From the NCBI RefSeq assembly GCF_056746865.1, contig NZ_CM163382.1: a DNA stretch of 64,000 bases; one strand, 5' to 3'. Positions within the stretch are counted from its first letter, which is position 1. Each line of letters opens with the position of its first letter. The notes below the pieces were generated by a model. The model had not been told where the DNA came from. It was given only the letters and a program-made list of their open reading frames with translations, and did no database searches. Of the stretch, positions 1-64,000 are shown piece after piece. The position numbers and the translations under genes were made by a program.

Positions 1-253
1 TGGCGTCAAGCACTCTGACTGCATGCGTTAAAAATTGTTCGCCGGGTAAGGTAAGTTGCGCCCCCTGACGACCACGCTCAAACAAGCGAGCGCCCGTCAG
101 CTGCTCCAGTTCATTCAATGTCTTAGAGAGCGCAGGTTGACTCAAATTAAGGGTTTCAGCCGCGCGCCCCAAAGTTCCTTGTTGTGCGACAGCTACGAAT
201 GTATGAAGGTGGCGCAAACGGATGCGCTGACTAAACAGACTATTTTTTTCCAT
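1..253 (-). CDS. ydcI: LysR-family transcriptional regulator, N-terminal HTH part (gene continues beyond window start)
   Basis: Minus-strand translation from ATG at 253 gives MEKNSLFSQRIRLRHLHTFVAVAQQGTLGRAAETLNLSQPALSKTLNELEQL..., a typical LysR HTH; divergent from ydcJ as in K-12. Confidence 0.75.
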   Translation of the reverse strand, partial: MEKNSLFSQRIRLRHLHTFVAVAQQGTLGRAAETLNLSQPALSKTLNELEQLTGARLFERGRQGAQLTLPGEQFLTHAVRVLDA

Positions 254-469
254 AAGCGATGTTAAAAACGAAGCGGTGTCGCTGACAAGTGAAGTTGTTT
301 GATTATGATAACTTGATTGCAAAATATTATTAACAATTAAAGCAATTATGTTACAGCAAAATGGATAATATTGATGTTTTCGCGGCGAGATCACAGTTTG
401 TAAATTCTTCCCGCCGGAGTGAATGCGGTTACCTACACTCCAGATTACTGACCACTGGAGGCAGACACT

Positions 470-1813
470 ATGGCGAACAGCATCACGGCGGATGAGATTC
501 GGGAACAGTTTTCGCAGGCAATGTCAGCCATGTACCAGCAAGAAGTTCCGCAGTACGGCACGCTGCTGGAACTGGTAGCTGATGTGAATCTGGCTGTGCT
601 GGAAAACAATCCTCAACTGCACGAAAAAATGGTAAATGCAGACGAGCTGGCGCGACTGAATGTTGAACGTCATGGGGCGATTCGTGTTGGGACTGCACAA
701 GAGCTTGCTACTCTTCGGCGGATGTTTGCCATTATGGGGATGTACCCGGTGAGCTATTACGATCTCTCGCAGGCGGGGGTGCCGGTACATTCGACAGCAT
801 TTCGGCCCATTGATGATGCTTCTCTGGCGCGTAATCCCTTCCGCGTTTTTACTTCATTACTCCGCCTTGAGCTTATCGAGAACGAAATTTTGCGCCAGAA
901 AGCGGCGGAGATTCTGCGTCAGCGCGATATCTTCACCCCACGTTGTCGACAACTGTTAGAGGAATATGAGCAGCGGCGCGGTTTTAACGAAACACAGGCA
1001 CAGGAGTTTGTGCAGGAAGCCCTGGAAACGTTTCGTTGGCACCAGTCAGCAACGGTAGATGAAGAAACCTATCGCGCCTTGCACAACGAACATCGGTTGA
1101 TTGCTGATGTGGTCTGTTTTCCTGGATGCCATATCAACCACCTGACGCCACGTACGCTGGATATTGACCGGGTGCAGTCGATGATGCCTGAATGCGGGAT
1201 TGAACCCAAAATTCTGATCGAAGGGCCGCCGCGCCGCGAGGTACCTATTTTACTACGCCAGACCAGCTTTAAAGCACTGGAAGAGACGGTGTTGTTTGCA
1301 GGGCAGAAACAGGGTACGCATACCGCGCGCTTTGGTGAAATAGAGCAGCGTGGTGTGGCATTAACGCCGAAAGGGCGACAACTGTATGATGATCTTCTGC
1401 GTAACGCTGGAACCGGGCAGGATAATCTCACTCACCAAATGCATTTACAGGAAACCTTCCGCACTTTTCCTGACAGTGAGTTTTTAATGCGTCAGCAAGG
1501 GTTGGCATGGTTCCGGTACCGTCTGACGCCTTCAGGTGAGGCGCATCGTCAGGCGATTCATCCCGGAGACGATCCACAGCCCTTAATTGAACGTGGTTGG
1601 GTAGTGGCGCAACCCATTACCTATGAAGATTTCTTGCCCGTTAGCGCGGCGGGGATCTTCCAGTCAAATCTGGGTAATGAAACGCAGGCACGCAATCACG
1701 GTAATGCCAGTCGCGAGGCATTTGAGCAGGCGTTGGGTTGTCCGGTTTTGGATGAGTTCCAGCTTTATCAGGAAGCGGAAGAACGCAGTAAACGTCGCTG
1801 TGGTTTGCTTTAA
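470..1813 (+). CDS. ydcJ: DUF1338-family protein YdcJ
   Basis: 447-aa ORF with ATG start; sequence and position match the K-12 gene from memory. Confidence 0.85.
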   Translation: MANSITADEIREQFSQAMSAMYQQEVPQYGTLLELVADVNLAVLENNPQLHEKMVNADELARLNVERHGAIRVGTAQELATLRRMFAIMGMYPVSYYDLSQAGVPVHSTAFRPIDDASLARNPFRVFTSLLRLELIENEILRQKAAEILRQRDIFTPRCRQLLEEYEQRRGFNETQAQEFVQEALETFRWHQSATVDEETYRALHNEHRLIADVVCFPGCHINHLTPRTLDIDRVQSMMPECGIEPKILIEGPPRREVPILLRQTSFKALEETVLFAGQKQGTHTARFGEIEQRGVALTPKGRQLYDDLLRNAGTGQDNLTHQMHLQETFRTFPDSEFLMRQQGLAWFRYRLTPSGEAHRQAIHPGDDPQPLIERGWVVAQPITYEDFLPVSAAGIFQSNLGNETQARNHGNASREAFEQALGCPVLDEFQLYQEAEERSKRRCGLL

Positions 1814-2037
1814 ATTCTGACCATCCGCCTTTGCAAAAATTTGCCTGATTTTACAAACGAATCAGGCTCATCCCATCGACATAAAAAAATTGCCGATTTA
1901 TGCATATTCTCTCAGTTCAACAATTGGATTATTAATAAATATTGTCTAGAGTGAGCGGTCATAAATAAGCACTTTCTTGCCGCTGAAAACGACCAGCGCG
2001 GGACCATTCACAACACCAGAAGGACTCACTTTCAGGT

Positions 2038-3693
2038 ATGGATCGTAGACGATTTATTAAAGGTTCAATGGCTATGGCCGCCGTGTGCGGTACCAGCGGC
2101 ATTGCTTCTCTTTTTTCTCAGGCGGCATTCGCGGCAGATTCTGATATTGCCGACGGGCAAACCCAACGTTTTGACTTCTCCATTCTACAGTCAATGGCGC
2201 ACGACTTAGCGCAAACAGCGTGGCGTGGTGCGCCGCGTCCGTTACCTGACACTCTGGCGACAATGACGCCGCAGGCTTATAACAGTATTCAATACGACGC
2301 CGAAAAATCGCTCTGGCATAACGTTGAGAACCGTCAACTGGACGCTCAGTTCTTCCATATGGGAATGGGATTCCGTCGCCGCGTTCGTATGTTTTCTGTA
2401 GATCCAGCAACACATCTGGCGCGTGAAATTCACTTTCGCCCGGAGTTGTTCAAATACAACGATGCGGGTGTTGATACCAAACAATTAGAAGGGCAAAGTG
2501 ATCTCGGTTTTGCCGGTTTTCGCGTGTTTAAAGCCCCCGAACTGGCGCGCCGTGATGTCGTATCATTCCTCGGCGCGAGTTATTTCCGCGCGGTTGATGA
2601 TACATATCAATACGGTTTGTCGGCTCGCGGCCTGGCGATCGACACTTACACCGACAGTAAAGAAGAGTTCCCCGACTTTACCGCCTTCTGGTTTGATACG
2701 GTAAAACCGGGGGCAACCACCTTTACCGTTTATGCGTTGCTCGATAGCGCCAGCATTACTGGTGCCTATAAGTTCACTATCCATTGCGAGAAAAGTCAGG
2801 TGATTATGGATGTGGAAAATCACCTGTATGCGCGCAAAGACATTAAACAGCTGGGCATTGCGCCGATGACCAGTATGTTCAGCTGCGGTACTAATGAACG
2901 TCGGATGTGCGACACCATTCATCCGCAAATCCATGACTCTGATCGTTTGTCCATGTGGCGGGGTAACGGCGAGTGGATTTGTCGTCCGCTGAACAATCCA
3001 CAAAAATTGCAGTTCAATGCTTACACCGACAACAACCCGAAAGGGTTTGGTTTATTGCAACTGGATCGTGATTTCTCCCATTATCAGGACATTATGGGCT
3101 GGTATAACAAACGCCCAAGTCTGTGGGTGGAGCCGCGTAACAAGTGGGGTAAGGGCACCATCGGCCTGATGGAAATCCCAACTACGGGTGAAACGCTGGA
3201 TAACATTGTCTGCTTCTGGCAGCCAGAAAAAGCTGTAAAAGCGGGTGATGAGTTTGCATTCCAGTATCGTCTGTACTGGAGTGCGCAACCGCCTGTTCAT
3301 TGCCCATTAGCGCGCGTTATGGCGACGCGTACCGGCATGGGTGGTTTCCCGGAAGGTTGGGCGCCAGGTGAACACTATCCCGAAAAATGGGCGCGTCGTT
3401 TTGCCGTCGATTTCGTTGGTGGTGATCTGAAAGCTGCCGCGCCAAAAGGCATTGAGCCGGTGATTACGCTTTCCAGTGGGGAAGCGAAGCAAATCGAAAT
3501 TCTCTATATTGAACCCATTGATGGTTATCGTATTCAGTTTGACTGGTATCCGACTTCGGACTCCACTGATCCGGTCGATATGCGGATGTATCTGCGTTGT
3601 CAGGGCGACGCTATCAGTGAAACATGGCTGTATCAGTATTTCCCGCCAGCGCCGGATAAACGTCAGTATGTTGACGACCGCGTGATGAGTTAA
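2038..3693 (+). CDS. opgD: Glucans biosynthesis protein D (periplasmic, Tat signal)
   Basis: 551-aa ORF; N-terminus [32 protein letters not shown] has a twin-arginine motif; matches OpgD/MdoD. Confidence 0.9.
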
Positions 3694-3705
3694 TCGTTTT
3701 TTCTT

Positions 3706-3736
3706 CGGCACCTTCTTCGGGAGGTGCCGTCTGGTT
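3706..3736 (+). terminator. Hairpin downstream of opgD (cggcacct / aggtgccg stem), weak T tail
   Basis: 8-bp inverted repeat read directly in sequence, followed by tctggtt. Confidence 0.35.
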
Positions 3737-3832
3737 AAACACGATCCCGCTCGCATTTTTCCCTAAGTTAAATGAGTAATCTGATAGTGTGTATTTCAGA
3801 TACACCTTGTCAGCCACTAACAGGGAGTGCGT

Positions 3833-4057
3833 ATGTTTCCAGAATACCGAGATTTAATATCCCGTCTGAAAAACGAAAATCCTCGCTTTATGTCCTTGTT
3901 CGATAAACACAATAAACTTGATCATGAAATTGCCAGAAAGGAAGGTTCCGACGGTCGAGGGTACAATGCGGAAGTGGTCCGCATGAAAAAACAAAAGTTA
4001 CAGTTAAAAGATGAGATGCTCAAAATCCTGCAGCAGGAGAGCGTCAAAGAGGTGTAA
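3833..4057 (+). CDS. ydcH: DUF465 small protein YdcH
   Basis: Track ORF starts at GTG 3827; ATG at 3833 gives MFPEYRDLISRLKNENPRF..., 74 aa. Confidence 0.8.
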   Translation: MFPEYRDLISRLKNENPRFMSLFDKHNKLDHEIARKEGSDGRGYNAEVVRMKKQKLQLKDEMLKILQQESVKEV

Positions 4058-4065
4058 ACTTTCCT

Positions 4066-4090
4066 AAGCCGCCAGCCAGGCGGCTTTTTT
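4066..4090 (+). terminator. Rho-independent terminator after ydcH
   Basis: aagccgcc-agcca-ggcggctt stem-loop followed by a T run. Confidence 0.65.
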
Positions 4091-4119
4091 AACAACTGCA
4101 TGGATTGACTGGAGATAAG

Positions 4120-4659
4120 ATGACTGAAACGATAAAAGTAAGCGAATCACTTGAATTACATGCTGTTGCAGAAAATCACGTCACTCCTCTTTATCAGTTA
4201 ATCTGTAAAAATAAAACCTGGTTACAGCAGTCGCTAAACTGGCCGCAGTTTGTTCAAAGTGAAGAGGACACGCGAAAAACGGTGCAGGGCAATGTAATGT
4301 TGCATCAACGCGGATATGCCAAAATGTTCATGATTTTCAAAGAAGATGAACTTATCGGCGTTATCTCGTTTAATCGTATTGAACCACTGAATAAAACCGC
4401 TGAAATCGGCTACTGGCTGGACGAATCTCATCAGGGGCAGGGGATCATTTCTCAGGCGCTGCAGGCATTGATTCATCATTACGCCCAGTCTGGTGAACTT
4501 AGACGCTTCGTGATCAAATGTCGGGTGGACAATGCGCAAAGCAACCAGGTCGCTTTGCGTAATGGTTTTATCCTTGAAGGTTGCCTGAAACAGGCTGAGT
4601 TCCTGAATGATGCCTATGATGATGTGAACTTATACGCGCTTATTATCGATTCACAATAA
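4120..4659 (+). CDS. rimL: Ribosomal-protein-serine N-acetyltransferase (GNAT)
   Basis: Track ORF begins at TTG 4105; ATG at 4120 preceded by a ggag SD gives [28 protein letters not shown]..., 179 aa. Confidence 0.85.
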
Positions 4660-5631
4660 CCCTGCCAGTGGCGTTCGAGTAATGCGTTCCTCGCCGTTAA
4701 TGACTTTTGGACCACGGACATGAACCGTGTCGCCATCAAAGGCTTCAACGACGGCGTGGTCGGTTAACTCCACATGGTTTTCAATTATCACCGCACCTGT
4801 AATACGGCTCTCACCTTGTATGACAACGTGCTCGTCGAGCAGAATCGGTCCGCCACATACCACGGCATTTCCGCCAATCAAGACATGATGTTTTAACACA
4901 CAATTACCTTCCACAATGGCATATTCCGCCACCTGCGAACTGTAATGAATCGTCGGAATGGCATCTTCTTCTATGCCAGCTTTCACCTGCGCGTGACCGT
5001 AGACTTTAGCGCAATCGCATAGCCAGACGTTGTTCTCTTCATTACCTTCAACGCTGGCAAAATCAAAAACTTCGGCGCGATGTTCAATAAAAGCATACCG
5101 GACGACGGCATCGCCATAAATTTGTGCCTGGTGGACAATACGCGAGGCGCTAACCCTTGCGCGATCATAAATTTGGAGCAGGAGTTGATGGTCGGGCGTT
5201 AAGCCTTGTGCGGCGACGATCATAGAATGTTGATCAATTAAGGCGTGACCAAATATTCTACATTGCCCGTAAACTAATGAGTCATGAATGGTGACACTGT
5301 CACTTATATATGCACCCTGGCTGATTTCACTATTATCGATCCAGACGTTATCCGTTGCGTAAACCTCTCCCCACAGCACGCTGGTGCCGGTGATACGCGT
5401 ATTACCGGAAATCACCGTTCCGCCGAACGCAATAGCATTCTGGTCGTAAATCCAGCAATTTCCTTCCTGTGCTAACACCGTTTCGCGATCGATCCAGCCG
5501 CCAGCGGTTCCTGCTATCACATCGTTAAAATCGCTAATGGCGATAATCTGCCGTAATAACACATTTTTTTTAGTGCCATCTTCCTGATAACTAAAGGCTC
5601 GCTGTTCTTCACTTAGACGATATTTGCGCAT
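4651..5631 (-). CDS. ydcK: Hexapeptide-repeat (left-handed beta-helix) protein YdcK
   Basis: 326-aa ORF, ATG start, repeated G-x-A/V-x-I patterns; convergent with rimL. Confidence 0.85.
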
Positions 5632-5754
5632 AGCGTTTTCCCACAGGTGACTTACTATAACCGTAGCAAATTCTGCGGCTCTGGCTATGCTCGAGAAAAT
5701 TCCATAAAATGCATTTCAAATATACTTTATAAATTAAACAAAATGAGTAAGAAG

Positions 5755-6747
5755 ATGCAGAGCGATAAAGTGCTCAATTTGCCGGCAGGCTACTTTGGTA
5801 TTGTGTTGGGGACGATAGGGATGGGATTTGCCTGGCGCTATGCCAGCCAGGTTTGGCAGGTCAGCCACTGGTTAGGGGATGGGCTAGTGATTCTGGCGAT
5901 GATCATCTGGGGATTATTGACTAGCGCATTTATTACCCGACTCATACGCTTTCCGCATAGCGTGCTGGCGGAAGTTCGCCATCCAGTGATGAGCAGTTTT
6001 GTGAGTTTGTTTCCGGCAACGACGATGCTGGTGGCGATTGGTTTTGTTCCGTGGTTTCGCCCACTGGCGGTGTGCCTGTTCAGTTTTGGTGTCGTGGTTC
6101 AGTTGGCTTATGCCGCCTGGCAAACTGCGGGATTATGGCGCGGATCTCATCCTGAAGAAGCTACCACGCCTGGACTGTATCTGCCGACAGTTGCCAACAA
6201 CTTTATCAGCGCAATGGCCTGTGGTGCATTGGGCTACACCGACGCCGGTCTGGTGTTTTTAGGCGCAGGCGTTTTCTCATGGTTAAGCCTGGAACCGGTG
6301 ATCTTGCAGCGACTGCGCAGTTCGGGAGAATTACCCACGGCGCTGCGGACATCACTCGGCATTCAGCTCGCTCCTGCGCTGGTGGCCTGTAGTGCCTGGC
6401 TGAGCGTCAACGGCGGCGAGGGTGACACGCTGGCGAAAATGCTTTTCGGTTATGGGCTGCTGCAACTGCTGTTTATGCTACGTCTGATGCCATGGTATCT
6501 CTCCCAGCCATTTAATGCTTCATTCTGGAGTTTCTCGTTCGGCGTATCTGCACTGGCAACCACCGGTTTGCATCTGGGGAGTGGCAGCGATAATGGATTT
6601 TTCCATACGCTGGCGGTGCCGCTGTTTATCTTTACCAATTTTATAATTGCAATACTGCTCATCCGTACTTTCGCGCTTCTGATGCAGGGGAAATTGTTAA
6701 TCAGAACCGAGCGCGCCGTTTTAATGAAAGCTGAGGACAAAGAATGA
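5755..6747 (+). CDS. tehA: Tellurite resistance protein TehA (TDT-family membrane transporter)
   Basis: Internal ATG at 5755 gives [31 protein letters not shown]..., 330 aa; the track ORF (5647) is a 5' over-extension. Confidence 0.9.
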
Positions 6748-7337
6748 TCATTCGTGACGAAAACTATTTTACTGATAAGTATGAATTAACCCGCACACAC
6801 TCTGAAGTACTGGAAGCGGTGAAAGTGGTTAAACCCGGTAAAACGCTGGATCTGGGCTGTGGCAATGGTCGTAACAGTCTTTACCTGGCAGCCAATGGTT
6901 ATGAAGTTGACGCATGGGATAAAAATGCCATGAGTATCGCCAACGTCGAGCGCATTAAATCCATTGAAAATCTGGATAATTTACACACTCGGGTCGTTGA
7001 TCTGAATAACCTTACGTTTGATGGGCAATACGATTTTATTCTTTCGACTGTGGTGCTGATGTTCCTTGAGGCTAAAACCATCCCAGGGCTGATTGCCAAT
7101 ATGCAACGTTGCACTAAACCTGGCGGTTACAACCTGATTGTGGCGGCGATGGATACCGCTGATTATCCATGTACCGTCGGCTTCCCGTTTGCCTTCAAAG
7201 AGGGAGAATTACGTCGATATTACGAAGGCTGGGAGATGGTGAAATACAATGAAGACGTCGGCGAGCTGCACCGCACCGACGCCAACGGTAATCGTATTAA
7301 ACTGCGTTTCGCCACGATGCTGGCACGTAAAAAATGA
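6744..7337 (+). CDS. tehB: Tellurite methyltransferase TehB (SAM-dependent)
   Basis: 197-aa ORF overlapping the tehA stop by 4 nt; [18 protein letters not shown]-binding motif. Confidence 0.9.
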
Positions 7338-7638
7338 CCCGCTAAGAACAAGGCGCGTGATAATTCCCCCGCTGAGATGGTTTACTGTTCTTCTTTTCGG
7401 TAAGCATAATTTTTATCGAATGGATGTGAAATTAATCACAGTAGTCGAAGTTTTTTAGCAGCTTAACTTACTGAAATTTAACTACTGATGATTGACTTAG
7501 CCCCTTTTTCGGCATTGACTATGTCGTCTGAAAAGGGGCTGAAAAATTTATTTTCACCAACACTTTTTTTGCCACAACACGAAGCGGCGCTTTTTGCTAT
7601 AACTTAGAAAGTAATATAATCATCTCAGGAAACTATTC

Positions 7639-8307
7639 ATGCGTACCACATCAATTGCGAAAGTTGCAGCTTTATGCGGCTTGTTGGCTCTGTCTGGTTG
7701 TGCCTCTAAAATCACCCAGCCAGATAAATATTCTGGTTTTTTAAACAATTACTCTGATTTAAAAGAAACAACCTCAGCAACAGGTAAACCTGTTTTACGT
7801 TGGGTAGACCCGAGTTTTGATCAAAGCAAATATGACAGCATCGTCTGGAACCCAGTCACTTATTATCCGGTACCGAAACCATCTACCCAGGTAGGGCAGA
7901 AAGTTCTGGATAAAATTTTGAGTTATACCAACACCGAAATGAAAGAAGCGATTGCGCAGCGTAAACCACTGGTTACCACCGCTGGGCCGCGTAGTCTGAT
8001 TTTCCGTGGGGCCATTACCGGTGTTGATACCAGCAAAGAAGGGCTGCAATTCTATGAAGTGGTTCCTGTCGCATTAGTGGTCGCGGGGACGCAAATGGCG
8101 ACGGGCCACCGTACCATGGATACTCGCCTCTATTTTGAAGGTGAGCTGATTGATGCAGCTACTAATAAACCGGTTATCAAAGTCGTTCGTCAGGGCGAAG
8201 GTAAAGACCTGAATAACGAAAGTACGCCAATGGCTTTCGAAAATATTAAACAAGTTATTGATGACATGGCGACCGATGCCACTATGTTTGACGTTAACAA
8301 AAAGTAA
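7639..8307 (+). CDS. ydcL: Putative lipoprotein YdcL
   Basis: 222-aa ORF; signal peptide with lipobox (LALSGC). Confidence 0.85.
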   Translation: MRTTSIAKVAALCGLLALSGCASKITQPDKYSGFLNNYSDLKETTSATGKPVLRWVDPSFDQSKYDSIVWNPVTYYPVPKPSTQVGQKVLDKILSYTNTEMKEAIAQRKPLVTTAGPRSLIFRGAITGVDTSKEGLQFYEVVPVALVVAGTQMATGHRTMDTRLYFEGELIDAATNKPVIKVVRQGEGKDLNNESTPMAFENIKQVIDDMATDATMFDVNKK

Positions 8308-8315
8308 TTCCAGCT

Positions 8316-8341
8316 GCGCCATCGTAAGATGGCGCTTTTTA
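8316..8341. terminator. Bidirectional rho-independent terminator between ydcL and ydcO
   Basis: gcgccatc-gtaa-gatggcgc stem-loop followed by TTTTT. Confidence 0.7.
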
Positions 8342-9514
8342 TTATCGGTTTCTGTGAGCGATTAAATTCAACACCACGTAACAAACGCCTCCGGCAATTA
8401 ATCCCCAGAACGCAGAACCAATCCCGACCAGCGTCAATCCACTTGCCGTTACCAGAAATGCCACCACCGCCGCGTCGCGCTCACGCTCATTATGCAGCGC
8501 CTGATACAAACTGCCGCCAATGGTACTCAACAGCGCCAGACCTGCCAGCATCTGGATCCAACTTACGGGCAGGGCAGCCATCATCCCGGTAATAGCACTA
8601 CCAAAAAGACCTGCGAGCAAATAAAAAATGCCTGCAACGGCAGCTGCCAGCCAACGTTGATCTTTATCCGGATGCGCTTCCGGGCTTTGACAAATAGCCG
8701 CGGTGATTGCCGCAATACCGACGGAATAAACGCCGAAAGGGGAAAAAACAAGCGCCAGCAATCCAGTAAACACAATCAACGGCGAAACAGGAGCCGAATA
8801 CCCGGCAGCTTTCATTGCTGCGATACCCGGTGCGTTTTGCGATGCCATCGTCACCAGAAAAAGGGGGAGTGCAACGCTCAGACTGTGAGCAAACGAAAAA
8901 TCAGGGGTAATATAAGTGGGGAGAACGGGGTTAAAGACAACATCATTTGTGACAACGTCACCTTGCGCCATAACGATCACGATCCCAATAATCATCGCGG
9001 CAATTACCGCATAGCGCGGCGCAACGGCCCTGGTTGCCAGCCATACCAGCAACATACTGCCACACAACGTAAATTGACCATCCAGACTGGCAAACGCCTG
9101 TAAACCAAAGCGTAATAAAATCCCGGCAAGCATTGCCGCCGCAAGCGAGTGCGGAATAATGCGCATCAGACGAGCAAAGAGTCCCGTTATGCCGCAGAGG
9201 ACTATTAACGCGTTGGTGACAATAAAAACGCCGATGGCTTCGTTAAGTGTTAATCCCTGTAATCCGGTGACCAACAAAGCCGCGCCAGGCGTTGACCATG
9301 CGGTGAGAACAGGTACGCGATACCATAATGTCAGAGCCAGCGTACTGACGCCCATTGCCAGCCCCAGCGCCGTCATCCAGCCAGAGATTTGTGCAGTGGT
9401 GGCTCCGGCGACAATCGCTGCTTGCCAGATTATTGCCGCTGAACTGGCGTAGCCAATTAATACCGCCAGAAACCCCGCCAGTAGCGTGGGTGGAGGAATA
9501 GAAAACAGACGCAT
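8342..9514 (-). CDS. ydcO: BenE-family membrane transporter YdcO
   Basis: Polytopic membrane protein; ATG at 9514 (MRLFSIPPPTLLAGFLAVLIGY...) chosen over the longer track ORF. Confidence 0.85.
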   Translation of the reverse strand: MRLFSIPPPTLLAGFLAVLIGYASSAAIIWQAAIVAGATTAQISGWMTALGLAMGVSTLALTLWYRVPVLTAWSTPGAALLVTGLQGLTLNEAIGVFIVTNALIVLCGITGLFARLMRIIPHSLAAAMLAGILLRFGLQAFASLDGQFTLCGSMLLVWLATRAVAPRYAVIAAMIIGIVIVMAQGDVVTNDVVFNPVLPTYITPDFSFAHSLSVALPLFLVTMASQNAPGIAAMKAAGYSAPVSPLIVFTGLLALVFSPFGVYSVGIAAITAAICQSPEAHPDKDQRWLAAAVAGIFYLLAGLFGSAITGMMAALPVSWIQMLAGLALLSTIGGSLYQALHNERERDAAVVAFLVTASGLTLVGIGSAFWGLIAGGVCYVVLNLIAHRNR

Positions 9515-9605
9515 AGTCACCTCGTGCGTTATAACGTACAGGTACCGTAGCATTTGTCCGTTATAACGCACAAGTGATAAACTTCCGTTTTGCCGGAGGA
9601 GTCGC

Positions 9606-10142
9606 ATGGAAAATCTCGCTCGCTTTTTATCCACCACACTTAAACAACTACGTCAGCAGCGCGGCTGGAGTCTTTCGCGACTGGCAGAAGCGACGGGCGT
9701 TTCTAAAGCGATGTTAGGGCAGATTGAGCGTAATGAATCCAGCCCGACGGTCGCGACATTATGGAAAATTGCCACCGGGTTGAACGTGCCATTTTCAACA
9801 TTTATTTCTCCGCCGCAGTCCGCTACGCCTTCAGTTTATGATCCACAACGGCAGGCGATGGTGATCACTTCGCTGTTTCCTTATGATCCACAACTCTGCT
9901 TTGAACACTTCTCGATTCAGATGGCACCCGGTGCAATAAGCGAATCGACGCCCCATGAAAAGGGGGTAATCGAACATGTCGTCGTCATTGATGGACAACT
10001 TGATCTGTGCGTTGATGGTGAATGGCAGAGCCTTAATTGTGGAGAAGGCGCTCGATTTGCTGCAGACGTCACGCATGTCTATCGTAATGGAGGGGAGCAA
10101 ACCGTACATTTTCATTCACTCATCCATTACCCGCGCAGTTAA
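9606..10142 (+). CDS. ydcN: XRE-family HTH regulator with C-terminal cupin domain
   Basis: 178-aa ORF, ggagga SD; HTH LSRLAEATGVSKAMLGQIERNESSPT; divergent from ydcO. Confidence 0.85.
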   Translation: MENLARFLSTTLKQLRQQRGWSLSRLAEATGVSKAMLGQIERNESSPTVATLWKIATGLNVPFSTFISPPQSATPSVYDPQRQAMVITSLFPYDPQLCFEHFSIQMAPGAISESTPHEKGVIEHVVVIDGQLDLCVDGEWQSLNCGEGARFAADVTHVYRNGGEQTVHFHSLIHYPRS

Positions 10143-10214
10143 GCGGGAAAACTATTTCGCAACGTCGCGCTTGTGGCTAAAATAGCCGCCATTTTTCAGC
10201 TACTGGATAAGAAA

Positions 10215-12176
10215 GTGACCGTATCTTCTCATCGTCTTGAACTGTTAAGTCCGGCACGCGATGCCGCCATTGCCCGCGAAGCTATTTTGCACGGTGCCGA
10301 TGCTGTTTATATCGGCGGCCCTGGTTTTGGTGCCCGTCATAATGCCAGTAATAGCCTGAAAGATATTGCCGAGCTGGTGCCGTTTGCCCATCGTTATGGT
10401 GCAAAAATTTTCGTCACGCTTAACACAATTTTGCATGATGATGAGCTGGAACCCGCGCAACGGCTGATTACTGACCTCTACCAGACCGGCGTCGACGCGC
10501 TGATTGTTCAGGATATGGGGATTCTGGAACTTGATATTCCGCCGATTGAACTGCACGCCAGTACGCAGTGCGATATTCGCACAGTAGAAAAAGCGAAGTT
10601 CCTCTCTGATGTTGGCTTCACGCAGATTGTGCTGGCGCGAGAGCTGAATCTTGAGCAGATCCGCGCGATTCACCAGGCCACGGACGCGACCATTGAATTC
10701 TTTATTCATGGGGCACTGTGCGTGGCCTATTCGGGTCAGTGCTATATTTCTCATGCGCAAACAGGGCGTAGCGCCAACCGTGGCGATTGCTCGCAGGCAT
10801 GCCGTTTGCCATACACATTGAAAGACGATCAGGGGCGGGTGGTTTCCTATGAAAAACATCTGCTGTCGATGAAAGATAACGATCAGACTGCCAACCTCGG
10901 CGCGCTGATTGATGCTGGCGTACGCTCCTTCAAGATTGAAGGGCGTTACAAAGATATGAGCTACGTGAAGAATATCACCGCCCATTATCGCCAGATGCTG
11001 GATGCCATTATTGAAGAACGTGTCGATCTGACGCGTGCTTCATCAGGTCGTACTGAACATTTCTTTGTTCCATCGACGGAAAAGACTTTCCACCGTGGTA
11101 GCACAGATTATTTTGTGAATGCCCGTAAAGGCGATATTGGCGCGTTCGATTCGCCGAAATTTATCGGCCTGCCGGTGGGTGAAGTATTGAAAGTGGCGAA
11201 AGATCATCTCGATGTTGCCGTTTCCGAACCACTGGCAAATGGCGATGGCCTGAACGTGATGATTAAACGTGAAGTCGTCGGCTTTCGTGCCAATACGGTC
11301 GAGAAAACCGGAGAAAATCAGTACCGCGTCTGGCCCAATGAAATGCCAGCAGAGTTGCACAAAATTCGCCCGCATCACCCACTAAACCGTAATCTTGATC
11401 ATAACTGGCAGCAGGCACTGACAAAAACCTCCAGCGAACGTCGGGTGGCGGTAGACATTGAACTGGGCGGCTGGCAGGAACAACTGATTCTGACCCTCAC
11501 CAGTGAAGAGGGTGTCAGCATCACGCATACGCTGGACGGGCAGTTCGACGAAGCCAATAACGCCGAAAAAGCAATGAACAATCTAAAGGATGGTCTGGCA
11601 AAACTGGGGCAAACCATCTATTACGCCCGCGATGTGCAAATTAATTTGCCGGGTGCGCTGTTTGTACCAAACAGTCTGTTAAACCAGTTCCGCCGTGAAG
11701 CCGCCGACATGCTGGATGCTGCACGTCTTGCCGGTTACCAGCGGGGCAGCCGTAAACCGGTTGCTGATCCTGCGCCGATTTATCCGCAAACGCATCTGAG
11801 TTTCCTCGCGAACGTATACAACCAGAAAGCGCGTGAATTTTATCATCGCTACGGTGTGCAGCTGATTGACGCGGCGTATGAGGCACATGAAGAGAAGGGC
11901 GAAGTCCCGGTGATGATCACTAAGCATTGTCTGCGCTTTGCCTTTAATCTGTGCCCGAAACAGGCGAAAGGCAATATCAAAAGCTGGAAGGCGACGCCAA
12001 TGCAACTGGTTAACGGCGATGAAGTATTAACGCTAAAGTTTGATTGCCGCCCATGCGAGATGCACGTCATCGGCAAAATTAAAAATCACATTCTGAAAAT
12101 GCCGTTACCGGGAAGTGTTGTCGCCTCCGTAAGTCCGGATGAGCTGCTGAAAACATTGCCGAAGCGAAAAGGGTAA
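10215..12176 (+). CDS. ydcP: Peptidase U32-family protein YdcP
   Basis: Long ORF; probable GTG start at 10215 (VTVSSHRLELLSPARD...), alternative GTG at 10173. Confidence 0.8.
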   Translation: MTVSSHRLELLSPARDAAIAREAILHGADAVYIGGPGFGARHNASNSLKDIAELVPFAHRYGAKIFVTLNTILHDDELEPAQRLITDLYQTGVDALIVQDMGILELDIPPIELHASTQCDIRTVEKAKFLSDVGFTQIVLARELNLEQIRAIHQATDATIEFFIHGALCVAYSGQCYISHAQTGRSANRGDCSQACRLPYTLKDDQGRVVSYEKHLLSMKDNDQTANLGALIDAGVRSFKIEGRYKDMSYVKNITAHYRQMLDAIIEERVDLTRASSGRTEHFFVPSTEKTFHRGSTDYFVNARKGDIGAFDSPKFIGLPVGEVLKVAKDHLDVAVSEPLANGDGLNVMIKREVVGFRANTVEKTGENQYRVWPNEMPAELHKIRPHHPLNRNLDHNWQQALTKTSSERRVAVDIELGGWQEQLILTLTSEEGVSITHTLDGQFDEANNAEKAMNNLKDGLAKLGQTIYYARDVQINLPGALFVPNSLLNQFRREAADMLDAARLAGYQRGSRKPVADPAPIYPQTHLSFLANVYNQKAREFYHRYGVQLIDAAYEAHEEKGEVPVMITKHCLRFAFNLCPKQAKGNIKSWKATPMQLVNGDEVLTLKFDCRPCEMHVIGKIKNHILKMPLPGSVVASVSPDELLKTLPKRKG

Positions 12177-12228
12177 AACGCCAGTTTTCTGGTTACTCAC
12201 AACTTATTGAATCTGCATGATATTGTTG

Positions 12229-12257
12229 GCCGGGTAAGGCGTCACGCCGCATCCGGC
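12229..12257. repeat. REP palindromic unit
   Basis: gccgggtaaggcgtcacgccgcatccggc matches the E. coli REP consensus. Confidence 0.6.
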
Positions 12258-12267
12258 AATAAATGAC

Positions 12268-12498
12268 TCAACGTTGTCCCGCTTCTGGTTTGCGCGATTT
12301 TTGCCAGTAAAAATGCTCGCGCAAACCTTCCGCCGACTCTTCCGCCACAGCACGCAATTCATCGCTGTCCGCTTCATGACGCAGCTGATGATCCACATTC
12401 TTTACCCACACAAATTCATGTCCTTTGTGCCCTGCCATGAGTTGTCCTGAGAACAGCGCACACGTTAATAAGACAACCGATAACGCCTTCGTAAACAT
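12268..12498 (-). CDS. yncJ: Small secreted protein YncJ (DUF2554)
   Basis: 76-aa ORF with N-terminal signal peptide MFTKALSVVLLTCALFSGQLMA. Confidence 0.8.
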   Translation of the reverse strand: MFTKALSVVLLTCALFSGQLMAGHKGHEFVWVKNVDHQLRHEADSDELRAVAEESAEGLREHFYWQKSRKPEAGQR

Positions 12499-12719
12499 CC
12501 TGCCACCTTTTTCTTACCTTTTGCCGCTATGATGCCGATCGTTTCTTGAGGTTATTATTCAGTTTTGCAAATTAGCGCAAAGAAATTATGGAATCTTCCT
12601 TCCTGATTTTGCATTGCATTCTGCCGTTGCGGCGATTTAGTGCTATTTTCGAGCAAATTACACACATAGGTAAACACTAATGTTTACTTTGTTGATATAC
12701 TCAGCGGCAGGGAGGCGAT

Positions 12720-12896
12720 GTGAAACAAAGCGAGTTCAGACGTTGGCTCGAATCTCAGGGCGTCGATGTGGCGAATGGCAGCAACCATTTGAAACTCAGG
12801 TTTCAAGGGCGACGCAGTGTCATGCCGCGTCACCCCAGTGATGAGATAAAAGAACCATTGCGTAAAGCAATCCTGAAGCAACTCGGTTTGAGTTAA
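12720..12896 (+). CDS. hicA: HicA toxin (mRNA interferase), GTG start
   Basis: Not in the ORF track (58 aa); GTG at 12720 gives VKQSEFRRWLESQGVDVANGSNHLKLRFQGRRSVMPRHPSDEIKEPLRKAILKQLGLS, immediately upstream of hicB. Confidence 0.8.
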   Translation: MKQSEFRRWLESQGVDVANGSNHLKLRFQGRRSVMPRHPSDEIKEPLRKAILKQLGLS

Positions 12897-12920
12897 TCGC
12901 CAATTAAAAAGGTTAATGAC

Positions 12921-13358
<438 letters not shown>

Positions 13359-13436
13359 TTACAGTTAACGAAAAGTTGTCATTTTTAACAACTGATATAG
13401 ACTGCCGAATCATCTGCACATAATTACGATTCGATA

Positions 13437-14843
13437 ATGAAAAAATACCAGCAGCTTGCAGAACAATTACGCGAGCAGATTGCGTCGGGTATCTGGCAAC
13501 CTGGCGATCGTTTGCCTTCGTTGCGTGACCAGGTGGCGCTTTCTGGCATGAGCTTTATGACTGTCAGCCATGCCTATCAGTTGCTCGAAAGTCAGGGATA
13601 TATTATCGCGCGACCGCAGTCGGGTTATTACGTTGCGCCACAGGCAATAAAAATGCCGAAAGCGCCAGTCATTCCAGTCACACGAGATGAAGCAGTCGAT
13701 ATCAACACCTATATTTTTGATATGTTGCAGGCCAGTCGCGATCCGTCGGTAGTTCCGTTTGCCTCGGCCTTTCCCGACCCGCGACTTTTCCCCCTCCAAC
13801 AACTAAACCGCTCGCTGGCGCAGGTAAGCAAAACCGCCACGGCGATGAGCGTGATTGAAAACTTACCGCCAGGAAACGCAGAACTGCGTCAGGCTATTGC
13901 TCGTCGCTATGCCTTACAGGGCATCACTATTTCTCCTGATGAAATTGTCATTACCGCCGGGGCGTTAGAGGCATTAAACCTCAGTTTACAAGCGGTCACT
14001 GAACCGGGCGATTGGGTGATAGTTGAGAATCCTTGTTTCTACGGCGCGTTGCAGGCGCTGGAGCGGTTACGGCTGAAGGCGTTATCGGTGGCGACGGACG
14101 TTAAAGAAGGGATTGATCTCAAGGCGCTGGAACTGGCGTTGCAGGAGTATCCGGTGAAAGCGTGCTGGCTGATGACTAATAGCCAGAATCCACTCGGATT
14201 TACCTTAACGCCGCAGAAAAAAGCGCGGCTGGTAGCGTTGCTCAATCAGTACAACGTAACGCTGATTGAAGATGACGTTTACAGCGAACTTTATTTTGGA
14301 CGGGAAAAACCGCTGCCTGCGAAAGCGTGGGATCACCACGATGGTGTTTTGCATTGCTCTTCGTTTTCGAAATGTCTGGTGCCTGGTTTTCGTATTGGTT
14401 GGGTCGCCGCCGGAAAACATGCACGTAAAATTCAACGCTTGCAGTTGATGAGTACGCTTTCCACCAGCTCACCGATGCAGCTTGCGCTGGTGGATTACCT
14501 TTCCACGCGCCGATACGACGCCCATCTTCGTCGCTTGCGTCGCCAGCTTGCGGAGCGTAAACAACGTGCCTGGCAGGCACTGCTGCGTTATCTGCCTGCG
14601 GAAGTGAAAATTCATCATAATGACAGCGGTTATTTTCTCTGGCTGGAACTCCCCGCGCCGTTAGATGCGGGCGAATTAAGCCTGGCGGCACTGACGCATC
14701 ATATCAGTATTGCGCCGGGTAAAATGTTTTCTACCGGTGAAAACTGGTCACGTTTTTTCCGTTTTAATACCGCGTGGCAGTGGGGAGAACGTGAAGAACA
14801 GGCGGTTAAACAATTAGGCAAACTTATTCAAGAACGGCTGTAA
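13437..14843 (+). CDS. ydcR: MocR/GntR-family regulator (HTH fused to aminotransferase-like domain)
   Basis: 468-aa ORF; N-terminal GntR HTH and PLP-aminotransferase-like C-terminal domain. Confidence 0.85.
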   Translation: MKKYQQLAEQLREQIASGIWQPGDRLPSLRDQVALSGMSFMTVSHAYQLLESQGYIIARPQSGYYVAPQAIKMPKAPVIPVTRDEAVDINTYIFDMLQASRDPSVVPFASAFPDPRLFPLQQLNRSLAQVSKTATAMSVIENLPPGNAELRQAIARRYALQGITISPDEIVITAGALEALNLSLQAVTEPGDWVIVENPCFYGALQALERLRLKALSVATDVKEGIDLKALELALQEYPVKACWLMTNSQNPLGFTLTPQKKARLVALLNQYNVTLIEDDVYSELYFGREKPLPAKAWDHHDGVLHCSSFSKCLVPGFRIGWVAAGKHARKIQRLQLMSTLSTSSPMQLALVDYLSTRRYDAHLRRLRRQLAERKQRAWQALLRYLPAEVKIHHNDSGYFLWLELPAPLDAGELSLAALTHHISIAPGKMFSTGENWSRFFRFNTAWQWGEREEQAVKQLGKLIQERL

Positions 14844-15087
14844 TAGCGTTTAATTAAATTCCTCTCAGGTTGGGTAATATGAATTTCGAATAGCAGTCAT
14901 ATTTCCTAACTCCTTGTCTATACTCCAGAAGATAACCTTACAGACGGCATAATGCGCGGTAGCTCACAACCTGATTAAATTTTCTCAGGGGCGAAGGTGT
15001 GCCTGCTAGCCGCCGTCTATGGTTAAACAAGGAGATATTTTTACGGCACGGCGGCTGAACAATTAATTACGACAGGAGTAAGACTTT

Positions 15088-16233
15088 ATGAGCAAGACAT
15101 TTGCCCGCAGCAGCCTGTGTGCGCTCACCATGACAATAATGACCGCTCACGCCGCCGAACCACCTACCAATTTAGATAAACCGGAAGGGCGACTGGATAT
15201 TATCGCCTGGCCGGGATACATCGAACGCGGACAAACTGATAAACAATACGACTGGGTAACGCAATTCGAAAAAGAGACAGGCTGCGCGGTGAATGTTAAA
15301 ACCGCCGCGACTTCCGATGAAATGGTCAGTCTGATGGCCAAAGGGGGTTACGATCTGGTTACGGCATCCGGCGATGCCTCGCTGCGCCTGATTATGGGCA
15401 AACGCGTGCAGCCGATTAATACCGCCTTGATTCCCAACTGGAAAGCGCTCGATCCGCGCGTGGTTAAAGGCGACTGGTTTAACGTTGGCGGCAAAGTTTA
15501 CGGCACACCTTACCAATGGGGGCCGAACCTGCTGATGTACAACACTAAAACCTTCCCGACGCCGCCGGATAGCTGGCAAGTGGTTTTTGTTGAGCAGAAT
15601 CTGCCGGACGGCAAGAGCAATAAAGGCCGCGTTCAGGCTTATGATGGCCCTATCTACATTGCGGACGCTGCGTTGTTCGTTAAAGCCACTCAGCCGCAGT
15701 TGGGCATCAGCGATCCGTATCAACTCACCGAAGAACAGTATCAGGCGGTGTTGAAAGTGCTGCGCGATCAACATAGTTTGATCCATCGCTACTGGCATGA
15801 CACTACCGTGCAAATGAGCGATTTCAAAAACGAGGGTGTGGTTGCTTCCAGTGCCTGGCCCTATCAGGCCAACGCCCTGAAAGCCGAAGGCCAGCCTGTC
15901 GCGACCGTATTCCCGAAAGAGGGCGTTACCGGTTGGGCTGACACCACCATGCTACATAGTGAAGCGAAACATCCGGTTTGCGCCTACAAATGGATGAACT
16001 GGTCATTAACGCCAAAAGTGCAGGGCGATGTGGCGGCCTGGTTTGGCTCGTTACCGGTAGTGCCGGAAGGGTGTAAAGCCAGTCCGTTATTAGGCGAAAA
16101 AGGTTGTGAAACCAACGGTTTTAACTATTTCGATAAAATCGCCTTCTGGAAAACGCCTATAGCAGAAGGGGGCAAGTTTGTTCCCTACAGTCGCTGGACG
16201 CAGGATTACATTGCCATTATGGGCGGTCGCTAA
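15088..16233 (+). CDS. ydcS: ABC transporter periplasmic substrate-binding protein
   Basis: 381-aa ORF with signal peptide; first gene of a ydcSTUV-patD cluster. Confidence 0.9.
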   Translation: MSKTFARSSLCALTMTIMTAHAAEPPTNLDKPEGRLDIIAWPGYIERGQTDKQYDWVTQFEKETGCAVNVKTAATSDEMVSLMAKGGYDLVTASGDASLRLIMGKRVQPINTALIPNWKALDPRVVKGDWFNVGGKVYGTPYQWGPNLLMYNTKTFPTPPDSWQVVFVEQNLPDGKSNKGRVQAYDGPIYIADAALFVKATQPQLGISDPYQLTEEQYQAVLKVLRDQHSLIHRYWHDTTVQMSDFKNEGVVASSAWPYQANALKAEGQPVATVFPKEGVTGWADTTMLHSEAKHPVCAYKWMNWSLTPKVQGDVAAWFGSLPVVPEGCKASPLLGEKGCETNGFNYFDKIAFWKTPIAEGGKFVPYSRWTQDYIAIMGGR

Positions 16234-16250
16234 CTTCGCTGGGGTGCTTT

Positions 16251-17264
16251 ATGACGTACGCAGTGGAGTTTGACAACGTCTCGCGGTTGTACGGTGACGT
16301 GCGCGCAGTAGATGGCGTCAGTATTGCGATAAAAGATGGTGAGTTCTTCTCTATGCTGGGGCCGTCCGGCTCCGGCAAAACTACCTGCCTGCGCCTGATT
16401 GCTGGCTTCGAACAGCTTTCTGGCGGGGCTATCTCTATCTTTGGTAAACCCGCCAGCAATCTGCCACCGTGGGAGCGGGACGTGAATACTGTCTTCCAGG
16501 ACTACGCGCTATTTCCGCATATGTCGATTCTTGACAATGTCGCCTATGGGCTGATGGTCAAAGGCGTGAATAAAAAGCAGCGGCACGCAATGGCGCAAGA
16601 GGCGCTGGAGAAAGTGGCGTTGGGGTTTGTACAGCAACGTAAACCGTCACAACTTTCTGGTGGTCAGCGCCAGCGGGTTGCTATCGCCAGAGCATTGGTG
16701 AATGAACCGCGCGTATTGCTGTTGGATGAACCGCTCGGCGCACTGGATCTCAAATTGCGTGAGCAGATGCAGCTGGAACTGAAAAAACTGCAACAATCTC
16801 TCGGTATCACTTTTATCTTCGTTACCCACGATCAGGGCGAAGCGTTATCGATGTCCGATCGTGTGGCGGTTTTCAATAATGGACGCATTGAGCAGGTCGA
16901 TTCCCCGCGCGATCTCTATATGCGCCCGCGCACGCCGTTTGTTGCCGGGTTCGTTGGTACATCGAATGTTTTTGATGGACTGATGGCAGAGAAACTTTGT
17001 GGCATGACGGGAAGCTTCGCCCTGCGACCGGAACATATCCGCCTCAACACCCCTGGTGAACTGCAGGCCAATGGCACGATCCAGGCGGTGCAATATCAGG
17101 GCGCGGCAACTCGTTTTGAACTGAGACTGAACGGCGGTGAAAAACTGCTTGTGAGTCAGGCCAATATGACAGGCGAAGAACTGCCTGCCACGCTCACGCC
17201 CGGACAACAAGTGATGGTTTCCTGGTCGCGTGATGTGATGGTGCCGCTGGTTGAGGAGAGGTGA
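16251..17264 (+). CDS. ydcT: ABC transporter ATP-binding protein
   Basis: Walker A GPSGSGKTT, signature LSGGQRQR, Walker B LLLDEP. Confidence 0.9.
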   Translation: MTYAVEFDNVSRLYGDVRAVDGVSIAIKDGEFFSMLGPSGSGKTTCLRLIAGFEQLSGGAISIFGKPASNLPPWERDVNTVFQDYALFPHMSILDNVAYGLMVKGVNKKQRHAMAQEALEKVALGFVQQRKPSQLSGGQRQRVAIARALVNEPRVLLLDEPLGALDLKLREQMQLELKKLQQSLGITFIFVTHDQGEALSMSDRVAVFNNGRIEQVDSPRDLYMRPRTPFVAGFVGTSNVFDGLMAEKLCGMTGSFALRPEHIRLNTPGELQANGTIQAVQYQGAATRFELRLNGGEKLLVSQANMTGEELPATLTPGQQVMVSWSRDVMVPLVEER

Positions 17265-18206
17265 ATGGCGATGAACGTATTGCAATCACCTTCACGTCCA
17301 GGAGTTGGAAAGATATCCGGCTTTTTCTGGCGAAAACCAGGACTGGGGCTGTTTTTGTTGCTGCTTGGCCCGCTAATGTGGTTTGGCATTGTCTATTTCG
17401 GCTCGCTGCTAACGCTGTTATGGCAGGGCTTTTATACTTTTGACGATTTCACCATGTCGGTAACGCCGGAACTGACGCTGGCGAATATCCGTGCGCTGTT
17501 TAATCCGGCGAATTACGACATCATTCTCCGCACGCTGATTATGGCTGTGGCAGTCACTATCGCCAGCGCCATTCTGGCTTTTCCAATGGCGTGGTATATG
17601 GCGCGCTATACCAGCGGGAAAATGAAAGCGTTTTTTTATATCGCGGTAATGTTGCCGATGTGGGCGAGCTACATTGTTAAAGCCTATGCCTGGACGTTAT
17701 TGCTGGCGAAAGATGGTGTGGCGCAGTGGTTTTTACAACATCTGGGGCTGGAACCACTGCTGACAGCGTTCCTTACATTACCAGCGGTGGGCGGTAACAC
17801 GCTGTCAACTTCCGGGCTGGGGCGCTTTCTGGTGTTTCTCTATATCTGGCTGCCGTTCATGATCCTGCCCGTGCAGGCGGCGCTTGAGCGTTTGCCGCCG
17901 TCATTGTTGCAGGCGTCGGCTGATCTTGGCGCACGTCCACGGCAAACCTTTCGCTATGTGGTACTGCCGCTGGCAATCCCGGGTATTGCCGCTGGCTCTA
18001 TCTTTACCTTTTCACTCACACTGGGCGATTTTATCGTCCCGCAGCTGGTTGGCCCTCCAGGATATTTTATCGGCAATATGGTTTATTCCCAGCAGGGAGC
18101 GATTGGCAATATGCCGATGGCGGCGGCATTCACCCTGGTGCCGATTGTTCTCATCGCACTGTACCTGGCGTTCGTGAAACGTCTGGGAGCGTTCGATGCA
18201 CTCTGA
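17265..18206 (+). CDS. ydcU: ABC transporter permease
   Basis: 313-aa polytopic membrane protein, start adjacent to the ydcT stop. Confidence 0.9.
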
Positions 18207-18990
18207 ACGCGCACCGTTTTTCCTCAAACTGGCGGCCTGGGGCGGCGTGGTTTTCCTACATTTTCCCATTCTGATTATCGCCGCCTATGCGTTTAACACT
18301 GAAGATGCGGCGTTTAGTTTTCCACCGCAAGGCCTGACGCTGCGCTGGTTTAGCGTGGCAGCACAGCGCAGTGATATTCTTGAGGCTGTGACACTGTCAC
18401 TTAAAGTGGCGGTGCTGGCGACATTAATTGCGCTGGTGTTAGGGACGCTGGCCGCTGCCGCGCTGTGGCGACGAGACTTTTTCGGCAAAAACGCCATTTC
18501 GCTGTTACTGCTGCTGCCCATTGCGCTGCCGGGTATTGTCACTGGTCTGGCGCTATTAACCGCCTTTAAAACCATCGATCTGGAGCCGGGATTTTTCACC
18601 ATCGTGGTCGGTCATGCGACTTTTTGCGTAGTGGTGGTGTTTAACAATGTCATCGCCCGTTTTCGCCGCACCTCGTGCAGTCTGGTTGAGGCGTCAATGG
18701 ATCTTGGGGCCAATGGCTGGCAAACCTTCCGCTACGTAGTGTTGCCGAATCTCAGTTCGGCGCTACTGGCAGGAGGAATGCTGGCGTTTGCCTTGTCGTT
18801 CGATGAAATCATCGTGACGACCTTTACGGCAGGTCATGAACGAACGTTACCGTTGTGGTTGCTCAATCAGCTTGGGCGACCGCGTGATGTACCGGTAACC
18901 AACGTGGTGGCACTGCTGGTTATGTTGGTAACAACCTTGCCGATCCTGGGAGCCTGGTGGCTAACCCGCGAAGGCGACAATGGTCAATAA
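18196..18990 (+). CDS. ydcV: ABC transporter permease
   Basis: 264-aa membrane protein overlapping the ydcU end. Confidence 0.9.
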
Positions 18991-19011
18991 CCACTGATAC
19001 AGGAATATGCT

Positions 19012-20436
19012 ATGCAACATAAGTTACTGATTAACGGAGAACTGGTTAGCGGCGAAGGGGAGAAACAGCCTGTCTATAATCCGGCAACGGGGGAAGTTTT
19101 ACTGGAGATTGCCGAGGCATCTGCAGAGCAGGTCGATGCCGCTGTTCGTGCAGCAGATGCAGCATTTGCCGAATGGGGGCAAACCACGCCGAAAGCGCGT
19201 GCGGAATGCCTGCTGAAACTGGCGGATGTAATCGAAGAAAATGGTCAAGTTTTTGCCGAACTGGAGTCCCGTAACTGTGGCAAACCGCTGCATAGTGCGT
19301 TCAATGATGAAATTCCGGCGATTGTCGATGTCTTTCGCTTTTTCGCCGGAGCAGCTCGCTGCCTGAATGGTCTGGCGGCAGGTGAATATCTTGAAGGTCA
19401 TACTTCGATGATCCGTCGCGATCCGTTGGGGGTCGTGGCTTCGATCGCACCGTGGAATTATCCGCTGATGATGGCTGCGTGGAAACTGGCTCCGGCGCTG
19501 GCGGCAGGGAATTGCGTAGTGCTCAAACCATCAGAAATTACCCCGCTGACAGCGTTGAAGTTGGCAGAGCTGGCGAAAGATATCTTCCCAGCTGGCGTGA
19601 TTAACGTGCTGTTTGGCAGAGGCAAAACGGTGGGCGATCCGCTGACCGGACATCCCAAAGTACGGATGGTGTCACTGACGGGCTCTATCGCCACTGGGGA
19701 ACACATCATCAGCCATACCGCGCCGTCCATAAAGCTTACTCATATGGAACTTGGAGGCAAAGCGCCAGTGATAGTTTTTGATGATGCGGATATTGAAGCG
19801 GTGGTCGAAGGTGTACGTACTTTTGGCTATTACAATGCCGGACAGGATTGTACTGCGGCTTGTCGGATCTACGCGCAAAAAGGTATTTACGATACGCTGG
19901 TGGAAAAACTCGGTGCTGCAGTGGCAACGTTAAAATCTGGTGCGCCGGATGACGAGTCTACGGAGCTTGGACCTTTAAGCTCACTGGCGCATCTCGATCG
20001 CGTCAGCAAAGCAGTAGAAGAGGCGAAAGCGACAGGGCACATCAAAGTGATCACTGGCGGTGAAAAGCGCAAGGGTAATGGCTATTACTATGCGCCGACG
20101 CTACTGGCTGGCGCATTACAGGACGATGCCATCGTGCAAAAAGAGGTATTTGGTCCGGTAGTGAGTGTTACGCTCTTTGACAATGAAGAACAGGTGGTAA
20201 ACTGGGCAAATGACAGCCAGTACGGACTTGCATCCTCGGTATGGACGAAAGATGTGGGCAGGGCGCATCGCGTCAGCGCACGGCTACAATATGGTTGTAC
20301 CTGGGTCAATACCCATTTCATGCTGGTAAGTGAAATGCCGCACGGTGGGCAGAAACTTTCTGGTTACGGCAAGGATATGTCACTTTATGGGCTGGAGGAT
20401 TACACCGTCGTCCGCCACGTCATGGTTAAACATTAA
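19012..20436 (+). CDS. patD: Gamma-aminobutyraldehyde dehydrogenase (aldehyde dehydrogenase family)
   Basis: 474-aa ORF with ALDH motifs (catalytic Cys context GQDCTAA, ELGGKAP). Confidence 0.9.
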
Positions 20437-20446
20437 GTTAAATGTT

Positions 20447-20478
20447 AGTGGCTGTTATAGGGCGGCCACTATCGTTTT
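20447..20478 (+). terminator. Possible terminator hairpin after patD
   Basis: agtggc ... gccact inverted repeat followed by atcgtttt. Confidence 0.3.
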
Positions 20479-20658
20479 AGGTTCTGAGTGTAATGGTGAT
20501 TAAGTATCAGAATGATTACATTAATAACTAGCGGAAAAATTAGGCAGTTATTATGATCTAAATGTATGTTGGTGATTTTTCATCCTGTCATAGTTGATTC
20601 GCATAAGGCTTTAGAGTATCGTTATTAACCTAATAATTTATAAGTAGAAGTATTAACA

Positions 20659-21468
20659 ATGAAAGTTCAATTGTATAAATTCACGGAAGATAAAAATAAA
20701 ACCCTTACCTTCAGGTGGACGAAAAAACACTTTGAGTTTTGTATGGATAATAAAATCTTTTTAAATCATAAGGGGAAGAAGTCGTATAAAGAAAGAAATT
20801 TATTTCTTTTCTCAAAAGGTGACAAGATAACAATTGAAGATAATGTTATTGCTGAAGAATATTCAACAATGCCTGTAAAAAATTTCTCCAGTGTCGGCGC
20901 TTTTTCATTCCCGACCTGTCATTTTACAGGGAATATACATATAGGTCGATTTTGTAGTATTGCATCAAATGTAAAAATAATGGGAGGAAATCATCCTTTG
21001 AATCGTTTTACTACTCACATGATGACTTATAACGGTGAATTTGATAAGTTTGCTAAGAGTGAGTTTGAACGTAGCTGGACATTGAAACCATTCATTACCA
21101 AACCTGAAAATCCGATTATAGGAAATGATGTCTGGATAGGAAATGATGTTGTACTGAAAGGTGGCATCGCAATAGGTGATGGTGCTGTTATTGCTGCCAA
21201 TTCCGTTGTTACCAAAGATGTGCCCCCATATGCCATAGTTGCAGGAGTTCCTGCAAAAATAATCAGATTTAGATTTGATTCAAATGTTATTGATGAATTG
21301 TTGAGAATAAAGTGGTGGAATTATAATTACTCAGATCTTCCGGATAATAACAAATGTGATGATATAAATTATTTTGTTGAAGAGATGAATCGATTGATAT
21401 CAAATGGAAATATTCAAGAGATGGACTATAAAAAATTCAATCTTTCTGAGATATTTAGAGACCTATAA
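20659..21468 (+). CDS. Hexapeptide-repeat acetyltransferase, XAT/Vat (streptogramin A / xenobiotic acetyltransferase)-like
   Basis: 269-aa ORF in a low-GC islet; IGRFCSIASNVKIMGGNHPLNRFTTH and IGNDVWIGNDVVLKGGIAIGDGAVIAANSVV resemble XAT-family motifs. Confidence 0.65.
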   Translation: MKVQLYKFTEDKNKTLTFRWTKKHFEFCMDNKIFLNHKGKKSYKERNLFLFSKGDKITIEDNVIAEEYSTMPVKNFSSVGAFSFPTCHFTGNIHIGRFCSIASNVKIMGGNHPLNRFTTHMMTYNGEFDKFAKSEFERSWTLKPFITKPENPIIGNDVWIGNDVVLKGGIAIGDGAVIAANSVVTKDVPPYAIVAGVPAKIIRFRFDSNVIDELLRIKWWNYNYSDLPDNNKCDDINYFVEEMNRLISNGNIQEMDYKKFNLSEIFRDL

Positions 21469-21869
21469 TTATCTGTTCTGCATGATAAATGGGCAAGATA
21501 ACCAGTTCGGGGTTTGCAATTTCAATGGGACAGCGTCATCAAGGAGGTTGCAATCATCCTGCCATGCATATACTTTACGCCATCTTTTTATATTTACTTT
21601 ATTCCCTGAAAGTATAAAGCATTTATAGACTCCCGCGCGTCTAAAGTATTGATGATAGAAAAATGTGAAAACAAGGTTCCCTTTGAATCAGTAAGCTGTC
21701 TGTATAGACGACAGGAGGGGGATGTTTTCTACTTATTTCAATGTAGATGTCAGGAAAAAGAAGTAAATATTAAGGATAATGTTGTAAACCTGGAGAGTAT
21801 GAGATGATCTTGCGTACTGTCAGAGCACTGATTTCTCTGACAGTACGTGCTGCGTGCAAAATCACTACA

Positions 21870-21965
21870 TCAAATAAACCAGCCAAATCTCATAGAGATA
21901 AGAGTAAACAAACCAACAGCAGCAAAGACATTTATCAGTACTACAGTTCTACTGGAAACATTCAT
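21870..21965 (-). CDS. yncL: 31-aa small hydrophobic protein, YncL-like
   Basis: Minus-strand ATG at 21965 with aggtgg SD gives MNVSSRTVVLINVFAAVGLFTLISMRFGWFI; resembles the K-12 small membrane protein YncL from memory. Confidence 0.5.
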   Translation of the reverse strand: MNVSSRTVVLINVFAAVGLFTLISMRFGWFI

Positions 21966-22159
21966 TTTTGCCACCTTTTATCATTGCCCCTATGTGTATA
22001 GTACGGGTTAAGAAAATCCGCAATAATACTCATTCTGAAGATGGATAAGGGCAAGTTGCTGTTTGATGATTTTTTCTCAAACTGGTGAAAAAACTTGATG
22101 CACGTCAAAAAATGACGCATATTTGCGCGCGTTTTATTCATCTGGCTGGACGCCCGTAC

Positions 22160-22333
22160 ATGTCTCTCTATCAACACATGCTTGTTTTTTATGCGGTTAT
22201 GGCAGCAATCGCATTTCTTATCACCTGGTTTCTTTCTCACGATAAGAAACGCATCCGTTTCTTAAGCGCCTTTCTGGTGGGGGCAACATGGCCGATGAGT
22301 TTCCCGGTGGCGCTGTTGTTTTCACTGTTTTAA
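22160..22333 (+). CDS. ortT: Orphan toxin OrtT (small membrane protein)
   Basis: ATG at 22160 gives MSLYQHMLVFYAVMAAIAFLITWFLSHDKKRIRFLSAFLVGATWPMSFPVALLFSLF, 57 aa. Confidence 0.75.
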   Translation: MSLYQHMLVFYAVMAAIAFLITWFLSHDKKRIRFLSAFLVGATWPMSFPVALLFSLF

Positions 22334-22418
22334 ATCTTACTCACTGGCTTGACGGCACCACACAGACTTATATCATTTGGATGAATCGATAAATTTCACA
22401 AGTGGCTAAGGAGAAAGT

Positions 22419-22652
22419 ATGTCGCATCTGGATGAAGTCATCGCGCGCGTGGATGCCGCGATTGAAGAGAGCGTCATTGCCCATATGAACGAATTATTAA
22501 TCGCCCTGAGCGATGACGCGGAGTTAAGTCGGGAAGATCGCTATACCCAGCAGCAGCGTTTGCGCACCGCTATTGCTCATCATGGTCGCAAGCATAAAGA
22601 AGATATGGAAGCGCGCCACGAACAGTTAACCAAAGGCGGTACCATCCTCTGA
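22419..22652 (+). CDS. ydcY: Small protein YdcY
   Basis: 77-aa ORF with SD; position matches K-12 order. Confidence 0.8.
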   Translation: MSHLDEVIARVDAAIEESVIAHMNELLIALSDDAELSREDRYTQQQRLRTAIAHHGRKHKEDMEARHEQLTKGGTIL

Positions 22653-23102
22653 TTAAAATGAGCGTCTGGCCACCAGCCAGGCGCCAACCACAAGTAAAAT
22701 TGCGCCACAAATTGGGCCGATCAACGCCCGAAGTGGTACGCCATGGCTGCGGAAGATATCCAGCACCAGACCGCCAATCAGCTGGCTGGCGACCAGTACT
22801 GCAATAGTTGTTGCCGCTCCCACATTCTGATATCCGCTGATACTGGCGAAGACAAAAAACGATCCAAGCAAGCCAGGTATAAGTGTCCACCAGCGCACGC
22901 TGGACACCAGTTCACCAAACCCCTCCATACCTTGTTTAAACCACAAAATAGAAACGAACAGCACAATTCCTACCAAAGAGTTCAGCAACATGGCGATGAG
23001 AATGGTAGAGGAGCTCTGGGTGATGCGCACCATCAGCGTGTTTTGCACCACCAGACCAATTCCGGCGGCAATCAAAAAAGCAAGGGTAAGCGACTGATTC
23101 AT
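22653..23102 (-). CDS. ydcZ: Inner membrane protein YdcZ (DMT-like)
   Basis: 149-aa hydrophobic ORF, start overlapping the mnaT stop. Confidence 0.85.
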   Translation of the reverse strand: MNQSLTLAFLIAAGIGLVVQNTLMVRITQSSSTILIAMLLNSLVGIVLFVSILWFKQGMEGFGELVSSVRWWTLIPGLLGSFFVFASISGYQNVGAATTIAVLVASQLIGGLVLDIFRSHGVPLRALIGPICGAILLVVGAWLVARRSF

Positions 23103-23617
23103 CCAATCGCGTCCGGTTCAGTGCGCTCGTCGAGTTGCAACTGCATAAATGTCAGATCCAGCCAGCGCCCAAATTTAGTGCCTACCTGCGGCATTTGCGC
23201 GGTGACGACAAATCCCAGCGACTGGTGGAGATGCAGCGAAGCCTGATTTTGCGATTCGATCCCCGCGACCATGACATGCTTCCCGCAATCCCGCGCTTCA
23301 TCAATCAATCGGCTTAACAATTTACGCCCCAGACCTTTGCCCTGATGATCGGGATGGACATAAACCGAATGTTCCACGGTATGGCGAAAACCATCGAAAC
23401 TACGCCAGTCGCCAAACGAGGCATATCCTGTAACGACGCCATCTTCTTCACTCACCAGCACCGGATAACCTGCTATGGTCCGCGCTTCAAACCAGGCAAT
23501 GCGGTTATCTGCATCCACCGTTTGGTCATTCCAGATAGCCGCCGTATACAACACGGCGTGGTTATAAATTTCCGCAATGGCAGCACAGTCGGCTTTGCGG
23601 GCAAAACGGATGGACAT
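23099..23617 (-). CDS. mnaT: GNAT N-acetyltransferase (methionine derivative acetyltransferase)
   Basis: 172-aa ORF with GNAT motif QGKGLGRKLLSRLIDEAR. Confidence 0.85.
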   Translation of the reverse strand: MSIRFARKADCAAIAEIYNHAVLYTAAIWNDQTVDADNRIAWFEARTIAGYPVLVSEEDGVVTGYASFGDWRSFDGFRHTVEHSVYVHPDHQGKGLGRKLLSRLIDEARDCGKHVMVAGIESQNQASLHLHQSLGFVVTAQMPQVGTKFGRWLDLTFMQLQLDERTEPDAIG

Positions 23618-23797
23618 GTCTGGCCTCGATTAAATAATGATGATGACGTTATCAATACTATCGAAAACAGCCCGAAGCAACGGATTCCTCGATGAAATTA
23701 TTGCGTGTTGCAGAGGGGATGTGACGGCTGCAAACAAAACCAATCCCGTGAGCCTGCTACTATTGATCGATTCATGCCAAAAGCACAGGAGAGCATT

Positions 23798-24835
23798 ATG
23801 GGGCAACAAAAACAGCGTAATCGACGTTGGGTTCTGGCCTCGCGTCCGCATGGCGCGCCGGTTCCGGAGAATTTCCGTCTTGAAGAAGATGATATCGCCA
23901 CACCGGGTGAGGGACAGGTGTTACTGCGCACAGTTTATTTGTCACTGGACCCGTATATGCGTGGACGTATGAGCGATGAGCCATCTTATTCACCGCCGGT
24001 TGATATTGGCGGCGTGATGGTCGGCGGCACGGTGAGCCGTGTCGTGGAGTCGAATCATCCTGATTATCAGCCTGGCGACTGGGTGCTGGGCTACAGTGGA
24101 TGGCAGGACTATGACATATCCAGTGGTGATGATCTGGTGAAACTTGGCGATCATCCGCAAAATCCATCGTGGTCGCTGGGTGTGCTGGGGATGCCAGGCT
24201 TTACCGCTTATATGGGGCTGCTGGATATCGGTCAGCCCAAAGAGGGCGAAACGCTGGTGGTAGCTGCGGCGACAGGACCAGTGGGGGCGACGGTGGGTCA
24301 AATCGGCAAACTTAAAGGTTGCAGGGTGGTGGGGATAGCCGGTGGCGCGGAAAAATGCCGCCATGCTACCGAGGTGTTAGGCTTTGATGTTTGTCTTGAC
24401 CATCACGCGGATGATTTTGCCGAACAACTGGCGAAAGCGTGCCCAAAAGGCGTTGATATCTATTATGAAAACGTGGGCGGTAAAGTATTTGATGCGGTGC
24501 TACCGTTACTTAATACATCTGCGCGCATTCCCGTCTGCGGCTTAGTGAGCAGCTATAACGCTACAGAGCTACCACCCGGCCCGGATCGTTTACCTCTGCT
24601 GATGGCTACGGTGCTGAAAAAACGTATTCGCTTGCAAGGATTTATTATCGCTCAGGATTATGGTCACCGCATCCATGAGTTTCAGAAGGAGATGGGGCAA
24701 TGGGTGAAAGAGGATAAAATCCACTACCGCGAAGAAATTACTGACGGTTTAGAGAATGCGCCACAGACATTTATCGGCCTGCTGAAGGGTAAAAACTTCG
24801 GCAAAGTGGTGATCCGCGTGGCGGGTGATGATTAA
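23798..24835 (+). CDS. curA: NADPH-dependent curcumin / enone reductase (MDR family)
   Basis: ATG at 23798 with aggagag SD gives MGQQKQRNRRWVLASRPHGAP..., 345 aa. Confidence 0.9.
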   Translation: MGQQKQRNRRWVLASRPHGAPVPENFRLEEDDIATPGEGQVLLRTVYLSLDPYMRGRMSDEPSYSPPVDIGGVMVGGTVSRVVESNHPDYQPGDWVLGYSGWQDYDISSGDDLVKLGDHPQNPSWSLGVLGMPGFTAYMGLLDIGQPKEGETLVVAAATGPVGATVGQIGKLKGCRVVGIAGGAEKCRHATEVLGFDVCLDHHADDFAEQLAKACPKGVDIYYENVGGKVFDAVLPLLNTSARIPVCGLVSSYNATELPPGPDRLPLLMATVLKKRIRLQGFIIAQDYGHRIHEFQKEMGQWVKEDKIHYREEITDGLENAPQTFIGLLKGKNFGKVVIRVAGDD

Positions 24836-25032
24836 AGATACGACGGCGGCGTAAGCCGCCATAAAAATCCAGGCAAAAAGCTTATTTTCAGCTTTAATTA
24901 ACTAACCACGTCATTGTTCTGCTGCTAATAACAACAAAGGTGAGTGGTTTATGATTATTCACTTTAATACCCCAGGTGAACTCCTTCTGCCATGCAGGCA
25001 GGGTTGGACAGAAAACACGCGAAGGAATTAAA

Positions 25033-25698
25033 ATGCCTGGAACGGAAAAAATGAAACATGTCAGTTTGACTCTGCAGGTTGAGAATGACCTGAAACATCA
25101 GCTTAGTATTGGCGCACTAAAACCTGGCGCACGCCTGATTACTAAAAATCTGGCGGAGCAATTAGGTATGAGTATTACACCTGTGCGTGAAGCATTATTA
25201 CGTCTGGTTTCGGTGAATGCGCTTTCTGTCGCACCAGCGCAAGCATTTACAGTTCCGGAAGTGGGGAAACGTCAATTAGACGAAATCAATCGGATCCGCT
25301 ACGAGCTGGAATTAATGGCAGTTACTCTGGCTGTTGAAAACCTCACCCCGCAAGACCTGGCGGAACTCGAGGAATTGCTCGAGAAATTACAGCAGGCGCA
25401 AGAAAAGGGCGACATGGAACAAATCATTAATGCGAACAGGCTATTTCGCTTAGCGATTTATCATCGTTCAAATATGCCCATCCTGTGTGAGATGATTGAG
25501 CAACTGTGGGTCAGGATGGGACCTGGTTTACATTATCTCTATGAAGCGATTAATCCAGCGGAATTACGGGAGCGTATAGAAAACTATCGTCTATTACTCG
25601 CCGCGTTAAAAGCAAAAGACAAAGAGGGATGCAGACATTGTCTTGCTGAAATTATGCAACAAAATATTGCTATTTTATACCAGCAATACAATCGTTAA
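25033..25698 (+). CDS. mcbR: GntR-family transcriptional regulator McbR
   Basis: ATG at 25033 with gaagga SD, 221 aa; GntR/FadR-type HTH. Confidence 0.85.
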   Translation: MPGTEKMKHVSLTLQVENDLKHQLSIGALKPGARLITKNLAEQLGMSITPVREALLRLVSVNALSVAPAQAFTVPEVGKRQLDEINRIRYELELMAVTLAVENLTPQDLAELEELLEKLQQAQEKGDMEQIINANRLFRLAIYHRSNMPILCEMIEQLWVRMGPGLHYLYEAINPAELRERIENYRLLLAALKAKDKEGCRHCLAEIMQQNIAILYQQYNR

Positions 25699-25733
25699 AG
25701 TAAATGCCCGGCAAATACCGGGCATCAAGGTAA

Positions 25734-27836
25734 TTACTCAAATCGCCATGCAATATTCATGCCGACACCATAATTTCGCCCGGGCGCAGGTTCGTAATAT
25801 CGCCCGTTTGACTCATTGACAATGACAGAACCAACGTATTCTTTATCGAATAAATTATCGACACGACCAAATAAATCCACAGTTAAATTGTGGTAATTGT
25901 ATTTATACCCGGTGAATAAGCCGACGAGAGTATAAGACGGCGCTTTGGCCGTATTTTCATCATCTGCCATAATATCGCCCATATAACGCGCTTCCGTACC
26001 TGCATACCAGCCATCCTCCGGTACATAACCTATCGACGCAAAGCCCATATTACGGGCGATCCCTGGCATCCGATTACCGTTACAATCCTGTTCATTGCAA
26101 ACATTGCTGCGATAGGTCGCATCGAGCCAGGTCCAGGACGCTTTTACACGAAAATCTCCCGCGAAACGTTGATCCCATGCCAGCTCAGCGGCTTGACGAC
26201 GGGTCTTTCCGGCATTTTTGTAAGTCGTACGCCCACCGCTACTGCTATCGACAACAATTTCATCATCGGTGTCGGTCTGGAACAATGCGAGACTAAGCAG
26301 CCCATCACCAATACGCGTTTTACTGCCGATCTCAATTGTATCGTTGGTGGATGGTTTTAAACCAAAGTTCATACCGCTTTGACCGTCAGCACGATAAGAC
26401 AGCTCATTAATCGTCGGCGTTTCAAAACCTCGCCCGGCTGCCAGATAGATATTCCAGGCATCGGTCATTGCATATTTTAACGAACCGGCAGGTAGCCATT
26501 TGTGATAACTGGCATCACCGCTGTCATCGCCGTTACCCGGAGTAACGTAATGGTCGTTGGAATCAAACCATACGGAGCTGTAGCGCACGCCAGCATCCAG
26601 CGACAGTTTTTCGCTCAGCTGCCACTGTGTCTGCAAATAGGGATCGACGTTCCACATCAGATTGCGTTCGTCACGGCGCAACTCACCTTTTTGCCCGTAT
26701 TCCGGCACGCCGCTATTCAGGCGGAAGTTATTGTAGCCTTTGCGATTTTCACTCATGTTTTCGTAGTTCAGGCCGGTAGTGAACGTGAGCGGAACGCCCA
26801 GCTCGCCACGGTGTGTCCAGCGGCTGTCTATCCCCTGATAATGGCGTTGCAGAGTAATCACGCCGCCCGCATGCGACGGGTTAAGTTGTGGTGCCATCGG
26901 GATTGACTGGTACTGGGTCGTTTCTCGCTCCCCGGCATACATCATCACACTCATATCATCTTGTGCGCTCAGGCTACGTTCATAGCGCAACCCAGCCTGA
27001 GTTTGCTTGATGGTTTTTCGCGTGTCGTACTGTTCAGCGCGTGGCGCTTGTTGCGGATTCGCCTTCCATTCTGCTTCGGTTAGCCCACCTGGGTCATCTG
27101 CTTTGATATCCACACTATTGAAAATCAGGCTTAATTTGCTGGCGTCATCAATGCGTACGCCCAGTTTGGCATTGGCTAAATTTTTCTGTGCGCCACTATG
27201 ATCACGATAGCCGTGGGTCGTAAAGCGCGTGGTTGAGACGGTGTAATCGACATCGCCAGGCTGAGTGCCGTCGCCCATTGCGCCTGTTGCTTTCAGCCCA
27301 TAGCGCCAGCTGCCAAAACTGCCGTAGTAACTACTGGCTTCAATGGTTGGTGGCTGTTGTCCGGTCTGGGTGATGACATTCATTACACCGCCAGACGCGT
27401 TGCCATACAGAGCAGAGAAGGGGCCGCGCAGCACTTCCACATTTTGTACACTGCTTAAATCGATGTTGGATGTTTGCCCTTGTCCGTCGGGCATGGTGGC
27501 GGGAATACCGTCCACATACAGGCGAATACCGCGAATTCCGTAAGTGGAGCGGGAGCCAAATCCGCGAATCGACAGCTGTAAATCTTGCGCATAGTTCTGC
27601 CGGTTTTGTACCTGCAAACCAGGCACGCTGGTCAGTGATTCGGACAAGTTAATGCGCGGTGTTGCCAGGCGCATCTCCTCGCCATCCACCACGCTCACGG
27701 CTGCTGGGGTATCCAGTTCTGAAACCACCTGCGGTGCGGCACTGACAATCATGGTCTGTTCATCAGCGGCAAAAACAACGGGGGAAAGGACAAGCAGTGC
27801 GGGCAAAACGGTCTGTCGGACGGAAAAAATCTTCAT
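25734..27836 (-). CDS. yncD: TonB-dependent outer membrane receptor
   Basis: ATG at 27836 gives a signal peptide (MKIFSVRQTVLPALLVLSPVVFA); C-terminal aromatic residue (..AWRFE) typical of TonB-dependent barrels; 700 aa. Confidence 0.9.
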   Translation of the reverse strand: MKIFSVRQTVLPALLVLSPVVFAADEQTMIVSAAPQVVSELDTPAAVSVVDGEEMRLATPRINLSESLTSVPGLQVQNRQNYAQDLQLSIRGFGSRSTYGIRGIRLYVDGIPATMPDGQGQTSNIDLSSVQNVEVLRGPFSALYGNASGGVMNVITQTGQQPPTIEASSYYGSFGSWRYGLKATGAMGDGTQPGDVDYTVSTTRFTTHGYRDHSGAQKNLANAKLGVRIDDASKLSLIFNSVDIKADDPGGLTEAEWKANPQQAPRAEQYDTRKTIKQTQAGLRYERSLSAQDDMSVMMYAGERETTQYQSIPMAPQLNPSHAGGVITLQRHYQGIDSRWTHRGELGVPLTFTTGLNYENMSENRKGYNNFRLNSGVPEYGQKGELRRDERNLMWNVDPYLQTQWQLSEKLSLDAGVRYSSVWFDSNDHYVTPGNGDDSGDASYHKWLPAGSLKYAMTDAWNIYLAAGRGFETPTINELSYRADGQSGMNFGLKPSTNDTIEIGSKTRIGDGLLSLALFQTDTDDEIVVDSSSGGRTTYKNAGKTRRQAAELAWDQRFAGDFRVKASWTWLDATYRSNVCNEQDCNGNRMPGIARNMGFASIGYVPEDGWYAGTEARYMGDIMADDENTAKAPSYTLVGLFTGYKYNYHNLTVDLFGRVDNLFDKEYVGSVIVNESNGRYYEPAPGRNYGVGMNIAWRFE

Positions 27837-28077
27837 GAAAAAAGCCAGGTTAAGAATGGGAAAACGCCGCCATGGTAATAAAATTGTAAATATATGGAAA
27901 ACGAAACGGCACGATACGTTAAGTAATTGAGAAAATTGTAGTCGTAACGGCAAGAAATGCTCCACATTTGAGAAAATAATGATTACCATTCCCATTTATA
28001 ACAAGAGCGTAACGATGATTACGCTTAGCGAAGCATTGTGAAGCAGCAAAAATATCGGTTCATCAAAGGGAGTCGTC

Positions 28078-29139
28078 ATGCATTTACGTCATCTGTTTTC
28101 ATCGCGCCTGCGTGGTTCATTACTGTTAGGTTCATTGCTTGTTGCTTCATCATTCAGTACGCAGGCTGCAGAAGAAATGCTGCGTAAAGCGGTAGGTAAA
28201 GGTGCCTACGAAATGGCTTATAGCCAGCAGGAGAACGCGCTGTGGCTCGCCACTTCGCAAAGCCGCAAACTGGATAAAGGCGGCGTGGTTTATCGTCTTG
28301 ATCCGGTTACTCTGGAAGTGACGCAGGCGATCCATAACGATCTCAAGCCGTTTGGTGCCACCATCAATAACACGACTCAGACGTTGTGGTTTGGTAACAC
28401 TGTAAACAGCGCGGTCACGGCGATAGATGCCAAAACGGGCGAAGTGAAAGGCCGTCTGGTGCTGGATGATCGTAAGCGCACGGAAGAGGTGCGCCCGCTG
28501 CAACCGCGTGAGCTGGTAGCTGATGATGCCACGAACACCGTTTACATCAGTGGTATTGGTAAAGAGAGCGTGATTTGGGTCGTTGATGGCGAGAATATCA
28601 AACTGAAAACCGCCATCCAGAACACCGGTAAAATGAGTACCGGTCTGGCGCTGGATAGCAAAGGCAAACGTCTTTACACCACTAACGCTGACGGCGAATT
28701 GATTACCATCGACACCGCCGACAATAAAATCCTCAGCCGTAAAAAGCTGCTGGATGACGGCAAAGAGCACTTCTTTATCAACATTAGCCTTGATACCGCC
28801 AGGCAGCGTGCATTTATCACCGATTCTAAAGCCGCAGAAGTGTTAGTGGTCGATACCCGTAATGGCAATATTCTGGCGAAGGTTGCGGCACCGGAATCAC
28901 TGGCTGTGCTGTTTAACCCGGCGCGTAATGAAGCCTACGTAACGCATCGTCAGGCAGGTAAAGTCAGTGTGATTGACGCGAAAAGCTATAAAGTGGTGAA
29001 AACGTTCGATACGCCGACTCATCCGAACAGCCTGGCGCTGTCTGCCGATGGCAAAACGCTGTATGTCAGTGTGAAACAAAAATCCACTAAACAGCAGGAA
29101 GCTACCCAGCCGGACGATGTGATTCGTATTGCGCTGTAA
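28078..29139 (+). CDS. yncE: Periplasmic beta-propeller protein YncE
   Basis: 353-aa ORF with signal peptide. Confidence 0.85.
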   Translation: MHLRHLFSSRLRGSLLLGSLLVASSFSTQAAEEMLRKAVGKGAYEMAYSQQENALWLATSQSRKLDKGGVVYRLDPVTLEVTQAIHNDLKPFGATINNTTQTLWFGNTVNSAVTAIDAKTGEVKGRLVLDDRKRTEEVRPLQPRELVADDATNTVYISGIGKESVIWVVDGENIKLKTAIQNTGKMSTGLALDSKGKRLYTTNADGELITIDTADNKILSRKKLLDDGKEHFFINISLDTARQRAFITDSKAAEVLVVDTRNGNILAKVAAPESLAVLFNPARNEAYVTHRQAGKVSVIDAKSYKVVKTFDTPTHPNSLALSADGKTLYVSVKQKSTKQQEATQPDDVIRIAL

Positions 29140-29222
29140 TAGATATGGCGAGGGTGAAAACGGAGAGACTTGCCTGACTTTTATCACGCCGTATCCGGTA
29201 CCTTCGTCAGTAATTTGAATTT

Positions 29223-29247
29223 GCCCGGCACGTAGCCGGGCAATTTT
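29223..29247. terminator. Hairpin between convergent yncE and ansP
   Basis: gcccggc-acgta-gccgggc stem-loop followed by aatttt. Confidence 0.5.
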
Positions 29248-29251
29248 GCAA

Positions 29252-30751
29252 TTAACTCGCCGTTTCAGGCTTAAACACAATTTCCTGTTGTTCTTCATCT
29301 TCCTCGACGACTGGCGCAGTGCTGTGAATTTCAGCAACGCGTTTGCGCACACCAAACCAGCCTATAACCAGCAGAATACCGATAATCGGCAGCGCCGCGA
29401 TGGTATAAGTCCCGTTCGGGTAATCGAACGCCATCAGCACCAGGACGCTCAGCAAAAACAGTAATGTCAGCCAGGAAGTGAAGGGCGCGCCAGGCAGTTT
29501 AAAACTCACATCCGCGGCTTTGCCTTCTTTAATCGCTTTACGCAGGCGCATCTGGCACACGATGATAAACGCCCATGAGGCGATGATTCCCAGCGACGCG
29601 AAGTTCAACACAATCTCAAATACGCGCGACGGCACCAGATAGTTGAGGAATACGCCGACGACATACACAACCAGTGTCGCCAGAATCCCGGCATACGGCA
29701 CATGCTGACGACTCATTTTCGCCATAAAACTCGGTGCGGAACCGCCCATCGCCATTGAGCGCAGAATACGTCCGGTGCAGTACAGACCTGAGTTCAGGCT
29801 GGAGAGGGCAGCGGTCAGCACCACAATGTTCATAATGCTGCCGATATATGGCACACCCAGTTTAGAGAAAAACGTCACGAACGGACTTTGCCCCGCCTGA
29901 TATGCGCTCCACGGCAATAACATAACCAGCAACACCACGGAGCCGACGTAAAACAGGCCAATACGCCAAATCACACTGTTAATCGCTTTAGGCACCATGG
30001 TCTGCGGATCTTTACATTCTCCGGCAGCTGTACCCACCATTTCAATGGAGGCAAAAGCAAACACTACGCCCTGAATCAACACCAGCGCAGGCAGCAAACC
30101 GTGGGGGAAGAAGCCGCCATTATCGGTAATTAAATGAAAACCAGTGGTGTTGCCATCCAGCGGCTGACCACTACCGAGGAACACTGTACCCACGACCAAA
30201 AAGGTCACAATGGCGAGCACTTTAATAAGCGCAAACCAGAACTCCATCTCGGCAAACCATTTCACACCGATCATATTCATGGTGCCAACGATGGTCAGCG
30301 CAGCGAGCGCAAAGACCCACTGCGGCACGCCGCCAAACGCACCCCAGTAATGCATATACAGAGCGACGGCGGTAATATCGACAATCCCCGTCATCGCCCA
30401 GTTGATGAAGTACATCCAGCCTGCAACGTAAGCGGCTTTCTCTCCTAAAAACTCACGGGCATAAGAGACAAAACTGCCACTGGAAGGGCGGTGTAGCACC
30501 AGCTCACCCAATGCACGCAGAATAAAAAATGAAAACAGGCCGCAGATTAAATAGACCAGTGCCAGTGCTGGCCCCGCCATTTGCAGTCGGGCTCCCGCGC
30601 CTAAAAACAAACCCGTACCAATCGCGCCGCCAATGGCGATCATCTGTACCTGGCGATTGCCCATCGCTTTGTGATACCCCTCTTCGTGGGCATTAAGCCA
30701 GCGGCGTTTCGCGGCGTGCTGATCTGAAGTGTCGGTGTCGTGTTTACTCAT
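29252..30751 (-). CDS. ansP: L-asparagine permease (APC family)
   Basis: ATG at 30751 gives MSKHDTDTSDQHAAKRRWLNAHEEGYHKAM..., 499 aa, polytopic. Confidence 0.9.
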   Translation of the reverse strand: MSKHDTDTSDQHAAKRRWLNAHEEGYHKAMGNRQVQMIAIGGAIGTGLFLGAGARLQMAGPALALVYLICGLFSFFILRALGELVLHRPSSGSFVSYAREFLGEKAAYVAGWMYFINWAMTGIVDITAVALYMHYWGAFGGVPQWVFALAALTIVGTMNMIGVKWFAEMEFWFALIKVLAIVTFLVVGTVFLGSGQPLDGNTTGFHLITDNGGFFPHGLLPALVLIQGVVFAFASIEMVGTAAGECKDPQTMVPKAINSVIWRIGLFYVGSVVLLVMLLPWSAYQAGQSPFVTFFSKLGVPYIGSIMNIVVLTAALSSLNSGLYCTGRILRSMAMGGSAPSFMAKMSRQHVPYAGILATLVVYVVGVFLNYLVPSRVFEIVLNFASLGIIASWAFIIVCQMRLRKAIKEGKAADVSFKLPGAPFTSWLTLLFLLSVLVLMAFDYPNGTYTIAALPIIGILLVIGWFGVRKRVAEIHSTAPVVEEDEEQQEIVFKPETAS

Positions 30752-31017
30752 TGCTCTCCCTGATTGCTTTAATGAAAAAGTCATATAAGTTGCCATGAAC
30801 AATGTTTATTCATCCTGGCGATGATAGTTATCACCATTATTCTTTATGGGTATAAAACTATCGGCGCAGCATCCTACCCGTTATCGATAAACGATGCAAA
30901 ACATCCCCTTACAATCCTGAAGGGGAATAATACAACTGACGAAAAAATGACAAATCCTTTTGCTGGTTAACCTGTGTACTGTCCTACACTTAATCTTTAA
31001 AAGATTGTGAGGGGCAT

Positions 31018-31635
31018 ATGATTAAGGTGTATGGCGTACCCGGATGGGGCTCTACAATCAGTGAGCTGATGCTAACACTGGCTGATATTCCTTATCAGTT
31101 CGTTGATGTCAGTGGTTTTGACCACGAGGGAACCTCACGCGAGTTATTGAAAACCCTGAACCCGTTGTGTCAGATTCCGACACTGGCGCTGGAAAATGAC
31201 GAGATTATGACGGAGACAGCGGCGATTGCATTGATGGTTCTCGATCGTCGCCCGGACCTTGCGCCACCGGTTGGGCGCGCCGAACGTCAGCAGTTTCAAC
31301 GGCTATTGGTCTGGCTGGTTGCTAATGTCTATCCAACATTCACTTTCGCCGATTACCCTGAGCGTTGGGCTCCTGACGCACCCGAACAGTTAAAGAATAA
31401 TGTTATTGAATATCGTAAATCGCTTTATATCTGGCTGAATTCACAATTGACCGCTGAACCTTATGCCTTTGGCGAGCAACTAACGCTGGTGGACTGTTAT
31501 CTCTGCACCATGCGCACATGGGGGCCGGGGCATGAATGGTTTCACGATAATGCGCAGAATATCAGCGCGATCGCTGAAGCTGTATGTCAGTTACCGAAAT
31601 TACAAGAAGTATTAAAAAGGAATGTCATTATTTAA
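31018..31635 (+). CDS. yncG: Glutathione S-transferase homolog
   Basis: 205-aa ORF with GST-like fold signature. Confidence 0.85.
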   Translation: MIKVYGVPGWGSTISELMLTLADIPYQFVDVSGFDHEGTSRELLKTLNPLCQIPTLALENDEIMTETAAIALMVLDRRPDLAPPVGRAERQQFQRLLVWLVANVYPTFTFADYPERWAPDAPEQLKNNVIEYRKSLYIWLNSQLTAEPYAFGEQLTLVDCYLCTMRTWGPGHEWFHDNAQNISAIAEAVCQLPKLQEVLKRNVII

Positions 31636-32174
31636 CAATAATGCCGGAGGTTAATGTTAATGAATCACTGGCGTAATTAACTGGATATCCATTTGTTTGC
31701 TATGAATAGTAATTAAAGTTGGTACAACTATTTATATGATTGATGTAATTTCGTTTTTTATATGAAATATCAATTTAATATAATCCGAAAATAAAACATC
31801 TTTTCGCATGTAGAGAAACATGTCGATATGATAGTGCAGTGCAGATCATGTCATCAGGGTAGGGCGGTAGCGTATTTAATCAGGGAAAGATTACGCAACG
31901 CTGCTTTTTTGTATTGAACGATTCGCATTTTATGTTTAAAAATTGCGATATTCCTTATTTCCTGAAGCTGTTTTTATTGCTTATACATGATCAAATACTC
32001 CTTACATAATTAAGGAGAACAAAATGGAACTTAATACACGCCAACAATTTGTATTACTTAAATAGACCAGTGAAGGTACGCATCAGAACATCCGGTGAAG
32101 TGATTAATATTTCGTTGAATATTTCTCCCGATTTTTGAAACCTGCTGCTGTAGAAATTCTGAACAGGAGGAATT

Positions 32175-32459
32175 ATGCCTTTAGCAGCCAAACTCACCGA
32201 CAAAGGCACCCAGCACGACGGTTATTACGAGACCGTCATCACCGCCGGGTCATCCACCGTCTTTATCGATGGTCTTCCCGCAGCCCGTCAGGGAGATCCG
32301 CTGACGCCGCATGCTAAACCGAAGCATCCCCCTCATCCCCGTAAAATCGCCAGAGGTTCTTCAACCGTCTTTATTGACGGCCTGCCCGCCGCCAGAAGCG
32401 GTGATGCTGTTGACTGCGGCGGCGTGGTTATTGGTGGCGGTACGGTAAATATAGGCTGA
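32175..32459 (+). CDS. PAAR-repeat protein (T6SS spike tip)
   Basis: 94-aa ORF with aggagg SD; duplicated GSSTVFIDGLPAAR(Q/S)GD motif. Confidence 0.75.
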   Translation: MPLAAKLTDKGTQHDGYYETVITAGSSTVFIDGLPAARQGDPLTPHAKPKHPPHPRKIARGSSTVFIDGLPAARSGDAVDCGGVVIGGGTVNIG

Positions 32460-32477
32460 TATGTCTGAGAGGTATTT

Positions 32478-34883
32478 ATGTCCTTAAAAGGTCTTCGCTT
32501 TACGCTGGAGGTTGACGGCCAGGAGCCGGACACCTTTGCAGTGGTGAATTTCAGGTTAATCCAGAACCAGTCATATCCGTTTGTGATGAGTGTGGATGTT
32601 GCCAGCGACTCTTTTATGCAGACGGCGGAGATGCTGCTGGAGAAGAAGGCGACACTGACCATCTGGCAGGGCGCAGTGGCGCAGCGTTATGTCACCGGCG
32701 TGGTGGCGGGTTTTGGCATGCAGGAGAATAACGGCTGGCAGATGCGTTATCACCTGCGTATTGAGCCGCCGTTATGGCGGTGCGGGCTGCGGCAGAACTT
32801 TCGTATCTTCCAGCAGCAGGATATCCGGACGATATCGGCCACGTTACTGAACGAGAACGGCGTCACGGAGTGGACGCCGCTGTTTTATGAGGACCATCCG
32901 GCGCGGGAGTTCTGTGTCCAGTACGGGGAGTCGGACCTGGCGTTTCTGTCCCGGCTATGGGCGGAGGAGGGTCTTTTCTTCTTTGAGCGGTTTGCGGCGG
33001 ACAGTCCGGAGCAGAAGCTGACGCTGTGCGACGATGTGGCGGGGCTGTCACAGGCGGGGGAGTTTCCGTTTAACCCGGACACATCGGCAGGAGCGGAGAC
33101 GGAGTGTGTCAGTATGTTCCGTTATGAGGCGCATGTCCGCCCGTCATCGGTGCAGAGCCAGGATTACACCTTTAAGGTGCCGGACTGGCCGGGGATGTAT
33201 GAGCAGCAGGGTGAGAACCTGAACGGACAGCTGGAGCAGTATGAGATATTTGATTATCCGGGAAGGTACAAGGATGAACAGCACGGCAAGGATTTCACGC
33301 TGTACCAGATGGAGAGCCTGCGCAGTGATGCGGAAAAGGCCACAGGGCAGAGTAATTCGCCGAAGCTGTGGCCGGGAACGCGGTTTATGCTGACGGGGCA
33401 TCCGCAGAAGATGCTGAACCGTGAATGGCAGGTGGTACAGAGCATACTGTCAGGAAACCAGCCGCAGGCGCTGCACGGCAGCCAGGGAAAGGGAACCACG
33501 CTGGGCAATCAGTTAGAGGTGATACCGGCGGACCGGACGTGGCGTCCACGGCTGCAAAACAAACCGAAGGTGGACGGGCCACAGAGCGCCATTGTCACCG
33601 GTCCTGCGGGAGAGGAAATCTTCTGCGACGAACACGGACGTGTGCGAGTGCAGTTTCACTGGGACAGGTATAACCCGGCAACGGAGGCGAGTTCATGCTG
33701 GGTGAGGGTGTCGCAGGCGTGGGCGGGGCCGGGGTTCGGTAACCTGGCGATACCACGGGTGGGTCAGGAGGTGATAGTGGACTTCCTGAACGGCGACCCG
33801 GACCAGCCGATAATCATGGGGCGGACGTACCATGAGGACAACCGTTCGCCGGGCGACCTGCCGGGAACGAAGACGCAGATGACCATCCGGTCAAAAACCT
33901 ATAAAGGAAGCGGATTTAACGAGCTGCGGTTTGAAGACGCCACCAGTAATGAGCAGGTGTATATCCATGCCCAGAAGAACATGGATACGGAGGTGCTCAA
34001 CGACCGGACAACGGATGTGAAACATGACCATACGGAAACCATCGGGAACGACCAGAAGATAACGGTGGTGAAGGGGCAGACGGTTCAGGTCGGGACCAGA
34101 AAAGAAGGGGGCCACGACCAGAGTATCACGGTGGCGAACGACCGGTGCATCACGGTACGTAATGACCAGACGCTGCAGGTGACGAATGACCGGACGGTGA
34201 GCGTGAGTAATGATGACGGCCTGTACGTCAGAAATGACCGTAAAGTGACGGTGGAAGGGAAGCAGGAGCATAAGACGACGGGGAACCATATCAGTCTGGT
34301 GGAGGGAAAGCACAGCCTGGTGGTGAAGGGGGACCTGGCGAGGAAGGTGAGTGGCGCGCTGGGGATAAAGGTGGACGGGGATATCGTGCTGGAGAGCAGC
34401 AGCCGGATAAGCCTGAAGGTGAGTGGCTCGTTTGTGGTCATCCATTCAGGGGGCGTGGACATCGTCGGGCCGAAAATCAATCTCAATAGCGGCGGTAGTC
34501 CGGGGACGCCGGTGCCGGCGCTGCAACCGGCGGTGCTGAAGACACTGGGGGATGAGAAGAGTGGTGATGGCAGTGATTCCGGAGAAGAAAATGAAGACTC
34601 TGGAGGGAACTGCGTGACCGGAAGTGGTGGTGATGATCGAGGTGACGATGAGGATGAACCTGAAAAATATACTCTCCAGTTCCATTTTACAGACGATGAC
34701 GGGATACCGTATTCAGAAACCCGCTACATTGCCTTCTTTGAGGATGGCACGCAGACCCGCGGAGAAACGGATGAAGAGGGGTATACAGAGCGTTTTTTTG
34801 TATCTAGCAAACATGAAATTAAAGTGAAGTTGTTATTTGCGAATGATGATTTTCTCTCAATGGAAGGACACTATGGACGATAA
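32478..34883 (+). CDS. vgrG: VgrG (type VI secretion spike protein) with C-terminal extension
   Basis: 801-aa ORF: gp27/gp5-like N-terminal part, beta-helix repeats (ITVANDRCITVRNDQTLQVTNDRTVSVSNDDGLYVRNDRKVTV), acidic Gly/Asp/Glu linker, then a ~70-aa C-terminal domain. Confidence 0.9.
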   Translation: MSLKGLRFTLEVDGQEPDTFAVVNFRLIQNQSYPFVMSVDVASDSFMQTAEMLLEKKATLTIWQGAVAQRYVTGVVAGFGMQENNGWQMRYHLRIEPPLWRCGLRQNFRIFQQQDIRTISATLLNENGVTEWTPLFYEDHPAREFCVQYGESDLAFLSRLWAEEGLFFFERFAADSPEQKLTLCDDVAGLSQAGEFPFNPDTSAGAETECVSMFRYEAHVRPSSVQSQDYTFKVPDWPGMYEQQGENLNGQLEQYEIFDYPGRYKDEQHGKDFTLYQMESLRSDAEKATGQSNSPKLWPGTRFMLTGHPQKMLNREWQVVQSILSGNQPQALHGSQGKGTTLGNQLEVIPADRTWRPRLQNKPKVDGPQSAIVTGPAGEEIFCDEHGRVRVQFHWDRYNPATEASSCWVRVSQAWAGPGFGNLAIPRVGQEVIVDFLNGDPDQPIIMGRTYHEDNRSPGDLPGTKTQMTIRSKTYKGSGFNELRFEDATSNEQVYIHAQKNMDTEVLNDRTTDVKHDHTETIGNDQKITVVKGQTVQVGTRKEGGHDQSITVANDRCITVRNDQTLQVTNDRTVSVSNDDGLYVRNDRKVTVEGKQEHKTTGNHISLVEGKHSLVVKGDLARKVSGALGIKVDGDIVLESSSRISLKVSGSFVVIHSGGVDIVGPKINLNSGGSPGTPVPALQPAVLKTLGDEKSGDGSDSGEENEDSGGNCVTGSGGDDRGDDEDEPEKYTLQFHFTDDDGIPYSETRYIAFFEDGTQTRGETDEEGYTERFFVSSKHEIKVKLLFANDDFLSMEGHYGR

Positions 34884-35664
34884 TAATCAAACTTCTGGAC
34901 AACCAAAGCCAGAGCCAGAAGAATGTGTGAAAGAGCAAAAAATAACTGATCATTTTAAAATAATGATTGATAAGGCTCGTAAGGCACAAAAGTTGGTTTT
35001 GATAAAAAGAGCAGATGATCTTTTGAGATGGGGAGCACAGGAGGAATATGATTTCAGTAAGATCTTTGGTGTTAAAGGAAATAAGGAGGTTAATATAAGA
35101 AAATATGGACATAATACAGGTAGGCGCATGAATGCTAGATTTCTTATGATGGATGGTGTGAGAAGATTAATGATTATAGCTAATGATTTAACAATGAGCA
35201 GTTTTATAAATTATACAGGTTGTAATGAATTTGCAGCATTCGTCAGCCCAAGTAAGGATATGCCCTATATAATTAACATAGGCGCAAAATTTGAGTATAG
35301 AGATGGCAAAAAAAATCCAGTAACGGGAAAGGATTCTCATGTTGCTACTTTATGTCATGAAATGTCTCATATTCAGTGGTATTATGGGGATAATAAAAAA
35401 GGTGGTATGTGGTCACAGGATTATACAACTACTGATAAATATTCAACGTGCAAAGAGGATGAAGTTTCATATGACGAACATATCCGTATTGCAACTAAAC
35501 TGATCTCTAAACAAAAAGATCAAATATTCGAGAATGCATATAACATAGAAAGATATTTTGAAATAAGATTAATTGAAAGTGAGATAGACTCGATTAATGA
35601 TGAAATATTAAGCAATTCAGTTAAGAAAAAAATAGCGGAATTAGAAAAAGCACTTCTCCATTAA
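34873..35664 (+). CDS. Candidate VgrG cargo effector with HExxH (zincin-like) motif
   Basis: ATG overlaps the vgrG stop (ATGGACGATAA); 263 aa; HEMSH at nt 35356-35370; GC content drops sharply at the vgrG stop. Confidence 0.55.
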   Translation: MDDNNQTSGQPKPEPEECVKEQKITDHFKIMIDKARKAQKLVLIKRADDLLRWGAQEEYDFSKIFGVKGNKEVNIRKYGHNTGRRMNARFLMMDGVRRLMIIANDLTMSSFINYTGCNEFAAFVSPSKDMPYIINIGAKFEYRDGKKNPVTGKDSHVATLCHEMSHIQWYYGDNKKGGMWSQDYTTTDKYSTCKEDEVSYDEHIRIATKLISKQKDQIFENAYNIERYFEIRLIESEIDSINDEILSNSVKKKIAELEKALLH

Positions 35665-35716
35665 CTAATAAGTCGAGAAATATATTAATGCTGCAAGCTA
35701 TAAAAAAATCATAATA

Positions 35717-36346
35717 ATGACAATCGTAAATATTATATTTTTCTATTCCTTTCAATCGACTGCGGATGAAATGGTTTTAATAAAAAAATACGGGTTTGGG
35801 CTTGAGAGAGATATCAAAGGAAGGCCATTAATTTATCCTATCGAAAATTATGATGAGTGTAAGAAAAAATGCAATCATATGAATTATATAGCGGATGTCA
35901 ATGCTCAATTAGCTATGAGTAAAAAAAACAACAGGATTTTTGCTAACATAACCTTTACTAACAATAGCTCTACCACGTATTTTTTTTCTAAATATTACCT
36001 ACCTATGAAAGTAAAAGATGGAAAAGGAGATGAATATGATGCGATATGCAAAAAACCATTCAGAATCAACTCTGGGAATATCACGTTGGACTACTTAGGT
36101 GGTTCATGTCCTTTTGAAATTAATACGAATCCTGAACGGTGGAATACTATTAAACCAGGTCGTAGTTTTTTGTTGAGTATAACCTTAAATGATATGTATG
36201 CCTTTATACCAGGAGATAATTATTATTTTATAAAATCATCTGGCTATAAATTTGTTAATGACAAGTGGTTTACACTCAAATCAATCAATAATATTTTTCT
36301 TTATTTTTTAAATTTAAAAATTAATTGTGCTGATGATTTTTTTTGA
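35717..36346 (+). CDS. Hypothetical protein, candidate immunity partner (ends at a T8 tract)
   Basis: 209-aa AT-rich ORF directly downstream of the effector candidate; stop lies in a T8 homopolymer; downstream ORF 36327-36509 is in the +1 frame. Confidence 0.4.
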   Translation: MTIVNIIFFYSFQSTADEMVLIKKYGFGLERDIKGRPLIYPIENYDECKKKCNHMNYIADVNAQLAMSKKNNRIFANITFTNNSSTTYFFSKYYLPMKVKDGKGDEYDAICKKPFRINSGNITLDYLGGSCPFEINTNPERWNTIKPGRSFLLSITLNDMYAFIPGDNYYFIKSSGYKFVNDKWFTLKSINNIFLYFLNLKINCADDFF

Positions 36347-36528
36347 TATTAATAATTTTACTACATGTGATAATTTGTTATTAGATGAAAAAAAATACTT
36401 TTTTATTAATCAGTTATGGGCAATTGAGGATGAAAAAAATTCTATTTACGTCACCCCTGATGAAATTTCTATAAGTATAGACGGCGATAACTTAAAGTTG
36501 CCATATTAGGAATCTGTGAAAGAACAAG

Positions 36529-37017
36529 GTGCGCCGCTTTTTTGTACTAAATAATTCGCATTTTAGTCACGGCAGAGAAGAAATCCATCTTCATATTGTT
36601 TGCGATGTCCCTGATGAACTTATTGATTTCACGTTTGAATGGAAAGGTCAGAAGAAATTATGCGTGGCAGTCTCCTTTTGGTCAATAATAGCAGAACAAA
36701 AGAAAGAGCCAGAAATGACGGTCAGATATTATATCAGTTCTGCTGATTTAACCGCAAAAAAGTTCGCCACAGCGATACGAAATCACTGGCACGTGGAGAA
36801 TAAGCTGCACTGGCGTCTGGACGTGGTAATGAACGAAGACGACTGCAAAATAAGAAGAGGAAACGCCGCAGAATTATTTTCAGGGATACGGCACATCGCT
36901 ATTAATATTTTAACGAATGATAAGGTATTCAAGGCAGGGTTAAGACGCAAGATGCGAAAAGCAGCTATGGACAGAGACTACCTCGCGTCAGTCCTTGCGG
37001 GGAGCGGGCTTTCGTAA
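36529..37017 (+). pseudogene. H-repeat-associated (ISAs1-family transposase) 3' remnant
   Basis: Translation ...[44 protein letters not shown]...[22 protein letters not shown] resembles the C-terminus of H-rpt proteins; no N-terminal half present. Confidence 0.7.
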
Positions 37018-37125
37018 TCTTGCCCTGGCGATCGAATAGCGCAGATGACGGTGCTCTAAATTTGAATCTAATAAGCCGGTGTTATTTTTCATCCACTATT
37101 AAAATCTTGACACAACGAGGCAACA

Positions 37126-37686
37126 ATGAAAAAAAGCAAAAAAATTAAAACAATGAACCATCAAAATAATAGCGGGATACAAAATCAACCAGACTATCAC
37201 ATCGAAATAGAAAGAAAAAATATGGTAAGATTGCTTGATGAACGTATTGATAAAGTTTACGGTTCATTGCTAGGACCAATGAAAAAGAAAAATATAGATA
37301 AAATACGTCATTTTACACTTGATGTAATGGTGTTTATTCTTGACACGAACCCTCGTGTTTGTAATAAATTATCCAGGGAAATAATATCTTTAGCGCAAAA
37401 TACCTTCATTGAAAAAAACGTTAATTTTTCAACTTTTAATAATGAACAGCATAGAATAAGGGAGTATATGAATGAAGGTGGTGGAATACGATGGTTTACA
37501 TGGGATAACCCCGAGATATCTTTTGTTCGTGCATCTTTTGGCCTTTTTGTCAAAATGGAAACAAAAGGTGATCATGAACATACACTAAGTGACACATTTC
37601 TTCAGATTGTTGAGTGTGTTAATTTAAATATAGGACTTATTGCAAAAGATGAACTGGTAAAAATCATCAATAAACACTTTATGTAA
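37126..37686 (+). CDS. Hypothetical protein (AT-rich orphan ORF)
   Basis: 186-aa ORF, ATG with acgagg SD, low GC; no motif recognised. Confidence 0.45.
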   Translation: MKKSKKIKTMNHQNNSGIQNQPDYHIEIERKNMVRLLDERIDKVYGSLLGPMKKKNIDKIRHFTLDVMVFILDTNPRVCNKLSREIISLAQNTFIEKNVNFSTFNNEQHRIREYMNEGGGIRWFTWDNPEISFVRASFGLFVKMETKGDHEHTLSDTFLQIVECVNLNIGLIAKDELVKIINKHFM

Positions 37687-38045
37687 AAATATACTTCTGT
37701 ATGAAGTTATAATAATACAGTGAAAATCATCAAATTATTAATTAATGATGCTCTTTGTTATTATTTACTTTTTACAATTGAATCAGGGGTTTTATTTTCT
37801 GTAGTAAAGTTGTATTTTTGCTAAAGGTGATAAAGTACAGGTGTTTATATTAAATTAGAACTCCCCTTAATTATCATAAATACAAAGAGGTGAAAACATG
37901 CGGGGGTGTTTTCGTTAAATAATACCATGGTGAATTAATAACATGCTATCAGTGATATACATATTTTCTCTAACAAAGTTTTAGTAAAATTACGCGTAGT
38001 AAGAAGATTCCGCCAAAGATTCCATATAATAATATTAAGGTTGTT

Positions 38046-38681
38046 ATGAATAAAGGTAATAGATTACAACAGTTAGAAGATGCGTGTCGTGATATTATTA
38101 AAATTAACATGTGGTATGAACTCCCCGATTATGTATTTTTTTCAATATCTGACACCATCGATGGGACGAGTGATGAATTCGCAATAAATGTGTATAAAAA
38201 TATCGATAAAAGTCTTCTTGAAATATTATTGCATCCATCTGTTTTACTGTCAGTTGTTGAGTCCTTACAAAGTAATACTATAGCTGAGTATATCGTGAAA
38301 TTGTCTGAAATAGAGATGAATTATGACGACTTGCTAATATCGGATGTTAAATCATGTCTTTTTATCAACTATGGATTCAATAACAGTGAATCGGTTGCGC
38401 TATTTAATAAGATTTACCGCGAATTAAAAGATATTGTAAAATCATCAAGAGTACATATAGATCATGAGAAAGATATTTTTGATGGCCTTAATCAAATCTT
38501 GGCTTTTTCCGATAATAATAAACATGAGTATTTTTTATATATAAAGGCATATTGGCTCAGTTTATACTTTTGTGAAATTTCACAGAACGTGAGAGAAAGA
38601 GATAAGTTGTCATTTTATTATAATGAATTTTCTGTCCGATTTCCTAATGTTGTCCTATATCCGTCATGCTACAAATTGTAA
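38046..38681 (+). CDS. Hypothetical protein (AT-rich orphan ORF)
   Basis: 211-aa ORF, ATG start, low GC; no motif recognised. Confidence 0.45.
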   Translation: MNKGNRLQQLEDACRDIIKINMWYELPDYVFFSISDTIDGTSDEFAINVYKNIDKSLLEILLHPSVLLSVVESLQSNTIAEYIVKLSEIEMNYDDLLISDVKSCLFINYGFNNSESVALFNKIYRELKDIVKSSRVHIDHEKDIFDGLNQILAFSDNNKHEYFLYIKAYWLSLYFCEISQNVRERDKLSFYYNEFSVRFPNVVLYPSCYKL

Positions 38682-38806
38682 GGCTTGGCACCTGAAATTC
38701 ATTGTTAATTCGAGACGCTTGATTGTCCACTATATCAAAACAGTCATACCTCGGAATTTTCTCGCATTAGTCCATACGGTATTCAATATTCGCAACTGTG
38801 CCCTGA

Positions 38807-39007
38807 AATAAAAAACTGCAAAACTGCTTTTTCTTGACCTGTCCCAATCACGCAAGACTACTTTTAGTAGAGACCTCCAGCTATGTCGATTTTAGTGCCG
38901 CCCGCGCATTTTATACAAAACAGGGCTTTATTAATGAAGCTATAATACGCAATTACTATGATGTTGGTGAGGATAAATTAATCTTCACTAAAAATATGCA
39001 ATCGTGA
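38807..39007 (+). pseudogene. 3' remnant of a GNAT acetyltransferase gene
   Basis: Open frame without start encodes ...YVDFSAARAFYTKQGFINEAIIRNYYDVGEDKLIFTKNMQS; A-x-x-FY-x-K-x-GF is the classic GNAT C-terminal motif. Confidence 0.4.
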
Positions 39008-39073
39008 GATAAAATATGCTTTTAACTCATATTGAAACATTGCTTAAGCAACTTGGTTGCTGCATATGATTCT

Positions 39074-39643
39074 TTAGCCCGCGGTGACTCGCTTGCCGCT
39101 GGTAACAAACGTGCCAGCACCTAAGTGATGTAGTTTATTGAGTTTATCATCATCAAACTGCCAGCGGCCTTCGACAAATACCCGTGCGTCTGCCGCTGCT
39201 GATACCACCTCGCCAAACAGCGTGTCGTATTTTTCTTGCGCGGAAGTCGCAGGTAGCAAGCGGCACTCCATCCACGCCAGACATTTTTCCTCGACCAGAG
39301 GCAAACCAAGTACCGGACCTTTCACTACTGGAATGCCGTAGCAATTAAATTTATCTTCTTCACGACCCGACACACTTCCCACCGCCCACGTCCAGTTAGT
39401 TGCTGCAACGCCCGGGATAACGATGCCAAATTTACCGTTACGTTCAATCAACTCCCTGGTCCATGTCGATTTATCTACCACGATCGCAACACGTGGCGGT
39501 TCAAACTCTACCGGCATCGACCAGGCCGCAGCCATCACATTACGTCGCTGTGATTTTTCATCAAAAGTTGTTATCAAAATAGTTGGGCCATGATTTAACA
39601 GACGGCTGGCATGGTGTAATTCGACAGGGATGAATCGGCTCAC
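39074..39643 (-). CDS. yddH: Flavin reductase-like domain protein
   Basis: 189-aa ORF with ATG start; flavin-reductase-like fold by sequence. Confidence 0.85.
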   Translation of the reverse strand: MSRFIPVELHHASRLLNHGPTILITTFDEKSQRRNVMAAAWSMPVEFEPPRVAIVVDKSTWTRELIERNGKFGIVIPGVAATNWTWAVGSVSGREEDKFNCYGIPVVKGPVLGLPLVEEKCLAWMECRLLPATSAQEKYDTLFGEVVSAAADARVFVEGRWQFDDDKLNKLHHLGAGTFVTSGKRVTAG

Positions 39644-39817
39644 GGTATCGCCTCGCTAAGAAGGGGGTTTTAAAAGCGTAGCTCGTAACGCTATAAGTAA
39701 CGAAATTAACGGGATTGGCGATTTGCGAACGTGATGCATGTCCGCGATCGCACAAAATAGCCGGTGCGGCGTCTATTCCAGGTTATAAGTTGAGAAAACC
39801 ACTAAGGGAAACGCCTG

Positions 39818-40663
39818 ATGACGCCCATTCTGAATCATTATTTTGCCCGTATTAACTGGTCGGGAGCTGCTGCGGTCAATATTGATACGCTGCGTGCATT
39901 GCACCTGAAACACAATTGCACCATTCCATTCGAAAACCTCGACGTTTTGCTGCCAAGGGAAATACAGCTTGATGATCAATCGCTGGAAGAGAAACTGGTG
40001 ACAGCCCGTCGTGGTGGTTACTGTTTTGAGCAGAATGGCGTGTTTGAGCGGGTGTTACGCGAGCTGGGGTTTAACGTTCGCAGCTTGTTAGGGCGCGTAG
40101 TGTTATCAAATCCGCCAGCATTACCGCCGCGCACCCATCGTTTGTTGTTGGTGGAACTGGAAGGGGAAAAATGGATTGCTGATGTCGGTTTCGGTGGACA
40201 GACGCTAACCGCGCCGATTCGTTTAGTTCCCGATCTCGTGCAGATCACGCCACACGGAGAGTATCGGTTGTTACAGGAGGGTGATGATTGGGTGTTGCAG
40301 TTTAATCATCATCAGCACTGGCAGTCGATGTACCGTTTTGATCTCTGCGAGCAGCAACAAAGCGATTATGTAATGGGCAATTTCTGGTCTGCGCACTGGC
40401 CGCAGTCGCATTTTCGCCATCATTTGCTGATGTGCCGCCATTTGCCGGACGGCGGCAAGCTGACACTGACCAATTTTCATTTTACCCATTATGAAAATGG
40501 GCACGCGGTGGAGCAGCGAAATCTACCAGATGTGGCGTCGTTATATGCCGTGATGCAGGAACAGTTTGGTCTGGGCGTAGATGATGCGAAACATGGCTTT
40601 ACTGTGGATGAGTTAGCGATGGTGATGGCGGCGTTTGATACGCACCCGGAGGCGGGAAAATAA
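39818..40663 (+). CDS. nhoA: Arylamine N-acetyltransferase (N-hydroxyarylamine O-acetyltransferase)
   Basis: 281-aa ORF; catalytic Cys in RGGYCFEQN context. Confidence 0.9.
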   Translation: MTPILNHYFARINWSGAAAVNIDTLRALHLKHNCTIPFENLDVLLPREIQLDDQSLEEKLVTARRGGYCFEQNGVFERVLRELGFNVRSLLGRVVLSNPPALPPRTHRLLLVELEGEKWIADVGFGGQTLTAPIRLVPDLVQITPHGEYRLLQEGDDWVLQFNHHQHWQSMYRFDLCEQQQSDYVMGNFWSAHWPQSHFRHHLLMCRHLPDGGKLTLTNFHFTHYENGHAVEQRNLPDVASLYAVMQEQFGLGVDDAKHGFTVDELAMVMAAFDTHPEAGK

Positions 40664-40743
40664 TTTATGTCAGGTTGCCGGATGCGGCGTAATGAACTGC
40701 ACCCCAAATGTTGGACATAATCTGACATCTGAAGGTGCAGTTT

Positions 40744-41265
40744 ATGAAACATTCATTTGAAGTAAAACTTGCCGCTGTAAATCATTACCTGGCTGGTCAT
40801 GCAGGCATCATTTCTACGGTAAAACTCTTTCAACTTTCTCACACCAGCCTCTCACACTGGATTAATCTTTTTCTTCTTCACGGTCCTCGGGCACTGGATT
40901 GCAGACACAAGCGTAGCTATTCTCCTGAAGATAAACTTTGCGTGGTTCTTTATGCTCTCGGGCATTCTGAGTCTCTACCCCGGGTAGCTGCCCGGTTTAA
41001 CATTCCCAGCCACAACACGGTTAAAAACTGGATAAAAGGCTACCGCAAATCTGGTAATGAGGCCTTTATCAGGCGCAGGAAGGAGAAAAGCATGACCCGT
41101 TCTGATGATACCCATGAAAACGAGGCAAACATGACGCCGGAAGAGATGAAGAATGAGCTGCGTTATCTTCGCGCAGAAAATGCATATCTGAAAGCCATGC
41201 AGGAGCATCTCCTGGAAAAAAAGCGCCAGGAGCTGGAGAAAAAACGAAAGTCATCCGGAGCCTGA
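40744..41265 (+). CDS. IS3-family transposase OrfA (HTH)
   Basis: ATG at 40744 with gaaggtg SD; ends shortly after the slippery heptamer A_AAA_AAG at 41217-41223. Confidence 0.8.
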   Translation: MKHSFEVKLAAVNHYLAGHAGIISTVKLFQLSHTSLSHWINLFLLHGPRALDCRHKRSYSPEDKLCVVLYALGHSESLPRVAARFNIPSHNTVKNWIKGYRKSGNEAFIRRRKEKSMTRSDDTHENEANMTPEEMKNELRYLRAENAYLKAMQEHLLEKKRQELEKKRKSSGA

Positions 41266-41369
41266 GGTGCGGACACTGCCAGTCTGACCTGTTAAAGGCT
41301 GCAGGGCTGGCCAGAAGCACGCTGTACTACCAGCTGTCACTGCAGAAGGCTAAGGACAAGTATGCTGAT

Positions 41370-42124
<755 letters not shown>

Positions 42125-42172
42125 AAACGCCTTATCCGGCATACATAGACCTGATAAGCGAAGCGCATCAGG
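42125..42172. repeat. REP palindromic units (right half of the interrupted REP plus an adjacent REP)
   Basis: aaacgccttatccggc...gacctgataagcgaagcgcatcaggc. Confidence 0.6.
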
Positions 42173-42180
42173 CAACGGTT

Positions 42181-43074
42181 TCAGAATTCAATTGCCCATT
42201 CGGCATGAAACAAAATCACCGCTGTGCCAGAAATGGTGACTTTCTCCGGTTGGTTATTGCGAATTGTCACCGTCACTTCAATCACGCCGTCACGCCCCAA
42301 TGCGCGCCCCTGATGGCCTTTAACATGCAACACGTTGCCATCGTGGGGCAATACGTTGTGATGTACCAACCATGCACCCATCGGGCCATTGGCATTGCCA
42401 GTCACCGGATCTTCCACAATACCAATCGCAGGCGAGAACATGCGACCATCGGTTTCATTTTTGCCTGGGCGGATCTGGAACGGGAAGAAACCATTGCAGC
42501 CAATCTGTTTGCTGATAGCGGTCAGCGCAGCAAGATCAGGCGAAAGGGCGTCGATATCCACTTCTGGTTTCAGTGGGATCATCACTTTTGAGTGTCCTGT
42601 GGTTGCCACCTGAATTGGCAAGCCTGACAAAATATCGTCCTCAGTGAGATGAAGCGCGTTGATAATCGCTGCACGTGTTTCACCTTCCAGCGGTGGCTCA
42701 AAGCCCGGCGTACCTTGTTCCAGCGAAATACGATAATCATCGTTGTGATTTTCGATAGTCACGCGATGTTTTCCTGACAGTGACGTTTGCCAGACCGTGC
42801 AATTTCCTAAACCTAACACCTTCGCACGTACATAGTGCGCAGCTACTGTCGCGTGACCACAAATCGGCACTTCAACTGTTGGCGTAAAGTAGCGGATGCG
42901 CACATCGCTGTCGTCGCTGTGCAGCAGAAAAGCAGTTTCCGAATGACCTAATTCGCGGGCGATAAGCTGCATTTGCGCTTCACTGAGATTATCGGCGGGG
43001 AAAACAACACCGGCAGAATTGCCGCGAAACGGTTGTGAGGTAAAAGCATCGACGTGGTACACCTGCGGTTTCAT
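42181..43074 (-). CDS. yddE: PhzF-family isomerase-like protein
   Basis: 297-aa ORF with ATG start. Confidence 0.9.
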   Translation of the reverse strand: MKPQVYHVDAFTSQPFRGNSAGVVFPADNLSEAQMQLIARELGHSETAFLLHSDDSDVRIRYFTPTVEVPICGHATVAAHYVRAKVLGLGNCTVWQTSLSGKHRVTIENHNDDYRISLEQGTPGFEPPLEGETRAAIINALHLTEDDILSGLPIQVATTGHSKVMIPLKPEVDIDALSPDLAALTAISKQIGCNGFFPFQIRPGKNETDGRMFSPAIGIVEDPVTGNANGPMGAWLVHHNVLPHDGNVLHVKGHQGRALGRDGVIEVTVTIRNNQPEKVTISGTAVILFHAEWAIEF

Positions 43075-43152
43075 TAACGTTCTCCTGTGGCTGGAGAACT
43101 ATCATAGCCTGCAAGTGGCCGGAGAGCGAAGGGCTATCCGGCCAGGGTGAAA

Positions 43153-43833
43153 TTATCGCCGCGAGCGCACAATCTGATACCGACGAGTAAAGTACTCAAA
43201 CGGCGCGCTCCACACATGCACCAGTCGGGTGAACGGGAAGAGCAGGAAGATGGTCATTCCCAACACCAGATGCAGGCGGAAAACGAACGCTACGCCGTTA
43301 AGCATTTCTGACGATCCACCACGGAAAGTGACAATGCTTTGCGCCCAACCCACCAGCTTCATCATTTCGCTACCATCAGGATACTGTGCTGAAAACGGTA
43401 TGGTACTTAGCCCCAGCAGACACTGAATCAGCAAAATGCTCATGATGATAATATCCGGCGTAGTGGAAGTGGCACGCACGCGCTGATTAGTCAGCCTGCG
43501 CCACAGCAGTCCTGCGCCGCCAATCAACGTCAATACACCGCAAATACCACCGAGCACCATCGCCATCTGCTGTTTTACCGCCACCGGCAGAAACCACGCG
43601 TACATCCAGTGCGGCGTTAACATGCCGAACAGGTGCCCGAAGAAAATCCCCAAAATGCCGATATGGAACAGATTCGACCATATCACCATCCCGCGTTTAT
43701 CGAGCATCTGACTCGAGGAGGCGCGCCAGGTATACTGCCCGTAGTCGTAGCGCAGCCAGCTGCCGAGGAAAAACACTGTCGCACAAATGTACGGGTAGAT
43801 ATCATAAAAAAAGACGTTCAGATACTGAATCAT
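43153..43833 (-). CDS. narV: Respiratory nitrate reductase 2 gamma subunit (cytochrome b)
   Basis: 226-aa membrane protein; start overlaps narW stop (ATGA). Confidence 0.9.
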
Positions 43834-44525
43834 TTCCCACCTCCCGCACTGATGTCGACATACTGCGGCGCGACATCCTGGCTAAAGCGTCGCTGATATT
43901 GATTAAGCGGCGAGCTGTCACACGCCGTGGCGTTATCTTCAATAAACTTCACCTGTTCCTCTTCCCACACCGCATCCAGTGCCTGGCGGGTGTCATCGCG
44001 CTCCTCACTGTTCACCTGTTTTGTGACACTGTCACTTGAAAGTGTACTTCCTGCCAGTTGCAACAGGGTGTCAAATAACGCGTACCACGGTGCCTCGCGT
44101 TGTTTTAAGCGTCCGCCAAGCAGGGCGAGGATCGGCGCAACGTTGAGCAAGCCTTCTTTCGCCTGATCGTCCGGCAGTACGCTTAAGTACTCCAGATACA
44201 GCGGTAGATAATCGGGCAGTTCTCGACAATCCAACTGCAGGCCGACCTTTTCATACTCCGCCAGCAGGTCCACCATTGCCTGGCCGCGATCGCGGGACTC
44301 GGCATGAACATGTTCGAACAGCAGCAGCGATGTGGTACGTCCACGGTCAAACACTTCGCACCATTCGGCCTGTTTATCCAGCAGCGGCGCGTTAAGCAGG
44401 TTGCGGGTAAAATCCGTAAGCATCGGTGCGTCGCGGCGGATCAACGCCAGCGCGTCCTCCTTACATTCCCATAACAGCTCGTCCGGATACTCCATCAACA
44501 GGCCGATCACTTTGAGGATCTGCAT
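43830..44525 (-). CDS. narW: Nitrate reductase 2 assembly chaperone (NarJ-like)
   Basis: 231-aa ORF between narY and narV. Confidence 0.9.
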
Positions 44526-46069
44526 TATTCGCCCTCCGCTTTGTCGCGTACTTCGGTGATGTTGATGGCATCGATACGGCTACTGTTGAACAGGTTGAAT
44601 TTGCTGTCCGAGCCGTGGCAACCGTCGCCAAAGGTAAAACCGCAGCCATTGCGTTCTGCGAAGGCATCGCCCGCCATTTCCCGATGACTGGTTGGAATGA
44701 CAAAACGGTCTTCATAGTTGGCAATGGCGAGGTAGCGATACATCTCTTCGACCTGGGCGACGCTCAGGCCTACTTCGTCAATGGCGCGGGTATCGGTAAC
44801 GCCTTCCACGGTTTGTGAACGCATATAGTGGCGCATCGCCATCATCCGTTTTAGCGCCCGCAGTACCGGACCGGTATCGCCGGCACTTAACATATTGGCG
44901 AGATATTGCACAGGAATACGCAGGCTCTCGATGGCTGGCAGCACGCCTTCGCTTTTCGGCAAACCGCCCGCATCTGCGTAGGACTGAATCGGTGACAGCG
45001 GAGGAACGTACCAGACCATCGGCAGGGTGCGGTATTCAGGGTGCAGCGGTAGCGCCAGTTTCCAGTCCATCGCCATTTTGTAGACTGGCGAACGCTGGGC
45101 AGCTTCAATCACGTTTTGTGGAATACCTTGTTTCAGGGCTTCCTCGATCACTGAGGGATCGTGTGGATCGAGGAATACTTCGCACTGGCGTTCATAGAGG
45201 TCAACTTCACGCTCGGTGCTCGCCGCTTCCTCGATGCGGTCAGCGTCGTAAAGCAGCACGCCCAGATACCGGATGCGACCCACGCAGGTTTCTGAGCACA
45301 CGGTGGGTTGGCCTGACTCAATTCGTGGGTAACAGAAGATACATTTTTCTGACTTGCCGCTTTTCCAGTTGAAGTAGATTTTTTTGTACGGACAACCGCT
45401 AATGCACAAACGCCAGCCACGGCATTTATCCTGATCGATCAGCACAATGCCGTCTTCTTCGCGTTTGTAGATAGCGCCGCTTGGGCAGGTCGCCACGCAA
45501 CTGGGATTGAGGCAGTGTTCGCACAAGCGCGGCAGGTACATCATGAAGGTGTTTTCAAACTGCCCGTACATCTCCTTTTGCATGGCCTCGAAGTTGCGGT
45601 CACGGGCGCGTTTTTCGAATTCGCCGCCCAACAATTCTTCCCAGTTTGGCCCCCAGATCACTTTGTCCATCCGTTTGCCGTCAATCAGTGAACGCGGACG
45701 AGCAGTAGGGATATGTTTGCCTTCCGGTGCGCTATGCAAATGTTCGTAGTCGAAAGTGAAAGGTTCGTAGTAATCATCAATCTGCGGCACCACCGGGTTA
45801 GCGAAGATTTTGGTTATTACGCCCATCTTGCTGCCCAGACGCGGGCGGATCTTGCCATTCACATCACGCACCCAGCCGCCTTGCCACTCTTCCTGATCTT
45901 CCCAGTTTTTCGGATAACCAATGCCCGGTTTGGTTTCGACGTTGTTAAACCATGCGTACTCCATGCCTTCGCGTCCGGTCCAGACGTTTTTACAGGTCAC
46001 CGAACAGGTATGGCAGCCGATACATTTATCGAGGTTAAGCACCATGCCGACTTGCGAACGTATTTTCAT
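44525..46069 (-). CDS. narY: Respiratory nitrate reductase 2 beta subunit (Fe-S)
   Basis: 514 aa with ferredoxin-type Cys clusters (CIGCHTCSVTC, CEHCLNPSCVATCP). Confidence 0.9.
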   Translation of the reverse strand: MKIRSQVGMVLNLDKCIGCHTCSVTCKNVWTGREGMEYAWFNNVETKPGIGYPKNWEDQEEWQGGWVRDVNGKIRPRLGSKMGVITKIFANPVVPQIDDYYEPFTFDYEHLHSAPEGKHIPTARPRSLIDGKRMDKVIWGPNWEELLGGEFEKRARDRNFEAMQKEMYGQFENTFMMYLPRLCEHCLNPSCVATCPSGAIYKREEDGIVLIDQDKCRGWRLCISGCPYKKIYFNWKSGKSEKCIFCYPRIESGQPTVCSETCVGRIRYLGVLLYDADRIEEAASTEREVDLYERQCEVFLDPHDPSVIEEALKQGIPQNVIEAAQRSPVYKMAMDWKLALPLHPEYRTLPMVWYVPPLSPIQSYADAGGLPKSEGVLPAIESLRIPVQYLANMLSAGDTGPVLRALKRMMAMRHYMRSQTVEGVTDTRAIDEVGLSVAQVEEMYRYLAIANYEDRFVIPTSHREMAGDAFAERNGCGFTFGDGCHGSDSKFNLFNSSRIDAINITEVRDKAEGE

Positions 46070-49000
46070 TTTTTCGCCTCCTGTACCTGATCGCGACCTT
46101 CATCATCCAGCCAGTTAACGTTCTTCATCTTGCGGATCATGATGAATTCGTCGCGGTTCGAGCCGACGGTGCCGTAGTAGTTAAAGCCCCAGGCCAGCTG
46201 CGCGTAACCGCCAATCATATGCGTTGGTTTCGGACAAACGCGGGTGACCGAGTTATGAATGCCGCCGCGCATGCCAGTTACTTCCGAACCAGGAATATTC
46301 ATAATGCGTTCCTGGGCGTGATACATCATGGTCATACCCGGCGGTACACGTTGGCTGACCACCGCGCGGGCAGTCAGCGCGCCGTTGGCGTTAAACACTT
46401 CCACCCAGTCGTTATCGACAATGGTCAGTTCACGGGCATCGGTTTCGCTGATCCAGACAATTGGTCCACCGCGAGAGAGCGTCAGCATTAGCAGGTTTTC
46501 ACTGTAGGTTGAGTGAATGCCCCATTTCTGGTGCGGCGTCAGGAAGTTAAGTGCTTTTTCCGGGAAGCCGTTTGGCGGTATCTGGCGCATTTCACTGACG
46601 CTACGGGTGTCGATAGGCGGGCGATAAGCCACCAGGCTTTCACCAAAAGCACGCATCCACGGATGATCCTGATAAAGCTGCTGGCGTCCCGACAGCGTGC
46701 GCCACGGAATTAACTCATGAACGTTGGTGTATCCCGCGTTATAGGAGACGTGATCGCTTTCCAGACCAGACCATGTGGGGCTGGAGATAATTTTACGTGG
46801 CTGCGCCTGAATATCGCGAAAGCGAATCTTCTCGTCCTCTTTGTGCAGCGCCAGATGGGTATGTTCGCGTCCGGTGATCTCGCCCAGCGCCTGCCACGCT
46901 TTGACTGCAACATGACCGTTGGTTTCCGGTGCCAGCGCCAGAATCACTTCTGATGCGTCAATGGCGGTGTCAATCAGCGGACGCCCCTGTGCTGGGCCTT
47001 CACGCTTGGTGTAGTTGAGTTTGCCGAGGAAATCGATTTCATCCTGGGTATTCCACGAAATCCCTTTACCGCCGTTGCCAAGTTTGTCCATCAATGGCCC
47101 GAGCGAGGTAAAGCGTTCATAGGTAGCAGGGTAGTCGCGTTCCACCGCCACAATATTGGGCGCAGTTTTACCTGGAATCAGATCGCATTCGCCTTTGCGC
47201 CAGTCGAGCACTTCACACGGCTGTGAGAGTTCTGCCGGAGAGTCATGCAGCAGTGGTTGTAATACCACGTCGGTTTCTTTGCCAAGATGGCCCACGCACG
47301 CTTGCGAAAAGGCTTTGGCAATACCTTTGTAGATTTCCCAGTCGCTGCGTGATTCCCACGCCGGATCGACCGCCGCAGATAGGGGATGAATAAACGGATG
47401 CATATCCGAGGTGTTCATATCGTCTTTTTCGTACCAGGTGGCGGTGGGCAGAACGATATCGGAGAACAGGCAGGTACTGGACATACGGAAGTCGAGCGTC
47501 ACCAGCAGGTCGAGCTTGCCTTCAATCGCCGCAGTTTGCCACTCGACTTCTTCTGGTTTGATCCCGTCGCTGGCACCGAGTTCCTGACCCTGAATCCCAC
47601 TTTCGGTTCCCAGCAGATACTTCTGCATATACTCGTGGCCTTTGCCGGAGGAGCCAAGCAGGTTAGAACGCCAGACAAACAAATTACGCGGATGATTGCT
47701 GCCGCTATCTGGTTGTTCGCAGGCCATGCGTAAATCGCCCGAATTCAGCGCCTGGGCGGTAAATTCTGTGGGGGATAATCCGGCCTTGTCGGCTTCAGCT
47801 TTAATCCCGAGCGGGTTACGCCCCAGCTGCGGCGCAGAAGGTAGCCAGCCCATACGTTCGGCACGAACGTTGAAATCAATCAGATGACCGCTGTACTTAC
47901 TGGCATCGGCGAGCGGTGAAAGTAACTCCTGAGCAGAGACTTTTTCATAGCGCCATTGGCTGGAATGATTGTAGAAAAACGAGGTGCTGTTCATCTGGCG
48001 CGGTGGTCGGTTCCAATCGAGCGCAAAGGCCAGCGGCAACCAGCCGGTTTGCGGGCGCAGTTTTTCCTGACCGACATAGTGTGCCCAGCCGCCACCGCTT
48101 TGCCCGACACAACCGCAGAAGATCAGCATGTTGATCATTCCCCGGTAGTTCATGTCCATGTGGTACCAGTGGTTAACACCTGCGCCGAGGATAATCATCG
48201 AGCGTCCATGCGTTTTATGGGCAGTATCGGCAAATTCACGAGCGATGGTTTCAATATACTGGCGCGGCACACCGGTAATTTGCTCACCCCAGGCTGGGGT
48301 GTACGGTTTGATTTCAGCGTAATCTTTCGCGCTGTTTTCATCTTCCAGCCCGCGATCGAGGCCGTAATTCGCCAGTACCAAATCATAAACGCTGACCACC
48401 GGACAGGTGCTGCCATCGGCTAATGTCAGGTTTTTAACGGGTAATTGACGCACCAGGACAGGATTGTTTTTTACGCTGCGAAAATGCGGATTTTCAATGC
48501 CGCCAAAGTAGGGGAAGGCCACGCCTGCAACGGCATCATGTTGACCGAGCAGAGTTAACGACAATTCGGTTTCCGTACCGGCGGCAATGGATTCAAGATT
48601 CCATTTGCCTTTTTCTCCCCAGCGAAAACCAATCGAACCGTTCGGCACCACCAGTTCACCTGCGGTATTAACCGCCACGGTTTTCCACTGCGGATTGTTG
48701 CTTTCGCCCAGTCCATTCACCAGGTCAGATGCGCGGACCATGCGCCCGGGAACGTAGCTGCCGTCGTCGCGAGGTTCCAGCATTACCAGCATCGGCATGT
48801 CGCTGTAGCGGCGGCAGTAGTTGATAAAATAATCGCTGGGATTATCGAGATGAAACTCTTTTAAAATGACATGGCCCATTGCCATCGCCAGGGCGCTATC
48901 AGTGCCTTGTTTCGGTGCCAGCCACTGGTCGCACAATTTGGCCACTTCAGAGTAGTCAGGGGTAATGGCGATGGTTTTAGTGCCTTTGTAGCGTACTTCG

Positions 49001-49806
49001 GTAAAGAAGTGGGCGTCCGGCGTACGTGTCTGAGGTACGTTAGACCCCCAGGCGATGATGTAGCTGGAGTTATACCAGTCGGCAGATTCTGGCACGTCGG
49101 TTTGCTCGCCCCAGGTCATCGGCGAGGCAGGCGGCAGGTCGCAATACCAGTCATAGAAACTTAAACAGGTGCCACCTAACAGCGACAGATAACGTGTTCC
49201 GGCGGCGTAAGAAACCATCGACATCGCCGGGATCGGCGAGAAACCGGCAACGCGATCCGGGCCGTAAGTTTTGATGGTCCAGACGTTAGCGGCAGCAATC
49301 AGCTGATTTAGCTCCTGCCAGTTAGAGCGGATAAAGCCGCCGCGTCCACGTACTTGTTTGTAGCTCAGGCACTTTTGCGGATCGTTCATAATCGATGCCC
49401 ACGCCAGTACCGGATCGCTGTGTTGCTTGAGGGCTTCGCGCCACAGTTCAATCAGTCGTTTACGAATGAGCGGGTATTTCAGACGGTTAGCGCTGTAGAG
49501 ATACCAGGAGTAACTTGCGCCACGCGGGCAGCCGCGAGGTTCATGATTGGGCAGGTCAGGGCGAGTGCGCGGGTAGTCGGTCTGTTGGATTTCCCAGGTC
49601 ACCAGACCATTTTTAACGTAGATTTTCCAGCTACAGGAGCCTGTACAGTTAACACCGTGGGTGGAACGCACGATTTTGTCGAACTGCCAACGCTGGCGAT
49701 AGCTGTCCTCCCAGTCGCGGTTGCTATGCATCACCTGTCCGTGACCATCGGCAAAGGTTTCGCCCTTTTGTTTGAAGTAGCGAAAGCGATCCAAAAGTTT
49801 ACTCAT
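46066..49806 (-). CDS. narZ: Respiratory nitrate reductase 2 alpha subunit (molybdopterin)
   Basis: ATG at 49806 gives MSKLLDRFRYFKQKGETFADGHGQ..., 1246 aa; the track ORF is a 5' over-extension. Confidence 0.9.
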   Translation of the reverse strand: MSKLLDRFRYFKQKGETFADGHGQVMHSNRDWEDSYRQRWQFDKIVRSTHGVNCTGSCSWKIYVKNGLVTWEIQQTDYPRTRPDLPNHEPRGCPRGASYSWYLYSANRLKYPLIRKRLIELWREALKQHSDPVLAWASIMNDPQKCLSYKQVRGRGGFIRSNWQELNQLIAAANVWTIKTYGPDRVAGFSPIPAMSMVSYAAGTRYLSLLGGTCLSFYDWYCDLPPASPMTWGEQTDVPESADWYNSSYIIAWGSNVPQTRTPDAHFFTEVRYKGTKTIAITPDYSEVAKLCDQWLAPKQGTDSALAMAMGHVILKEFHLDNPSDYFINYCRRYSDMPMLVMLEPRDDGSYVPGRMVRASDLVNGLGESNNPQWKTVAVNTAGELVVPNGSIGFRWGEKGKWNLESIAAGTETELSLTLLGQHDAVAGVAFPYFGGIENPHFRSVKNNPVLVRQLPVKNLTLADGSTCPVVSVYDLVLANYGLDRGLEDENSAKDYAEIKPYTPAWGEQITGVPRQYIETIAREFADTAHKTHGRSMIILGAGVNHWYHMDMNYRGMINMLIFCGCVGQSGGGWAHYVGQEKLRPQTGWLPLAFALDWNRPPRQMNSTSFFYNHSSQWRYEKVSAQELLSPLADASKYSGHLIDFNVRAERMGWLPSAPQLGRNPLGIKAEADKAGLSPTEFTAQALNSGDLRMACEQPDSGSNHPRNLFVWRSNLLGSSGKGHEYMQKYLLGTESGIQGQELGASDGIKPEEVEWQTAAIEGKLDLLVTLDFRMSSTCLFSDIVLPTATWYEKDDMNTSDMHPFIHPLSAAVDPAWESRSDWEIYKGIAKAFSQACVGHLGKETDVVLQPLLHDSPAELSQPCEVLDWRKGECDLIPGKTAPNIVAVERDYPATYERFTSLGPLMDKLGNGGKGISWNTQDEIDFLGKLNYTKREGPAQGRPLIDTAIDASEVILALAPETNGHVAVKAWQALGEITGREHTHLALHKEDEKIRFRDIQAQPRKIISSPTWSGLESDHVSYNAGYTNVHELIPWRTLSGRQQLYQDHPWMRAFGESLVAYRPPIDTRSVSEMRQIPPNGFPEKALNFLTPHQKWGIHSTYSENLLMLTLSRGGPIVWISETDARELTIVDNDWVEVFNANGALTARAVVSQRVPPGMTMMYHAQERIMNIPGSEVTGMRGGIHNSVTRVCPKPTHMIGGYAQLAWGFNYYGTVGSNRDEFIMIRKMKNVNWLDDEGRDQVQEAKK

Positions 49807-49844
49807 GACATAACTCCTGCTCCAGGAATGAATTGGGATCTGAT

Positions 49845-49892
49845 GCCTTGTCGGATGCGACACGGTTGTAGCCTGATAAGACGTGTCTGGCA
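49845..49892. repeat. REP-like palindromic element between narU and narZ
   Basis: ...gtagcctgataagacg... resembles REP consensus variants. Confidence 0.45.
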
Positions 49893-49900
49893 TCGATCTC

Positions 49901-51289
49901 TTATTTTTGGCTGAACTTCCGCCGACCATAAACCAGCCAGGTCAGCAGCACACAAACGATGTAGAAGATTAAAAACACTTTCATCGCGCCTACCGGAGAG
50001 CCGGTCATATTGAGCGACATGCCAAACGCCTGCGGAATGAAAAAGCCGCCCACTGCGCCAATGGCTGAGATAAAGCCCAGAGCCGCCGCCGTTTCGGTGA
50101 CGGCTTCTCTCTGAGCTTGCTCATCACTACCGCCTTTCATCTTCACCCGATAAATGGTTATCTGGCGAAAGATGACGGCGATCATCTGGAAAGTAGAACC
50201 ACTTCCCAGACCTGCGGTCAGAAACAACCCCATAAATACGGCGTAAAATGCGATGAAATTACCGGAGCCTGTGCCCGGTAAGGTAAGGAACAGCAGGGCG
50301 CTGAAAATCGCCATAAAAATGAAGTTGATCAACGTCACCCGCACGCCGCCGAATTTATCGGAAATAGCACCACCAACCGACCGCGCGATGGCACCAATAA
50401 ATGGGCCAAAGAACGCCAGGCGCAGAATATTCACATCAGGGAACTGAGTTTTCGCCAGCATGGCAAAACCCGCAGAAAAACCGATAAACGAACCGAAGGT
50501 GGCAAGGTAAAGCAGGCTCAGCAGCCAGAGATGCAGGCGTTGTAACACTGGCAGCTGGTCGGCAATTGACGCGCGTGAACTGGCGATATCATTCATCCCT
50601 GACCAGGCGGCGATCGTGGCAATCGCCAGTAATGGCACCCAAATCCATGCGGCATTCGCCAGCGACATCACCGAACCGTCGGCCTGCGGTACGCCATTGA
50701 CGCCGAGAAAGGCAAATACGGGTATAAAAATGACCAGCGGTGCAACCAGCTGCATCACACTTACACCTAAGTTTCCTAATCCGCCATTAATCCCAAGTGC
50801 GCTCCCTTGTTTGGCTTTTGGGAAGAAGAAACTGATATTGCCCATGCTCGAAGCAAAGTTCGCACCTGCAAAACCGCATAGCAAAGCGATAACGATAAAT
50901 ATCCCAAAAGGAGTATTCGGATTCTGCACGGCAATTCCGAGCCAGACGCAAGGAATAATCAGGATTGCAGTACTAAAAACCGTCCATCGGCGTCCACCAA
51001 ATATAGGCACCATAAAGGAGTAGGGAACACGCAATAATGCGCCAGAAACGGAGGGTAATGCGGTTAATAAAAAGAGTTGATCGGTAGTGAAATTAAAACC
51101 GATTTTATTGAGATTAACAGTAACTGCGCTAAATAGCATCCAGACACAGAAGGCAAGAAGTAGACAACTGACTGATATCCAGAGGTTTCTTCGTGCAATA
51201 TGTTTTCCTTTATTTTCCCAGAAGGCCGGATTTTCTGGTTTCCAGTCGCGCAAAAGATAACGACTAGTTTTCTCATTTTGCAGTGCCAT
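49901..51289 (-). CDS. narU: Nitrate/nitrite transporter (MFS, NarK family)
   Basis: ATG at 51289 gives MALQNEKTSRYLLRDWKPENPAFW..., 462 aa. Confidence 0.9.
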   Translation of the reverse strand: MALQNEKTSRYLLRDWKPENPAFWENKGKHIARRNLWISVSCLLLAFCVWMLFSAVTVNLNKIGFNFTTDQLFLLTALPSVSGALLRVPYSFMVPIFGGRRWTVFSTAILIIPCVWLGIAVQNPNTPFGIFIVIALLCGFAGANFASSMGNISFFFPKAKQGSALGINGGLGNLGVSVMQLVAPLVIFIPVFAFLGVNGVPQADGSVMSLANAAWIWVPLLAIATIAAWSGMNDIASSRASIADQLPVLQRLHLWLLSLLYLATFGSFIGFSAGFAMLAKTQFPDVNILRLAFFGPFIGAIARSVGGAISDKFGGVRVTLINFIFMAIFSALLFLTLPGTGSGNFIAFYAVFMGLFLTAGLGSGSTFQMIAVIFRQITIYRVKMKGGSDEQAQREAVTETAAALGFISAIGAVGGFFIPQAFGMSLNMTGSPVGAMKVFLIFYIVCVLLTWLVYGRRKFSQK

Positions 51290-51600
51290 ATTGTTCCTCA
51301 CATGTACACATTGGTAATGAAAAAAAGACAAAACAGGAGGTAAGGCGCAATAGCCAGTTATTAGAATTAAGGATGAATTAGGTGAAGTGCTGATTGAAAG
51401 AATAGATAAGAAAGCGTAACCGCGGGGGCAGAATGGGGATTAAACAGACAGATATGTGTTACTAAATGTAACTAACAAGCTAACCATTAAACGGATGTTA
51501 AGCTATGTATGCATGTCATGATCCAACCCTTCAGATGATGAATCCAAAGGGTTTATATTTTCAACAAGACCAGACACTTATAGAATTAGTGATGATTTAT

Positions 51601-52857
51601 TCACTGAAAAGGCCATGAGCTGGAGGAAAACGATCTGTCCAGAAAGTCTATCGGTTCCTCTCTTATCGCCTCATTGTAATAATCGTTATTACAGTAAGTA
51701 TTGTTTATTTCATCTAATGTCATATTTTTAATTTTTATATTCATCTGATTTACAACTTCTTCTGTTTTATAAGTGTGTATATTATATGGGGTATATGCTT
51801 CTTTAATAGTATAGTGAAACAATTCGTTATCCACATCTACTCCTTCAGAGTGAATTTCAAATGCACCAGGCGAAAGAATTGCCAGGCCAGTATTAAGCTT
51901 AAGTGCTGGGGAAAATAAATTAAATAACATGAGCTGCATAGTAGGGCAATTGTTCTTCCCAGAAACATTTAAAAAATTTAAGTTTTTGCTCTGTTTTATT
52001 ATGGGGAATAAAGTTCCAATATCGGACGTATTCTTAGTGTCAATGCGGGTTATTTTATTATTGTCCAGCCTTAAACTTTTGATAGATGAAAGATAAGTCA
52101 GGAAATGAAGGTTTATTTTTTCCAACTGATTGTTCGCAGCGTTTAATGTCTGAATATTGCAGAAGTTGCTAAAGAATATTTTAATTTCAGAAAGCAAGTT
52201 GTTGTTGATAAGTAACGTATTCAAGTTGGGAAATAAGGTATTATGTAAACTTGTTAGTTTATTATGGGATAGATCCAGAAGTAAGAGTTCATCTTTATTT
52301 CCTGCAACAATATCAGTTAATTGATTGTGGCTGAGATTCAGGTACTGCAGCCTTTCGCAACATTCTAATTGCACAAACTCTAGTTGATTATGTGCCGCAC
52401 TAAAATAAGTAATTGATGAAAGCCTATCTATATCAATATTTCTGAGAGAATTATTATTCATAGATATATGTGTAATGCTTACATTTCTACCTTGAGGAAA
52501 ATTTATTGACTCAAGAGCATTACTATTCAGACTAAGGTTGATGAGTCTATCGTAGGTGGTTGCATCAAAATGTTTGAGTTGGTTCTCATCAAGATTGATA
52601 GAGGTGAAGTTTTGCAGTCCTGGTGGTTGAGTAGTTAAATTAAGCCCTGATAAATCAATATTATTCTGTTTCGACAAAAAAGCACAATTTATCCTTTTAG
52701 CGGCTTCGTTTCGGCATTCCGGACGATGGATTTCACCTGTAAGTATGCGTTCTGCTTTCCATTGATTTAATTCGAGCATCCAGTTAAGTTCATTTTTTTC
52801 TGGATGTTGCTGTATGGATTGTGGATTTATTTTATTAAATATTGAAGGGAATTTCAT
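51601..52857 (-). CDS. Leucine-rich repeat protein (intact; K-12 yddJ position)
   Basis: ATG at 52857 with ggag SD (the longer track ORF starts at GTG 52896); tandem ~20-22 residue LRRs (LxxLxLxxNxL); low GC. Confidence 0.7.
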   Translation of the reverse strand: MKFPSIFNKINPQSIQQHPEKNELNWMLELNQWKAERILTGEIHRPECRNEAAKRINCAFLSKQNNIDLSGLNLTTQPPGLQNFTSINLDENQLKHFDATTYDRLINLSLNSNALESINFPQGRNVSITHISMNNNSLRNIDIDRLSSITYFSAAHNQLEFVQLECCERLQYLNLSHNQLTDIVAGNKDELLLLDLSHNKLTSLHNTLFPNLNTLLINNNLLSEIKIFFSNFCNIQTLNAANNQLEKINLHFLTYLSSIKSLRLDNNKITRIDTKNTSDIGTLFPIIKQSKNLNFLNVSGKNNCPTMQLMLFNLFSPALKLNTGLAILSPGAFEIHSEGVDVDNELFHYTIKEAYTPYNIHTYKTEEVVNQMNIKIKNMTLDEINNTYCNNDYYNEAIREEPIDFLDRSFSSSSWPFQ

Positions 52858-52918
52858 AACTGCTCCGTAGTAATACTTTCTTTTCTGATTTATCACCCTT
52901 GATAAATCAGGATGTGTT

Positions 52919-64000: not shown

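Follow-up and report, generated by a model that had tools for sequence, protein, structure and literature searches.

In the window analysed here, a 64-kb stretch of Escherichia coli DNA, tehB is followed on the same strand by ydcL. The spacer between the two genes is 100% identical to that of strain 118UI, and 5411 of 5426 complete E. coli genomes carry the same spacer once, with nothing annotated across it. A repeat search of the window located two arms of 10 nt each within the spacer, AGCCCCTTTT at 7499-7508 and AAAAGGGGCT at 7531-7540, which are 100% complementary and have 22 nt between them. This bears out the perfect 10-bp inverted repeat that had been described in the initial annotation, as well as its placement some 160 nt from tehB and 100 nt from ydcL, the exact distances being 161 nt and 98 nt. 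The K-12 copy (NC_000913.3 1502317-1502358) is identical. The features of the locus are collected in Table 1. On the far side of ydcL, the window strain is without IS609 (insQ/tnpB and a tnpA pseudogene), which K-12 carries between ydcL and ydcO, and ydcO here comes directly after ydcL (window 8308-8341 versus L001 4662-6001).

Table 1. Coordinates of the tehB-ydcL locus in the window, with predicted RNA and promoter features.
Feature	Position	Strand	Description
tehB CDS	6744..7337	+	hairpin sits in the 3' untranslated region of the tehB transcription unit
Extended hairpin	7497..7542	+	two more foot pairs (UU...GA); 19 pairs in total, -24.4 kcal/mol
Core hairpin	7499..7540	+	outer stem of 10 bp (7499-7508 with 7531-7540), then U7509-G7530
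Core hairpin, interior		+	inner stem 7510-7515 with 7521-7526; apical loop UGACU 7516-7520; 3-nt bulge 7527-7529
3' flank GAAAAATTTATTTTC	7541..7555	+	A-rich first, U-rich only 6-7 nt later; no U-tract adjoining the stem; G7541A is the most frequent E. coli variant
Predicted ydcL promoter core TGCTATAAC	7595..7603	+	extended -10, C at -13, sigma-S type
ydcL CDS (DUF3313 lipoprotein)	7639..8307	+	downstream unit; ATG at 7639

Six distinct perfect 10-bp inverted repeats with loops of 3-30 nt (14 overlapping matches) occur in the 64-kb window, and first-order Markov simulations of the window gave a chance expectation of 2.4 +/- 2.2 matches. The 10-bp repeat alone is therefore not beyond chance: it is about the yield expected of 64 kb, and its reality rests on the other evidence described below. 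A longer example, a perfect 13-bp inverted repeat at 9524-9571 (GTGCGTTATAACG ... CGTTATAACGCAC, again with arms 22 nt apart), is situated in the control region of the divergent ydcO and sutR; both of its arms contain the 10-bp palindrome CGTTATAACG. Its position suggests that it may be a candidate operator pair for the adjacent regulator SutR.

The 22 nt between the arms had been described as an unusually large loop. In RNA this loop is not open. On the + strand its interior pairs, CGGCAU with AUGUCG, so that only a 5-nt apical loop and a 3-nt bulge are left. The predicted hairpin is 17-19 bp long, with a folding energy of -22 to -24 kcal/mol and a GC-rich foot (GCCCC/GGGGC). The core hairpin accounts for -22.1 kcal/mol (z = -5.3), a stability equalled by none of 200 shuffled sequences, and the pair probabilities of the helix are 0.85-1.0 when it is folded in a 400-nt context. 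The fold of the - strand is less stable, at -15.9 kcal/mol.

The region 7490-7550 is identical to the window in 2997 of 5404 E. coli genomes, and the hairpin is found at a median of one place per genome and a maximum of two (5404-5411 E. coli genomes). Five E. coli strains carrying point variants were compared in detail. The recurrent change in these strains is G7541A, with an extra A at this position in an O157 strain, and falls just outside the stem; one of the five has a change inside the 10-bp stem and one has a change at the U.G junction pair. Across Escherichia as a whole the sequence varies in ways that retain the fold. In one locus (L007) a C-to-U change gives a U.G pair, in Escherichia sp. 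MOD1-EC7003 (L004) a stem of 11-13 bp is kept through a register shift, and E. albertii and the cryptic clades have a rebuilt inner helix, UGAC/GUCA. All seven Escherichia sequences (7/7) share the loop core CATTGACTAT without change, which goes beyond what a pure stability role requires. Two strains have disrupted the element. In CT01 (L003, 1733-2500) an IS1 element replaces window positions 7361-7578, with the loss of a CRP site, the hairpin and an upstream box but with the -10 kept, while FCI1 (L089) carries a 36-nt duplication inside the hairpin. The hairpin is therefore dispensable. It is present in strains both with and without a nearby IS609.

Between the tehB stop codon and the hairpin lies a segment of about 127 nt (7340-7466) that is Escherichia-specific and single-copy. 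It is absent from Salmonella and Citrobacter and is deleted in L004, where the hairpin, with its register-shifted stem, is found about 35 nt from the tehB stop. The presence of the hairpin without the segment indicates that the hairpin belongs to the end of tehB and not to the segment, and it is this Escherichia-specific segment that puts the hairpin of the window as far as 161 nt from the stop codon. Close matches to the window are found in far fewer E. coli genomes over the segment than over the hairpin region. The segment also contains, at 7425-7440, the sequence TGTGAAATTAATCACA, a predicted CRP site with perfect consensus half-sites (TGTGA-N6-TCACA). This is the sole such site in the 64-kb window, where 0.06 would be expected, and every Escherichia locus with the segment retains it, the 6-nt spacer being variable. 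No convincing -10 was found on the + strand near this site at class I or class II distance. On the - strand the promoter-like sequence TTCACA-16-TATGCT (7430-7403) could drive an RNA antisense to the 3' end of tehB.

The comparison was extended to 80 ydcL loci, one per species, across the Enterobacteriaceae. A stable hairpin follows directly on the upstream gene in nearly all 80 loci and in every genus sampled, its end falling about 95-110 nt short of the ydcL ATG. The upstream gene is tehB in some genera and an unrelated gene in Enterobacter, Leclercia, Raoultella and others. A U-run usually accompanies the hairpin in genera other than Escherichia, Salmonella and Citrobacter, giving U-tract scores of 2-5 and d scores of up to +57, and canonical terminators stand at the same position in Enterobacter, Leclercia, Klebsiella/Raoultella, Yokenella and Trabulsiella. 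Escherichia, Salmonella and Citrobacter retain the hairpin but have no U-run after it (U-tract score at most 1.6, d score negative), and the Salmonella and Citrobacter hairpins are followed by A-rich sequence.

The E. coli hairpin aligns with the stem-loop that follows tehB in Salmonella and Citrobacter through the common sequence TTCGGCATT. The arm sequences of these two genera are completely different from those of E. coli and yet the pairing is retained, partly by G.U pairs. RNAalifold gave a consensus helix of nine pairs, in which compensatory double changes were observed in every pair (9/9). On this consensus structure pairing is found in 91.6% of the cells; sliding the 3' partner by 1-3 columns lowers this to 28-53%, and the covariation score of 0.72 compares with 0.10-0.29 for the slid partner and was reached by none of 500 shuffles. 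Moreover, the + strand has 26 G.U cells to the 6 of the - strand, which indicates that the selected molecule is the tehB-sense RNA, and not duplex DNA or an antisense RNA. The fold of the + strand is also more stable than that of the - strand in most orthologues. Structure and sequence are both conserved, so that the lack of conservation which the initial annotation had named as a refutation does not apply.

The sequences around the hairpin were examined for the hallmarks of a terminator. A stable, GC-rich stem-loop on the sense strand, 161 nt 3' of the tehB stop, is present as in an intrinsic terminator; what is missing is the U-rich tract, about 7-8 nt long, that would directly adjoin the stem on its 3' side. 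The tail of the stem is GAAAAAUUUAUUUUC, with a U-tract (T) score of 0.49 and a d'Aubenton-Carafa d score of -56.7, and a terminator scan returned no sites. The absence of a U-tract means that the E. coli hairpin is not a canonical intrinsic terminator. A terminator for the - strand was also considered and rejected, there being no U-run 3' of the stem in that direction either and a weaker fold. The earlier suggestion of a tehAB terminator thus holds in part: this is a conserved, covarying tehB-sense RNA located where other Enterobacteriaceae place a terminator, but it has no U-tract. The stem-loop has neither U-rich sequence on its 3' side nor an A-tract on its 5' side, which is the arrangement of the class of gene-end stem-loops defined by Dar and Sorek. 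The 60 nt from 7540 to 7599 contain 14 C and 8 G, and the C-rich stretch overlaps a conserved box of the ydcL promoter.

Published maps of transcript ends were also consulted. Neither tehB nor ydcL appears in the supplementary text of Adams 2021, TERMITe 2025 or SMRT-Cappable-seq 2018, and these gave no mapped 3' end; the locus tags are likewise absent from the TERMITe 2025 and SMRT-Cappable-seq 2018 supplements, and the K-12 coordinates 15021-15025 were not found in the Adams 2021 supplements. The supplementary text of the same three datasets gave no mapped start site for the tehB-ydcL spacer. Expression of tehAB is weak. A search of the literature for tehB together with bicyclomycin or terminator found nothing relevant.

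Downstream of the hairpin, every one of the 80 ydcL loci has the motif TTGCTAT some 42-48 nt ahead of its ATG, and the ydcL unit is predicted to start about 55 nt 3' of the hairpin, with the transcription start expected near 7610. ydcL is known to respond to Rob, its expression being lower in a rob mutant, and to stationary phase or RpoS. A genomic SELEX experiment with the RpoS holoenzyme gave a peak in the tehB/ydcL spacer (PMC5493296), which by coordinate conversion from U00096.2 falls at about 7618 of the window. Together, the conserved extended -10 and the RpoS SELEX peak indicate that ydcL has its own promoter, beginning just after the hairpin. Further upstream of ydcL, at 7564-7578, is the box TTTTTTTGCCACAAC; TTTTTGTCACAAC or a similar sequence is present in many genera, Salmonella and Citrobacter not being among them. 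Inspection of this conserved box by eye gave no convincing match to a marbox.

Several other identities for the element were tried and set aside. A small open reading frame at 7488-7607 (39 aa) has no Shine-Dalgarno sequence before 7488; its start codon is lost in two Escherichia species, L006 (ACG) and L008 (ATA), and its frame is shifted in O157:H7. A known RNA family is not indicated, in that the four matches to Rfam 15 in the window at E <= 10 (E 0.48-8.1) are to unrelated families and lie far below the gathering threshold, and six orthologous loci gave no Rfam match at that threshold. Neither is the hairpin the end of a dispersed repeat or mobile element, since the hairpin and the neighbouring 127-nt segment are single-copy and the hairpin is independent of the presence of IS609. 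Finally, a promoter in the loop, with TTGACT as its -35, has no usable -10 at 16-18 nt on either strand.

Of the interpretations that give the hairpin some other role, the nearest to the evidence is that of a weak or decaying intrinsic terminator, at which the hairpin would pause and partly release RNA polymerase without Rho, with help from the UUUAUUUU run that lies 6-7 nt beyond the stem. The GC-rich foot of the stem and its location where other genera have their canonical terminators are both consistent with this, and transitional cases of the kind are discussed by Dar and Sorek (PMC6061677). The lack of any U-tract at the stem, however, left the scan with nothing to report and the scores at T 0.5 and d -57, as against d values of up to +57 in canonical orthologues, and A-rich sequence also follows the Salmonella and Citrobacter versions, so that a residual terminator of this type is considered unlikely. 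We regard as somewhat less probable still the idea that the hairpin is a relic without current function, a former terminator hairpin drifting neutrally. The loss of the U-tract, the IS1 found in place of 7361-7578 in CT01 and the 36-nt duplication inside the hairpin in FCI1 would all fit with such a relic; compensatory changes in all nine consensus pairs across three genera argue instead for selection on pairing, and a stem that is near-invariant in more than 5000 E. coli genomes argues that this selection continues.

A similarly low probability is given to the proposal that transcription starts within the 127-nt segment, near the CRP-type site at 7425-7440, producing either a long ydcL leader, in which the hairpin would serve as a leader or attenuator element, or a small RNA. 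The segment does hold a promoter-like sequence on the + strand (TTTACT-18-CATAAT, 7381-7410) and a perfect CRP consensus conserved in Escherichia, and the loop sequence is invariant within the genus. The hairpin, though, is older than the segment, being present in Salmonella, in Citrobacter and in L004, which has no segment; the -10 reads CATATT in K-12 and most lineages; and none of the three datasets gives a mapped start site in its supplement. There is in addition no relevant Rfam match, no U-tail of the type found in Hfq-dependent small RNAs and no convincing promoter in front, and the small-RNA option of the initial annotation is accordingly unsupported. Its further option of a protein-binding palindrome, in the form of a DNA site at which a dimeric regulator would bind some 90 bp before the start of ydcL, is disfavoured and appears very improbable. 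In its favour, the E. coli arms match perfectly and precede a promoter that is regulated (Rob; stationary phase or RpoS), and there are two copies of ATTGACT at an interval of 23 nt (7492-7498 and 7515-7521). Against this, the arms of Salmonella and Citrobacter are unrelated in sequence although their pairing is retained, partly by G.U; the 26 G.U cells would be mismatches in a DNA symmetry; the C-to-T change of L007 yields U.G; L004 keeps its stem by a register shift; and a spacing of 22 nt between 10-bp half-sites is atypical. The half-site sequence is not conserved across orthologous promoters, as would be expected of an operator, so that any such site would have to be Escherichia-specific. 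Equally doubtful is a conditional, factor-dependent gate, in which Rho or a 3'-hairpin-binding protein, acting via the invariant loop CAUUGACUAU, would set the level of read-through into ydcL from tehAB and the CRP-site segment.

The explanation that we favour, and hold with modest confidence to be the probable one, is that the repeat is a U-less 3'-end stem-loop of the tehAB mRNA, which protects or defines the end of the message and bounds the ydcL unit. In this model the repeat would encode a stem-loop in the 3' untranslated region of the tehAB transcript, on the + strand, and would be the Escherichia form of the hairpin that closes the unit upstream of ydcL throughout the Enterobacteriaceae. 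RNA polymerase is probably not released by the hairpin alone, because there is no U-tract. Transcription would most likely end diffusely further downstream, through Rho or leaky termination, or else continue, with the RNA being cleaved afterwards. We infer that 3'-to-5' exonucleases may then trim the message back to the foot of the hairpin, placing the putative 3' end at about 7541-7545 (K-12 1502359-1502363). The hairpin would from that point define and protect the 3' end of the tehAB mRNA and mark the boundary with the ydcL promoter.

With regard to Rho, the distance from the hairpin to the translated ydcL is only about 100 nt, which leaves little room for Rho action. The downstream C-rich stretch CACCAACAC...GCCACAACAC overlaps a box whose conservation extends even to the genera with canonical terminators, and may thus belong to a promoter instead of serving as a rut site.

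The hairpin itself is real, conserved and ordinary: an unannotated example of a U-less gene-end stem-loop. It would supply the missing 3' boundary element of the tehAB unit in E. coli, and beyond annotation its importance is small. It does provide a clean comparative case of a gene-end hairpin that is kept by compensatory evolution while the U-tract is present or absent by genus. This pattern of presence and absence is what easy switching between intrinsic and Rho-dependent termination would predict.

Stable stem-loops without U's have been described at the steady-state 3' ends of Rho-dependent E. coli transcripts (Dar and Sorek, 2018; PMC6061677). Members of this class have terminator-like energies, protect transcripts from PNPase and RNase II, and show a mild enrichment of C over G downstream (PMC6061677). 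The tehB hairpin resembles them in being a sense-strand stem-loop after a gene that is as stable as intrinsic terminators are and has neither a U-rich tail nor an upstream A-tract. A mild excess of C over G also follows it (14 C and 8 G in 7540-7599), but in a stretch that may be a promoter element. It differs in that its stem is unusually long (17-19 bp, with a bulge) and lies 161 nt after the stop codon. The same authors proposed that evolution switches easily between the two types of terminator by the gain or loss of U's (PMC6061677), and the U-tract carried by orthologues of the tehB hairpin in other genera is in keeping with this. With a canonical intrinsic terminator the hairpin shares a GC-rich stem at the end of a transcription unit, at the very position of the true terminators of other genera; what it does not share is the 7-8 nt U-tract next to the stem, and for this reason it fails both the terminator scan and the d'Aubenton-Carafa score. 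Like the REP/BIME elements, it is an imperfect palindrome between genes and could shield the upstream mRNA from 3' exonucleases. It lacks the REP consensus, however, and occupies a median of one place per E. coli genome (maximum two), and, unlike these dispersed elements, the tehB hairpin is orthologous by position across genera.

Follow-up and report, generated by a model that had tools for sequence, protein, structure and literature searches.

The window analyzed here, the whole 64,000-nucleotide stretch of DNA, very probably carries the ancestral, never-interrupted junction between ydcL and ydcO, with IS609 having inserted once in the K-12-type lineage and with the sequenced strain not being K-12. 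The two genes are convergent and their stop codons are exactly 34 bp apart, with the TAA of ydcO lying on the complement at 8342–8344 (read from 8344 to 8342). Other strains with identical DNA have these gene names in their RefSeq annotation (Table 1). No IS609 DNA is present in the whole 64-kb window by blastn, for which the best result is a 21-nt chance match, and tblastn finds no InsQ-like coding sequence or remnant over the same length. Between ydcL and ydcO there is no coding sequence for a Y1 (HUH) TnpA or for a TnpB. The initial annotation had described the genes as directly adjacent across a 34-bp gap with no IS609-type gene between them, which is what these searches and the exact coordinates bear out.

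Table 1. Features of the window (positions in the window; position 1 is its first letter)
Feature	Position	Strand	Basis or content
ydcL, DUF3313 lipoprotein gene	7639–8307	+	ORF; PF11769, E 5.7e-63; stop TAA 8305–8307
ydcL–ydcO spacer	8308–8341		34 bp; TTCCAGCTGCGCCATCGTAAGATGGCGCTTTTTA; the K-12 IS609 site when unoccupied (probably ancestral)
Terminator-like hairpin and T5 tract	8316–8335 (hairpin), 8336–8340 (T5)	+	GCGCCATC-GTAA-GATGGCGC; predicted, canonical for ydcL only
TTAT (TTTAT from 8338), IS609 target motif	8339–8342	+	K-12 IS609 left end abuts base 8342
ydcO, BenE-family transporter gene, 390 aa	8342–9514	−	ORF; PF03594, E 3e-161; TIGR00843, 700 bits
Flank of IS609 right end in K-12	8343–8362	+	19/20 bases match K-12
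Target sequence 3′ of TTTAT			K-12 type TATCGGTTTCTGTCAGCGAT; window type ...GTGAGCGAT
sutR (ydcN), HTH/cupin regulator gene, divergent with respect to ydcO	9606–10142	+	context
Insert directly after patD, absent from MG1655	20438–21763		1.3 kb, 33.6% GC; 269-aa hexapeptide-repeat acyltransferase-like protein (PF00132)
Segment replacing most of K-12 rhsE(pseudo)/ydcD/yncI/ydcC	31634–42145		43.6% GC
Divergent yddJ/yddK/yddL region, partly alignable to MG1655	52660–55164		38.5% GC
SECIS_3 element (Rfam)	57402–57460		84 bits; fdnG position, expected selenocysteine insertion signal

In MG1655 (NC_000913.3), an annotated "insertion sequence:IS609" occupies 1503161–1504908 between ydcL and ydcO. BLAST aligns window positions 1–8342 with MG1655 up to 1503160 and the window from 8343 onward with MG1655 from 1504909, which directly places the insertion point of the 1748-bp element at 8342|8343. 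The window junction reads GCGCTTTTTAT|TATCGGTTTCTGT, and the K-12 junctions read GCGCTTTTTAT|CCGGTGCG...GGATGTCAA|TATCGGTTTCTGT (in short form, TTTTTAT|CCGG...GTCAA|TATCGG in K-12 versus TTTTTAT|TATCGG in the window). Compared with the empty site of the window, the K-12 copy has no target-site duplication, and the boundary is unambiguous because element and flank bases differ beside each breakpoint. Alignment to MG1655 had been named beforehand as the check on the claim that the window is in the uninterrupted state; the gap between the genes is 1779 bp in MG1655, so the 34-bp junction that would have contradicted the claim does not occur there, and the exact breakpoint against the filled K-12 site agrees with it. 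The initial annotation was also right that IS609 lies between these genes in K-12, but its description of ydcM/insQ as the transposase gene needs refining, as the product is now annotated as "putative RNA-guided DNA endonuclease InsQ" (TnpB).

The insertion splits the ydcO stop codon (window 8342–8344). As a result, YdcO ends in ...IADRNRY* in K-12, as it does in strain 55989, versus ...IAHRNR* in the window. The extra Tyr and the TGA stop of the K-12 and 55989 proteins both come from the right end of IS609 (7906–7917 of the extracted MG1655 segment).

MG1655 IS609 contains the yncK pseudogene (tnpA) on one strand and insQ (tnpB) on the other. YncK matches PF01797 (Y1_Tnp, IS200-like transposase), with its frame interrupted by a stop at codon 96, and InsQ matches PF01385 (OrfB_IS605), PF07282 (Cas12f1-like TNB domain) and PF12323 (HTH_OrfB_IS605). 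The transposase proper of IS609 is thus the yncK/tnpA pseudogene, and insQ is TnpB. The K-12 copy is dead, and the literature is in agreement: the stop codon in the transposase gene yncK has been reported (PMC2891674), and IS609 is single-copy in MG1655 and made 0/758 of the new insertions in mutation-accumulation lines (PMC5009759). Different IS609 copies carry different tnpA lesions, and the O157:H7 copy at gltX/yfeD has none, with no internal stop. Among the copies examined, tnpB is annotated as intact in all six that are full-length and is truncated only in strain CFIAFB20190167. The tnpA frame does not end in a stop inside the element and crosses its left end into the flank (6100–6650 of the extracted MG1655 segment), so the C-terminus of TnpA would depend on the insertion site.

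IS609 copies were retrieved at four other sites: gltX/yfeD (in O157:H7), a glv/sulfatase locus, yajI and ybcM/yedK. All copies are 1747–1748 bp long and their right flanks share no sequence, and TTAT lies just 5′ of the left end at 5/5 independent sites, extended to TTTAT at four of the five. The TTAT of the window is thus an intact IS609 target. The K-12 copy, read against the empty site of the window, lies 3′ of this fixed tetranucleotide without duplication, and these two properties together are the signature of the single-strand "peel-and-paste" transposition of the IS200/IS605 family (PMC10055086). At the right end of IS609 the subterminal hairpin stands out clearly (z −3.4); the left end folds no better than its shuffles (z −0.6), and both ends share a CCTTCAGGGCG core. 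The + strand of the window has a positive GC skew throughout; IS608 prefers targets that lie on the template of the lagging strand. Compared with the K-12 locus, the window has the exact target of the element, TTAT and then TATCGGTTTCTGT..., and is collinear on both sides; it differs in lacking the element and in flanks that are ~2–3% divergent, including position 14 of the right flank.

We sampled 5426 complete E. coli genomes with two 200-bp probes. One crosses the window junction and was scored as empty when contiguously covered; the other crosses the left junction, that of ydcL with IS609, in K-12 and marks the filled state. By direct count, the junction is empty in 2043/5426 genomes (38%), O157:H7 and O145:H28 among them, and the left junction is filled by IS609 in 3267/5426 (~60%), which include K-12, B-strain derivatives, W and 55989. 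About 106 of the 5426 fit neither class. One of these was examined, strain CFIAFB20190167 (NZ_CM143724.1), in which a deletion starts within insQ and extends into rlhA, with loss of ydcO and sutR.

For outgroups, a degenerate-codon pattern of the YdcO C-terminus was searched over species-representative genomes, which yielded ten loci and makes for a partial sample, with E. albertii, E. fergusonii and E. marmotae missed by the pattern scan. Four of them are non-K-12 Escherichia loci, from E. whittamii, Escherichia sp. E1V33 and two divergent strains labelled "E. coli", SCPM-O-B-8794 and E69. At each of the four, ydcL and ydcO are separated by these 34 bp, the stem of the hairpin is unchanged, and InsQ is missing. 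Because the same empty spacer is observed directly in four divergent Escherichia lineages, the simplest reading of these sequences is that the empty state is ancestral in Escherichia. Three of the four have CTGAT or CGGAT in the place of the TTTAT or CTTAT of E. coli, which suggests that the TTAT target is younger than the spacer. In more distant genera, ydcL and ydcO are farther apart than in Escherichia, and among the loci recovered the tight 34-bp junction is seen in Escherichia only. In Citrobacter gillenii, the gap from ydcO to ydcL is ~2 kb (3411–5376 of the extracted segment) and contains two ORFs (289 and 302 aa), neither of them IS609, whose products we read, by eye from the sequences, as a probable AraC-type regulator and a probable EamA/DMT-type membrane protein. 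The two genes are likewise ~2 kb apart in Silvania.

The history that we favor is that IS609, encoding the Y1 transposase TnpA and TnpB, would have inserted once at this site, in the ancestry of K-12 and of ~60% of the E. coli sequenced. It would have entered 3′ of the TTAT at 8339–8342 by single-strand "peel-and-paste" without target duplication, splitting the ydcO stop codon, and would then have been inherited vertically while tnpA decayed. The lineage of the window strain would never have acquired IS609 here; a lineage without this insertion is not K-12. Strain 55989 has its copy in exactly this position, with 98.6% identity to that of K-12 and with a frameshifting deletion and a different stop in tnpA. 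The shared site, this level of identity and the different tnpA lesions fit old vertical descent. A single old insertion, followed by vertical inheritance with independent tnpA decay in different lineages, is accordingly the simplest reading, the case for one event being the shared insertion point plus a single A-versus-B1 comparison.

The vacant site also has the layout on which IS605-family TnpB acts. TTTAT at 8338–8342 is followed directly by the match to the right flank of the K-12 element, and a TTTAT-like motif next to a right-flank match is the configuration targeted by these nucleases (PMC10055086). The match would be a putative target for a K-12-type TnpB guide RNA; that TnpB could recognize the vacant site is our inference, made by analogy with this family. 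The mismatch is at base 14 of the flank (window 8356), which is G in the window and C in K-12. This position, 14 nt from the IS609 insertion point, corresponds to YdcO residue 386 and has three alleles: His in the window, Asp in K-12 and 55989, and Asn in strain C9, in which the base is T, as it also is in E. whittamii. In a permissive-threshold Rfam search of K-12 IS609, the only matches are sub-threshold ones to HgcC (22 bits; gathering threshold 50) and RAGATH-18 (25 bits; gathering threshold 44.9). They span the 3′ end of tnpB and the right end of the element (7793–7919 of the extracted MG1655 segment), the expected place for a guide RNA. Such scores hint at a possible structured RNA at the 3′ end of IS609 and are not evidence of one. 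The site resembles the scarless "donor joint", or vacant homologous site, of IS200/IS605 elements (Meers et al., PMC10055086) in that the transposon-adjacent motif abuts the right-end flank. It differs in that its vacancy is probably ancestral, the outgroups being empty, rather than a demonstrated product of excision, and in that the window holds no TnpB or guide RNA to act on it.

An empty site of this kind could in principle arise by loss. If the window lineage had once carried IS609 here and lost it through precise TnpA-mediated excision, the site would itself be a scarless donor joint: excision in the IS200/IS605 family rejoins the flanks exactly (PMC10055086), regenerating precisely a sequence of the window type, and the TTTAT|TATCGG of the window is the exact join of the K-12 flanks. 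Also in its favor, at least one IS609 copy, that at gltX/yfeD in O157:H7, has a tnpA frame without an internal stop. We nevertheless regard this history as very unlikely: all four divergent Escherichia lineages are empty and excision therefore need not be invoked, the flanks of the window are ~2–3% different from those of IS609-bearing haplotypes, IS609 is absent from the window, and tnpA is dead in both of the copies examined at the ydcL–ydcO locus. Strain C9, which is empty and has a K-12-like left flank, was considered as a recent excision derivative, and its 97.9% identity to K-12 over 3.1 kb proved uninformative.

Two further readings deserve even less credence than excision alone. One extends it, proposing that a once-occupied lineage lost IS609 scarlessly and that the G at 8356 helps the vacant site to escape re-homing by a K-12-type TnpB guide RNA, a combination that we judge highly improbable. 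The other, to which we assign almost no probability, is that the adjacency of ydcL and ydcO is an artefact of assembly or collapse and that an IS lies between them in the real genome. We found no points in its favor, and against it the same contiguous junction occurs in >2000 independent complete genomes, many of them 100% identical to the window over 2–25 kb. The never-interrupted junction thus remains the reading that we prefer.

The conclusion of the initial annotation that the window is not from K-12 is well founded, and on broader grounds than the absence of IS609. The window aligns with MG1655 1494819–1554442 at 93.8–98.2% identity in aligned blocks, and besides IS609 there are three further structural differences, each a region that does not align or aligns only in part: the insert after patD, the rhsE-region replacement and the yddJ/yddK/yddL region. 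A K-12 origin would show as near-identity to MG1655 with a matching IS content at the locus, and the window has neither. The replacement segment encodes an 801-aa VgrG-type spike (Phage_GPD, Gp5_trimer_C, Phage_base_V), followed by several ORFs without a Pfam match. Over its first 25 kb, the window has 100% identity to numerous isolates from clinical, animal and environmental sources, 2017C-4173W12, SCU-482 and FDAARGOS_1290 among them. No markers for phylogroup or sequence typing fall within the window. The overall divergence argues against K-12 far more strongly than does the IS site by itself. Filled sites are not specific to K-12, given the 3267/5426 genomes that have one, and an empty site excludes K-12 and says little more.

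Presence or absence of IS609 between ydcL and ydcO is known biology and an ordinary difference between strains. The present analysis adds modestly to it by placing the breakpoint inside the ydcO stop codon, by identifying TTAT as the IS609 target motif, and by giving the proportions of empty and filled sites together with a probable ancestral state for the genus. In practice, the empty site can serve as a quick marker that excludes K-12 and K-12-like genomes. It would further offer a ready natural substrate on which to ask whether IS609 TnpB homes into vacant sites.

The spacer was initially annotated as containing a bidirectional terminator. The hairpin is there, but a T-tract follows it in the ydcL direction only. 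The stem has eight pairs, six of them G-C, closed by a GTAA loop. The RNA folding energy is −16.3 kcal/mol for the + strand (z = −3.2; 2/200 shuffles do equally well) and −15.4 kcal/mol for the − strand. On the + strand the stem runs into TTTTTATTAT, so that a G+C-rich stem-loop is followed by a T/U tract as in an intrinsic terminator, and a consensus scan reports a terminator on this strand only. In the − strand direction, AGCTGGAATTAC comes after the stem (in the longer stretch AGCUGGAAUUAC), and a T-run (a U-run in RNA) begins only 12 nt later; the consensus scan has no match on this strand, and no T-tract lies 0–2 nt past the stem. A T/U tract directly past the stem is therefore not found on both strands. 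Across the whole window, Rfam at gathering thresholds has no match at the spacer, its only hit being the fdnG SECIS element.

On sequence grounds, the hairpin is a canonical predicted terminator for ydcL and, for ydcO, at best a hairpin without a U-tract. It would act as a Rho-independent terminator of ydcL and as at most a weak stop for ydcO. That it is a true bidirectional terminator serving both genes is conceivable, as a single strong hairpin lies between the convergent stops, folds equally well on both strands and has a stem that is invariant across the aligned Escherichia sequences, six in number. We nonetheless find this rather doubtful, since the scan site is on the + strand alone and the other strand has no T-tract at the stem, and since in K-12-type genomes IS609 puts 1.7 kb between ydcO and the hairpin without obvious loss of ydcO. 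Compared with Rho-independent terminators shared by convergent genes, the hairpin is alike in having an 8-bp G+C-rich stem, a 4-nt loop and then T5, and in lying directly downstream of ydcL and 6 nt past the ydcO stop on the other strand. It is unlike canonical bidirectional terminators in having no A-tract/T-tract symmetry, and it fits the consensus in the ydcL direction alone.

Follow-up and report, generated by a model that had tools for sequence, protein, structure and literature searches.

We have analyzed a short open reading frame (ORF) and the hairpin that follows it in a 64-kb window of DNA, the window being the whole stretch under study. The ORF is yncL, a gene already known and annotated, which encodes a small stress-response membrane protein. 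We give a probability of roughly 70% to the reading that the hairpin is a protective stem-loop lacking a U tract, which fixes the 3′ end of the mature yncL mRNA after termination by Rho. The features of the locus are collected in Table 1; all positions are those of the window unless a K-12 coordinate is given.

Results

The small ORF is yncL

The ORF lies on the minus strand, and both the sequence and its translation place the ATG at 21965-21963 and the TGA stop codon at 21872-21870. The 31 codons read from this ATG encode exactly MNVSSRTVVLINVFAAVGLFTLISMRFGWFI. The ORF listing extends the same frame to 21870..21974 by using an upstream GTG start, which places the residues MAK before MNVSS. 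The peptide was compared with the NCBIfam equivalog model for YncL (NF000537), giving a score of 72.5 bits (cut-off 35; E = 1.8e-20), with residues 1-30 aligned to positions 1-30 of a 30-position profile. A Pfam search with the same peptide found no model for YncL. The ORF with its surroundings, 401 nt in all, was matched in 5,415 of the 5,426 complete E. coli genomes and was 100% identical to strain 118UI. The RefSeq annotation beneath the matches, in about 5,400 of the 5,426 genomes, reads "yncL: stress response membrane protein YncL".

Compared with yncL of K-12 (b4598), the coding sequence differs by a single base, leading to the change F13V (protein WP_001303494.1 here, WP_001310798.1 in K-12); the other 30 of the 31 residues are identical, as are the Shine-Dalgarno sequence and the 3′ hairpin. 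The neighboring genes also correspond to those of K-12, with ortT, ydcY, ydcZ, mnaT and curA upstream and patD downstream. The gene thus occupies the orthologous position, divergent from ortT/ydcX and convergent with patD, although in the present strain yncL and patD are separated by a 1.3-kb island with a gene for a CatB-related acetyltransferase. The 31-residue peptide is strongly hydrophobic (GRAVY 1.39; best 19-residue Kyte-Doolittle window 2.22), which is consistent with one membrane helix. The first-pass annotation of this DNA had pointed to K-12 YncL in describing a minus-strand ATG preceded by aggtgg, a hydrophobic 31-codon peptide and a single predicted transmembrane helix. The identity was right, as the one-base difference, the RefSeq name and the NF000537 score show; the start, ribosome-binding sequence and peptide agree exactly with the sequence and translation, and the hydropathy values are consistent with the helix.

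Table 1. Features of the yncL locus and the basis on which each was assigned
Feature	Position	Strand	Basis or detail
yncL coding sequence, 31 codons plus TGA	21870..21965	minus	Sequence, RefSeq, K-12 comparison, NF000537, coding signature, hydropathy
Shine-Dalgarno sequence AGGTGG, 5 nt upstream of the ATG	21971..21976	minus	Sequence; aggtgg also found ahead of the ORF in almost every orthologous locus
CTATACA, candidate sigma-S-type -10 element	21995..22001	minus	Predicted from sequence only
Perfect 13-bp stem with 9-nt loop in the yncL 3′ UTR	21813..21847	minus	RNA 5′ arm 21847-21835, loop 21834-21826, 3′ arm 21825-21813
Extended imperfect outer helix, 21870-21856 pairing with 21813-21799	21799..21870	minus	Minimum free energy (MFE) structure
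Equivalent of the mapped K-12 mature 3′ end, stem +3 nt	21810	minus	Transferred from K-12 by sequence identity
C-rich, G-poor tract directly after the stem, candidate Rho-utilization region	21763..21812	minus	13 C versus 3 G in 50 nt

The same annotation had named lack of conservation as an ORF in relatives as the finding that would speak against the gene. The opposite is observed. A profile- and alignment-guided scan of contigs, taking one genome per species, found 50 orthologous loci, so that 50 species keep the ORF, in 11 or more genera of Enterobacteriaceae. These comprise Escherichia, Citrobacter, Salmonella, Intestinirhabdus, Klebsiella, Raoultella, strains labelled Enterobacter, Pseudescherichia, Pseudocitrobacter, Pluralibacter and Trabulsiella. 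A search of protein representatives with the YncL peptide gave nine matches. Across 47 distinct yncL coding sequences the entropy at the three codon positions was 17.1, 8.9 and 35.2, and this dominance of third-position variation is a clear coding signature. Two contigs bearing yncL were attributed to Gram-positive genomes, a 459-nt contig of Sporosarcina luteola (L035) and a contig of a Collinsella metagenome-assembled genome (L050). The former is identical to a Klebsiella pneumoniae locus across the ORF and 113 nt downstream. Both are almost certainly the product of contamination in assembly or binning rather than real occurrences.

Much is already known of the gene product. YncL is reported to be made and located in the membrane in K-12 (Hemm et al., 2008, 2010, as cited in PMC12542507), and it can be described as an inner-membrane protein with a single helix, produced in stationary phase and under stress. 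Heat shock and growth in minimal medium induce the gene, and overproduction of the protein leads to sublethal (partial) depolarization of the membrane and condensation of the nucleoid (PMC12542507). The intramembrane protease RseP has YncL among its in vivo substrates (PMC10470546). In Salmonella the transcript of yncL (STM14_1932) was originally named as the sRNA STnc1110, and a yncL-lacZ translation fusion depends on RpoS (PMC5437024); a peak of RpoS was found between yncL and ydcX by genomic SELEX in E. coli (PMC5493296). The sRNAs RprA and KilS have been reported as partners of yncL RNA, recovered in chimeras (including those of a TRIC-seq preprint).

The candidate -10 element upstream of yncL would place the start of transcription near position 21988. 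A scan for sigma-70 promoters found none in the region upstream of yncL. A sigma-70-like match on the minus strand running from 21823 to 21796, over the 3′ arm of the hairpin, scored 9/12 and was rejected, being at the level of chance (3 such matches found, 3.1 expected).

A perfect hairpin without a U tract follows the gene

The arms of the hairpin are 13 nt in length and 100% complementary, and 7 of the 13 base pairs are G-C. This is the only perfect inverted repeat of at least 13 bp (loop 3-12) in the window, where 0.07 are expected from Markov-simulated sequence. Folding the 81 nt of minus-strand RNA between 21790 and 21870 gave a free energy of -30.9 kcal/mol, with z = -5.3, and none of 200 shuffled sequences folded as well. 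When the predicted mature RNA (21988 to 21810) is folded, the 13-bp stem stays as the terminal hairpin. The sequence of the hairpin is identical in K-12.

On the yncL strand the stem is followed by the tail caagatca, and the scan for intrinsic terminators made no call at the hairpin. There is no U run on this strand, and the opposite strand has no T run either. The combination of a G+C stem and a U run that would mark an intrinsic terminator is thus lacking, in agreement with the first-pass annotation, which had remarked on the missing U tract; just one T is found within 8 nt after the stem. That annotation was also correct that a perfect 13-bp inverted repeat follows the stop codon, although its coordinates of 21812-21846 were one base off (21813-21847), and its distance of about 25 nt from stop to stem is actually 22 nt.

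A longer structure can be drawn. In a read-through transcript an imperfect outer helix can enclose the hairpin, so that the extended structure spans about 23 bp in the MFE fold. This helix is weakly conserved, its pairing is broken by E. coli variants, and most of it is taken away at the mature 3′ end.

Searches of complete genomes with the full hairpin gave a median of two places per genome. Most probably the second place is a self-match of the palindrome to the other strand, because it vanishes when half of the hairpin is used as the query, leaving a median of one. The hairpin is therefore single copy, which speaks against a dispersed repeat of the REP or BIME kind. A search of 20400-22500 with the covariance models of Rfam 15 gave no match with E up to 1, and no family like STnc1110. 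A CTGT...ACAG motif was considered as a LexA box, but its spacing of 23 nt is not the 8 nt of such a box, and this reading was rejected.

The surroundings of the hairpin

A low-GC island of 1.3 kb occupies 20437-21763, between patD and the yncL hairpin, with about 31-37% GC compared to about 52% in the flanks. It carries a gene on the plus strand (20659-21468) for a 269-residue hexapeptide-repeat protein, annotated as a CatB-related O-acetyltransferase; against the models for Vat, CatB and phosphonate transferases the protein fell below the cut-off. The island is absent from K-12 and is found in roughly a quarter of E. coli genomes sampled for spread. The 3′ end of patD is repeated imperfectly and in direct orientation on either side of the island (TAAAcATTAAG and TAAAtATTAAG), and from about 50 nt downstream of the yncL stem the island takes the place of the sequence antisense to patD.

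Two other small hairpins were observed nearby. At the left edge of the island, just past the patD stop codon (20437-20490, plus strand), inspection by eye reveals a hairpin AGTGGC...GCCACT with the T-rich tail atcgttttaggtt, at which the patD transcript may end instead of at the hairpin beside yncL. Between yncL and ortT, at about 22115-22132 and 32 nt upstream of ortT, there is a short G+C hairpin ACGCATATTTGCGCGCGT with a run of A on one side and of T on the other, which the scan calls as terminator-like on the minus strand. Term-seq in K-12 recorded a weak plus-strand end at this hairpin (1517357; 848 reads, intrinsic score 3.18, Rho score 0.5; Adams et al., 2021). This hairpin may act like an attenuator in the leader of ortT.

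The stem covaries between species, and two classes of hairpin occupy the site

In all the orthologues a strong hairpin lies 12-41 nt past the yncL stop codon, and these hairpins are of two classes. In Escherichia, Citrobacter and Salmonella the stems are homologous, with CAGAGAG/CTCTCTG at their core and no U tract after them; downstream, C is well above G in the orthologues from Escherichia and Citrobacter, with Salmonella grouped in the same class. Klebsiella, Raoultella, Pseudocitrobacter, Pseudescherichia, Pluralibacter and related strains have canonical terminators at the same site, comprising an A tract, GC stem and T tract, and downstream of these C is about equal to G, with no C bias. 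The two share their distance from the stop codon (about 20-35 nt) and their presumed role in ending the transcript; they differ in that the hairpin studied here has no U tract, has just over half of its pairs as G-C and, in K-12, shows Rho-sensitive read-through. Canonical terminators stand at the same distance from the stop codon, and the position is therefore a conserved site of transcript ending. The locus has thus switched terminator type between enterobacterial clades.

Covariation was examined in an alignment of 25 sequences from Escherichia, Citrobacter and Salmonella, over a helix of 16 pairs. In this helix 82% of cells are paired, compared with 33-52% when the partner strand is slid, and both sides have changed in 10 of the 16 pairs. 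The covariation score is 0.250, against 0.127 ± 0.014 for shuffled alignments, none of 500 of which reach it. Since the arms covary between species, the stem is selected as a structure and not as a sequence. The mismatches divide almost evenly between G-U (19) and A-C (20) and favor the RNA of neither strand, so the convergent transcript may also use the hairpin.

The covariation is seen only between species. Within E. coli there are no compensatory changes; the variants found are changes in the loop, one wobble and some changes that weaken the stem. A common allele (L003 and L004, compared with the window) has GTG replaced by ACT in the loop and GATCATC replaced by GATCTTC in the outer helix. 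The base of the stem is weakened in strain E29, where a change of A to G creates a U-G wobble and the terminal pair is lost. With a 76-nt hairpin query, 879 of 5,412 records fell into the band of 90-95% identity.

The yncL transcript of K-12 ends just beyond the stem

Published Term-seq data for K-12 contain a 3′ end on the minus strand at NC_000913.3 position 1517039, with 75,265 reads at OD 0.4 and 536,300 at OD 2.0 (Adams et al., 2021, supplementary file 1). The table classes it only as "antisense to patD". The yncL gene of K-12 occupies 1517099..1517194, placing this end 60 nt past the stop codon and 3 nt past the stem (...CUCUGACAGUACG-CAA). In the 61-nt strings given by Adams et al. the 3′ end is at position 51, a reading that we checked against the canonical terminator of a neighboring row. 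The published end belongs to yncL.

In its table of Rho-dependent termination, the same study places a minus-strand region at 1516753, lying 286 nt beyond the 1517039 end. The ratio of downstream to upstream coverage there was 9/220 without bicyclomycin and 72/106 with it (Rho score 16.6; p = 5e-21; Adams et al., 2021). Bicyclomycin has thus lifted the downstream coverage in K-12 from 4% to 68% of that upstream. The Rho score is calculated over windows of 800 nt, so that the point of termination is placed roughly, and the score by itself is no proof of trimming at 1517039. All of the transcript data are from K-12, from which the present strain differs in sequence beginning about 50 nt downstream of the stem. 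Up to that point the two share the hairpin, and from its base composition the tract that follows the stem could serve as a rut site in the present strain.

Discussion

We propose that the yncL mRNA is ended in two stages. Transcription would start at a sigma-S-type promoter, for which the CTATACA sequence is the candidate -10 element, and RNA polymerase would pass through the hairpin, since the U tract needed for release of the RNA is missing. Rho would then load onto the untranslated C-rich, G-poor RNA just past the stem, leading to termination within a few hundred nucleotides. The tail would be trimmed back by 3′-to-5′ exonucleases until they were halted by the 13-bp stem. The outcome would be a discrete, stable and abundant yncL mRNA of about 180 nt, with its end 3 nt past the stem. 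That the 3′ end is made by trimming and not by direct termination is something we infer, and an end so close to the stem could also reflect weak direct termination followed by nibbling. The same events probably occur in the present strain, whose sequence departs from that of K-12 about 50 nt past the stem. The first-pass annotation had offered that the hairpin might be a stabilizer or a processing site, and of the ideas considered this has the best support, from the dominant K-12 end at stem +3 and the increase in read-through when Rho is inhibited.

A class of such ends has been described. Dar and Sorek (2018; PMC6061677) reported that the steady-state ends of Rho-terminated transcripts lie right after stable stem-loops lacking U-rich stretches, that rut sites follow directly, and that the stems give protection against PNPase and RNase II. 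The yncL hairpin shares several features of the class. It is a stable stem-loop without a U-rich stretch; in the published K-12 tables, for a sequence identical to that present here, the steady-state end is right past the stem; read-through increases on inhibition of Rho (in K-12, measured over the 800-nt windows, with a downstream sequence that differs here); and the RNA just downstream is rich in C and poor in G, a statement of composition only. Compared with the class as set out there, the yncL stem is unusually long and perfect, the protection against exonucleases is putative here, and the hairpin lies between convergent genes, so that it may serve both strands. As a protective stem-loop the hairpin is an ordinary, well-conserved member of an already described class of 3′ ends.

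Might the hairpin instead terminate transcription itself without a U tract, perhaps in both directions for convergent transcripts? The transcript on the other strand would be that of patD in K-12, and that of the acetyltransferase gene in the present strain. The location of a strong stem between convergent genes would suit such a role, as would the canonical and bidirectional-looking intrinsic terminators that Klebsiella, Raoultella and other genera have in this position, the very sharp and abundant 3′ end of K-12, and the symmetry of G-U and A-C mismatches, which is compatible with use of both strands. Nevertheless, the near absence of T after the stem, the lack of a T run on the other strand and the silence of the terminator scan all argue against it, and an efficient intrinsic terminator would have prevented the large effect of bicyclomycin in K-12. 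In addition, the ExcludonFinder article (PMC12288877) places patD-yncL among the convergent pairs with overlapping transcription, which implies read-through. We therefore regard direct termination as unlikely. The same listing as a convergent overlap could be taken to favor cleavage by RNase III, acting on the long helix or on a duplex of the convergent transcripts, with mutual regulation of patD and yncL of the excludon type; yncL is moreover among the mRNAs checked by northern blot in a tiling-array study of RNase E and RNase III (Stead et al., PMC3082872), and the extended structure of about 23 bp would offer a substrate. But RNase III cuts within duplexes, whereas the mapped end lies outside a perfect stem that is left intact; the outer helix is little conserved even among strains of E. 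coli; and in the present strain patD is 1.4 kb away while the hairpin is unchanged. This makes an RNase III site very unlikely indeed.

A role at the level of the DNA has the least to recommend it. The palindrome is perfect and the boundary of the 1.3-kb island is only about 50 bp away, so it might be the binding site of a dimeric protein, a site of recombination for the island, or a dispersed repeat. However, the arms vary and yet stay complementary, with double changes in 10 pairs, and the loop varies without constraint; this is the pattern of a folded strand and not of a recognized sequence. The hairpin is also single copy, matches no Rfam or repeat family and is equally present with and without the island, and we consider such a role extremely improbable. 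Finally, the yncL transcript might serve also as a regulatory RNA or a sponge for sRNAs, the hairpin being its stability module, or the hairpin might be a two-way 3′-end element coupling the convergent genes. The regulatory idea arises because of the number of stationary-phase reads in K-12, the STnc1110 label and the chimeras with RprA and KilS. We view both proposals as very doubtful.

Returning to the proposed protective stem-loop on a Rho-terminated mRNA, what does the locus tell us? The sub-threshold ORF that was picked out by eye is a real and known small-protein gene, and this has little significance beyond tidy annotation. Added to it are the reassignment to yncL of a 3′ end hitherto listed as antisense to patD, and the change of terminator type between enterobacterial clades. 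If the regulatory-RNA reading were true, the covarying 3′ hairpin without a U tract would be a stability module of the yncL RNA. The locus is a neat, small example of the turnover of terminator type at one site, and it could be a test case for the stabilization of Rho-dependent 3′ ends.

Follow-up and report, generated by a model that had tools for sequence, protein, structure and literature searches.

The 539-bp spacer between yncG and the PAAR gene is, with a probability of about 0.8 in our estimate, the promoter and leader of an orphan T6SS spike/effector operon, in which initiation would be silenced by H-NS and elongation would depend on RfaH and an ops site, while the two small ORFs in the spacer would be incidental. 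This type of leader has already been described for the same locus in CFT073, and the one studied here is an ordinary H-NS-silenced, RfaH/ops-dependent leader with an IS scar. The present analysis adds that the ops core is the sole sequence in common with the K-12 rhsE leader (the match to the cusS-vgrG leader reaches slightly further), that an ISEc1 scar accounts for the SD-led mini-ORF, and that ISAs1-family ends recur right after ops. Such a leader would decide the expression of the orphan T6SS spike/effector island, and the recognition of ops turns a seemingly featureless AT-rich spacer into a defined and testable control point. Two non-genes are also kept from small-protein annotation; what is gained is a correct annotation, not a discovery.

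Gene context and composition of the spacer

The window, which is the whole stretch of 64,000 nucleotides analysed, carries yncG (a product of the GST family, Pfam GST_N_2/3) with its ORF ending at 31635, and a PAAR gene with its ATG at 32175. The features of the spacer and of the genes that follow are listed below.

31636..32174, + strand: yncG-PAAR spacer, the presumed 5′ leader/promoter region of the PAAR-vgrG operon
32036..32174, + strand: PAAR-proximal leader, 139 bp, confined to the same 687 genomes as the full spacer
32165-32170, + strand: SD of the PAAR gene, AGGAGG, read from the sequence
32175..32459, + strand: PAAR gene, 94 aa, first in the operon (Pfam PAAR_motif, E 5e-21)
32478..34883, + strand: vgrG, 801 aa (Pfam Phage_GPD, E 3e-75; Gp5_trimer_C; Phage_base_V)
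34837..35664, + strand: AT-rich gene of a putative M35-like metallopeptidase effector with a HEMSH motif (Pfam Aspzincin_M35, E 0.002, below cutoff)
about 36514..37027, + strand: second derivative of ISEc1, internally deleted for IS positions 53-828, with a DDE_Tnp_1 fragment at 36529-37017

A first, sequence-only reading of this DNA had called the spacer strongly AT-rich, and the composition bears this out. The GC content is 0.328 over the 539 bp and 0.279 in the segment 31636-31836, compared with 0.484 for the whole window and about 0.57 for PAAR and vgrG; values of 0.28-0.33 against 0.48 fit the AT-richness expected of an H-NS-silenced promoter region. Behind vgrG the GC content is again low, at 0.30 for 34884-36513. 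The true start of the effector gene is probably downstream of the listed TTG; its counterparts in CFT073 and O145 are annotated as peptidase M35, and NCBIfam gave no matches on the cargo ORFs. The second ISEc1 derivative forms the distal end of the PAAR-vgrG-effector module.

Among 5426 complete E. coli genomes, 686-687 carry the spacer at full length. Positions 31500-32300 of the window share 96.1% identity with CFT073 (L006) and 97.6% with O145 RM12367 (L003). The leader is pieced together from DNA next to yncG, the 38-nt core, the scar of an IS, and 139 bp that are specific to this haplotype.

Several other kinds of control element were searched for in the leader. Within the spacer, the terminator scan reported no intrinsic terminator for the + strand. 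Folding of 400 nt of the leader gave a z of -2.3, driven mostly by the IS hairpin and local stems, and no riboswitch or attenuator could be recognised in this fold. The best match in the leader to a Fur box, as in sci1-type regulation, was 13/19, a score common in shuffles. No Rfam family in or around the spacer reached its gathering score, and the sole suggestive match was to JUMPstart, as described below.

An ops site within a JUMPstart-like core

An ops 12-mer lies 228 nt downstream of the stop codon of yncG and 312 nt upstream of the start codon of PAAR; it is on the + strand, which is the non-template strand and the same strand as PAAR-vgrG.

31863..31874, + strand: ops element GGCGGTAGCGTA, 11/12 to the consensus GGCGGTAGCGTG; predicted RfaH loading/pause site
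31837..31874, + strand: JUMPstart-like 38-nt core (CAGTGCA, 18 nt, GGGCGGTAGCGTA), vgrG/rhs-type variant
31828..31917, + strand: 29-codon ORF MIVQCRSCHQGRAVAYLIRERLRNAAFLY (MIVQ...FLY), which overlies the ops core and has no SD upstream

Tested against the ops consensus GGCGGTAGnnTG, the 12-mer matches at 11 of 12 positions and the core GGCGGTAG is intact; position 12 is A here and G in the consensus. The kps ops GGCGGTAGCATA also has A at position 12 and was bound by RfaH in wild-type CFT073 according to Hustmyer et al. (2022, PMC9765446), thus an A at this position is tolerated. The site lies in an untranslated leader, in that the only ORF overlying it is the 29-codon frame without SD. The chance expectation per window is 0.39 for the looser pattern GGCGGTAGNNT and, by our own arithmetic, about 0.008 for the full 12-mer, and the match in the spacer exceeds chance. 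Among five orthologous leaders of 95-100% identity the 12-mer is invariant, and the 201 bp upstream of it have 7% variable columns; at such low divergence, selection on ops or on the small ORFs can be judged only poorly.

In a permissive scan, Rfam RF01707 matched 31837-31874 with 19.7 bits (E 0.1-0.36), below the gathering score of 35, while the canonical K-12 rfb and waaQ elements scored 60 and 55.2 bits. Although the match extends over the whole model, alignment is confined to the two outer blocks. These are a 5′ block CAGUGCA and a 3′ block GGGCGGUAGCGUA, corresponding to CAGYGCA and GGGCGGUAGCGUG; they are kept at the spacing of the model, with high posterior probability for both across the 18 intervening nt. 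The canonical JUMPstart stem-loop (cUGGuAGCUG..UAAgCCAg) is absent, with cmscan skipping the 18 central positions, and the 38-mer folds with -3.3 kcal/mol (z +1.3), which amounts to no stable structure. We take the core at 31837-31874 to be an ops/JUMPstart-like RfaH loading site, one that the sequence-only reading had overlooked.

Membership in the Rfam JUMPstart family was considered separately and rejected because 19.7 bits is below 35 and the central stem-loop is missing. The corresponding K-12 region, of which 10 kb were searched, gave no Rfam matches at E ≤ 1.

The core at other loci and the search for yncH

In K-12, yncG is followed by a different segment of about 700 bp, then by the same ops core and then by the rhsE pseudogene. 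Only the 37-38-nt core is common to this leader and the spacer (94.6% over 37 nt), and the flanks are unrelated on both sides. A core with the ops variant GAGCGGTAGCATA sits 335 nt upstream of the vgrG adjoining cusS in many strains, and about 50 nt around the core match there at 83%. Of the 5426 complete E. coli genomes, 4523 carry the core at least once, and the median number of places is 2 per genome. The K-12 rhsB and rhsC leaders carry no ops.

A cross-species scan with the exact pattern and one genome per species gave five matches: one in Superficieibacter electus, three in a genome labelled Brenneria sp. 4F2, and one in E. coli-like DNA within a Citrobacter MAG. The Superficieibacter and Brenneria copies precede AT-rich arrays of small, mostly unannotatable ORFs, with one ComJ-family match. 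The aligned core has the consensus GTGCAGAT...TATCAGGGnnG(G/A)GCGGTAGC(G/A)TAT, also written GTGCAGAT...TATCAGGGnnGGGCGGTAGCrTAT. These comparisons suggest that the 38-nt core is the conserved unit of the leader, kept at several independent vgrG/rhs loci amid unrelated flanks. The cross-species matches are in keeping with this, though weakly. A literature search for ops with rhsE or yncH, or for JUMPstart with H-repeat/ISAs1, found nothing relevant.

The K-12 gene yncH had not been identified in the sequence-only reading, and an alignment was named there that might reveal the spacer as yncH in another frame. When K-12 YncH was compared with all 64 kb in any frame by tblastn, no match was found at E ≤ 10. 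In a blastn search of the K-12 yncG-rhsE spacer against the window, the present spacer was matched only at 37 nt (31839-31875), and the three other matches in the window were of 15-22 nt with E 0.19-0.66. By both searches yncH is absent from the whole window, and the other-frame possibility is ruled out, since the alignment found only the 37-nt ops core.

An ISEc1 scar beneath the SD-led small ORF

The sequence that follows ops is derived from an insertion sequence, and the second small ORF arises within it.

31881..32035, + strand: ISEc1 left-end relic (ISAs1 family, H-repeat), comprising inverted repeat, 5′UTR, SD and 11-12 nt from the start of the transposase gene
31998..32017, + strand: 7-bp hairpin CUCCUUA/UAAGGAG from the ISEc1 5′UTR, the 3′ arm of which is the SD of the 13-codon ORF
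32024..32065, + strand: 13-codon ORF MELNTRQQFVLLK, a transposase start (MEL...) fused to unrelated sequence

Positions 26-155 of an intact 1291-bp ISEc1 (L007 4976-6266) match 31906-32034 with 94.6% identity over 130 nt (E 6e-53), and the homology of 31881-32035 to ISEc1 exceeds chance. The inverted repeat, CAGGGAAAGAT..., starts at 31881, so that both the inverted repeat and the 5′UTR of ISEc1 are represented. The upstream region of K-12 ydcC matches at 93.8%, with the ydcC ATG aligned to 32024. By megablast, 31876/31881-32034 matches ISAs1/ISEc1 transposase loci (ydcC, ybfD) in thousands of genomes. An intact DDE transposase and the right inverted repeat of ISEc1 are absent, and the homology ends 11 nt into the gene, at 32034-32035.

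The 13-codon ORF with a strong SD, to which the sequence-only reading had drawn attention, is present, with its ATG at 32024 and the SD AAGGAGA at 32012-32018, at a spacing of 5 nt. Intact ISEc1 copies read ATGGAACTTAAAAAATTGATG (MELKKLMEH) from this point, and the window departs from them after ATGGAACTTAA, that is, after 11 coding bases. Because the SD and ATG are homologous with the ISEc1 transposase start, they are the transposase's own signals fused to unrelated DNA. The SD hairpin has a folding energy of -8 kcal/mol (z -3.8), a stability that none of 200 shuffles reached, and its sequence is identical in intact ISEc1 copies. It was flagged as a stem by the promoter and terminator scan as well. 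The SD of the 13-codon ORF is thus predicted by folding to be sequestered in a conserved hairpin. By analogy with other insertion sequences, this hairpin probably limits translation of the transposase from read-through transcripts.

The 29-codon ORF noted earlier is likewise present, at 31828-31917. The ops 12-mer lies inside it and is translated as residues QGRAVAY. Eight ORFs of at least 20 aa overlap the spacer, so the occurrence of this one is not beyond chance. In the five leaders of 95-100% identity it shows three single-base amino-acid changes (V3A, H9Y and A25T), a further one by two adjacent bases (R12W) and one synonymous change, and its stop codon is lost in one leader of the five (L013). 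The 13-codon ORF shows E2K and T5S in the same leaders, both amino-acid changing. Apart from the stop loss in L013, both small ORFs are open in 5/5 leaders.

One or both small ORFs might still be a regulatory leader peptide that controls PAAR-vgrG by attenuation or protection from Rho. The 13-codon ORF would be suited to this by its strong SD at a 5-nt spacing from ATG, by being open in all five orthologues, and by its place in a long stretch of untranslated leader, in which translation might keep Rho off. We regard this as highly improbable, however, because its SD and ATG come from the ISEc1 transposase gene, everything past codon 4 is encoded by unrelated DNA of the junction, its SD is buried in the hairpin described above and all its substitutions alter the peptide. 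The 29-codon ORF, for its part, has no SD and has accumulated four amino-acid changes and a stop loss against one synonymous change. The K-12 rhsE and cusS-vgrG leaders carry the ops core but neither ORF, no terminator/antiterminator pair coupled to either ORF was found, and RefSeq annotates no CDS between yncG and PAAR in the 5 genomes compared.

The sequence-only reading had left it open whether the small ORFs are spurious or regulatory peptides; the former is upheld and the latter is not, one being a transposase start of ISEc1 and the other a chance frame over ops without SD. The 29-codon ORF is most likely spurious, a chance frame across the ops core, and most likely neither ORF is a functional peptide, both being by-products rather than genes.

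ISAs1-family ends next to ops

The left end of an ISAs1-family element begins 6 nt after ops here, and in another haplotype the left end of a different IS begins 2 nt after ops. A third ISEc1 copy elsewhere lies 16 nt after GACGGTAGCGTAT. About 6 independent ISEc1 left ends were examined, a small sample, and GGTAGCGTAT adjoined 2 of them; it also adjoined one further element of the ISAs1 family. The 38-nt vgrG/rhs-type JUMPstart variant might be a portable junction module, with the site 3′ of ops as a preferred landing place of ISAs1-family elements, a suggestion that we consider quite unlikely. If it were true, an IS placed 3′ of ops would ride on RfaH-modified, anti-terminated transcription; the U-tract hairpin and translatable mini-ORF of the scar could make expression of the island strictly RfaH-dependent; and the idea could partly explain why H-repeats recur beside Rhs and vgrG islands in these loci.

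The CFT073 orthologue and the proposed control of the operon

In CFT073 the identical 12-mer occupies L006 position 2754, corresponding to 1715753 in genome coordinates. By Hustmyer et al. (2022, PMC9765446), an ops GGCGGTAGCGTA is listed at 1715753-1715764, -313 from c1882; this c1882 is a 285-bp PAAR gene that comes after ansP and yncG fragments. The same source reports an RfaH ChIP signal over c1882-c1889 in a delta-hns delta-stpA strain that is gone in delta-rfaH. Reported H-NS IP/input values are 23.2 on c1880 (H-NS-bound; the gene directly upstream), 7.05 on c1882 and 15-42 on c1884-c1886, and a sigma70 peak upstream of c1882 appears solely in delta-hns delta-stpA. Its authors term c1882-c1889 a cryptic RfaH-regulated locus with a promoter silenced by H-NS-StpA (PMC9765446). 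The earlier suggestion that the spacer is an H-NS-silenced promoter of acquired DNA gains support from this orthologue (96%), where H-NS is bound and the sigma70 peak is seen only without H-NS/StpA.

In wild-type CFT073 in rich medium, RNAP on c1882 is at background and RfaH is absent, and RfaH binding at the locus is seen only with H-NS and StpA deleted (PMC9765446). For most of the time the PAAR-vgrG locus may be inactive. This state of wild-type CFT073 is also in keeping with the spacer being inert, H-NS-coated junction DNA from an IS-mediated rearrangement, with ops as a fossil without present function. The patchwork make-up of the leader and the retention of the core before a dead rhsE pseudogene in K-12 fit such a reading as well. 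We nevertheless hold it to be very unlikely. In the absence of H-NS/StpA, RfaH loads and travels over c1882-c1889 in an rfaH-dependent manner; several independent vgrG/rhs loci have retained the core between wholly different flanks; and of the 42 ops-like sites reported for CFT073, only 8 are in leaders, and those 8, and only those, bind RfaH (PMC9765446).

Two candidate promoters upstream of ops were obtained from a consensus scan.

31757..31784, + strand: candidate sigma70 promoter P1, TTTATA-16-TATAAT, 10/12
31803..31832, + strand: candidate sigma70 promoter P2, TTCGCA-18-TATGAT, 9/12

The implied start of P1, at about 31791, would place ops near +72, and the P1 hexamers and P2 are unchanged in the 5 orthologues. 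Promoter-like sites in the spacer are not above chance (4 found versus 3.7 expected), and P1 and P2 as promoters are inferred from the sequence only.

The following course of events is proposed for the RfaH/ops-dependent leader. Initiation would occur in the 28%-GC segment 31636-31836, upstream of ops, and would normally be silenced by H-NS/StpA, as was shown in the CFT073 orthologue. RNAP that escapes this silencing would transcribe GGCGGTAGCGTA at 31863-31874 and pause, and the non-template ops DNA would recruit RfaH in place of NusG, in line with the established mode of action of RfaH. RfaH-modified polymerase resists pausing, Rho and H-NS filaments. By the RfaH counter-silencing model, it would then cross the remaining untranslated leader of about 300 nt, IS scar included, and continue through the 30%-GC cargo past vgrG. 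PAAR would be translated from its own SD, AGGAGG at 32165-32170, and neither small ORF would be needed for this mechanism.

The leader might instead mainly yield a short RirA-like RNA that contains ops, extends from around 31791 as far as the U-tract (31905-31910), and titrates or modulates RfaH. The waaQ leader gives rise to a 73-nt sRNA with JUMPstart and ops that ends shortly past ops. In the present leader, pairing is possible between GGUAGCGU of ops and ACGCUGC from the IS, behind which comes U6 (31905-31910). However, the structure formed by ops and IS sequence is a branched hairpin of about 41 nt rather than a canonical terminator, is not unusually stable (z -1.2 to -1.5), and was not reported by the terminator scan. 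The U-tract is derived from the IS and is absent from the other ops-bearing vgrG/rhs leaders examined, and the reported RfaH signal in CFT073 runs far downstream (PMC9765446). We consider a RirA-like RNA very unlikely and retain the reading of the spacer as an H-NS-silenced, RfaH/ops-dependent leader.

Comparison with known systems

The closest known system is c1882-c1889 of CFT073. It is the same locus (ansP-yncG-PAAR-vgrG), with a spacer 96% identical, an identical ops 12-mer, an ops-PAAR distance of 313 nt compared with 312 nt here, and the same ISEc1 scar. It differs in that yncG is frameshifted and two tandem PAAR-vgrG modules are present, whereas in the window yncG is intact and a single module follows it. 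Searches of the paper's text and supplements (PMC9765446) found no discussion of the IS scar, of the small ORFs or of the JUMPstart-like upstream half.

The K-12 position downstream of yncG where yncH (DUF5445, b1455) is found corresponds to the spacer, but no DNA or protein similarity to yncH exists anywhere in the window. With ISEc1 and the H-repeats of K-12 (ydcC, ybfD, yhhI), the spacer shares the inverted repeat, 5′UTR, SD hairpin and start codon at 94% identity. Only the first ~155 of 1291 bp are left here, with no transposase and no right end, and this is therefore a scar and not an element.

Like the canonical rfb, waaQ (rfaQ), hly and kps operons, the locus has ops on the non-template strand of a long leader, and a long, AT-rich, horizontally acquired envelope operon follows the leader in canonical JUMPstart operons as it does here. 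The 5′ CAGYGCA and 3′ GGGCGGUAGCGU blocks also stand at the spacing of the model. In contrast, the central GGUAGCUG...CC stem-loop is replaced here by unrelated sequence (19.7 versus 55-60 bits), and position 12 is A instead of G. The distance from ops to the first gene is 312 nt, compared with 71 nt (wzx) and 190 nt (wza) in CFT073.

RfaH/ops control of the sci1 T6SS core cluster of EAEC was established by mutagenesis (Taillefer, Desjardins, Cascales; bioRxiv 10.1101/2025.02.08.637259). The ops1 and ops2 sites of sci1 resemble the present one in being RfaH/ops anti-termination sites on E. coli T6SS genes. They are intergenic within the core cluster (hcp-clpV, accessory genes), whereas the site described here belongs to the 5′ leader preceding an orphan island of PAAR, vgrG and effector genes that is not part of the core cluster.

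ISAs1-family elements beside ops and at the module borders

Left ends of ISAs1-family elements were found repeatedly directly 3′ of ops-like sequence (window 31863-31890; comparison loci L002, 4260-4290, and L007, 4940-4990). In the window, 6 nt separate ops, the 12-nt RfaH loading site, from the start of the ISEc1 relic. A full-length ISAs1-family element different from ISEc1 begins 2 nt 3′ of the same ops in strain RIVM_C037884, and in strain C10 an intact ISEc1 begins 16 nt 3′ of GACGGTAGCGTAT, within a PAAR/Rhs-type gene. The ops-like motif was absent at four other ISEc1 left ends inspected. From the sequences compared, the arrangement could reflect target preference or coincidence. The ISEc1 5′UTR carries a conserved 7-bp hairpin (CUCCUUA/UAAGGAG, window 31998-32017; -8 kcal/mol, z -3.8), which in the predicted fold buries the transposase Shine-Dalgarno sequence and may be a brake on transposase translation from read-through transcripts.

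Three further features of the window were located:
34837-35664, AT-rich putative effector ORF overlapping the vgrG end, with a HEMSH motif
36514-37027, second ISEc1 derivative, internally deleted for IS positions 53-828, whose left repeat has diverged
55844-55854, minus strand, second ops-like motif GGCGGTAGGTT, inside a 293-aa ORF (55707-56588, minus strand)

The second ISEc1 derivative forms the distal end of the PAAR-vgrG-effector module, so that the module lies between two ISEc1 remnants in direct orientation. In strain EC6868, the genome closest to the window, IS1B was inserted between the yncG end and the leader (locus L014, 1549-2246), showing that IS traffic at this junction is ongoing. 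The ORF at 34837-35664 matched Aspzincin_M35 weakly, with an E of 0.002 that falls short of the cutoff, and is likely a T6SS effector because its counterparts are annotated as peptidase M35. The ORFs further downstream, at 35717-36346, 37126-37686, and 38046-38681, had no Pfam matches above cutoff and no NCBIfam matches. The second ops-like motif is probably fortuitous, since intragenic ops-like sites in CFT073 showed no RfaH binding (PMC9765446).

The ops core in other genomes

Superficieibacter electus also contains the vgrG-type JUMPstart variant, and a genome labelled Brenneria sp. 4F2 has three copies of it. These lie at:
L015, ~3850-3915, minus strand
L016, 2850-2910
L017, 281-341
L018, ~270-300, minus strand

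Where downstream sequence was available, AT-rich small-ORF arrays lay 3′ of the variant, with one ComJ-family match and otherwise no family assignment; these are possibly orphan effector/immunity cassettes.

K-12 also retains this same ops core:
L001 4578-4614 (MG1655 1527577-1527613), ops core GGCGGTAGCGTA, with the rhsE pseudogene ~275 bp downstream

No paper tying rhsE or yncH to RfaH was found in the literature. The K-12 rhsE leader containing this core has a homologue in other strains, the cusS-vgrG leader.

Follow-up and report, generated by a model that had tools for sequence, protein, structure and literature searches.

Described systems and the yncG-yddH locus

Among the closest described counterparts of the locus reported here is the "T6SS effector locus1" of E. 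coli BCE049, in which module 5 consists of a PAAR protein, VgrG-O2 and an M35 peptidase (PMC7904677). In the published phylogeny VgrG-O2 groups with the T6SS2 VgrG, toxicity of the M35 peptidase to E. coli required that it be directed to the periplasm, and deletion of effector locus1 produced no virulence phenotype in mice (PMC7904677). A related peptidase, M35^PAR, kills E. coli, is neutralised by the downstream gene and binds a VgrG fragment designated "DUF2345^PAR", and the recruitment of the effector was credited to DUF2345 (PMC10673891). [quoted passage not shown] The spike VgrG2b of P. aeruginosa brings a zinc metallopeptidase into the prey periplasm (PMC6899460).

The window analysed here, by which we mean the whole 64,000-nucleotide stretch of contig NZ_CM163382.1 (GCF_056746865.1), carries an auxiliary spike locus between yncG and yddH. 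The equivalent K-12 site has the gene order yncG-yncH-rhsE'-ydcD-yncI'-ydcC-pptA-yddH, and this order bears out the preliminary description, which had placed a PAAR-VgrG spike at the position of the K-12 rhsE remnant. That description called the module an orphan spike; the spike does have a cargo, as effector and immunity genes follow vgrG directly and are translationally coupled to it. Our analysis established the identities of the genes and the folds of their domains, as well as the presence of a T6SS-2 core in the genome, and we consider it very probable that the locus is an auxiliary T6SS vgrG island that supplies a complete load of spike plus toxin to a T6SS encoded elsewhere. The features of the island are as follows:

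32175-36509, + strand: auxiliary spike locus in the yncG-yddH interval (PAAR, vgrG, M35 peptidase, immunity gene)
31878-32034, + strand: left-end remnant of an ISAs1/H-repeat element in the AT-rich yncG-PAAR spacer (alignment to K-12 ydcC, repeat D1)
32175-32459, + strand: T6SS PAAR tip protein, 94 aa (NF033420, PF05488, RefSeq WP_001127492.1)
32478-34532, + strand: VgrG/TssI spike core of T6SS-2 type, residues 1-685 (TIGR03361, Pfam, PDB relatives)
34533-34670, + strand: flexible acidic linker rich in Gly, Asp, Glu and Ser, residues ~686-731 (composition)
34671-34883, + strand: VgrG C-terminal TTR-like beta-sandwich, ~70 aa, putative dock for the M35 effector
34873-35664, + strand: M35/aspzincin-like zinc metallopeptidase, predicted cargo effector, 263 aa (RefSeq, motif, AF2/Foldseek, profile)
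35688-36509, + strand: predicted cognate immunity gene, predicted periplasmic product, frameshifted twice (homology to genes downstream of M35)
36511-37028, + strand: remnant of an ISAs1 (H-repeat) transposase with an internal deletion, at the border of the cassette (NF033564, K-12 ydcC)
37126-38681, + strand: two low-GC hypothetical ORFs (186 and 211 aa) that occupy the remainder of the island

The interval flagged in the preliminary description ended at 34883, and the effector (34873-35664) and immunity gene (35688-36509) sit just beyond it.

Genome context was provided by EF5-18-41, which matches window positions 1-49675 (49.7 kb) at 99.992% identity. The EF5-18-41 equivalent of the window has no annotated Rhs core, YD-repeat ORF or T6SS structural gene, with the last ~14 kb covered by annotation only; the earlier statements that the window lacks both agree with this annotation, and by the absence of a YD-repeat core ORF the locus is not an Rhs element. 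The only K-12 segments that align inside the island are short non-coding stretches and ISAs1-related sequence.

A complete T6SS core is present elsewhere in EF5-18-41. Its aspV cluster contains tssA, B, C, E, F, G, H, J, K, L and M along with hcp and vgrG, so that by gene content all 13 core genes (tssA-M) are represented, and it also has tagH, vasI and VasL, with TssL annotated as icmH/DotU. The only one of these core genes flagged as a pseudogene is vgrG, which RefSeq marks as "incomplete"/partial. The cluster was assigned to the T6SS-2 class by comparison with both BCE049 clusters. The earlier view of an auxiliary spike island separate from its T6SS core thus held, and judging from gene content and relatedness T6SS-2 is the machine that would fire this spike.

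Integrity and distribution of the island

The PAAR ORF matches NF033420 over positions 1-94 of 94 at 156.5 bits (cutoff 124) and PF05488 at E=7e-21, contains two GSSTVFIDGLPAAR motifs, and corresponds to WP_001127492.1, which RefSeq names "type VI secretion system PAAR protein". Its stop codon is separated from the vgrG start by 18 nt (32460-32477), the spacing reported originally. The internal duplication described earlier in this ORF is real as a repeat, its two copies being identical at 16 of 17 residues; the DNA of the copies is just 75% identical across 48 nt, and they represent the normal repeated motifs that define the family and not a recent duplication. The position of the PAAR gene upstream of vgrG, which had been remarked on, is standard for this type of island, and Salmonella as well as 651 E. 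coli genomes share it.

Of 5,426 complete E. coli genomes, 174 carry the exact 9 kb arrangement, and the cassette of VgrG tail, M35 peptidase and immunity gene was found in 508, including LF82, 536 and PAR. The PAAR, VgrG and M35 proteins are full-length and essentially invariant in the 174 genomes, and the cassette is at least 99% identical in 593 records. With RefSeq annotation and one published instance in addition to the 174 genomes, the arrangement singled out in the preliminary description is therefore common and already annotated: it is an ordinary vgrG island of E. coli, known from annotation and in part from the literature.

Both sides of the cassette carry remains of ISAs1 elements. 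On the left, positions 31906-32034 are 93.8% identical to the region just upstream of, and including, the first codons of K-12 ydcC, and a 55-nt direct repeat (D1, 31878-31932) recurs on the right at 36511-36565; the yncH gene of K-12 is missing from the locus. The right-hand remnant, a pseudogene according to RefSeq, matches only the C-terminal third of the ISAs1 transposase model NF033564, and its positions 36565-37028 align with the 3' portion of K-12 ydcC at 95% identity. The 186-aa and 211-aa ORFs beyond it had no match in NCBIfam, PADLOC, PHROGs or Pfam and are present in 186 genomes of essentially one lineage. A promoter and terminator scan gave no excess over shuffled expectation.

The immunity gene is expected to be cognate to the M35 effector based on its homology to the genes that follow M35 at three further loci; it had no match in NCBIfam, PADLOC, PHROGs or Pfam. 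Intact homologs have 273 aa in LF82 and 276 aa in Salmonella, the latter being 41% identical and having a clear Sec signal peptide. In the window the gene reads as a 209-aa ORF (35717-36346) and a 60-aa tail ORF (36327-36509) owing to two homopolymer indels, A7 versus A8 at 35695-35701 and T8 versus T7 at 36331-36338. The truncated protein lacks the last ~54 residues and, in the window, also the charged start of the signal peptide. Adjacency, homology and signal peptides together indicate the pairing of a signal-less effector with a co-varying, exported, predicted immunity protein. In strain H22 effector and immunity gene have been swapped jointly and an orphan immunity gene has been retained, and such orphan copies are kept in about 145 genomes.

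The frameshifts imply that the toxin-immunity pair may be impaired, or the system silent, and they are one reason to consider whether the island is a decaying relic, i.e., a non-functional polymorphic-toxin remnant that hitch-hikes in the genome and is out of use in competition. Of the five genomes whose immunity gene we read only LF82 has an intact copy, and the flanking ISAs1 fragments, the presence of only a pseudogene at yncG-yddH in K-12 and the BCE049 deletion that had no phenotype in mice (PMC7904677) could be taken in the same sense. We nevertheless find decay unlikely, based on the fact that the PAAR, VgrG and M35 genes are uninterrupted and near-invariant across many genomes, that an active toxin beside a dead immunity gene would be selected against, that the 209/219-aa truncated immunity protein keeps the entire region that is homologous among family members, and that a complete T6SS-2 core is present.

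The VgrG tail and the M35 effector

The vgrG ORF (32478-34883) is intact and uninterrupted and encodes 801 aa. The protein scores 602 bits against positions 1-513 of TIGR03361, and its Pfam domains Phage_GPD (gp27-like), Phage_base_V (OB) and Gp5_trimer_C (gp5 C-terminal) place the gp27-like hub, OB fold and gp5-like needle of a VgrG/TssI protein in one ORF. The closest PDB relatives of the core are VgrG1-type spikes (E~1e-88), and residues 1-500 are 88-100% identical, per 50-residue block, to the VgrG of the EF5-18-41 aspV cluster.

Beyond the needle, much as the preliminary description had recorded, are an acidic linker (D9 E7 G10 S5 in 46 residues) and a tail of ~70 aa; the GC content begins to drop at the linker. 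The comparison of this tail with TTR-like and DUF2345 domains that had been proposed gave a divided result: homology to TTR-like domains was found, and DUF2345 (PF10106) had no match after the gp5 needle in Pfam even at E<=10. A profile of the tail matched residues 777-830 of EAEC VgrG1, its Tle1-binding TTR-like domain, at E=5e-4 and the TTR region of VgrG2b (6h56) weakly (E=0.46).

Close relatives of the tail precede an M35 homolog in every locus inspected, namely an E. coli T6SS-2 main cluster, core and orphan loci of Salmonella, an E. coli T6SS-1 cluster and strain H22. Tail and effector co-vary, as in H22 the last ~50 VgrG residues change jointly with the M35 allele. We considered whether the tail defines an M35-specific adaptor family and rejected this at the family level; the distant tail-bearing VgrGs P0050, P0077, P0116 and P0136 are followed by genes that have neither HExxH nor a match to the M35 profile, one of which encodes Ntox44. 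Pairing with M35 is limited to the close tail subfamily, and since distant tails precede unrelated genes the domain is probably a generic dock, its specificity for M35 being a presumption drawn from that subfamily.

Physical binding of the effector by the TTR-like tail is accordingly a prediction from homology and co-variation, and a different role for the tail, structural or target-binding, with the effector loaded through the PAAR protein or the VgrG needle, deserves mention. A Foldseek search of the tail against the PDB returned nothing significant (best E=0.15), the same fold is widespread in adhesins and macroglobulins, and recruitment has been credited to DUF2345 (PMC10673891), a domain that the window VgrG does not have. 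Such a role appears very unlikely to us, given that the tail is homologous to a domain experimentally defined as binding Tle1, that a close variant of it on a 27%-identical VgrG scaffold also adjoins an M35 homolog, that tail and effector were swapped together in H22, and that the "DUF2345^PAR" fragment to which M35^PAR binds contains a homolog of this very tail.

The effector gene overlaps the vgrG stop by 11 nt, has the ribosome-binding site GGAAGG, and encodes WP_000342577.1, annotated by RefSeq as "peptidase M35". It has the HExxH motif (HEMSH, residues 162-166), and H162, E163, H166 and D183 are invariant in 20 homologs; around D183, the candidate third zinc ligand, only the (S/T)xD of GTxDxxYG is kept, and in the shortest family members the downstream Asp lies 9 residues past the second His, as in GfMEP. 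The best PDB matches of the AF2 model (pLDDT 87.8) by Foldseek were GfMEP (1ge6; E=1.2e-4, TMt 0.74), AsaP1 (2x3a) and deuterolysin (1eb6), and the family profile matched AsaP1 at E=2e-6 and GfMEP at E=1e-3, so that both fold and profile similarity identify an M35-like peptidase. As a single sequence the effector matched Pfam PF14521 (M35) at E=0.005 only and matched no PDB sequence by phmmer. No signal peptide was found on it. A relationship to the peptidase domain of VgrG2b (6h56) was also considered and discarded, as neither the M35 profile nor Foldseek produced a match, and the two catalytic domains may therefore differ in family. The effector is expected to find its substrate in the periplasm; AsaP1 and GfMEP typically show peptidyl-Lys specificity, which for this effector would be a guess.

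The peptidase might instead be a eukaryote-directed virulence effector. Its closest solved profile relative, AsaP1 from the fish pathogen Aeromonas salmonicida, is an extracellular protease with toxic activity, M35 proteases have been linked to pathogenicity (PMC5874247), and ExPEC, APEC and AIEC strains such as LF82, 536, PMV-1 and APEC O2:K1 often carry the cassette. We regard this reading as highly improbable, as the adjoining signal-peptide immunity gene co-varies with the effector, orphan immunity copies are maintained, the near-identical BCE049 protein shows toxicity in the periplasm of E. coli, and deletion of the BCE049 locus left infection of mice unattenuated (PMC7904677).

Proposed mode of action and comparison with known systems

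In the auxiliary-island reading that we prefer, the PAAR protein would cap the VgrG trimer, and the VgrG core, being of the aspV-linked T6SS-2 type, should be able to seat on the baseplate and Hcp tube of that machine. The flexible acidic linker would hold the TTR-like beta-sandwich, on which the translationally coupled product of the next gene, the signal-less 263-aa metallopeptidase, would dock. Sheath contraction would fire the loaded spike into a Gram-negative neighbor, where the peptidase would act in the periplasm, and the downstream Sec-exported protein, whose immunity function is predicted from its homology and position, would shield sister cells. The low-GC tail, effector and immunity gene would constitute an exchangeable cassette, joined by recombination to a vgrG core that is conserved.

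More tentatively, the core of the TTR tail (FHFTDDDGIPYSETRYIAFFEDG..GETD..GYTE) may serve as a recombination anchor like the core-tip junction of Rhs and CdiA proteins, a proposal that we regard as possible rather than probable. According to it, everything beyond the anchor would be one exchanged low-GC cassette that moves between loci, the tail and not DUF2345 would recognise M35, displaced immunity genes would persist downstream, and homopolymer runs would switch the frame of the AT-rich immunity gene between lineages. If so, the exchanged unit would be the last ~30-50 VgrG residues together with the M35 allele and the immunity gene, and spikes of the T6SS-1 and T6SS-2 types, as well as E. 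coli and Salmonella, would share in its exchange.

These points leave current T6SS models unchanged. What had plausibly been read from unannotated sequence as an "orphan spike" turned out to be a routine annotated vgrG island with its toxin one gene further on; the M35 toxin family appears to ride both T6SS-1 and T6SS-2 spikes via a common TTR-like tail, and the yncG-yddH (rhsE) site appears to be a hot spot for the mutual replacement of M35 toxin/immunity cassettes. The cassette swapping and the immunity frameshifts are modestly new details only, the frequency of the latter being a small added point for T6SS biology.

The effector has the fold of the M35/aspzincin peptidases GfMEP (1GE6), AsaP1 (2X3A) and deuterolysin (1EB6), and its active site aligns with their "TGxDSxxxTLxHExSH" block, with an Asp downstream that is invariant in the effector family; however, it is only ~17% identical to them and has extra N-terminal helices and a C-terminal helix, with neither a secretion signal nor a propeptide. 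VgrG2b similarly has a TTR-like module just before its peptidase and an immunity protein with a signal peptide (PMC6899460), although its peptidase is fused to VgrG whereas that of the window is a separate cargo. Like EAEC VgrG1-Tle1, the window has the effector gene directly downstream of vgrG. VgrG1, however, is a T6SS-1-type protein whose core is distant from that of the window VgrG (E=2.6e-26); the window VgrG has an acidic linker in place of the DUF2345 extension of VgrG1 and is paired with a peptidase rather than a phospholipase.

M35^PAR (P0023) is 30% identical to the window effector, with HExxH, Asp and NAYNIERYFE conserved, and the tail of its VgrG is 54% identical. Its locus lies within a T6SS-1 (Sci-1-like) core cluster, however, and the VgrG there, whose core is 27% identical to that of the window, carries DUF2345 and in PAR is divided between two genes. 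PAR also has the window cassette at yncG-yddH, and the published study used the T6SS-1 locus: its primers point to the locus whose product starts MSNDRGSS, so the window cassette was rejected as the one characterised (PMC10673891). The 43-nt overlap primer of that paper had no match in E. coli genomes, which we attribute to its being an engineered junction.

The displacement of Rhs C-termini, as at K-12 rhsE, shares with the window the chromosomal site, the association with H-repeat/ISAs1 elements, the combination of a conserved delivery gene with a low-GC variable tip and immunity gene, and the retention of old immunity genes downstream. In contrast to Rhs, the window has no YD-repeat shell, the toxin that varies is a protein of its own, and the boundary falls within the VgrG TTR domain or beyond it, whereas in Rhs it lies at a core motif.

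BCE049 differs from the window in having a second module (PAAR-VgrG-DUF2169-PAAR-like) in tandem upstream, in lacking the two extra low-GC ORFs, and in the homopolymer runs at which the immunity gene is disrupted. The two loci have in common the yncG-yddH site, the gene order and the ISAs1 remnants; their VgrGs are identical at 771 of 801 residues and their M35 peptidases at 262 of 263, and it is for this nearly identical peptidase that others have shown toxicity specific to the periplasm.

The PAAR-VgrG spike and its adjoining M35 effector

The ORF map agreed exactly with the preliminary description in the coordinates of the PAAR and vgrG genes and in the 18 nt gap between them, and the positions of an acidic linker and a ~70-aa tail at the end of the VgrG were also borne out.

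Features of the locus (window coordinates)
32175-32459: PAAR ORF, 94 aa; full-length, above-cutoff match to the curated NCBI T6SS PAAR model; also matches Pfam PAAR_motif
32478-34883: VgrG ORF, 801 aa; TssI/VgrG match, 602 bits
34873-35664: effector ORF, 263 aa; HEMSH motif; RefSeq name "peptidase M35"
35688-36509: putative immunity gene, low-GC, downstream of the effector; intact homologues have a Sec signal peptide
37126-37686: low-GC (~30%) ORF, 186 aa
38046-38681: low-GC (~30%) ORF, 211 aa

The VgrG has gp27-like, OB and gp5 needle domains, and a domain search of its 801 residues found no DUF2345. What had been taken for an internal duplication in the PAAR protein is the normal repeated motif of that family: the two stretches are identical at 16 of 17 residues, but their DNA is only 75% identical over 48 nt.

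The account of the locus as a spike module was correct but incomplete because it stopped short of the effector, whose ORF begins where that account ended. The effector start overlaps the vgrG stop codon end by 11 nt and has a GGAAGG ribosome-binding site upstream. Searched as a single sequence, the effector gave only a marginal match to the Pfam M35 model (E=0.005) and none among PDB sequences. Its family profile, however, matched two M35 enzymes, AsaP1 (E=2e-6) and GfMEP (E=1e-3), in an alignment spanning the "TGxDSxxxTLxHExSH" active-site block. Residues H162, E163, H166 and D183 are invariant in 20 homologues, which also have a C-terminal NAYNIERYF block in common. A confident AF2 model (pLDDT 87.8) had significant PDB matches only to GfMEP, AsaP1 and deuterolysin; the peptidase domain of Pseudomonas aeruginosa VgrG2b was found neither by the family profile nor among these structural matches.

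The VgrG tail as a putative cargo dock

The last 80 VgrG residues were modeled by AF2 as an all-beta sandwich (pLDDT 79), for which Foldseek returned no significant match. The earlier proposal that this tail is a TTR-like docking domain gained support from a profile of twelve tails, which matched residues 777-830 of VgrG1 (E=5e-4), which we take to be its TTR domain, and more weakly the TTR region of VgrG2b. In a library-wide profile search the tail domain turned up in 220 representative proteins, at or near the extreme C-terminus in most of the matches listed. Because four distant VgrGs with this domain are followed by genes other than M35, the tail family is, as judged from sequence, a putative generic cargo dock, with the M35 pairing confined to a close subfamily.

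Within that subfamily, an E. coli T6SS-2 main cluster and Salmonella core and orphan loci encode tails with ~68% identity across the final 181 residues, again upstream of M35 homologues. An 836-aa T6SS-1-type VgrG, which has a DUF2345 and a core only 27% identical to that of the window VgrG, is 54% identical to it over the last 65 residues, and its gene is followed by an M35 homologue 30% identical to the window effector. Based on published primers, this homologue is M35^PAR, the effector studied in E. coli strain PAR, for which "DUF2345^PAR" was reported to bind M35^PAR and to bridge it to VgrG^PAR (PMC10673891). Since the PAR T6SS-1 vgrG is split, judging by where the primers fall on a VgrG homologue in another genome (3498-6008 in the T6SS-1 locus records L006/L007), "DUF2345^PAR" appears to correspond to the C-terminal portion of that gene, including the TTR-like tail. 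The binding of M35^PAR credited to DUF2345 could therefore lie in the tail instead.

Genomic setting and cassette exchange

The site is that of rhsE in K-12, as previously recognized, where the gene order is yncG-yncH-rhsE'-ydcD-yncI'-ydcC-pptA-yddH. In local alignment the window and K-12 have in common here only the flanks and two ISAs1 (H-repeat) pieces. These remnants lie on either side of the PAAR-VgrG-M35-immunity genes, at 31878-32034 and 36511-37028, and a 55-nt left-end-like sequence is present at both. As ISAs1 fragments likewise separate tandem modules in strains BCE049 and LF82, this layout suggests IS-mediated or homology-mediated cassette shuffling. The 186-aa and 211-aa ORFs downstream stand where K-12 has pptA (pptA and yncH are both missing from the window), had no match in NCBIfam, Pfam, PADLOC or PHROGs, and are confined to ~186 genomes from the same lineage. 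A 57-aa ORF (38834-39007) at the right edge of the island is weakly GNAT/RimI-like (E=2.6e-4) and probably represents a gene fragment.

The GC content drops stepwise from the PAAR gene and vgrG core (58%) through the linker and tail (46%) and the peptidase (32%) to the immunity gene (28%). Between lineages the immunity gene has single-base indels in A/T homopolymer runs. In the window, A7 rather than A8 at 35695-35701 leaves the signal peptide without its charged start and T8 rather than T7 at 36331-36338 cuts off the last ~54 residues, so that the gene reads as a 209-aa ORF and a 60-aa tail ORF. Strain S1-ZIM-01-A has the second change only (T8 versus T7), PAR and BCE049 have other indels, and of five genomes read, LF82 alone had an intact 273-aa gene.

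In E. coli H22 (2521-7731 of its locus record, against window 32175-36509), the same locus has a PAAR-VgrG backbone that stays at least 86% identical to that of the window up to approximately residue 750. The last ~50 VgrG residues diverge, accompanied by a 200-aa M35 allele of 32% identity with an immunity gene of its own, and an orphan remnant of the window-type immunity gene survives downstream. By this comparison, the VgrG end, M35 variant and immunity gene appear to have replaced the window versions.

Elsewhere in the window is IS1397 (IS3 family; ~40744-42093, between nhoA and yddE), which is also in strain EF5-18-41 but not in K-12. By EF5-18-41 annotation there are also a hicAB toxin-antitoxin pair (12720-13358), further small toxin genes (ortT and a RelE/ParE-HigA pair) and a CatB-related acetyltransferase gene (near 20659-21468) unlisted in the K-12 stretch examined.

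The probable T6SS machine, prevalence and known counterparts

EF5-18-41 is 99.992% identical to the window over 49.7 kb, including the IS1397 insertion. Its core cluster at aspV is complete (tssA, B, C, E, F, G, H, J, K, L, M, hcp and vgrG), with tagH, vasI and VasL in addition and tssL annotated as icmH/DotU. Compared in 50-residue blocks, the VgrG of this cluster is 88-100% identical to the window VgrG across residues 1-500 and diverges beyond them. In the stretch 30206-35673 of the aspV locus record it is a 652-aa ORF, flagged by RefSeq as "incomplete, missing C-terminus"; downstream come a DUF4123 adaptor and hypothetical genes, and further on a group II intron and ISAs1 fragments. From comparison with both BCE049 clusters, the aspV cluster is the "T6SS2" of PMC7904677, in which "T6SS1" is the Sci-1-like cluster adjoining argA. 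The published phylogeny of VgrG-O2, the BCE049 VgrG at yncG-yddH, agrees with the T6SS2 assignment (PMC7904677).

The novelty first attached to this arrangement did not hold up: the exact 9 kb is common, occurring in 174 of 5,426 complete E. coli genomes, and is already annotated (PAAR, TssI/VgrG, peptidase M35 and hypothetical proteins). PAAR and vgrG together were found in 651 genomes, and the tail/M35/immunity cassette in 508, mostly with at least 99% identity, with LF82, UPEC 536, PMV-1, APEC O2:K1 and PAR among the carriers; it was at yncG-yddH in all six genomes inspected. Only a partial cassette was present in ~145 genomes, those sampled having mostly the immunity gene alone.

The feature is real and was correctly described, and its functional reading was largely correct, but the locus is an ordinary, annotated and partly characterized auxiliary T6SS-2 spike/effector/immunity cassette. 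The details of cassette exchange and immunity gene frameshifts are minor additions to what is known. In BCE049 the window cassette corresponds to module 5 of the published "T6SS effector locus1" (PMC7904677), whose M35 peptidase, identical to that of the window at 262 of 263 residues, inhibited E. coli only on export to the periplasm (PMC7904677).

Follow-up and report, generated by a model that had tools for sequence, protein, structure and literature searches.

What is made by the gene whose start lies inside the end of an orphan vgrG in this window (the whole 64,000-nucleotide stretch of DNA that was analysed), and what does the gene that follows it do? We propose that the first encodes a T6SS cargo effector, a zinc endopeptidase that is an M35 aspzincin without its propeptide, and that this effector is guarded by an exported, propeptide-like protein. 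We put the probability of this reading at about 0.8. The spike genes and the effector gene are:

32175..32459, + strand: PAAR spike-tip gene, 94 aa, the first gene of the island (NCBIfam NF033420, T6SS_PAAR_dom, E = 1.4e-46; also RefSeq)
32478..34883, + strand: vgrG, 801 aa, an orphan T6SS spike gene (TIGR03361, E = 6.5e-181)
34862..34868, + strand: GGAAGGA, Shine-Dalgarno-like, inside vgrG and 4 nt 5' of the effector's ATG (direct reading)
34873..35664, + strand: effector gene, 263 aa, a propeptide-less M35-like aspzincin (ORF read from the sequence; RefSeq annotation)

A preliminary description of this DNA had the effector's start overlapping the vgrG stop, and on re-reading we obtained the same ORF and coordinates (34873-35664, 263 aa). 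This ORF begins with an ATG at 34873, 11 nt within the 3' end of vgrG (32478-34883; ...CACTATGGACGATAA). There is an alternative in-frame TTG at 34837, but we prefer the ATG because the RefSeq annotation and the N-termini of all the homologues agree with it. The earlier view that the gene is VgrG cargo and is coupled to vgrG gains support from its relatives. All eight relatives that we fetched directly follow vgrG, as do both modules of the PAR cluster (see below). In six of these eight and in both PAR-cluster modules, the start overlaps the vgrG stop by 8–14 nt; the other two relatives begin 1–5 nt past the upstream gene. Coupling of vgrG and toxin is not universal, because in UM146, vgrG ends 45 nt before the toxin's ATG. 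The effector has no signal peptide. A scan of the locus for promoters and terminators did no better than on shuffled sequence.

The novelty that the preliminary description implied is low. The gene is already annotated (RefSeq calls the product "peptidase M35"), it is common in E. coli, and the toxicity of a near-identical copy is already published. Of 5426 complete E. coli genomes, 520 (about 10%) have it; the ORF has at least 99% identity in 488 records, and 514 genomes have a match that covers at least 80% of the query. The near-identical copy is the M35-peptidase of BCE049 (FQU84_13640, "module 5" of the VgrG-O2 island), a predicted T6SS effector that halts the growth of E. coli only if it has a PelB leader, that is, if it is directed to the periplasm (PMC7904677). 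In the same study, deletion of the whole locus left mouse virulence unchanged. The two strains share the locus (ansP/yncG to yddH/nhoA), the order PAAR-vgrG-toxin, and the 11-nt overlap; their toxins are identical at 262 of 263 positions (the exception is N242D) and their VgrGs are 96% identical. Unlike our strain, BCE049 has a second vgrG module ahead of this one, and the frameshifts of its downstream gene are at different homopolymers.

The fold of the effector was recognized from three motifs and from family profiles. The motifs are:

35356..35370, + strand: HEMSH (H162, E163, H166), predicted to bind zinc and to be catalytic; invariant in 19 homologues
35419..35421, + strand: codon of Asp183, the candidate third zinc ligand (the aspzincin Asp); invariant in 19 homologues
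35533..35559, + strand: NAYNIERYF, residues 221–229, the counterpart of the C-terminal NADxxEYF of aspzincins (alignment of 19 homologues)

As described previously, the 263-aa product has a single HExxH motif, at residues 162–166. We estimate that a lone HExxH would occur by chance in under 1% of proteins this long, which is weak evidence given the whole window. However, HEMSH is not a chance match, because it is invariant across the 19 homologues (33–63% identity) and lies in a predicted helix (residues 156–166 of an AF2 model with a pLDDT of 89.8). Searches with the single sequence were too weak to identify the fold (E = 0.005 for Pfam's Aspzincin_M35, PF14521; E = 1.3 for PDB), so a family alignment was needed. 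The profile of the effector family matches the PDB aspzincins AsaP1 (E = 1.8e-6) and GfMEP (E = 1.3e-3). Conversely, Aspzincin_M35 matches 2 of 19 family members at E ≤ 0.001 and 14 of 19 at E ≤ 0.1. And hhalign aligns the effector family to L027, a 206-aa aspzincin that is linked to vgrG and DUF4123 and has the motifs GTEDHVYG and NADSFEYY (Prob = 99.5, E = 1.4e-22). The preliminary description had named profile searches and structure prediction as checks on a zincin-like fold, and both bore it out, with a sharper assignment than the minimal HExxH signature. The model and the profiles confirm that the predicted fold is that of the M35 catalytic domain, with Asp183 as the candidate third ligand.

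In the short members of the family, Asp183 is 9 residues past the second His, as in GfMEP and AsaP1. Also, hhalign places GGMWSQD of the effector onto GGTED of L027, which has the canonical GTxDxxYG. Of that motif, the effector family keeps the Asp alone: G, T, Y, and G are not conserved, and the Tyr at +3 is missing. The C-terminal motif aligns with NADNHEYF of AsaP1 and NADSFEYY of L027; N221, A222, Y223, N224, E226, R227, Y228, and F229 are invariant among the 19 homologues, and I225 is nearly so. Tyr223 replaces what we take to be the Asp that lines the Lys pocket of GfMEP (NADNHEYF), and therefore the specificity of the effector cannot be predicted. The effector is just 16–21% identical to the peptidyl-Lys metalloendopeptidase GfMEP (1g12) and to deuterolysin (1eb6), both of MEROPS M35. 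Besides the reduced GTxDxxYG and the change of the pocket Asp to Tyr223, it differs from GfMEP and deuterolysin by an 8-residue insertion before the Asp, an extra disordered N-terminal segment, and a C-terminal helix. We infer that it binds zinc and is proteolytic. Its 263 residues comprise a disordered N-terminus and the catalytic domain, with no propeptide in cis. In contrast, AsaP1 of Aeromonas salmonicida (PDB 2x3a) is one secreted chain with a signal peptide, a propeptide, and a protease. The effector has neither signal nor propeptide and is proposed to be cargo of the T6SS spike, and the propeptide-like domain is encoded by a separate downstream gene.

Two other types of zinc peptidase were considered and rejected. 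Peptidase_M91 (PF14891, the NleD-type T3SS effectors) gave best E values of 0.027 and 0.014, with no member at E ≤ 0.001, and the M91 fold was absent from the top fold matches. VgrG2b of Pseudomonas aeruginosa (DUF4157) resembles our system in that it is an HExxH zinc peptidase on a VgrG that acts in the periplasm, with a TTR-like domain adjoining the toxin and with a periplasmic, disulfide-containing immunity protein, PA0261 (PMC6899460). However, the effector has no Pfam match to DUF4157 and no sequence or fold match to the VgrG2b structure. Furthermore, VgrG2b is classified as a gluzincin (PMC6899460), with Glu as the third ligand, while the candidate in the effector is Asp. The authors of PMC10673891 equate the toxin of the PAR cluster, M35-PAR, with the VgrG2b domain, which our results do not support.

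How would the effector be attached to the spike? The preliminary description placed an abrupt drop in GC content exactly at the junction of vgrG and the effector gene, and viewed the effector as a swapped-in cargo module. Two more features bear on the limits of the module:

34662..34838, + strand: VgrG C-terminal domain, aa 729–787 (EKYTLQFHFTDDDGIPYSETRYIAFFEDGTQTRGETDEEGYTERF...KVKLLF), after an acidic Gly/Asp linker (alignment of VgrGs)
36529..37017, + strand: ISAs1 transposase remnant after the module (NF033564, E = 7.5e-34; annotated as a pseudogene)

The drop is real, from 0.582 in most of vgrG (32478-34600) to 0.324 in the effector ORF and 0.282 in the downstream gene (the whole window is at 0.484), but it begins inside vgrG. 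By the last 283 nt of vgrG, GC content has already fallen to 0.445, and 60-nt windows are at 0.30–0.38 from about 34660-34780. The VgrG protein and those sister VgrGs whose cargo differs begin to diverge at about aa 490–540. Because both changes start inside vgrG, we think that there is a swapped module, as suggested, but that it also takes in the 3' part of vgrG.

This VgrG matches Phage_GPD, Phage_base_V, and Gp5_trimer_C in Pfam, but not DUF2345. The C-terminal domain of about 60 amino acids is kept in all seven of the aligned VgrGs that precede a member of the effector family, and it is common to bodies of the Gp5_trimer_C type and of the DUF2345 type, which are 25% identical. Sister VgrGs whose cargo is different lack it. 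It is probably a transthyretin-like, cargo-binding adaptor, given its sequence pattern and the precedents of VgrG1-Tle1 and VgrG2b (quoted in PMC6899460). The C-terminal 131 amino acids of VgrG had no match among PDB sequences. We consider this conserved domain, rather than DUF2345 as such, to be the likely site where the effector is loaded.

The gene after the effector is a candidate for the immunity gene. Its features are:

35688..36509, + strand: immunity-candidate gene, 273 aa if intact, with a signal peptide and a propeptide-like beta-sandwich (comparison with E. coli 042)
35702..35708, + strand: run of seven A where 042 has eight; the resulting -1 frameshift costs the signal peptide its initial 10 codons and, with them, its basic residues
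35717..36346, + strand: annotated remnant of the immunity gene, 209 aa, which results from two frameshifts in the window
36337..36344, + strand: run of eight T (seven in 042), a +1 frameshift that loses the last ~55 amino acids; the beta-sandwich core (about 70–190) stays

The "following small ORF" of the preliminary description does belong to the family of immunity candidates, but it is what two frameshifts have left of a larger gene. Among the five strains that we compared, the gene is intact in 042 alone; it has two frameshifts in the window strain and two or three in each of UM146, O145:H28 16003, and BCE049. In three of the four strains with a frameshifted immunity gene, the toxin ORF is full-length, and in O145:H28 the toxin and vgrG are themselves truncated. 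An intact toxin beside a broken immunity gene is odd for a toxin that is actively fired. Some of these homopolymer indels could be errors in the assembly of long-read genomes. Also, the 209-aa remnant keeps the entire core of the beta-sandwich and a hydrophobic leader, and natural members of the family with 203–206 amino acids lack the C-terminal part, so the remnant may still be protective. The immunity gene is found in 639 genomes, as compared to 520 for the toxin. A word-indexed search for homologues of the immunity protein returned only copies and fragments from E. coli, and many truncated forms are in the protein database.

Several lines of evidence uphold the idea of an effector/immunity pair. 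Every member of the effector family is followed by a homologous protein with two conserved cysteines, and eight of the nine aligned downstream proteins have a signal peptide. The family is predicted to be periplasmic, the compartment in which the toxin acts; the copy in the window is frameshifted. And AKO63_2956 counteracts the toxicity of M35-PAR (AKO63_2955), a toxin of E. coli PAR that the 3' vgrG ORF binds (PMC10673891). We matched AKO63_2953-2956 to RefSeq genes (our locus L016) by gene order rather than by the paper's sequences, so this correspondence is inferred. M35-PAR is 30% identical to the effector (E = 2e-33), its gene starts inside the vgrG stop, and its VgrG has the same C-terminal domain; the downstream proteins are 31% identical over 137 amino acids (E = 3e-21). 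M35-PAR differs in that it belongs to a metV-locus T6SS cluster and that its VgrG is of the DUF2345 type and shares only 25% identity with ours in the body. The toxin itself contains large insertions and has no C-terminal helix (residues 232–263).

Where does the immunity protein come from? Its structural model is of moderate quality (pLDDT = 74). The immunity family matched no family in Pfam, its profile had only spurious matches among PDB sequences (to carbonic anhydrase and hemocyanin), and the effector, the downstream protein, and the two AT-rich ORFs beyond had no match in NCBIfam or PADLOC. However, hhalign links the immunity family to a bridging family of stand-alone proteins (E = 1.9e-21), and links that family to the propeptides of aspzincins (E = 1.4e-17). 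(A search with an 83-aa fragment of AsaP1 returned short fragments and no full-length pro-enzymes; the propeptide sequences were taken from the DNA that flanks two fragments.) Direct comparison of the immunity and propeptide profiles is weak (P = 0.0022, Prob = 12.9%; about 3 bits with hmmsearch), and because of this the homology rests on the intermediate family and on the match of folds. The bridging proteins are encoded directly 3' of propeptide-less aspzincins in both of the loci that we examined. The arrangement of a propeptide-less aspzincin and then, directly after it, a secreted, propeptide-like protein is seen in metagenomic loci, in one case next to vgrG and DUF4123. None of the best 150 matches to the immunity profile was a fusion of a propeptide to an HExxH protein.

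We suggest, with somewhat less than even confidence, that toxin and antidote are a pro-aspzincin that was split into two genes. The catalytic domain would now be a T6SS toxin on the spike, and the propeptide, which in this family is naturally an inhibitor in cis, would be exported separately and give immunity by blocking the active site in the periplasm. The metagenomic loci point to a widespread class of effectors and immunity proteins. In the literature that we searched, we found no relevant description of propeptide-like T6SS immunity, and nothing that combined T6SS with "aspzincin" or "peptidase M35." What is new here is that the immunity protein looks like the detached inhibitory propeptide of the same family of proteases.

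A full T6SS core cluster lies at aspV in the window strain. The vgrG of that cluster is truncated, and the orphan VgrG is about 96% identical to it over the first ~490 amino acids. We propose that the effector gene shares a transcript with the orphan vgrG and is translationally coupled to it, and that the effector docks on the cargo-specific C-terminal domain of about 60 amino acids. The T6SS at aspV would fire it, with the PAAR-VgrG spike, into the periplasm of a neighboring Gram-negative cell, where it would cut a substrate in the envelope and growth would stop. Sister cells would be guarded by the Sec-exported downstream protein. This has a homologue of the aspzincin propeptide as its beta-sandwich core, and it might cap the active-site cleft in the manner of the cis-acting AsaP1 propeptide.

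We also considered that, in this strain, the module might be a relic in decay, with an intact toxin but with expression or loading of the pair lost, so that frameshifts in the immunity gene are tolerated. This would account for the homopolymer frameshifts here and in three other strains, the many truncated forms in the database, the truncation of toxin and vgrG in O145:H28, and the ISAs1 remnant and AT-rich orphan ORFs that follow the module; the unchanged virulence of the BCE049 deletion fits as well. However, the toxin's identity of at least 99% in 488 records and its coverage of at least 80% in 514 genomes argue that it spread recently or is under purifying selection. Also, neither PAAR nor vgrG is damaged, and the T6SS core cluster that the strain retains is full and matches in type. 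With a remnant that may protect and indels that could in part be assembly errors, we view a relic as unlikely, though it deserves consideration. The lack of attenuation in mice cuts the other way for the idea that the protease targets proteins of a eukaryotic host, as a virulence effector like AsaP1 of Aeromonas. The nearest relatives with solved structures are indeed secreted toxins or virulence proteases (AsaP1 and the fungal M35 enzymes), and isolates from humans and animals often carry the gene, EAEC 042 and ExPEC among them. But a host target seems inconsistent with a dedicated periplasmic partner after every family member, with toxicity to E. coli only upon targeting to the periplasm, and with the neutralization of the paralogue by its downstream gene, and we consider it quite improbable. 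(Roles in hosts and against bacteria are not strictly exclusive.)

The propeptides of secreted proteases are often intramolecular chaperones. So the downstream protein, as a homolog of the aspzincin propeptide, might be a pro-domain that folds the toxin in trans instead of an immunity protein. We think that this is very improbable: its Sec signal and cysteine pairs imply that it is periplasmic, while the toxin lacks a signal and is loaded in the cytoplasm; in the periplasm, the toxin is active by itself; and in the paralogous system, co-expression of the downstream gene abolishes toxicity. We set aside, as hardly credible, a non-catalytic effector that the T6SS would export to scavenge zinc, on the model of Pra1, the M35-like zincophore of Candida.

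Taken alone, the gene adds little, as it is annotated, is in about 10% of complete E. coli genomes, and encodes a toxin whose action in the periplasm is already published. But the altered pocket motif (Tyr223 for the Asp of NADNHEYF) makes the substrate of aspzincin toxins a question worth pursuing. The C-terminal domain of VgrG, as the likely loading site, recasts the published experiment in which the 3' vgrG ORF bound the toxin. And if the immunity protein is truly a detached propeptide, this would give a concrete origin and mechanism for a family of T6SS immunity proteins, and would show a route from a secreted pro-enzyme to an effector-immunity pair.

The window is E. coli chromosome from ansP/yncG to yddH/nhoA. 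It is 100% identical to CFSAN061770 (NZ_CP023142.1) over an 856-nt downstream-gene query, and both have IS1397 beside nhoA. The island carries, in order, PAAR, vgrG, the toxin ORF, the downstream (candidate immunity) gene, an ISAs1 remnant, and two AT-rich hypothetical ORFs:

32478-34883, vgrG
34873-35664, plus strand, toxin ORF (263 aa), with its ATG within the last codons of vgrG (ATGGACGATAA)
35688-36509, downstream gene, frameshifted by A7 for A8 at 35702-35708 and by T8 for T7 at 36337-36344
37126-37686, hypothetical ORF (186 aa, GC about 0.30), 3' of the ISAs1 remnant
38046-38681, hypothetical ORF (211 aa, GC about 0.30), 3' of the ISAs1 remnant

Of 5426 complete E. coli genomes, 520 carry the toxin ORF, with 99% identity or more in nearly all of them; the downstream gene is present in 639 genomes. 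The two hypothetical ORFs have no signal peptide, and NCBIfam and PADLOC gave no match for either; perhaps they are orphan immunity genes from cargo modules that once occupied this Rhs/vgrG hotspot. Elsewhere in the window, an IS3-family element (IS1397, 40735-42092) is inserted between nhoA and yddE and is absent at that site in E. coli 042. Between narU and yddG, a leucine-rich-repeat protein gene (about 51601-52857) and an extra ompC-like porin gene (about 54348-55448), on the minus strand, are not at that position in E. coli BCE049. At the same locus in E. coli O145:H28 16003 (L004:4423-5971), vgrG is broken by an IS3 element, the toxin is a 90-aa C-terminal fragment, and a gene with a C39 cysteine-peptidase domain lies upstream; the site thus illustrates module turnover.

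As the preliminary description had it, the toxin's ATG overlaps the vgrG stop: the ORF starts at 34873, inside vgrG, and the 263-aa product ends at 35664. Reading the sequence, we found a GGAAGGA run 4 nt 5' of the ATG. The HEMSH that had been noted (residues 162-166, nt 35356-35370) is indeed the only HExxH in the toxin. GC content also drops, from 0.582 in the body of vgrG to 0.324 in the toxin ORF and 0.282 in the next gene (the window mean is 0.484), but the drop does not begin exactly at the junction, as had been claimed: the final 283 nt of vgrG are at 0.445. Similarly, an exchanged cargo module holds up, but not a boundary at the start of the ORF. From about residue 490-540 onward, the window's VgrG diverges from its sisters that carry other cargo, and the 3' part of vgrG belongs to the exchanged module. 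Not all strains have the coupling: in UM146, vgrG stops 45 nt ahead of the toxin's ATG.

On its own, the toxin is a weak match to Pfam Aspzincin_M35 (E = 0.005), and its comparison to AsaP1, a solved member of this zinc peptidase family, gives E = 1.3. The toxin's own family is small and enterobacterial (29 database clusters). When 19 members (33-63% identical) are aligned, H162, E163, H166, and D183 do not vary; nor does the C-terminal NAYNIERYF, save for the nearly invariant I225. Among solved structures, a profile of this alignment matches AsaP1 (E = 1.8e-6) and GfMEP (E = 1.3e-3), both of them aspzincins. The AlphaFold model of the toxin is confident (pLDDT 89.8) and places HEMSH within helix 156-166, and Foldseek found GfMEP with probability 1.0. 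In short family members, the invariant Asp follows the second His by nine residues, the same spacing as GfMEP and AsaP1 have. Furthermore, hhalign (Prob 99.5, E = 1.4e-22) places GGMWSQD on the GGTED of a metagenomic relative with canonical GTEDHVYG and NADSFEYY. Together, these results indicate that the toxin is in all probability a divergent M35 aspzincin. The suspicion of a zincin-like protein is thus borne out, and the active-site helix that had been asked of a structure prediction is present in the model; the alignments make Asp183 the probable third zinc ligand. Unlike textbook aspzincins, the toxin does not keep the rest of GTxDxxYG beyond the Asp, has Tyr223 instead of the Asp of NADNHEYF, and has no propeptide.

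The toxin's relatives are linked to VgrG. All eight that we checked (from E. coli, Salmonella, Buttiauxella, Franconibacter, and other or metagenomic contigs) lie directly 3' of a vgrG, and six of them overlap its stop by 8-14 nt. A homolog of the downstream protein follows every member of the toxin family. These arrangements support the proposed T6SS effector/immunity pair. The VgrGs ahead of toxin relatives have two unrelated body types (25% identical), and the seven that we aligned all share a C-terminal domain of about 60 aa (EKYTLQFHFTDDDGIPYSETRYIAFFEDGTQTRGETDEEGYT...; aa 729-787 of the window's VgrG, nt 34662-34838). Sister VgrGs with other cargo lack this domain, and it is also present on VgrGs with no DUF2345 match. 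From this distribution, we take it to be a putative cargo adaptor. In sequence pattern, the domain is similar to the transthyretin-like domains that were reported for VgrG1-Tle1 and VgrG2b (PMC6899460); a PDB sequence search with the C-terminal 131 aa of VgrG gave no match.

"Effector locus 1" of BCE049 is the same locus. The M35-peptidase from its module 5 is identical to the window's toxin at 262 of 263 positions, and VgrG-O2 is 96% identical to the window's VgrG. This predicted T6SS effector arrested the growth of E. coli only when it carried a PelB leader; in the cytoplasm it did not, and deleting the locus left mouse virulence unchanged (PMC7904677). In the metV-locus cluster of E. coli PAR (L016:30121-34430), a frameshifted vgrG is followed by a 262-aa protein (30% identical to the toxin, E = 2e-33) and then by a 308-aa homolog of the downstream protein (E = 3e-21); both modules of the cluster also overlap vgrG. 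Gene order matches the three to VgrG-PAR/DUF2345-PAR, M35-PAR, and AKO63_2956, respectively. M35-PAR was lethal in pET22b, was rescued by the downstream gene, and was bound by the 3' vgrG ORF, with DUF2345 being credited for bridging VgrG and toxin (PMC10673891). This ORF is the 3' part of the frameshifted vgrG. The conserved C-terminal domain lies within it, and the toxin may actually bind there.

M35-PAR has also been equated with the metallopeptidase of VgrG2b (PMC10673891). VgrG2b is a DUF4157 thermolysin-like gluzincin whose third ligand is Glu (PMC6899460), and it was not recovered in any sequence or fold search with the toxin or its family. We reject this identification: the two work alike, but they are from different zincin families.

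The "following small ORF" of the preliminary description exists (35717-36346, 209 aa), but it is the remnant of a damaged copy, not a complete gene. The intact protein, from E. coli 042, has 273 aa and a Sec-type signal peptide (MLQAIKKIIIMTIVNIIFFYSFQSTA/DE). Two Cys are conserved across the nine downstream proteins that we aligned, as are the motifs LDYLGG, LNDxYAF, and VNxxWF, and all but one of these proteins have a signal peptide. The AlphaFold model of the downstream protein is a beta-sandwich (pLDDT 74, with core residues from about 70 to 190 mostly above 80).

When 1.84 billion representatives were searched with a profile of the immunity family from which the signal peptides had been trimmed, 158 proteins were found: 62 at E ≤ 1e-30, mostly full-length, and a tail of secreted single-domain proteins of 130-190 aa. 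By hhalign, this tail family is related to the immunity family (Prob 99.4, E = 1.9e-21) and to the N-terminal pro-regions of two AsaP1-like aspzincin genes, as read from contig DNA (Prob 98.9, E = 1.4e-17; phmmer E down to 4.5e-13). The pro-region of an 89%-AsaP1-like gene matches the tail family's profile. Direct comparison of the immunity family to propeptides gives a weak match (P = 0.0022). Two tail-family proteins that we traced to metagenomic contigs (L027:47-3916 and L026:3384-4564) each lie directly 3' of a 206-aa aspzincin without a propeptide. The L027 aspzincin has canonical motifs (HEMSH, GTEDHVYG, and NADSFEYY), with a vgrG and a DUF4123 adaptor gene upstream, and its tail protein is a predicted lipoprotein. 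The simplest reading of these comparisons is that the toxin-immunity pair would be a pro-aspzincin whose two parts are now encoded by separate genes, and we infer that the immunity protein inhibits as a propeptide does. The two contigs suggest a broader class of such pairs, with a propeptide-less aspzincin and a propeptide-like protein, outside Enterobacterales.

We also considered that the module might often be silent or decaying. The downstream gene has +/-1 homopolymer indels in four of five strains and is intact only in 042 (L001:9816-10637); in UM146, O145:H28 16003, and BCE049, it is frameshifted at other runs than in the window. Indels recur at position 235 (three strains) and position 650 (two strains), and in B2 strains the gene is split within the beta-sandwich core. 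These indels could reflect pseudogenization, phase variation, or assembly error. However, the window's 209-aa remnant keeps a hydrophobic leader and the whole beta-sandwich, and the C-terminal part is missing from natural family members of 203-206 aa as well, so the remnant may still work. The toxin ORF is full-length in three of the four strains with a frameshifted downstream gene. Overall, we consider a silent or decaying module to be unlikely, and we prefer a working effector/immunity pair.

The metV site of CFSAN061770 is empty, with no T6SS. At aspV in the same chromosome (NZ_CP023142.1, 4091832-4114762, outside the window), there is a full and complete-looking T6SS core cluster (tssA, B, C, E, F, G, H, J, K, L, and M; two hcp; tagH). 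Its vgrG is truncated and is about 96% identical to the window's VgrG over the first 490 or so residues; a DUF4123 gene and two genes without annotation come next. The strain thus has a compatible machine, for which the window's intact orphan vgrG may be a spare spike.

We propose (probability about 0.8) that PAAR, vgrG, and the toxin would be expressed together; that the toxin would bind the C-terminal domain of VgrG; that the aspV T6SS would fire the spike into a neighboring Gram-negative cell; that the putative zinc endopeptidase would cleave an envelope target in the periplasm, so that growth stops; and that the exported propeptide-like protein would shield kin cells. Because relatives of the toxin cleave proteins, our guess is that it would act on envelope proteins rather than on peptidoglycan. 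The original observation is confirmed and its interpretation is supported, but novelty is low, as the toxin gene is already annotated (RefSeq names it "peptidase M35") and published. What remains of interest is the putative propeptide-derived immunity protein, the conserved candidate adaptor domain of VgrG, and the substrate.

Follow-up and report, generated by a model that had tools for sequence, protein, structure and literature searches.

A lineage-wide homopolymer frameshift in a candidate immunity gene behind an M35-like effector of the Escherichia coli yncG–yddH type VI secretion island

In the 64,000-nt stretch of DNA analysed here (the window), a gene of immunity type lying behind a candidate type VI secretion system (T6SS) effector is broken at a run of eight T, and the locus raises the question of what this break represents. 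A preliminary description, made from the letters alone, had set three options side by side: a real frameshift mutation, a homopolymer sequencing error, or a slippage-prone tract giving variable expression. We conclude that the break is probably a truncating frameshift, fixed in its lineage, in an immunity gene that is decaying, and that assembly error, recoding and contingency switching do not account for it.

The genes for a PAAR protein, VgrG and an M35-like metallopeptidase effector, followed by the split gene, constitute the E. coli yncG–yddH T6SS island in the window; all features described here lie on the + strand. The PAAR gene (32175–32459), annotated as a type VI secretion system PAAR protein and carried as WP_001127492.1 at the identical locus of other genomes, including EAEC 042, precedes an intact gene for the 801-aa VgrG/TssI spike (32478–34883; annotated tssI, WP_000053614.1). 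The cargo effector, a 263-aa M35/aspzincin-like zinc metallopeptidase with an HEMSH motif (34873–35664; annotated peptidase M35, WP_000342577.1), is also intact and has the same sequence as in EAEC 042. Directly 3′ of it on the same strand, and still within the vgrG/PAAR island, stands the candidate immunity gene, from 35688 or 35717 onward according to the start codon used. The cassette has a GC content of 28% and is bordered by an ISAs1-family (H-repeat) transposase remnant (36529–37017; Pfam DDE_Tnp_1, E = 7e-9), annotated in matching genomes as an incomplete ISAs1 transposase. No T6SS core cluster was found inside the 64,000-nt window, and a promoter and terminator scan of 34.5–37.2 kb gave no surplus over shuffled sequence.

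The effector matches Pfam Aspzincin_M35 (PF14521) with E = 0.002 and 18.8 bits, under the gathering score of 30 bits, and we therefore regard it as a divergent member of the M35/aspzincin peptidases. H162, E163, H166 and D183, which make up the HExxH motif and a downstream Asp ligand, are invariant across 21 homologs. The AF2 model of the effector (pLDDT 89.6) has as its best PDB match the Grifola peptidyl-Lys metalloendopeptidase 1ge6 (TM 0.74), and Grifola M35 peptidase entries 1ge6 and 1g12 are the top Foldseek matches. A phmmer search against PDB sequences returned a single weak match, to AsaP1 (E 1.3); the VgrG2b chain was absent from that search and from the Foldseek matches at E ≤ 10.

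The layout of the split gene agrees with the preliminary description, apart from one length. ORF1, the truncated candidate immunity gene, runs from ATG 35717 to 36346 and encodes 209 aa; its last codons are GAT GAT TTT TTT TGA, and the stop (36344–36346) begins on the eighth and last T of the tract (36337–36344). ORF2 continues in the +1 frame from GTG 36327 (also ATG 36333) to 36509. Deleting one T does fuse the two as proposed, into a single ORF of 263 aa from ATG 35717, so that the earlier figure of about 265 aa was slightly high. The combination of T7 with A8 in a second run, at 35702, brings ATG 35688 into frame and gives 273 aa. T10 would also restore the frame, and T6 or T9 would lead into different short out-of-frame tails. 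In the in-frame T7 allele the tract reads GAT TTT TTT GAT (D-F-F-D). In the numbering of the 273-aa form, ORF1 contains the hydrophobic signal sequence, a KYGFG motif, the beta-sandwich core, helix 192–207 and the first half of a loop between C214 and C234. The out-of-frame rest of the gene (36345–36509, 54 codons), delimited by family alignment and the AF2 model, encodes the second conserved Cys, helix 230–251, hairpin 252–265 and a conserved C-terminal motif.

Orthologs show the two ORFs as parts of one gene. T7 strains have one 273-aa ORF directly behind the effector, as expected if an immunity-type gene there had been split by one extra T. Such natural alleles occur in EAEC 042, NC101 and PCP06238, in which the upstream effector is identical (042) or identical or near-identical (PCP06238, NC101) to that of the window, and the ortholog of Salmonella arizonae/indica is likewise a single in-frame T7 ORF of 273 aa. 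Far from all ending at T8 before an unrelated downstream gene, homologs are single proteins that span the ORF2 part. Among 88 family representatives the full-length members reach the query C terminus, and 52 of 53 distant homologs (250–310 aa) have at least 35 aligned residues past the tract position. The C-terminal 54 residues average 1.67 bits per column, against 1.90 in the core; C214 has a conservation of at least 90%, and its presumed disulfide partner (C234) is a second Cys, kept in most homologs, some 20 residues further on. The AF2 model of the full-length form (pLDDT 86) places the tract inside a low-confidence loop and the C-terminal helix and hairpin at pLDDT 94–97. We rejected ORF2 as an independent downstream gene: it has no Shine–Dalgarno (SD) sequence, is annotated nowhere and matches the conserved C terminus of single-chain homologs. 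Complementation in trans of the exported N-terminal part by a separate ORF2 peptide is implausible, because that peptide would have no export signal.

Could the eighth T have been miscalled in the window's assembly? Assemblies from 454, PacBio and nanopore reads typically err by homopolymer indels, and some singleton variants among the strains, such as that of CH4796, may be errors. The window's T8 is no singleton, however. Ninety-five complete genomes, produced in many laboratories and on many platforms, carry its exact haplotype (a T8A8 91-mer), and the truncated proteins recur exactly across assemblies, the 219-aa product on at least 1,000 contigs and the 209-aa product on 478. Further, long-read errors in homopolymers are typically contractions, whereas T8 is an expansion. 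On these allele counts we reject sequencing error, to which we give almost no weight, and the widespread haplotype together with intact T7 orthologs supports a real mutation.

Across strains, T8 is nearly confined to one SNP background, although it is found also on the unrelated background of O145 RM9467. Further frameshifts have arisen on the T8 background, namely A7 at 35702 as in the window (478 contigs) and T7 at 35980 in KE47 (328 contigs). PCP06238 carries T7 on the SNP background of the T8 lineage and is either an ancestor of that lineage or a revertant. Roughly 600 of 5,426 complete E. coli genomes carry the gene, and by our estimate only about a quarter of these carriers have an intact copy, whereas their toxin gene frequently remains whole. 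Effector, VgrG and PAAR were intact in all five sampled T8 loci of the window-type background (the window included); the effector of the O145 RM9467 T8 locus is degraded.

The gene of the window has a second lesion, absent from the preliminary description. The run at 35702–35708 is A7 in the window and A8 in most strains, and it is this run, not the T tract, that accounts for the single base by which the window differs in length from most near-identical genomes. Owing to A7, ATG 35688 now opens an ORF of only eight codons (35688–35714; MLQAIKKS and a stop), a remnant of the ancestral start. The A8 version of the start, as in 118UI, 042 and Nissle, reads MLQAIKKIIIMTIV..., in which MLQAIKK is followed by a hydrophobic core and a cleavage-like site between STA and DE, by inspection a signal peptide of Sec type; in or after this signal sequence the 273-aa form has no Cys until C58. 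N termini across the family resemble Sec-type signal peptides with K/R n-regions. A7 takes away this basic n-region, and the window allele begins MTIVNIIFF... without it.

These two runs belong to a larger set: at least seven A/T tracts of the gene are frameshifted in one lineage or another, and an allele often has several such lesions. The A8 tract at 35921–35928 is A7 in 536, ABU 83972, HB37, O145 and BCE049, and the 536-type fragment is found on at least 1,000 contigs. The T8 tract at 35980–35987 is T7 in KE47 (which also has T8 at 36337), FDAARGOS_1300, 2018-05-2CC and BCE049, with products on 328 and 237 contigs. The A8 tract at 36388–36395, of in-frame length in the window, has A7 in the lineages of Nissle/CFT073 and THO-008, and A9 in CH4796, whose product is absent from the protein collection; A7 at this tract gives a 261-aa form. 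At the A7 tract of 36433–36439, some lineages have A8 or A6. A tract contraction found only once, in a long-read assembly, could in some cases be an error. The O145 allele has four lesions, those of 536, BCE049 and FDAARGOS_1300 at least three each, and those of the window and KE47 two each. A pattern in which intact effectors would be accompanied only by late (C-terminal) frameshifts was considered and discarded, as KE47, 2018-05-2CC and BCE049 all have early frameshifts behind full-length effectors.

So many variable tracts might suggest a contingency locus, in which A/T runs act as reversible on/off switches that vary immunity, or its cost, at high frequency. Strains differ in length at seven or more tracts, the A7/A8 difference at 35702 and the T7/T8 difference at 36337 are each seen on more than one SNP background, and the T7 of PCP06238, if not ancestral, would be a reversion. 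The density of tracts is also high at first sight: the window has 29 A/T runs of 7 nt or longer, and 9 of them fall in 35.3–36.5 kb, far above expectation from mononucleotide or codon-order shuffling (P < 0.001). Yet permuting synonymous codons gave a mean of 6.9 such runs against 7 observed (P = 0.63), so the density is fully expected from the KK and FF dipeptides and the AAA/TTT codon bias of the protein, and selected enrichment of tracts is ruled out. Moreover, the tracts are just 7–8 nt of A/T in a species proficient in mismatch repair, T8 sits almost wholly on one SNP background, and alleles that are off gather more lesions instead of staying otherwise intact. Alleles are stable, too, over independent assemblies of one strain and laboratory derivatives: in what is a coarse test, all listed Nissle 1917 assemblies are identical at the locus, and three laboratory-derived 'capsule spontaneous mutant' genomes are all T8A8. 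We consider a switch of this kind very improbable.

A related proposal is that the T8 allele leaks, a +1 ribosome shift at UUU-UGA, or an RNA polymerase that drops one U, supplying protective full-length protein. In the ribosomal route, P-site tRNA-Phe would re-pair on the overlapping UUU during slow decoding of the stop. The site is suited to this in that UUU UUU UGA permits perfect +1 re-pairing, reading on with GAU in the +1 frame brings back exactly the native sequence, and the frame downstream of T8 has stayed open. For E. coli, suppression of frameshifts at about 1% in the absence of programming is on record (PMC10861913), and transcript slippage increases with the length of A/T runs (PMC5574713, PMC1088944). 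Signals that would promote recoding are missing, however: none of the motifs AGGA, GAGG, GGAGG or GGGG occurs in the 36 nt upstream of T8 to serve as an SD-like stimulator, and RNA structure downstream is not unusual (z = −1.25). Nor is the two-frame arrangement conserved, as 042, PCP06238, NC101 and the Salmonella ortholog are T7 and single in-frame ORFs. For transcription, slippage of E. coli RNA polymerase in runs yields mostly insertions and few deletions (PMC5574713), and T8 would need −1 or +2; the usual threshold, also the length at which selection against runs typically begins, is 9 nt (PMC1088944), against 8 nt here. Finally, the secondary upstream frameshifts in T8 sub-lineages would make any such rescue futile. 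A little full-length protein may come from the T8 allele, UUU-UGA being in principle a shift-prone +1 site, but protective leakage seems improbable to us. The earlier suggestion of a slippage-prone tract with variable expression thus survives only in part: as a mechanism it finds no support, given the T7 orthologs, the lack of a stimulator, the codon-explained density and the stability of the tract, whereas tract length does differ extensively from lineage to lineage.

As a mutational event the frameshift is ordinary, and the history that we favour, that of a decaying immunity gene, would be as follows. The ancestral 273-aa product would have been exported to the periplasm to give immunity against the neighbouring M35-like effector that VgrG carries, and would have been built of four parts: a Sec signal peptide, an AsaP1-like beta-sandwich, a variable inter-cysteine loop, and a C-terminal helix and hairpin. 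In the lineage of this strain, a replication-slippage insertion would have turned T7 into T8 inside the inter-cysteine loop, so that translation would end at residue 219 of the 273-aa form (209 from the window's start codon) and the product would be left without the second cysteine or the conserved C-terminal module. A later slip, from A8 to A7 at 35702–35708, would then have removed the charged start of the signal peptide. The T8 allele would have been inherited vertically, as one of many independent homopolymer frameshifts in this cassette across E. coli. The protein's role in immunity and its place in the periplasm are inferred, as are the loss of function and its neutrality, and the most likely consequence is a loss or strong reduction of immunity function. 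Such a loss could be tolerated because harm from the effector comes only through delivery by sister cells, and with an island or T6SS that is seldom active the cost would be low.

Against decay, the T8 allele is very widespread, which would be surprising if immunity loss were costly, and effector, VgrG and PAAR remain intact at the sampled window-type T8 loci. A rival reading is a benign truncation, in which the N-terminal 219 (209) residues would suffice for neutralisation of the effector, with a C-terminal module that is either dispensable or serves only to fine-tune binding. The truncated product might indeed still bind the effector, since the beta-sandwich, which resembles protease-inhibitory domains, is untouched. 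But the 54 C-terminal residues, present in 52 of 53 distant homologs and nearly as conserved as the core, hold the second conserved Cys and are confidently modelled (pLDDT 94–97), and stability in the analogous PA0261 system requires that disulfides form (PMC6899460). The extra frameshifts that pile up on the T8 background suggest relaxed constraint, and early-tract frameshifts, too, stand behind full-length effectors (2018-05-2CC, BCE049). We hold a benign truncation to be unlikely, although it is the alternative to which we give the most credence.

How the immunity protein might act is suggested by its predicted fold. A Pfam scan gave sub-threshold DUF matches only, and a profile of 54 family members had zero matches among all PDB sequences at E ≤ 10. 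In a structure comparison of the predicted model, however, the fold of the core resembles the M35 proenzyme AsaP1. The matched region is probably the propeptide, an assignment made by exclusion and not from residue ranges, because the immunity core is all-beta and the catalytic fold largely helical. An AsaP1-like core set against a toxin of M35 fold would suggest a simple way in which inhibition might work and a possible evolutionary source of this uncharacterised family. A bolder combination of these ideas, which we regard as a long shot, makes the tracts, chiefly the T tract of the Cys–Cys loop, a population-level switch or leaky recoding site and the immunity protein a free-standing propeptide descendant. 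If it held, T8 cells would make small, sufficient amounts of full-length immunity protein by +1 slippage, or revert usefully often, and E. coli lineages could tune immunity against their own M35 T6SS toxin.

In thousands of genomes the 209/219-aa product is labelled a hypothetical protein in RefSeq and the remainder is unannotated; the product should be marked as a frameshifted copy of a 273-aa gene. Intact alleles, C-terminal truncations and early truncations form a natural allelic series, which could address which part of the immunity protein is needed, whether orphan vgrG islands in E. coli are fired, and how vulnerable strains are to kin that keep the effector.

Among known frameshift sites, that of prfB (RF2) is similar in having a shift-prone P-site codon followed by UGA and perfect +1 re-pairing; unlike it, the window site has no upstream Shine–Dalgarno stimulator, has the 3′ context UGA-U and has a layout not conserved in orthologs. 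Homopolymer frameshift pseudogenes whose phenotype is partly rescued by polymerase slippage, such as the poly-A genes of endosymbionts and 9A/9T sites (PMC1088944, PMC5574713), likewise have a single-base A/T-run indel in an AT-rich gene whose ORF stays open, but the run here, at 8 nt, is under the 9-nt threshold, and its rescue needs deletion, the rare direction in E. coli.

Among proteins, AsaP1 of Aeromonas salmonicida (PDB 2x3a/b/c) is an M35 aspzincin proenzyme that was crystallised with its propeptide. Its sequence similarity to the immunity protein is undetectable and, unlike the AsaP1 propeptide, the immunity protein is free-standing and exported, with an extra Cys–Cys loop and a C-terminal helix–hairpin.

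A T6SS precedent is VgrG2b/PA0261 of P. aeruginosa, a metallopeptidase with periplasmic immunity that depends on a signal peptide and disulfides (PMC6899460). The VgrG2b C-terminal metallopeptidase/PA0261 (Tpe/Tpi) pair resembles that of the window in that a spike-associated metallopeptidase has its immunity gene directly downstream. The toxin has an HEXXH motif and acts in the periplasm, the immunity protein needs its signal peptide and disulfides, and its cysteines are partially conserved (PMC6899460); the conserved cysteines of the window's family would be consistent with periplasmic disulfides of this kind. In contrast to VgrG2b, the effector of the window is encoded as cargo by a gene of its own and has an M35/aspzincin fold. 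Homologs of PA0261 are described as small ORFs whose products in Enterobacteriaceae are lipoproteins (PMC6899460), whereas the family described here is of about 270–300 aa and has no lipobox. A link through the Salmonella arizonae ortholog is unsupported on the same point, SARI_02726 being a small outer-membrane lipoprotein (Wood et al.). Membership in Tpe/Tpi is thus not supported, and what the two systems share is their logic.

In the E. coli PAR vgrG locus, finally, an M35 metallopeptidase toxin is neutralised by the product of the downstream gene (PMC10673891). Compared by description, not by sequence, PAR differs in that a gene of its own, placed between vgrG and the toxin, encodes the DUF2345 module; the M35(PAR)/AKO63_2956 pair is like that of the window in being an M35 toxin of an E. 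coli vgrG locus with a gene of immunity type downstream (PMC10673891).

The window covers the E. coli ansP–yncG ... yddH–nhoA interval and carries a T6SS satellite island, in which PAAR (32175–32459), VgrG (32478–34883) and a 'peptidase M35' effector (34873–35664; 263 aa, HEMSH motif) are directly followed by an immunity-type gene. GC content is 32% for the cassette from the effector onward and 28% for the gene alone, against 48% for the window. Beyond the gene lie an ISAs1/H-repeat transposase remnant (36529–37017) and two conserved, AT-rich hypothetical ORFs (37126–37686, WP_000748591.1, 186 aa; 38046–38681, WP_001032567.1, 211 aa), which have no Pfam match or obvious signal peptide. In K-12 the rhsE/ydcD/H-repeat region sits at this position (36529–38681), so the two ORFs may be remnants of orphan immunity genes or toxin tips. 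Just 3′ of nhoA is a two-ORF IS3-family element (40735–42092); the annotation of PCP06238 assigns an element at the corresponding position to the IS1397 family and gives it a programmed frameshift.

Read directly, the immunity gene is split at a run of eight T (36337–36344). ORF1 (ATG 35717 to 36346, 209 aa) ends in GAT GAT TTT TTT TGA, its stop codon opening on the eighth T, and ORF2 (GTG 36327 or ATG 36333 to 36509) lies in the +1 frame relative to it, in agreement with the preliminary description of a 209-aa ORF stopping inside T8 and a second ORF in the +1 frame. Loss of one T fuses the two, as was also proposed, but into a single ORF of 263 aa rather than about 265 aa.

Several lines of evidence identify the split as a genuine frameshift from an ancestral T7 state. 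First, in EAEC 042 the same island and identical effector (WP_000342577.1) are followed by an uninterrupted 273-aa ORF (WP_001544554.1); the gene is also intact in PCP06238 and NC101, and Salmonella enterica subsp. arizonae/indica has a 273-aa ortholog with at least 90% identity. Second, an exhaustive HMMER search yielded 88 family representatives, whose full-length members (250–310 aa, 25–39% identity) align with the 273-aa form right through to its C terminus. When 54 sequences were aligned, 52 of 53 homologs continued for at least 35 residues past the tract position; conservation there nearly reaches that of the core (1.67 versus 1.90 bits per column), and the segment holds another conserved cysteine along with an 'IRSNQV...IDG'-type motif. 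Because intact orthologs are T7 and homologs cover the post-tract segment, ORF2 is the displaced C terminus of the same protein; its match to the conserved C terminus of single-chain homologs rules out a separate gene. Third, T8 is real: 95 complete genomes of diverse origin share the 91-nt T8+A8 haplotype exactly, contradicting the sequencing error initially considered, and the 219-aa T8 product and the window's own 209-aa product occur exactly on at least 1000 and on 478 contigs, respectively. With T7 orthologs intact and T8 widespread, the earlier suggestion of a real frameshift mutation holds. NCBI pipeline annotation (strain loci L001/L002) presents the 219/209-aa product as a normal 'hypothetical protein', with the frameshift unflagged and 36347–36509 unannotated, a mis-annotation in public genomes of moderate interest.

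A 1-base length gap between the window and most near-identical relatives maps to 35702–35708 (A7 versus A8), excluding the T tract as its source. In the A8 state the ORF begins at ATG 35688 (MLQAIKKIIIMTIV...); with A7 this ATG is out of frame and opens an 8-codon uORF (MLQAIKKS, then stop) ending 3 nt 5′ of ATG 35717, and the protein from 35717 lacks the lysine-containing basic n-region of the signal peptide. Across the family, the N terminus is a typical Sec signal peptide with a conserved KYGYG motif after it; because A7 strips the n-region typical of such peptides, the window allele carries two lesions. The A7/A8 difference recurs on at least five SNP backgrounds (window, ATCC 25922, PapM-32-1, 2018-05-2CC and 536/HB37), and A7 is found as well where the ORF is otherwise intact (public protein entry P0102, 263 aa, 294 contigs).

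The gene is carried by about 640 of 5426 complete E. coli genomes. Among 21 aligned alleles, 3 are intact, and lengths change at about seven A/T tracts: 35702 (A8/A7), 35782 (A7/A6), 35921 (A8/A7), 35980 (T8/T7), 36311 (A5/A6), 36337 (T7/T8), 36388 (A8/A7/A9) and 36433 (A7/A8/A6). Short-haplotype searches, naming the states of tracts 36337 and 36388, covered two sequence classes. The 042/window class (186 genomes) includes 95 exact T8A8, 46 exact T7A8 (the intact type) and roughly 19 T7A7. In the Nissle/CFT073 class, 152 of 411 genomes are exactly T7A7, with a frameshift at 36388 that leaves the 261-aa product ending in an alien tail; about 117 NC101-like T7A8 and 69 536-like genomes are estimated from evenly spaced rows. 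Most other frameshift products checked recur widely (from hundreds of contigs to more than 1000 each), so the diversity is largely real; the CH4796 product alone among those checked was not found in the protein collection. Multi-hit alleles are common (four lesions in O145 RM9467; three or more in 536, BCE049 and FDAARGOS_1300), and the second hits on the T8 background are the window's A7 and KE47's T7 at 35980 (328 contigs). T8 also lies on a very different O145 SNP background and therefore arose at least twice or moved by recombination. The pattern is that of a gene decaying progressively at its mutational hot spots, not of a reversible switch, and the extent and recurrence of the frameshifts are of moderate interest.

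The module is broken in different parts in different strains. In PCP06238 (L009; locus 671–3063) the immunity gene is intact on a T8-lineage SNP background and vgrG is annotated as frameshifted. The effector ends in ...SNSVKKKIAELEKALLH (263 aa) in the window, 042 and NC101 and in ...SNSVKKK (253 aa) in 536, HB37, FDAARGOS_1300 and XM, presumably through a length change in the A7 tract at 35626–35632. In Nissle 1917, ABU 83972 and ATCC 25922 (L003, L005 and L006), the gene forms a second, orphan-like cassette (locus ~1–2300) behind a shorter, different 'peptidase M35' (WP_000107952.1, 200 aa) and a hypothetical protein (WP_223931539.1, 227 aa), with window homology starting only about 40 nt 5′ of the gene, which suggests cassette stacking or replacement. 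Chimeric ORFs in public assemblies (P0003, P0005, P0006 and P0009) fuse a truncated M35 effector or VgrG fragment to the immunity gene, and P0006 loses frame at tract 36388 and regains it at 36433, implying deletions or recombination with compensating indels in some strains.

Runs of at least 7 nt number 7 in the intact gene, and 4 of these reach at least 8, far above nucleotide or codon-order shuffles (P ≤ 0.004). Its codon usage is skewed (AAA:AAG 23:3, TTT:TTC 20:2), and synonymous-codon permutation gave a mean of 6.9 runs (P = 0.63): KK/FF dipeptides and codon usage predict the observed number, and nothing points to selection for the tracts as such. UUU-UGA at T8 formally permits perfect, prfB-like +1 re-pairing. 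We found no SD-like stimulator upstream, the downstream RNA structure is not unusual (z = −1.25) and the two-frame arrangement is not conserved, intact orthologs being simply T7; programmed recoding is not supported. Transcriptional rescue requires a 1-nt deletion; E. coli slippage in A/T runs gives insertions, deletions there being rare (PMC5574713), and is usually significant from 9 nt (PMC1088944). A trace of full-length protein may still be made, since ribosomes suppress frameshifts at a background level of about 1% (PMC10861913). Were ORF2 initiated separately, its peptide would carry no export signal and would be unlikely to meet the N-terminal part after export of the latter. With the tracts explained by codons, recoding features missing and decay multi-hit, the proposed slippage-prone tract with variable expression is not supported as a mechanism. 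The preliminary finding was otherwise correct and well interpreted, and the event itself is ordinary: in an AT-rich immunity gene that was acquired horizontally and is decaying in much of the species, a homopolymer frameshift has become lineage-fixed.

Modelled with AlphaFold2 (pLDDT 86, pTM 0.77), the 273-aa form comprises an N-terminal signal-sequence helix, a β-sandwich (residues 35–190), a helix (192–207), a low-confidence loop (208–229) flanked by conserved C214 and C234, and a confident C-terminal helix (230–251) and hairpin (252–265). The T tract encodes loop residues 217–219. T8 would remove C234 along with the conserved C-terminal module, leaving C214 unpaired, and the window's A7 would further weaken the export signal. 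Immunity has probably been lost or strongly reduced. The main rival, that the untouched β-sandwich alone suffices, gains from the intact effector, VgrG and PAAR in all sampled T8 strains of window-type background and from how common T8 is; we consider it unlikely. Lost immunity would be tolerated because the toxin is harmful only when neighbours deliver it, so that a rarely fired island would impose little cost.

Structurally, the immunity model best matches AsaP1 (Foldseek E 4e-7), an M35 aspzincin whose crystal structure is that of the proenzyme; the effector model (pLDDT 90) best matches a Grifola M35 peptidase (TM 0.74). Because the immunity core is all-β and the catalytic fold largely helical, the AsaP1 match, given without residue ranges, probably lies in its propeptide. 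From these models, the pair looks like an M35 protease with a free-standing propeptide-like inhibitor, a fold of moderate interest in an uncharacterised immunity family; a profile search against PDB sequences gave no homology backing common ancestry. Membership of the PA0261/Tpi family is unsupported, its enterobacterial members being small lipoproteins and the effector here having no VgrG2b-Cter match. The functional precedent for the pair is VgrG2b-Cter/PA0261, in which the toxin acts in the periplasm and the immunity protein depends on its signal peptide and on DsbA (PMC6899460); an M35 toxin–immunity pair has also been demonstrated in E. coli PAR (PMC10673891).
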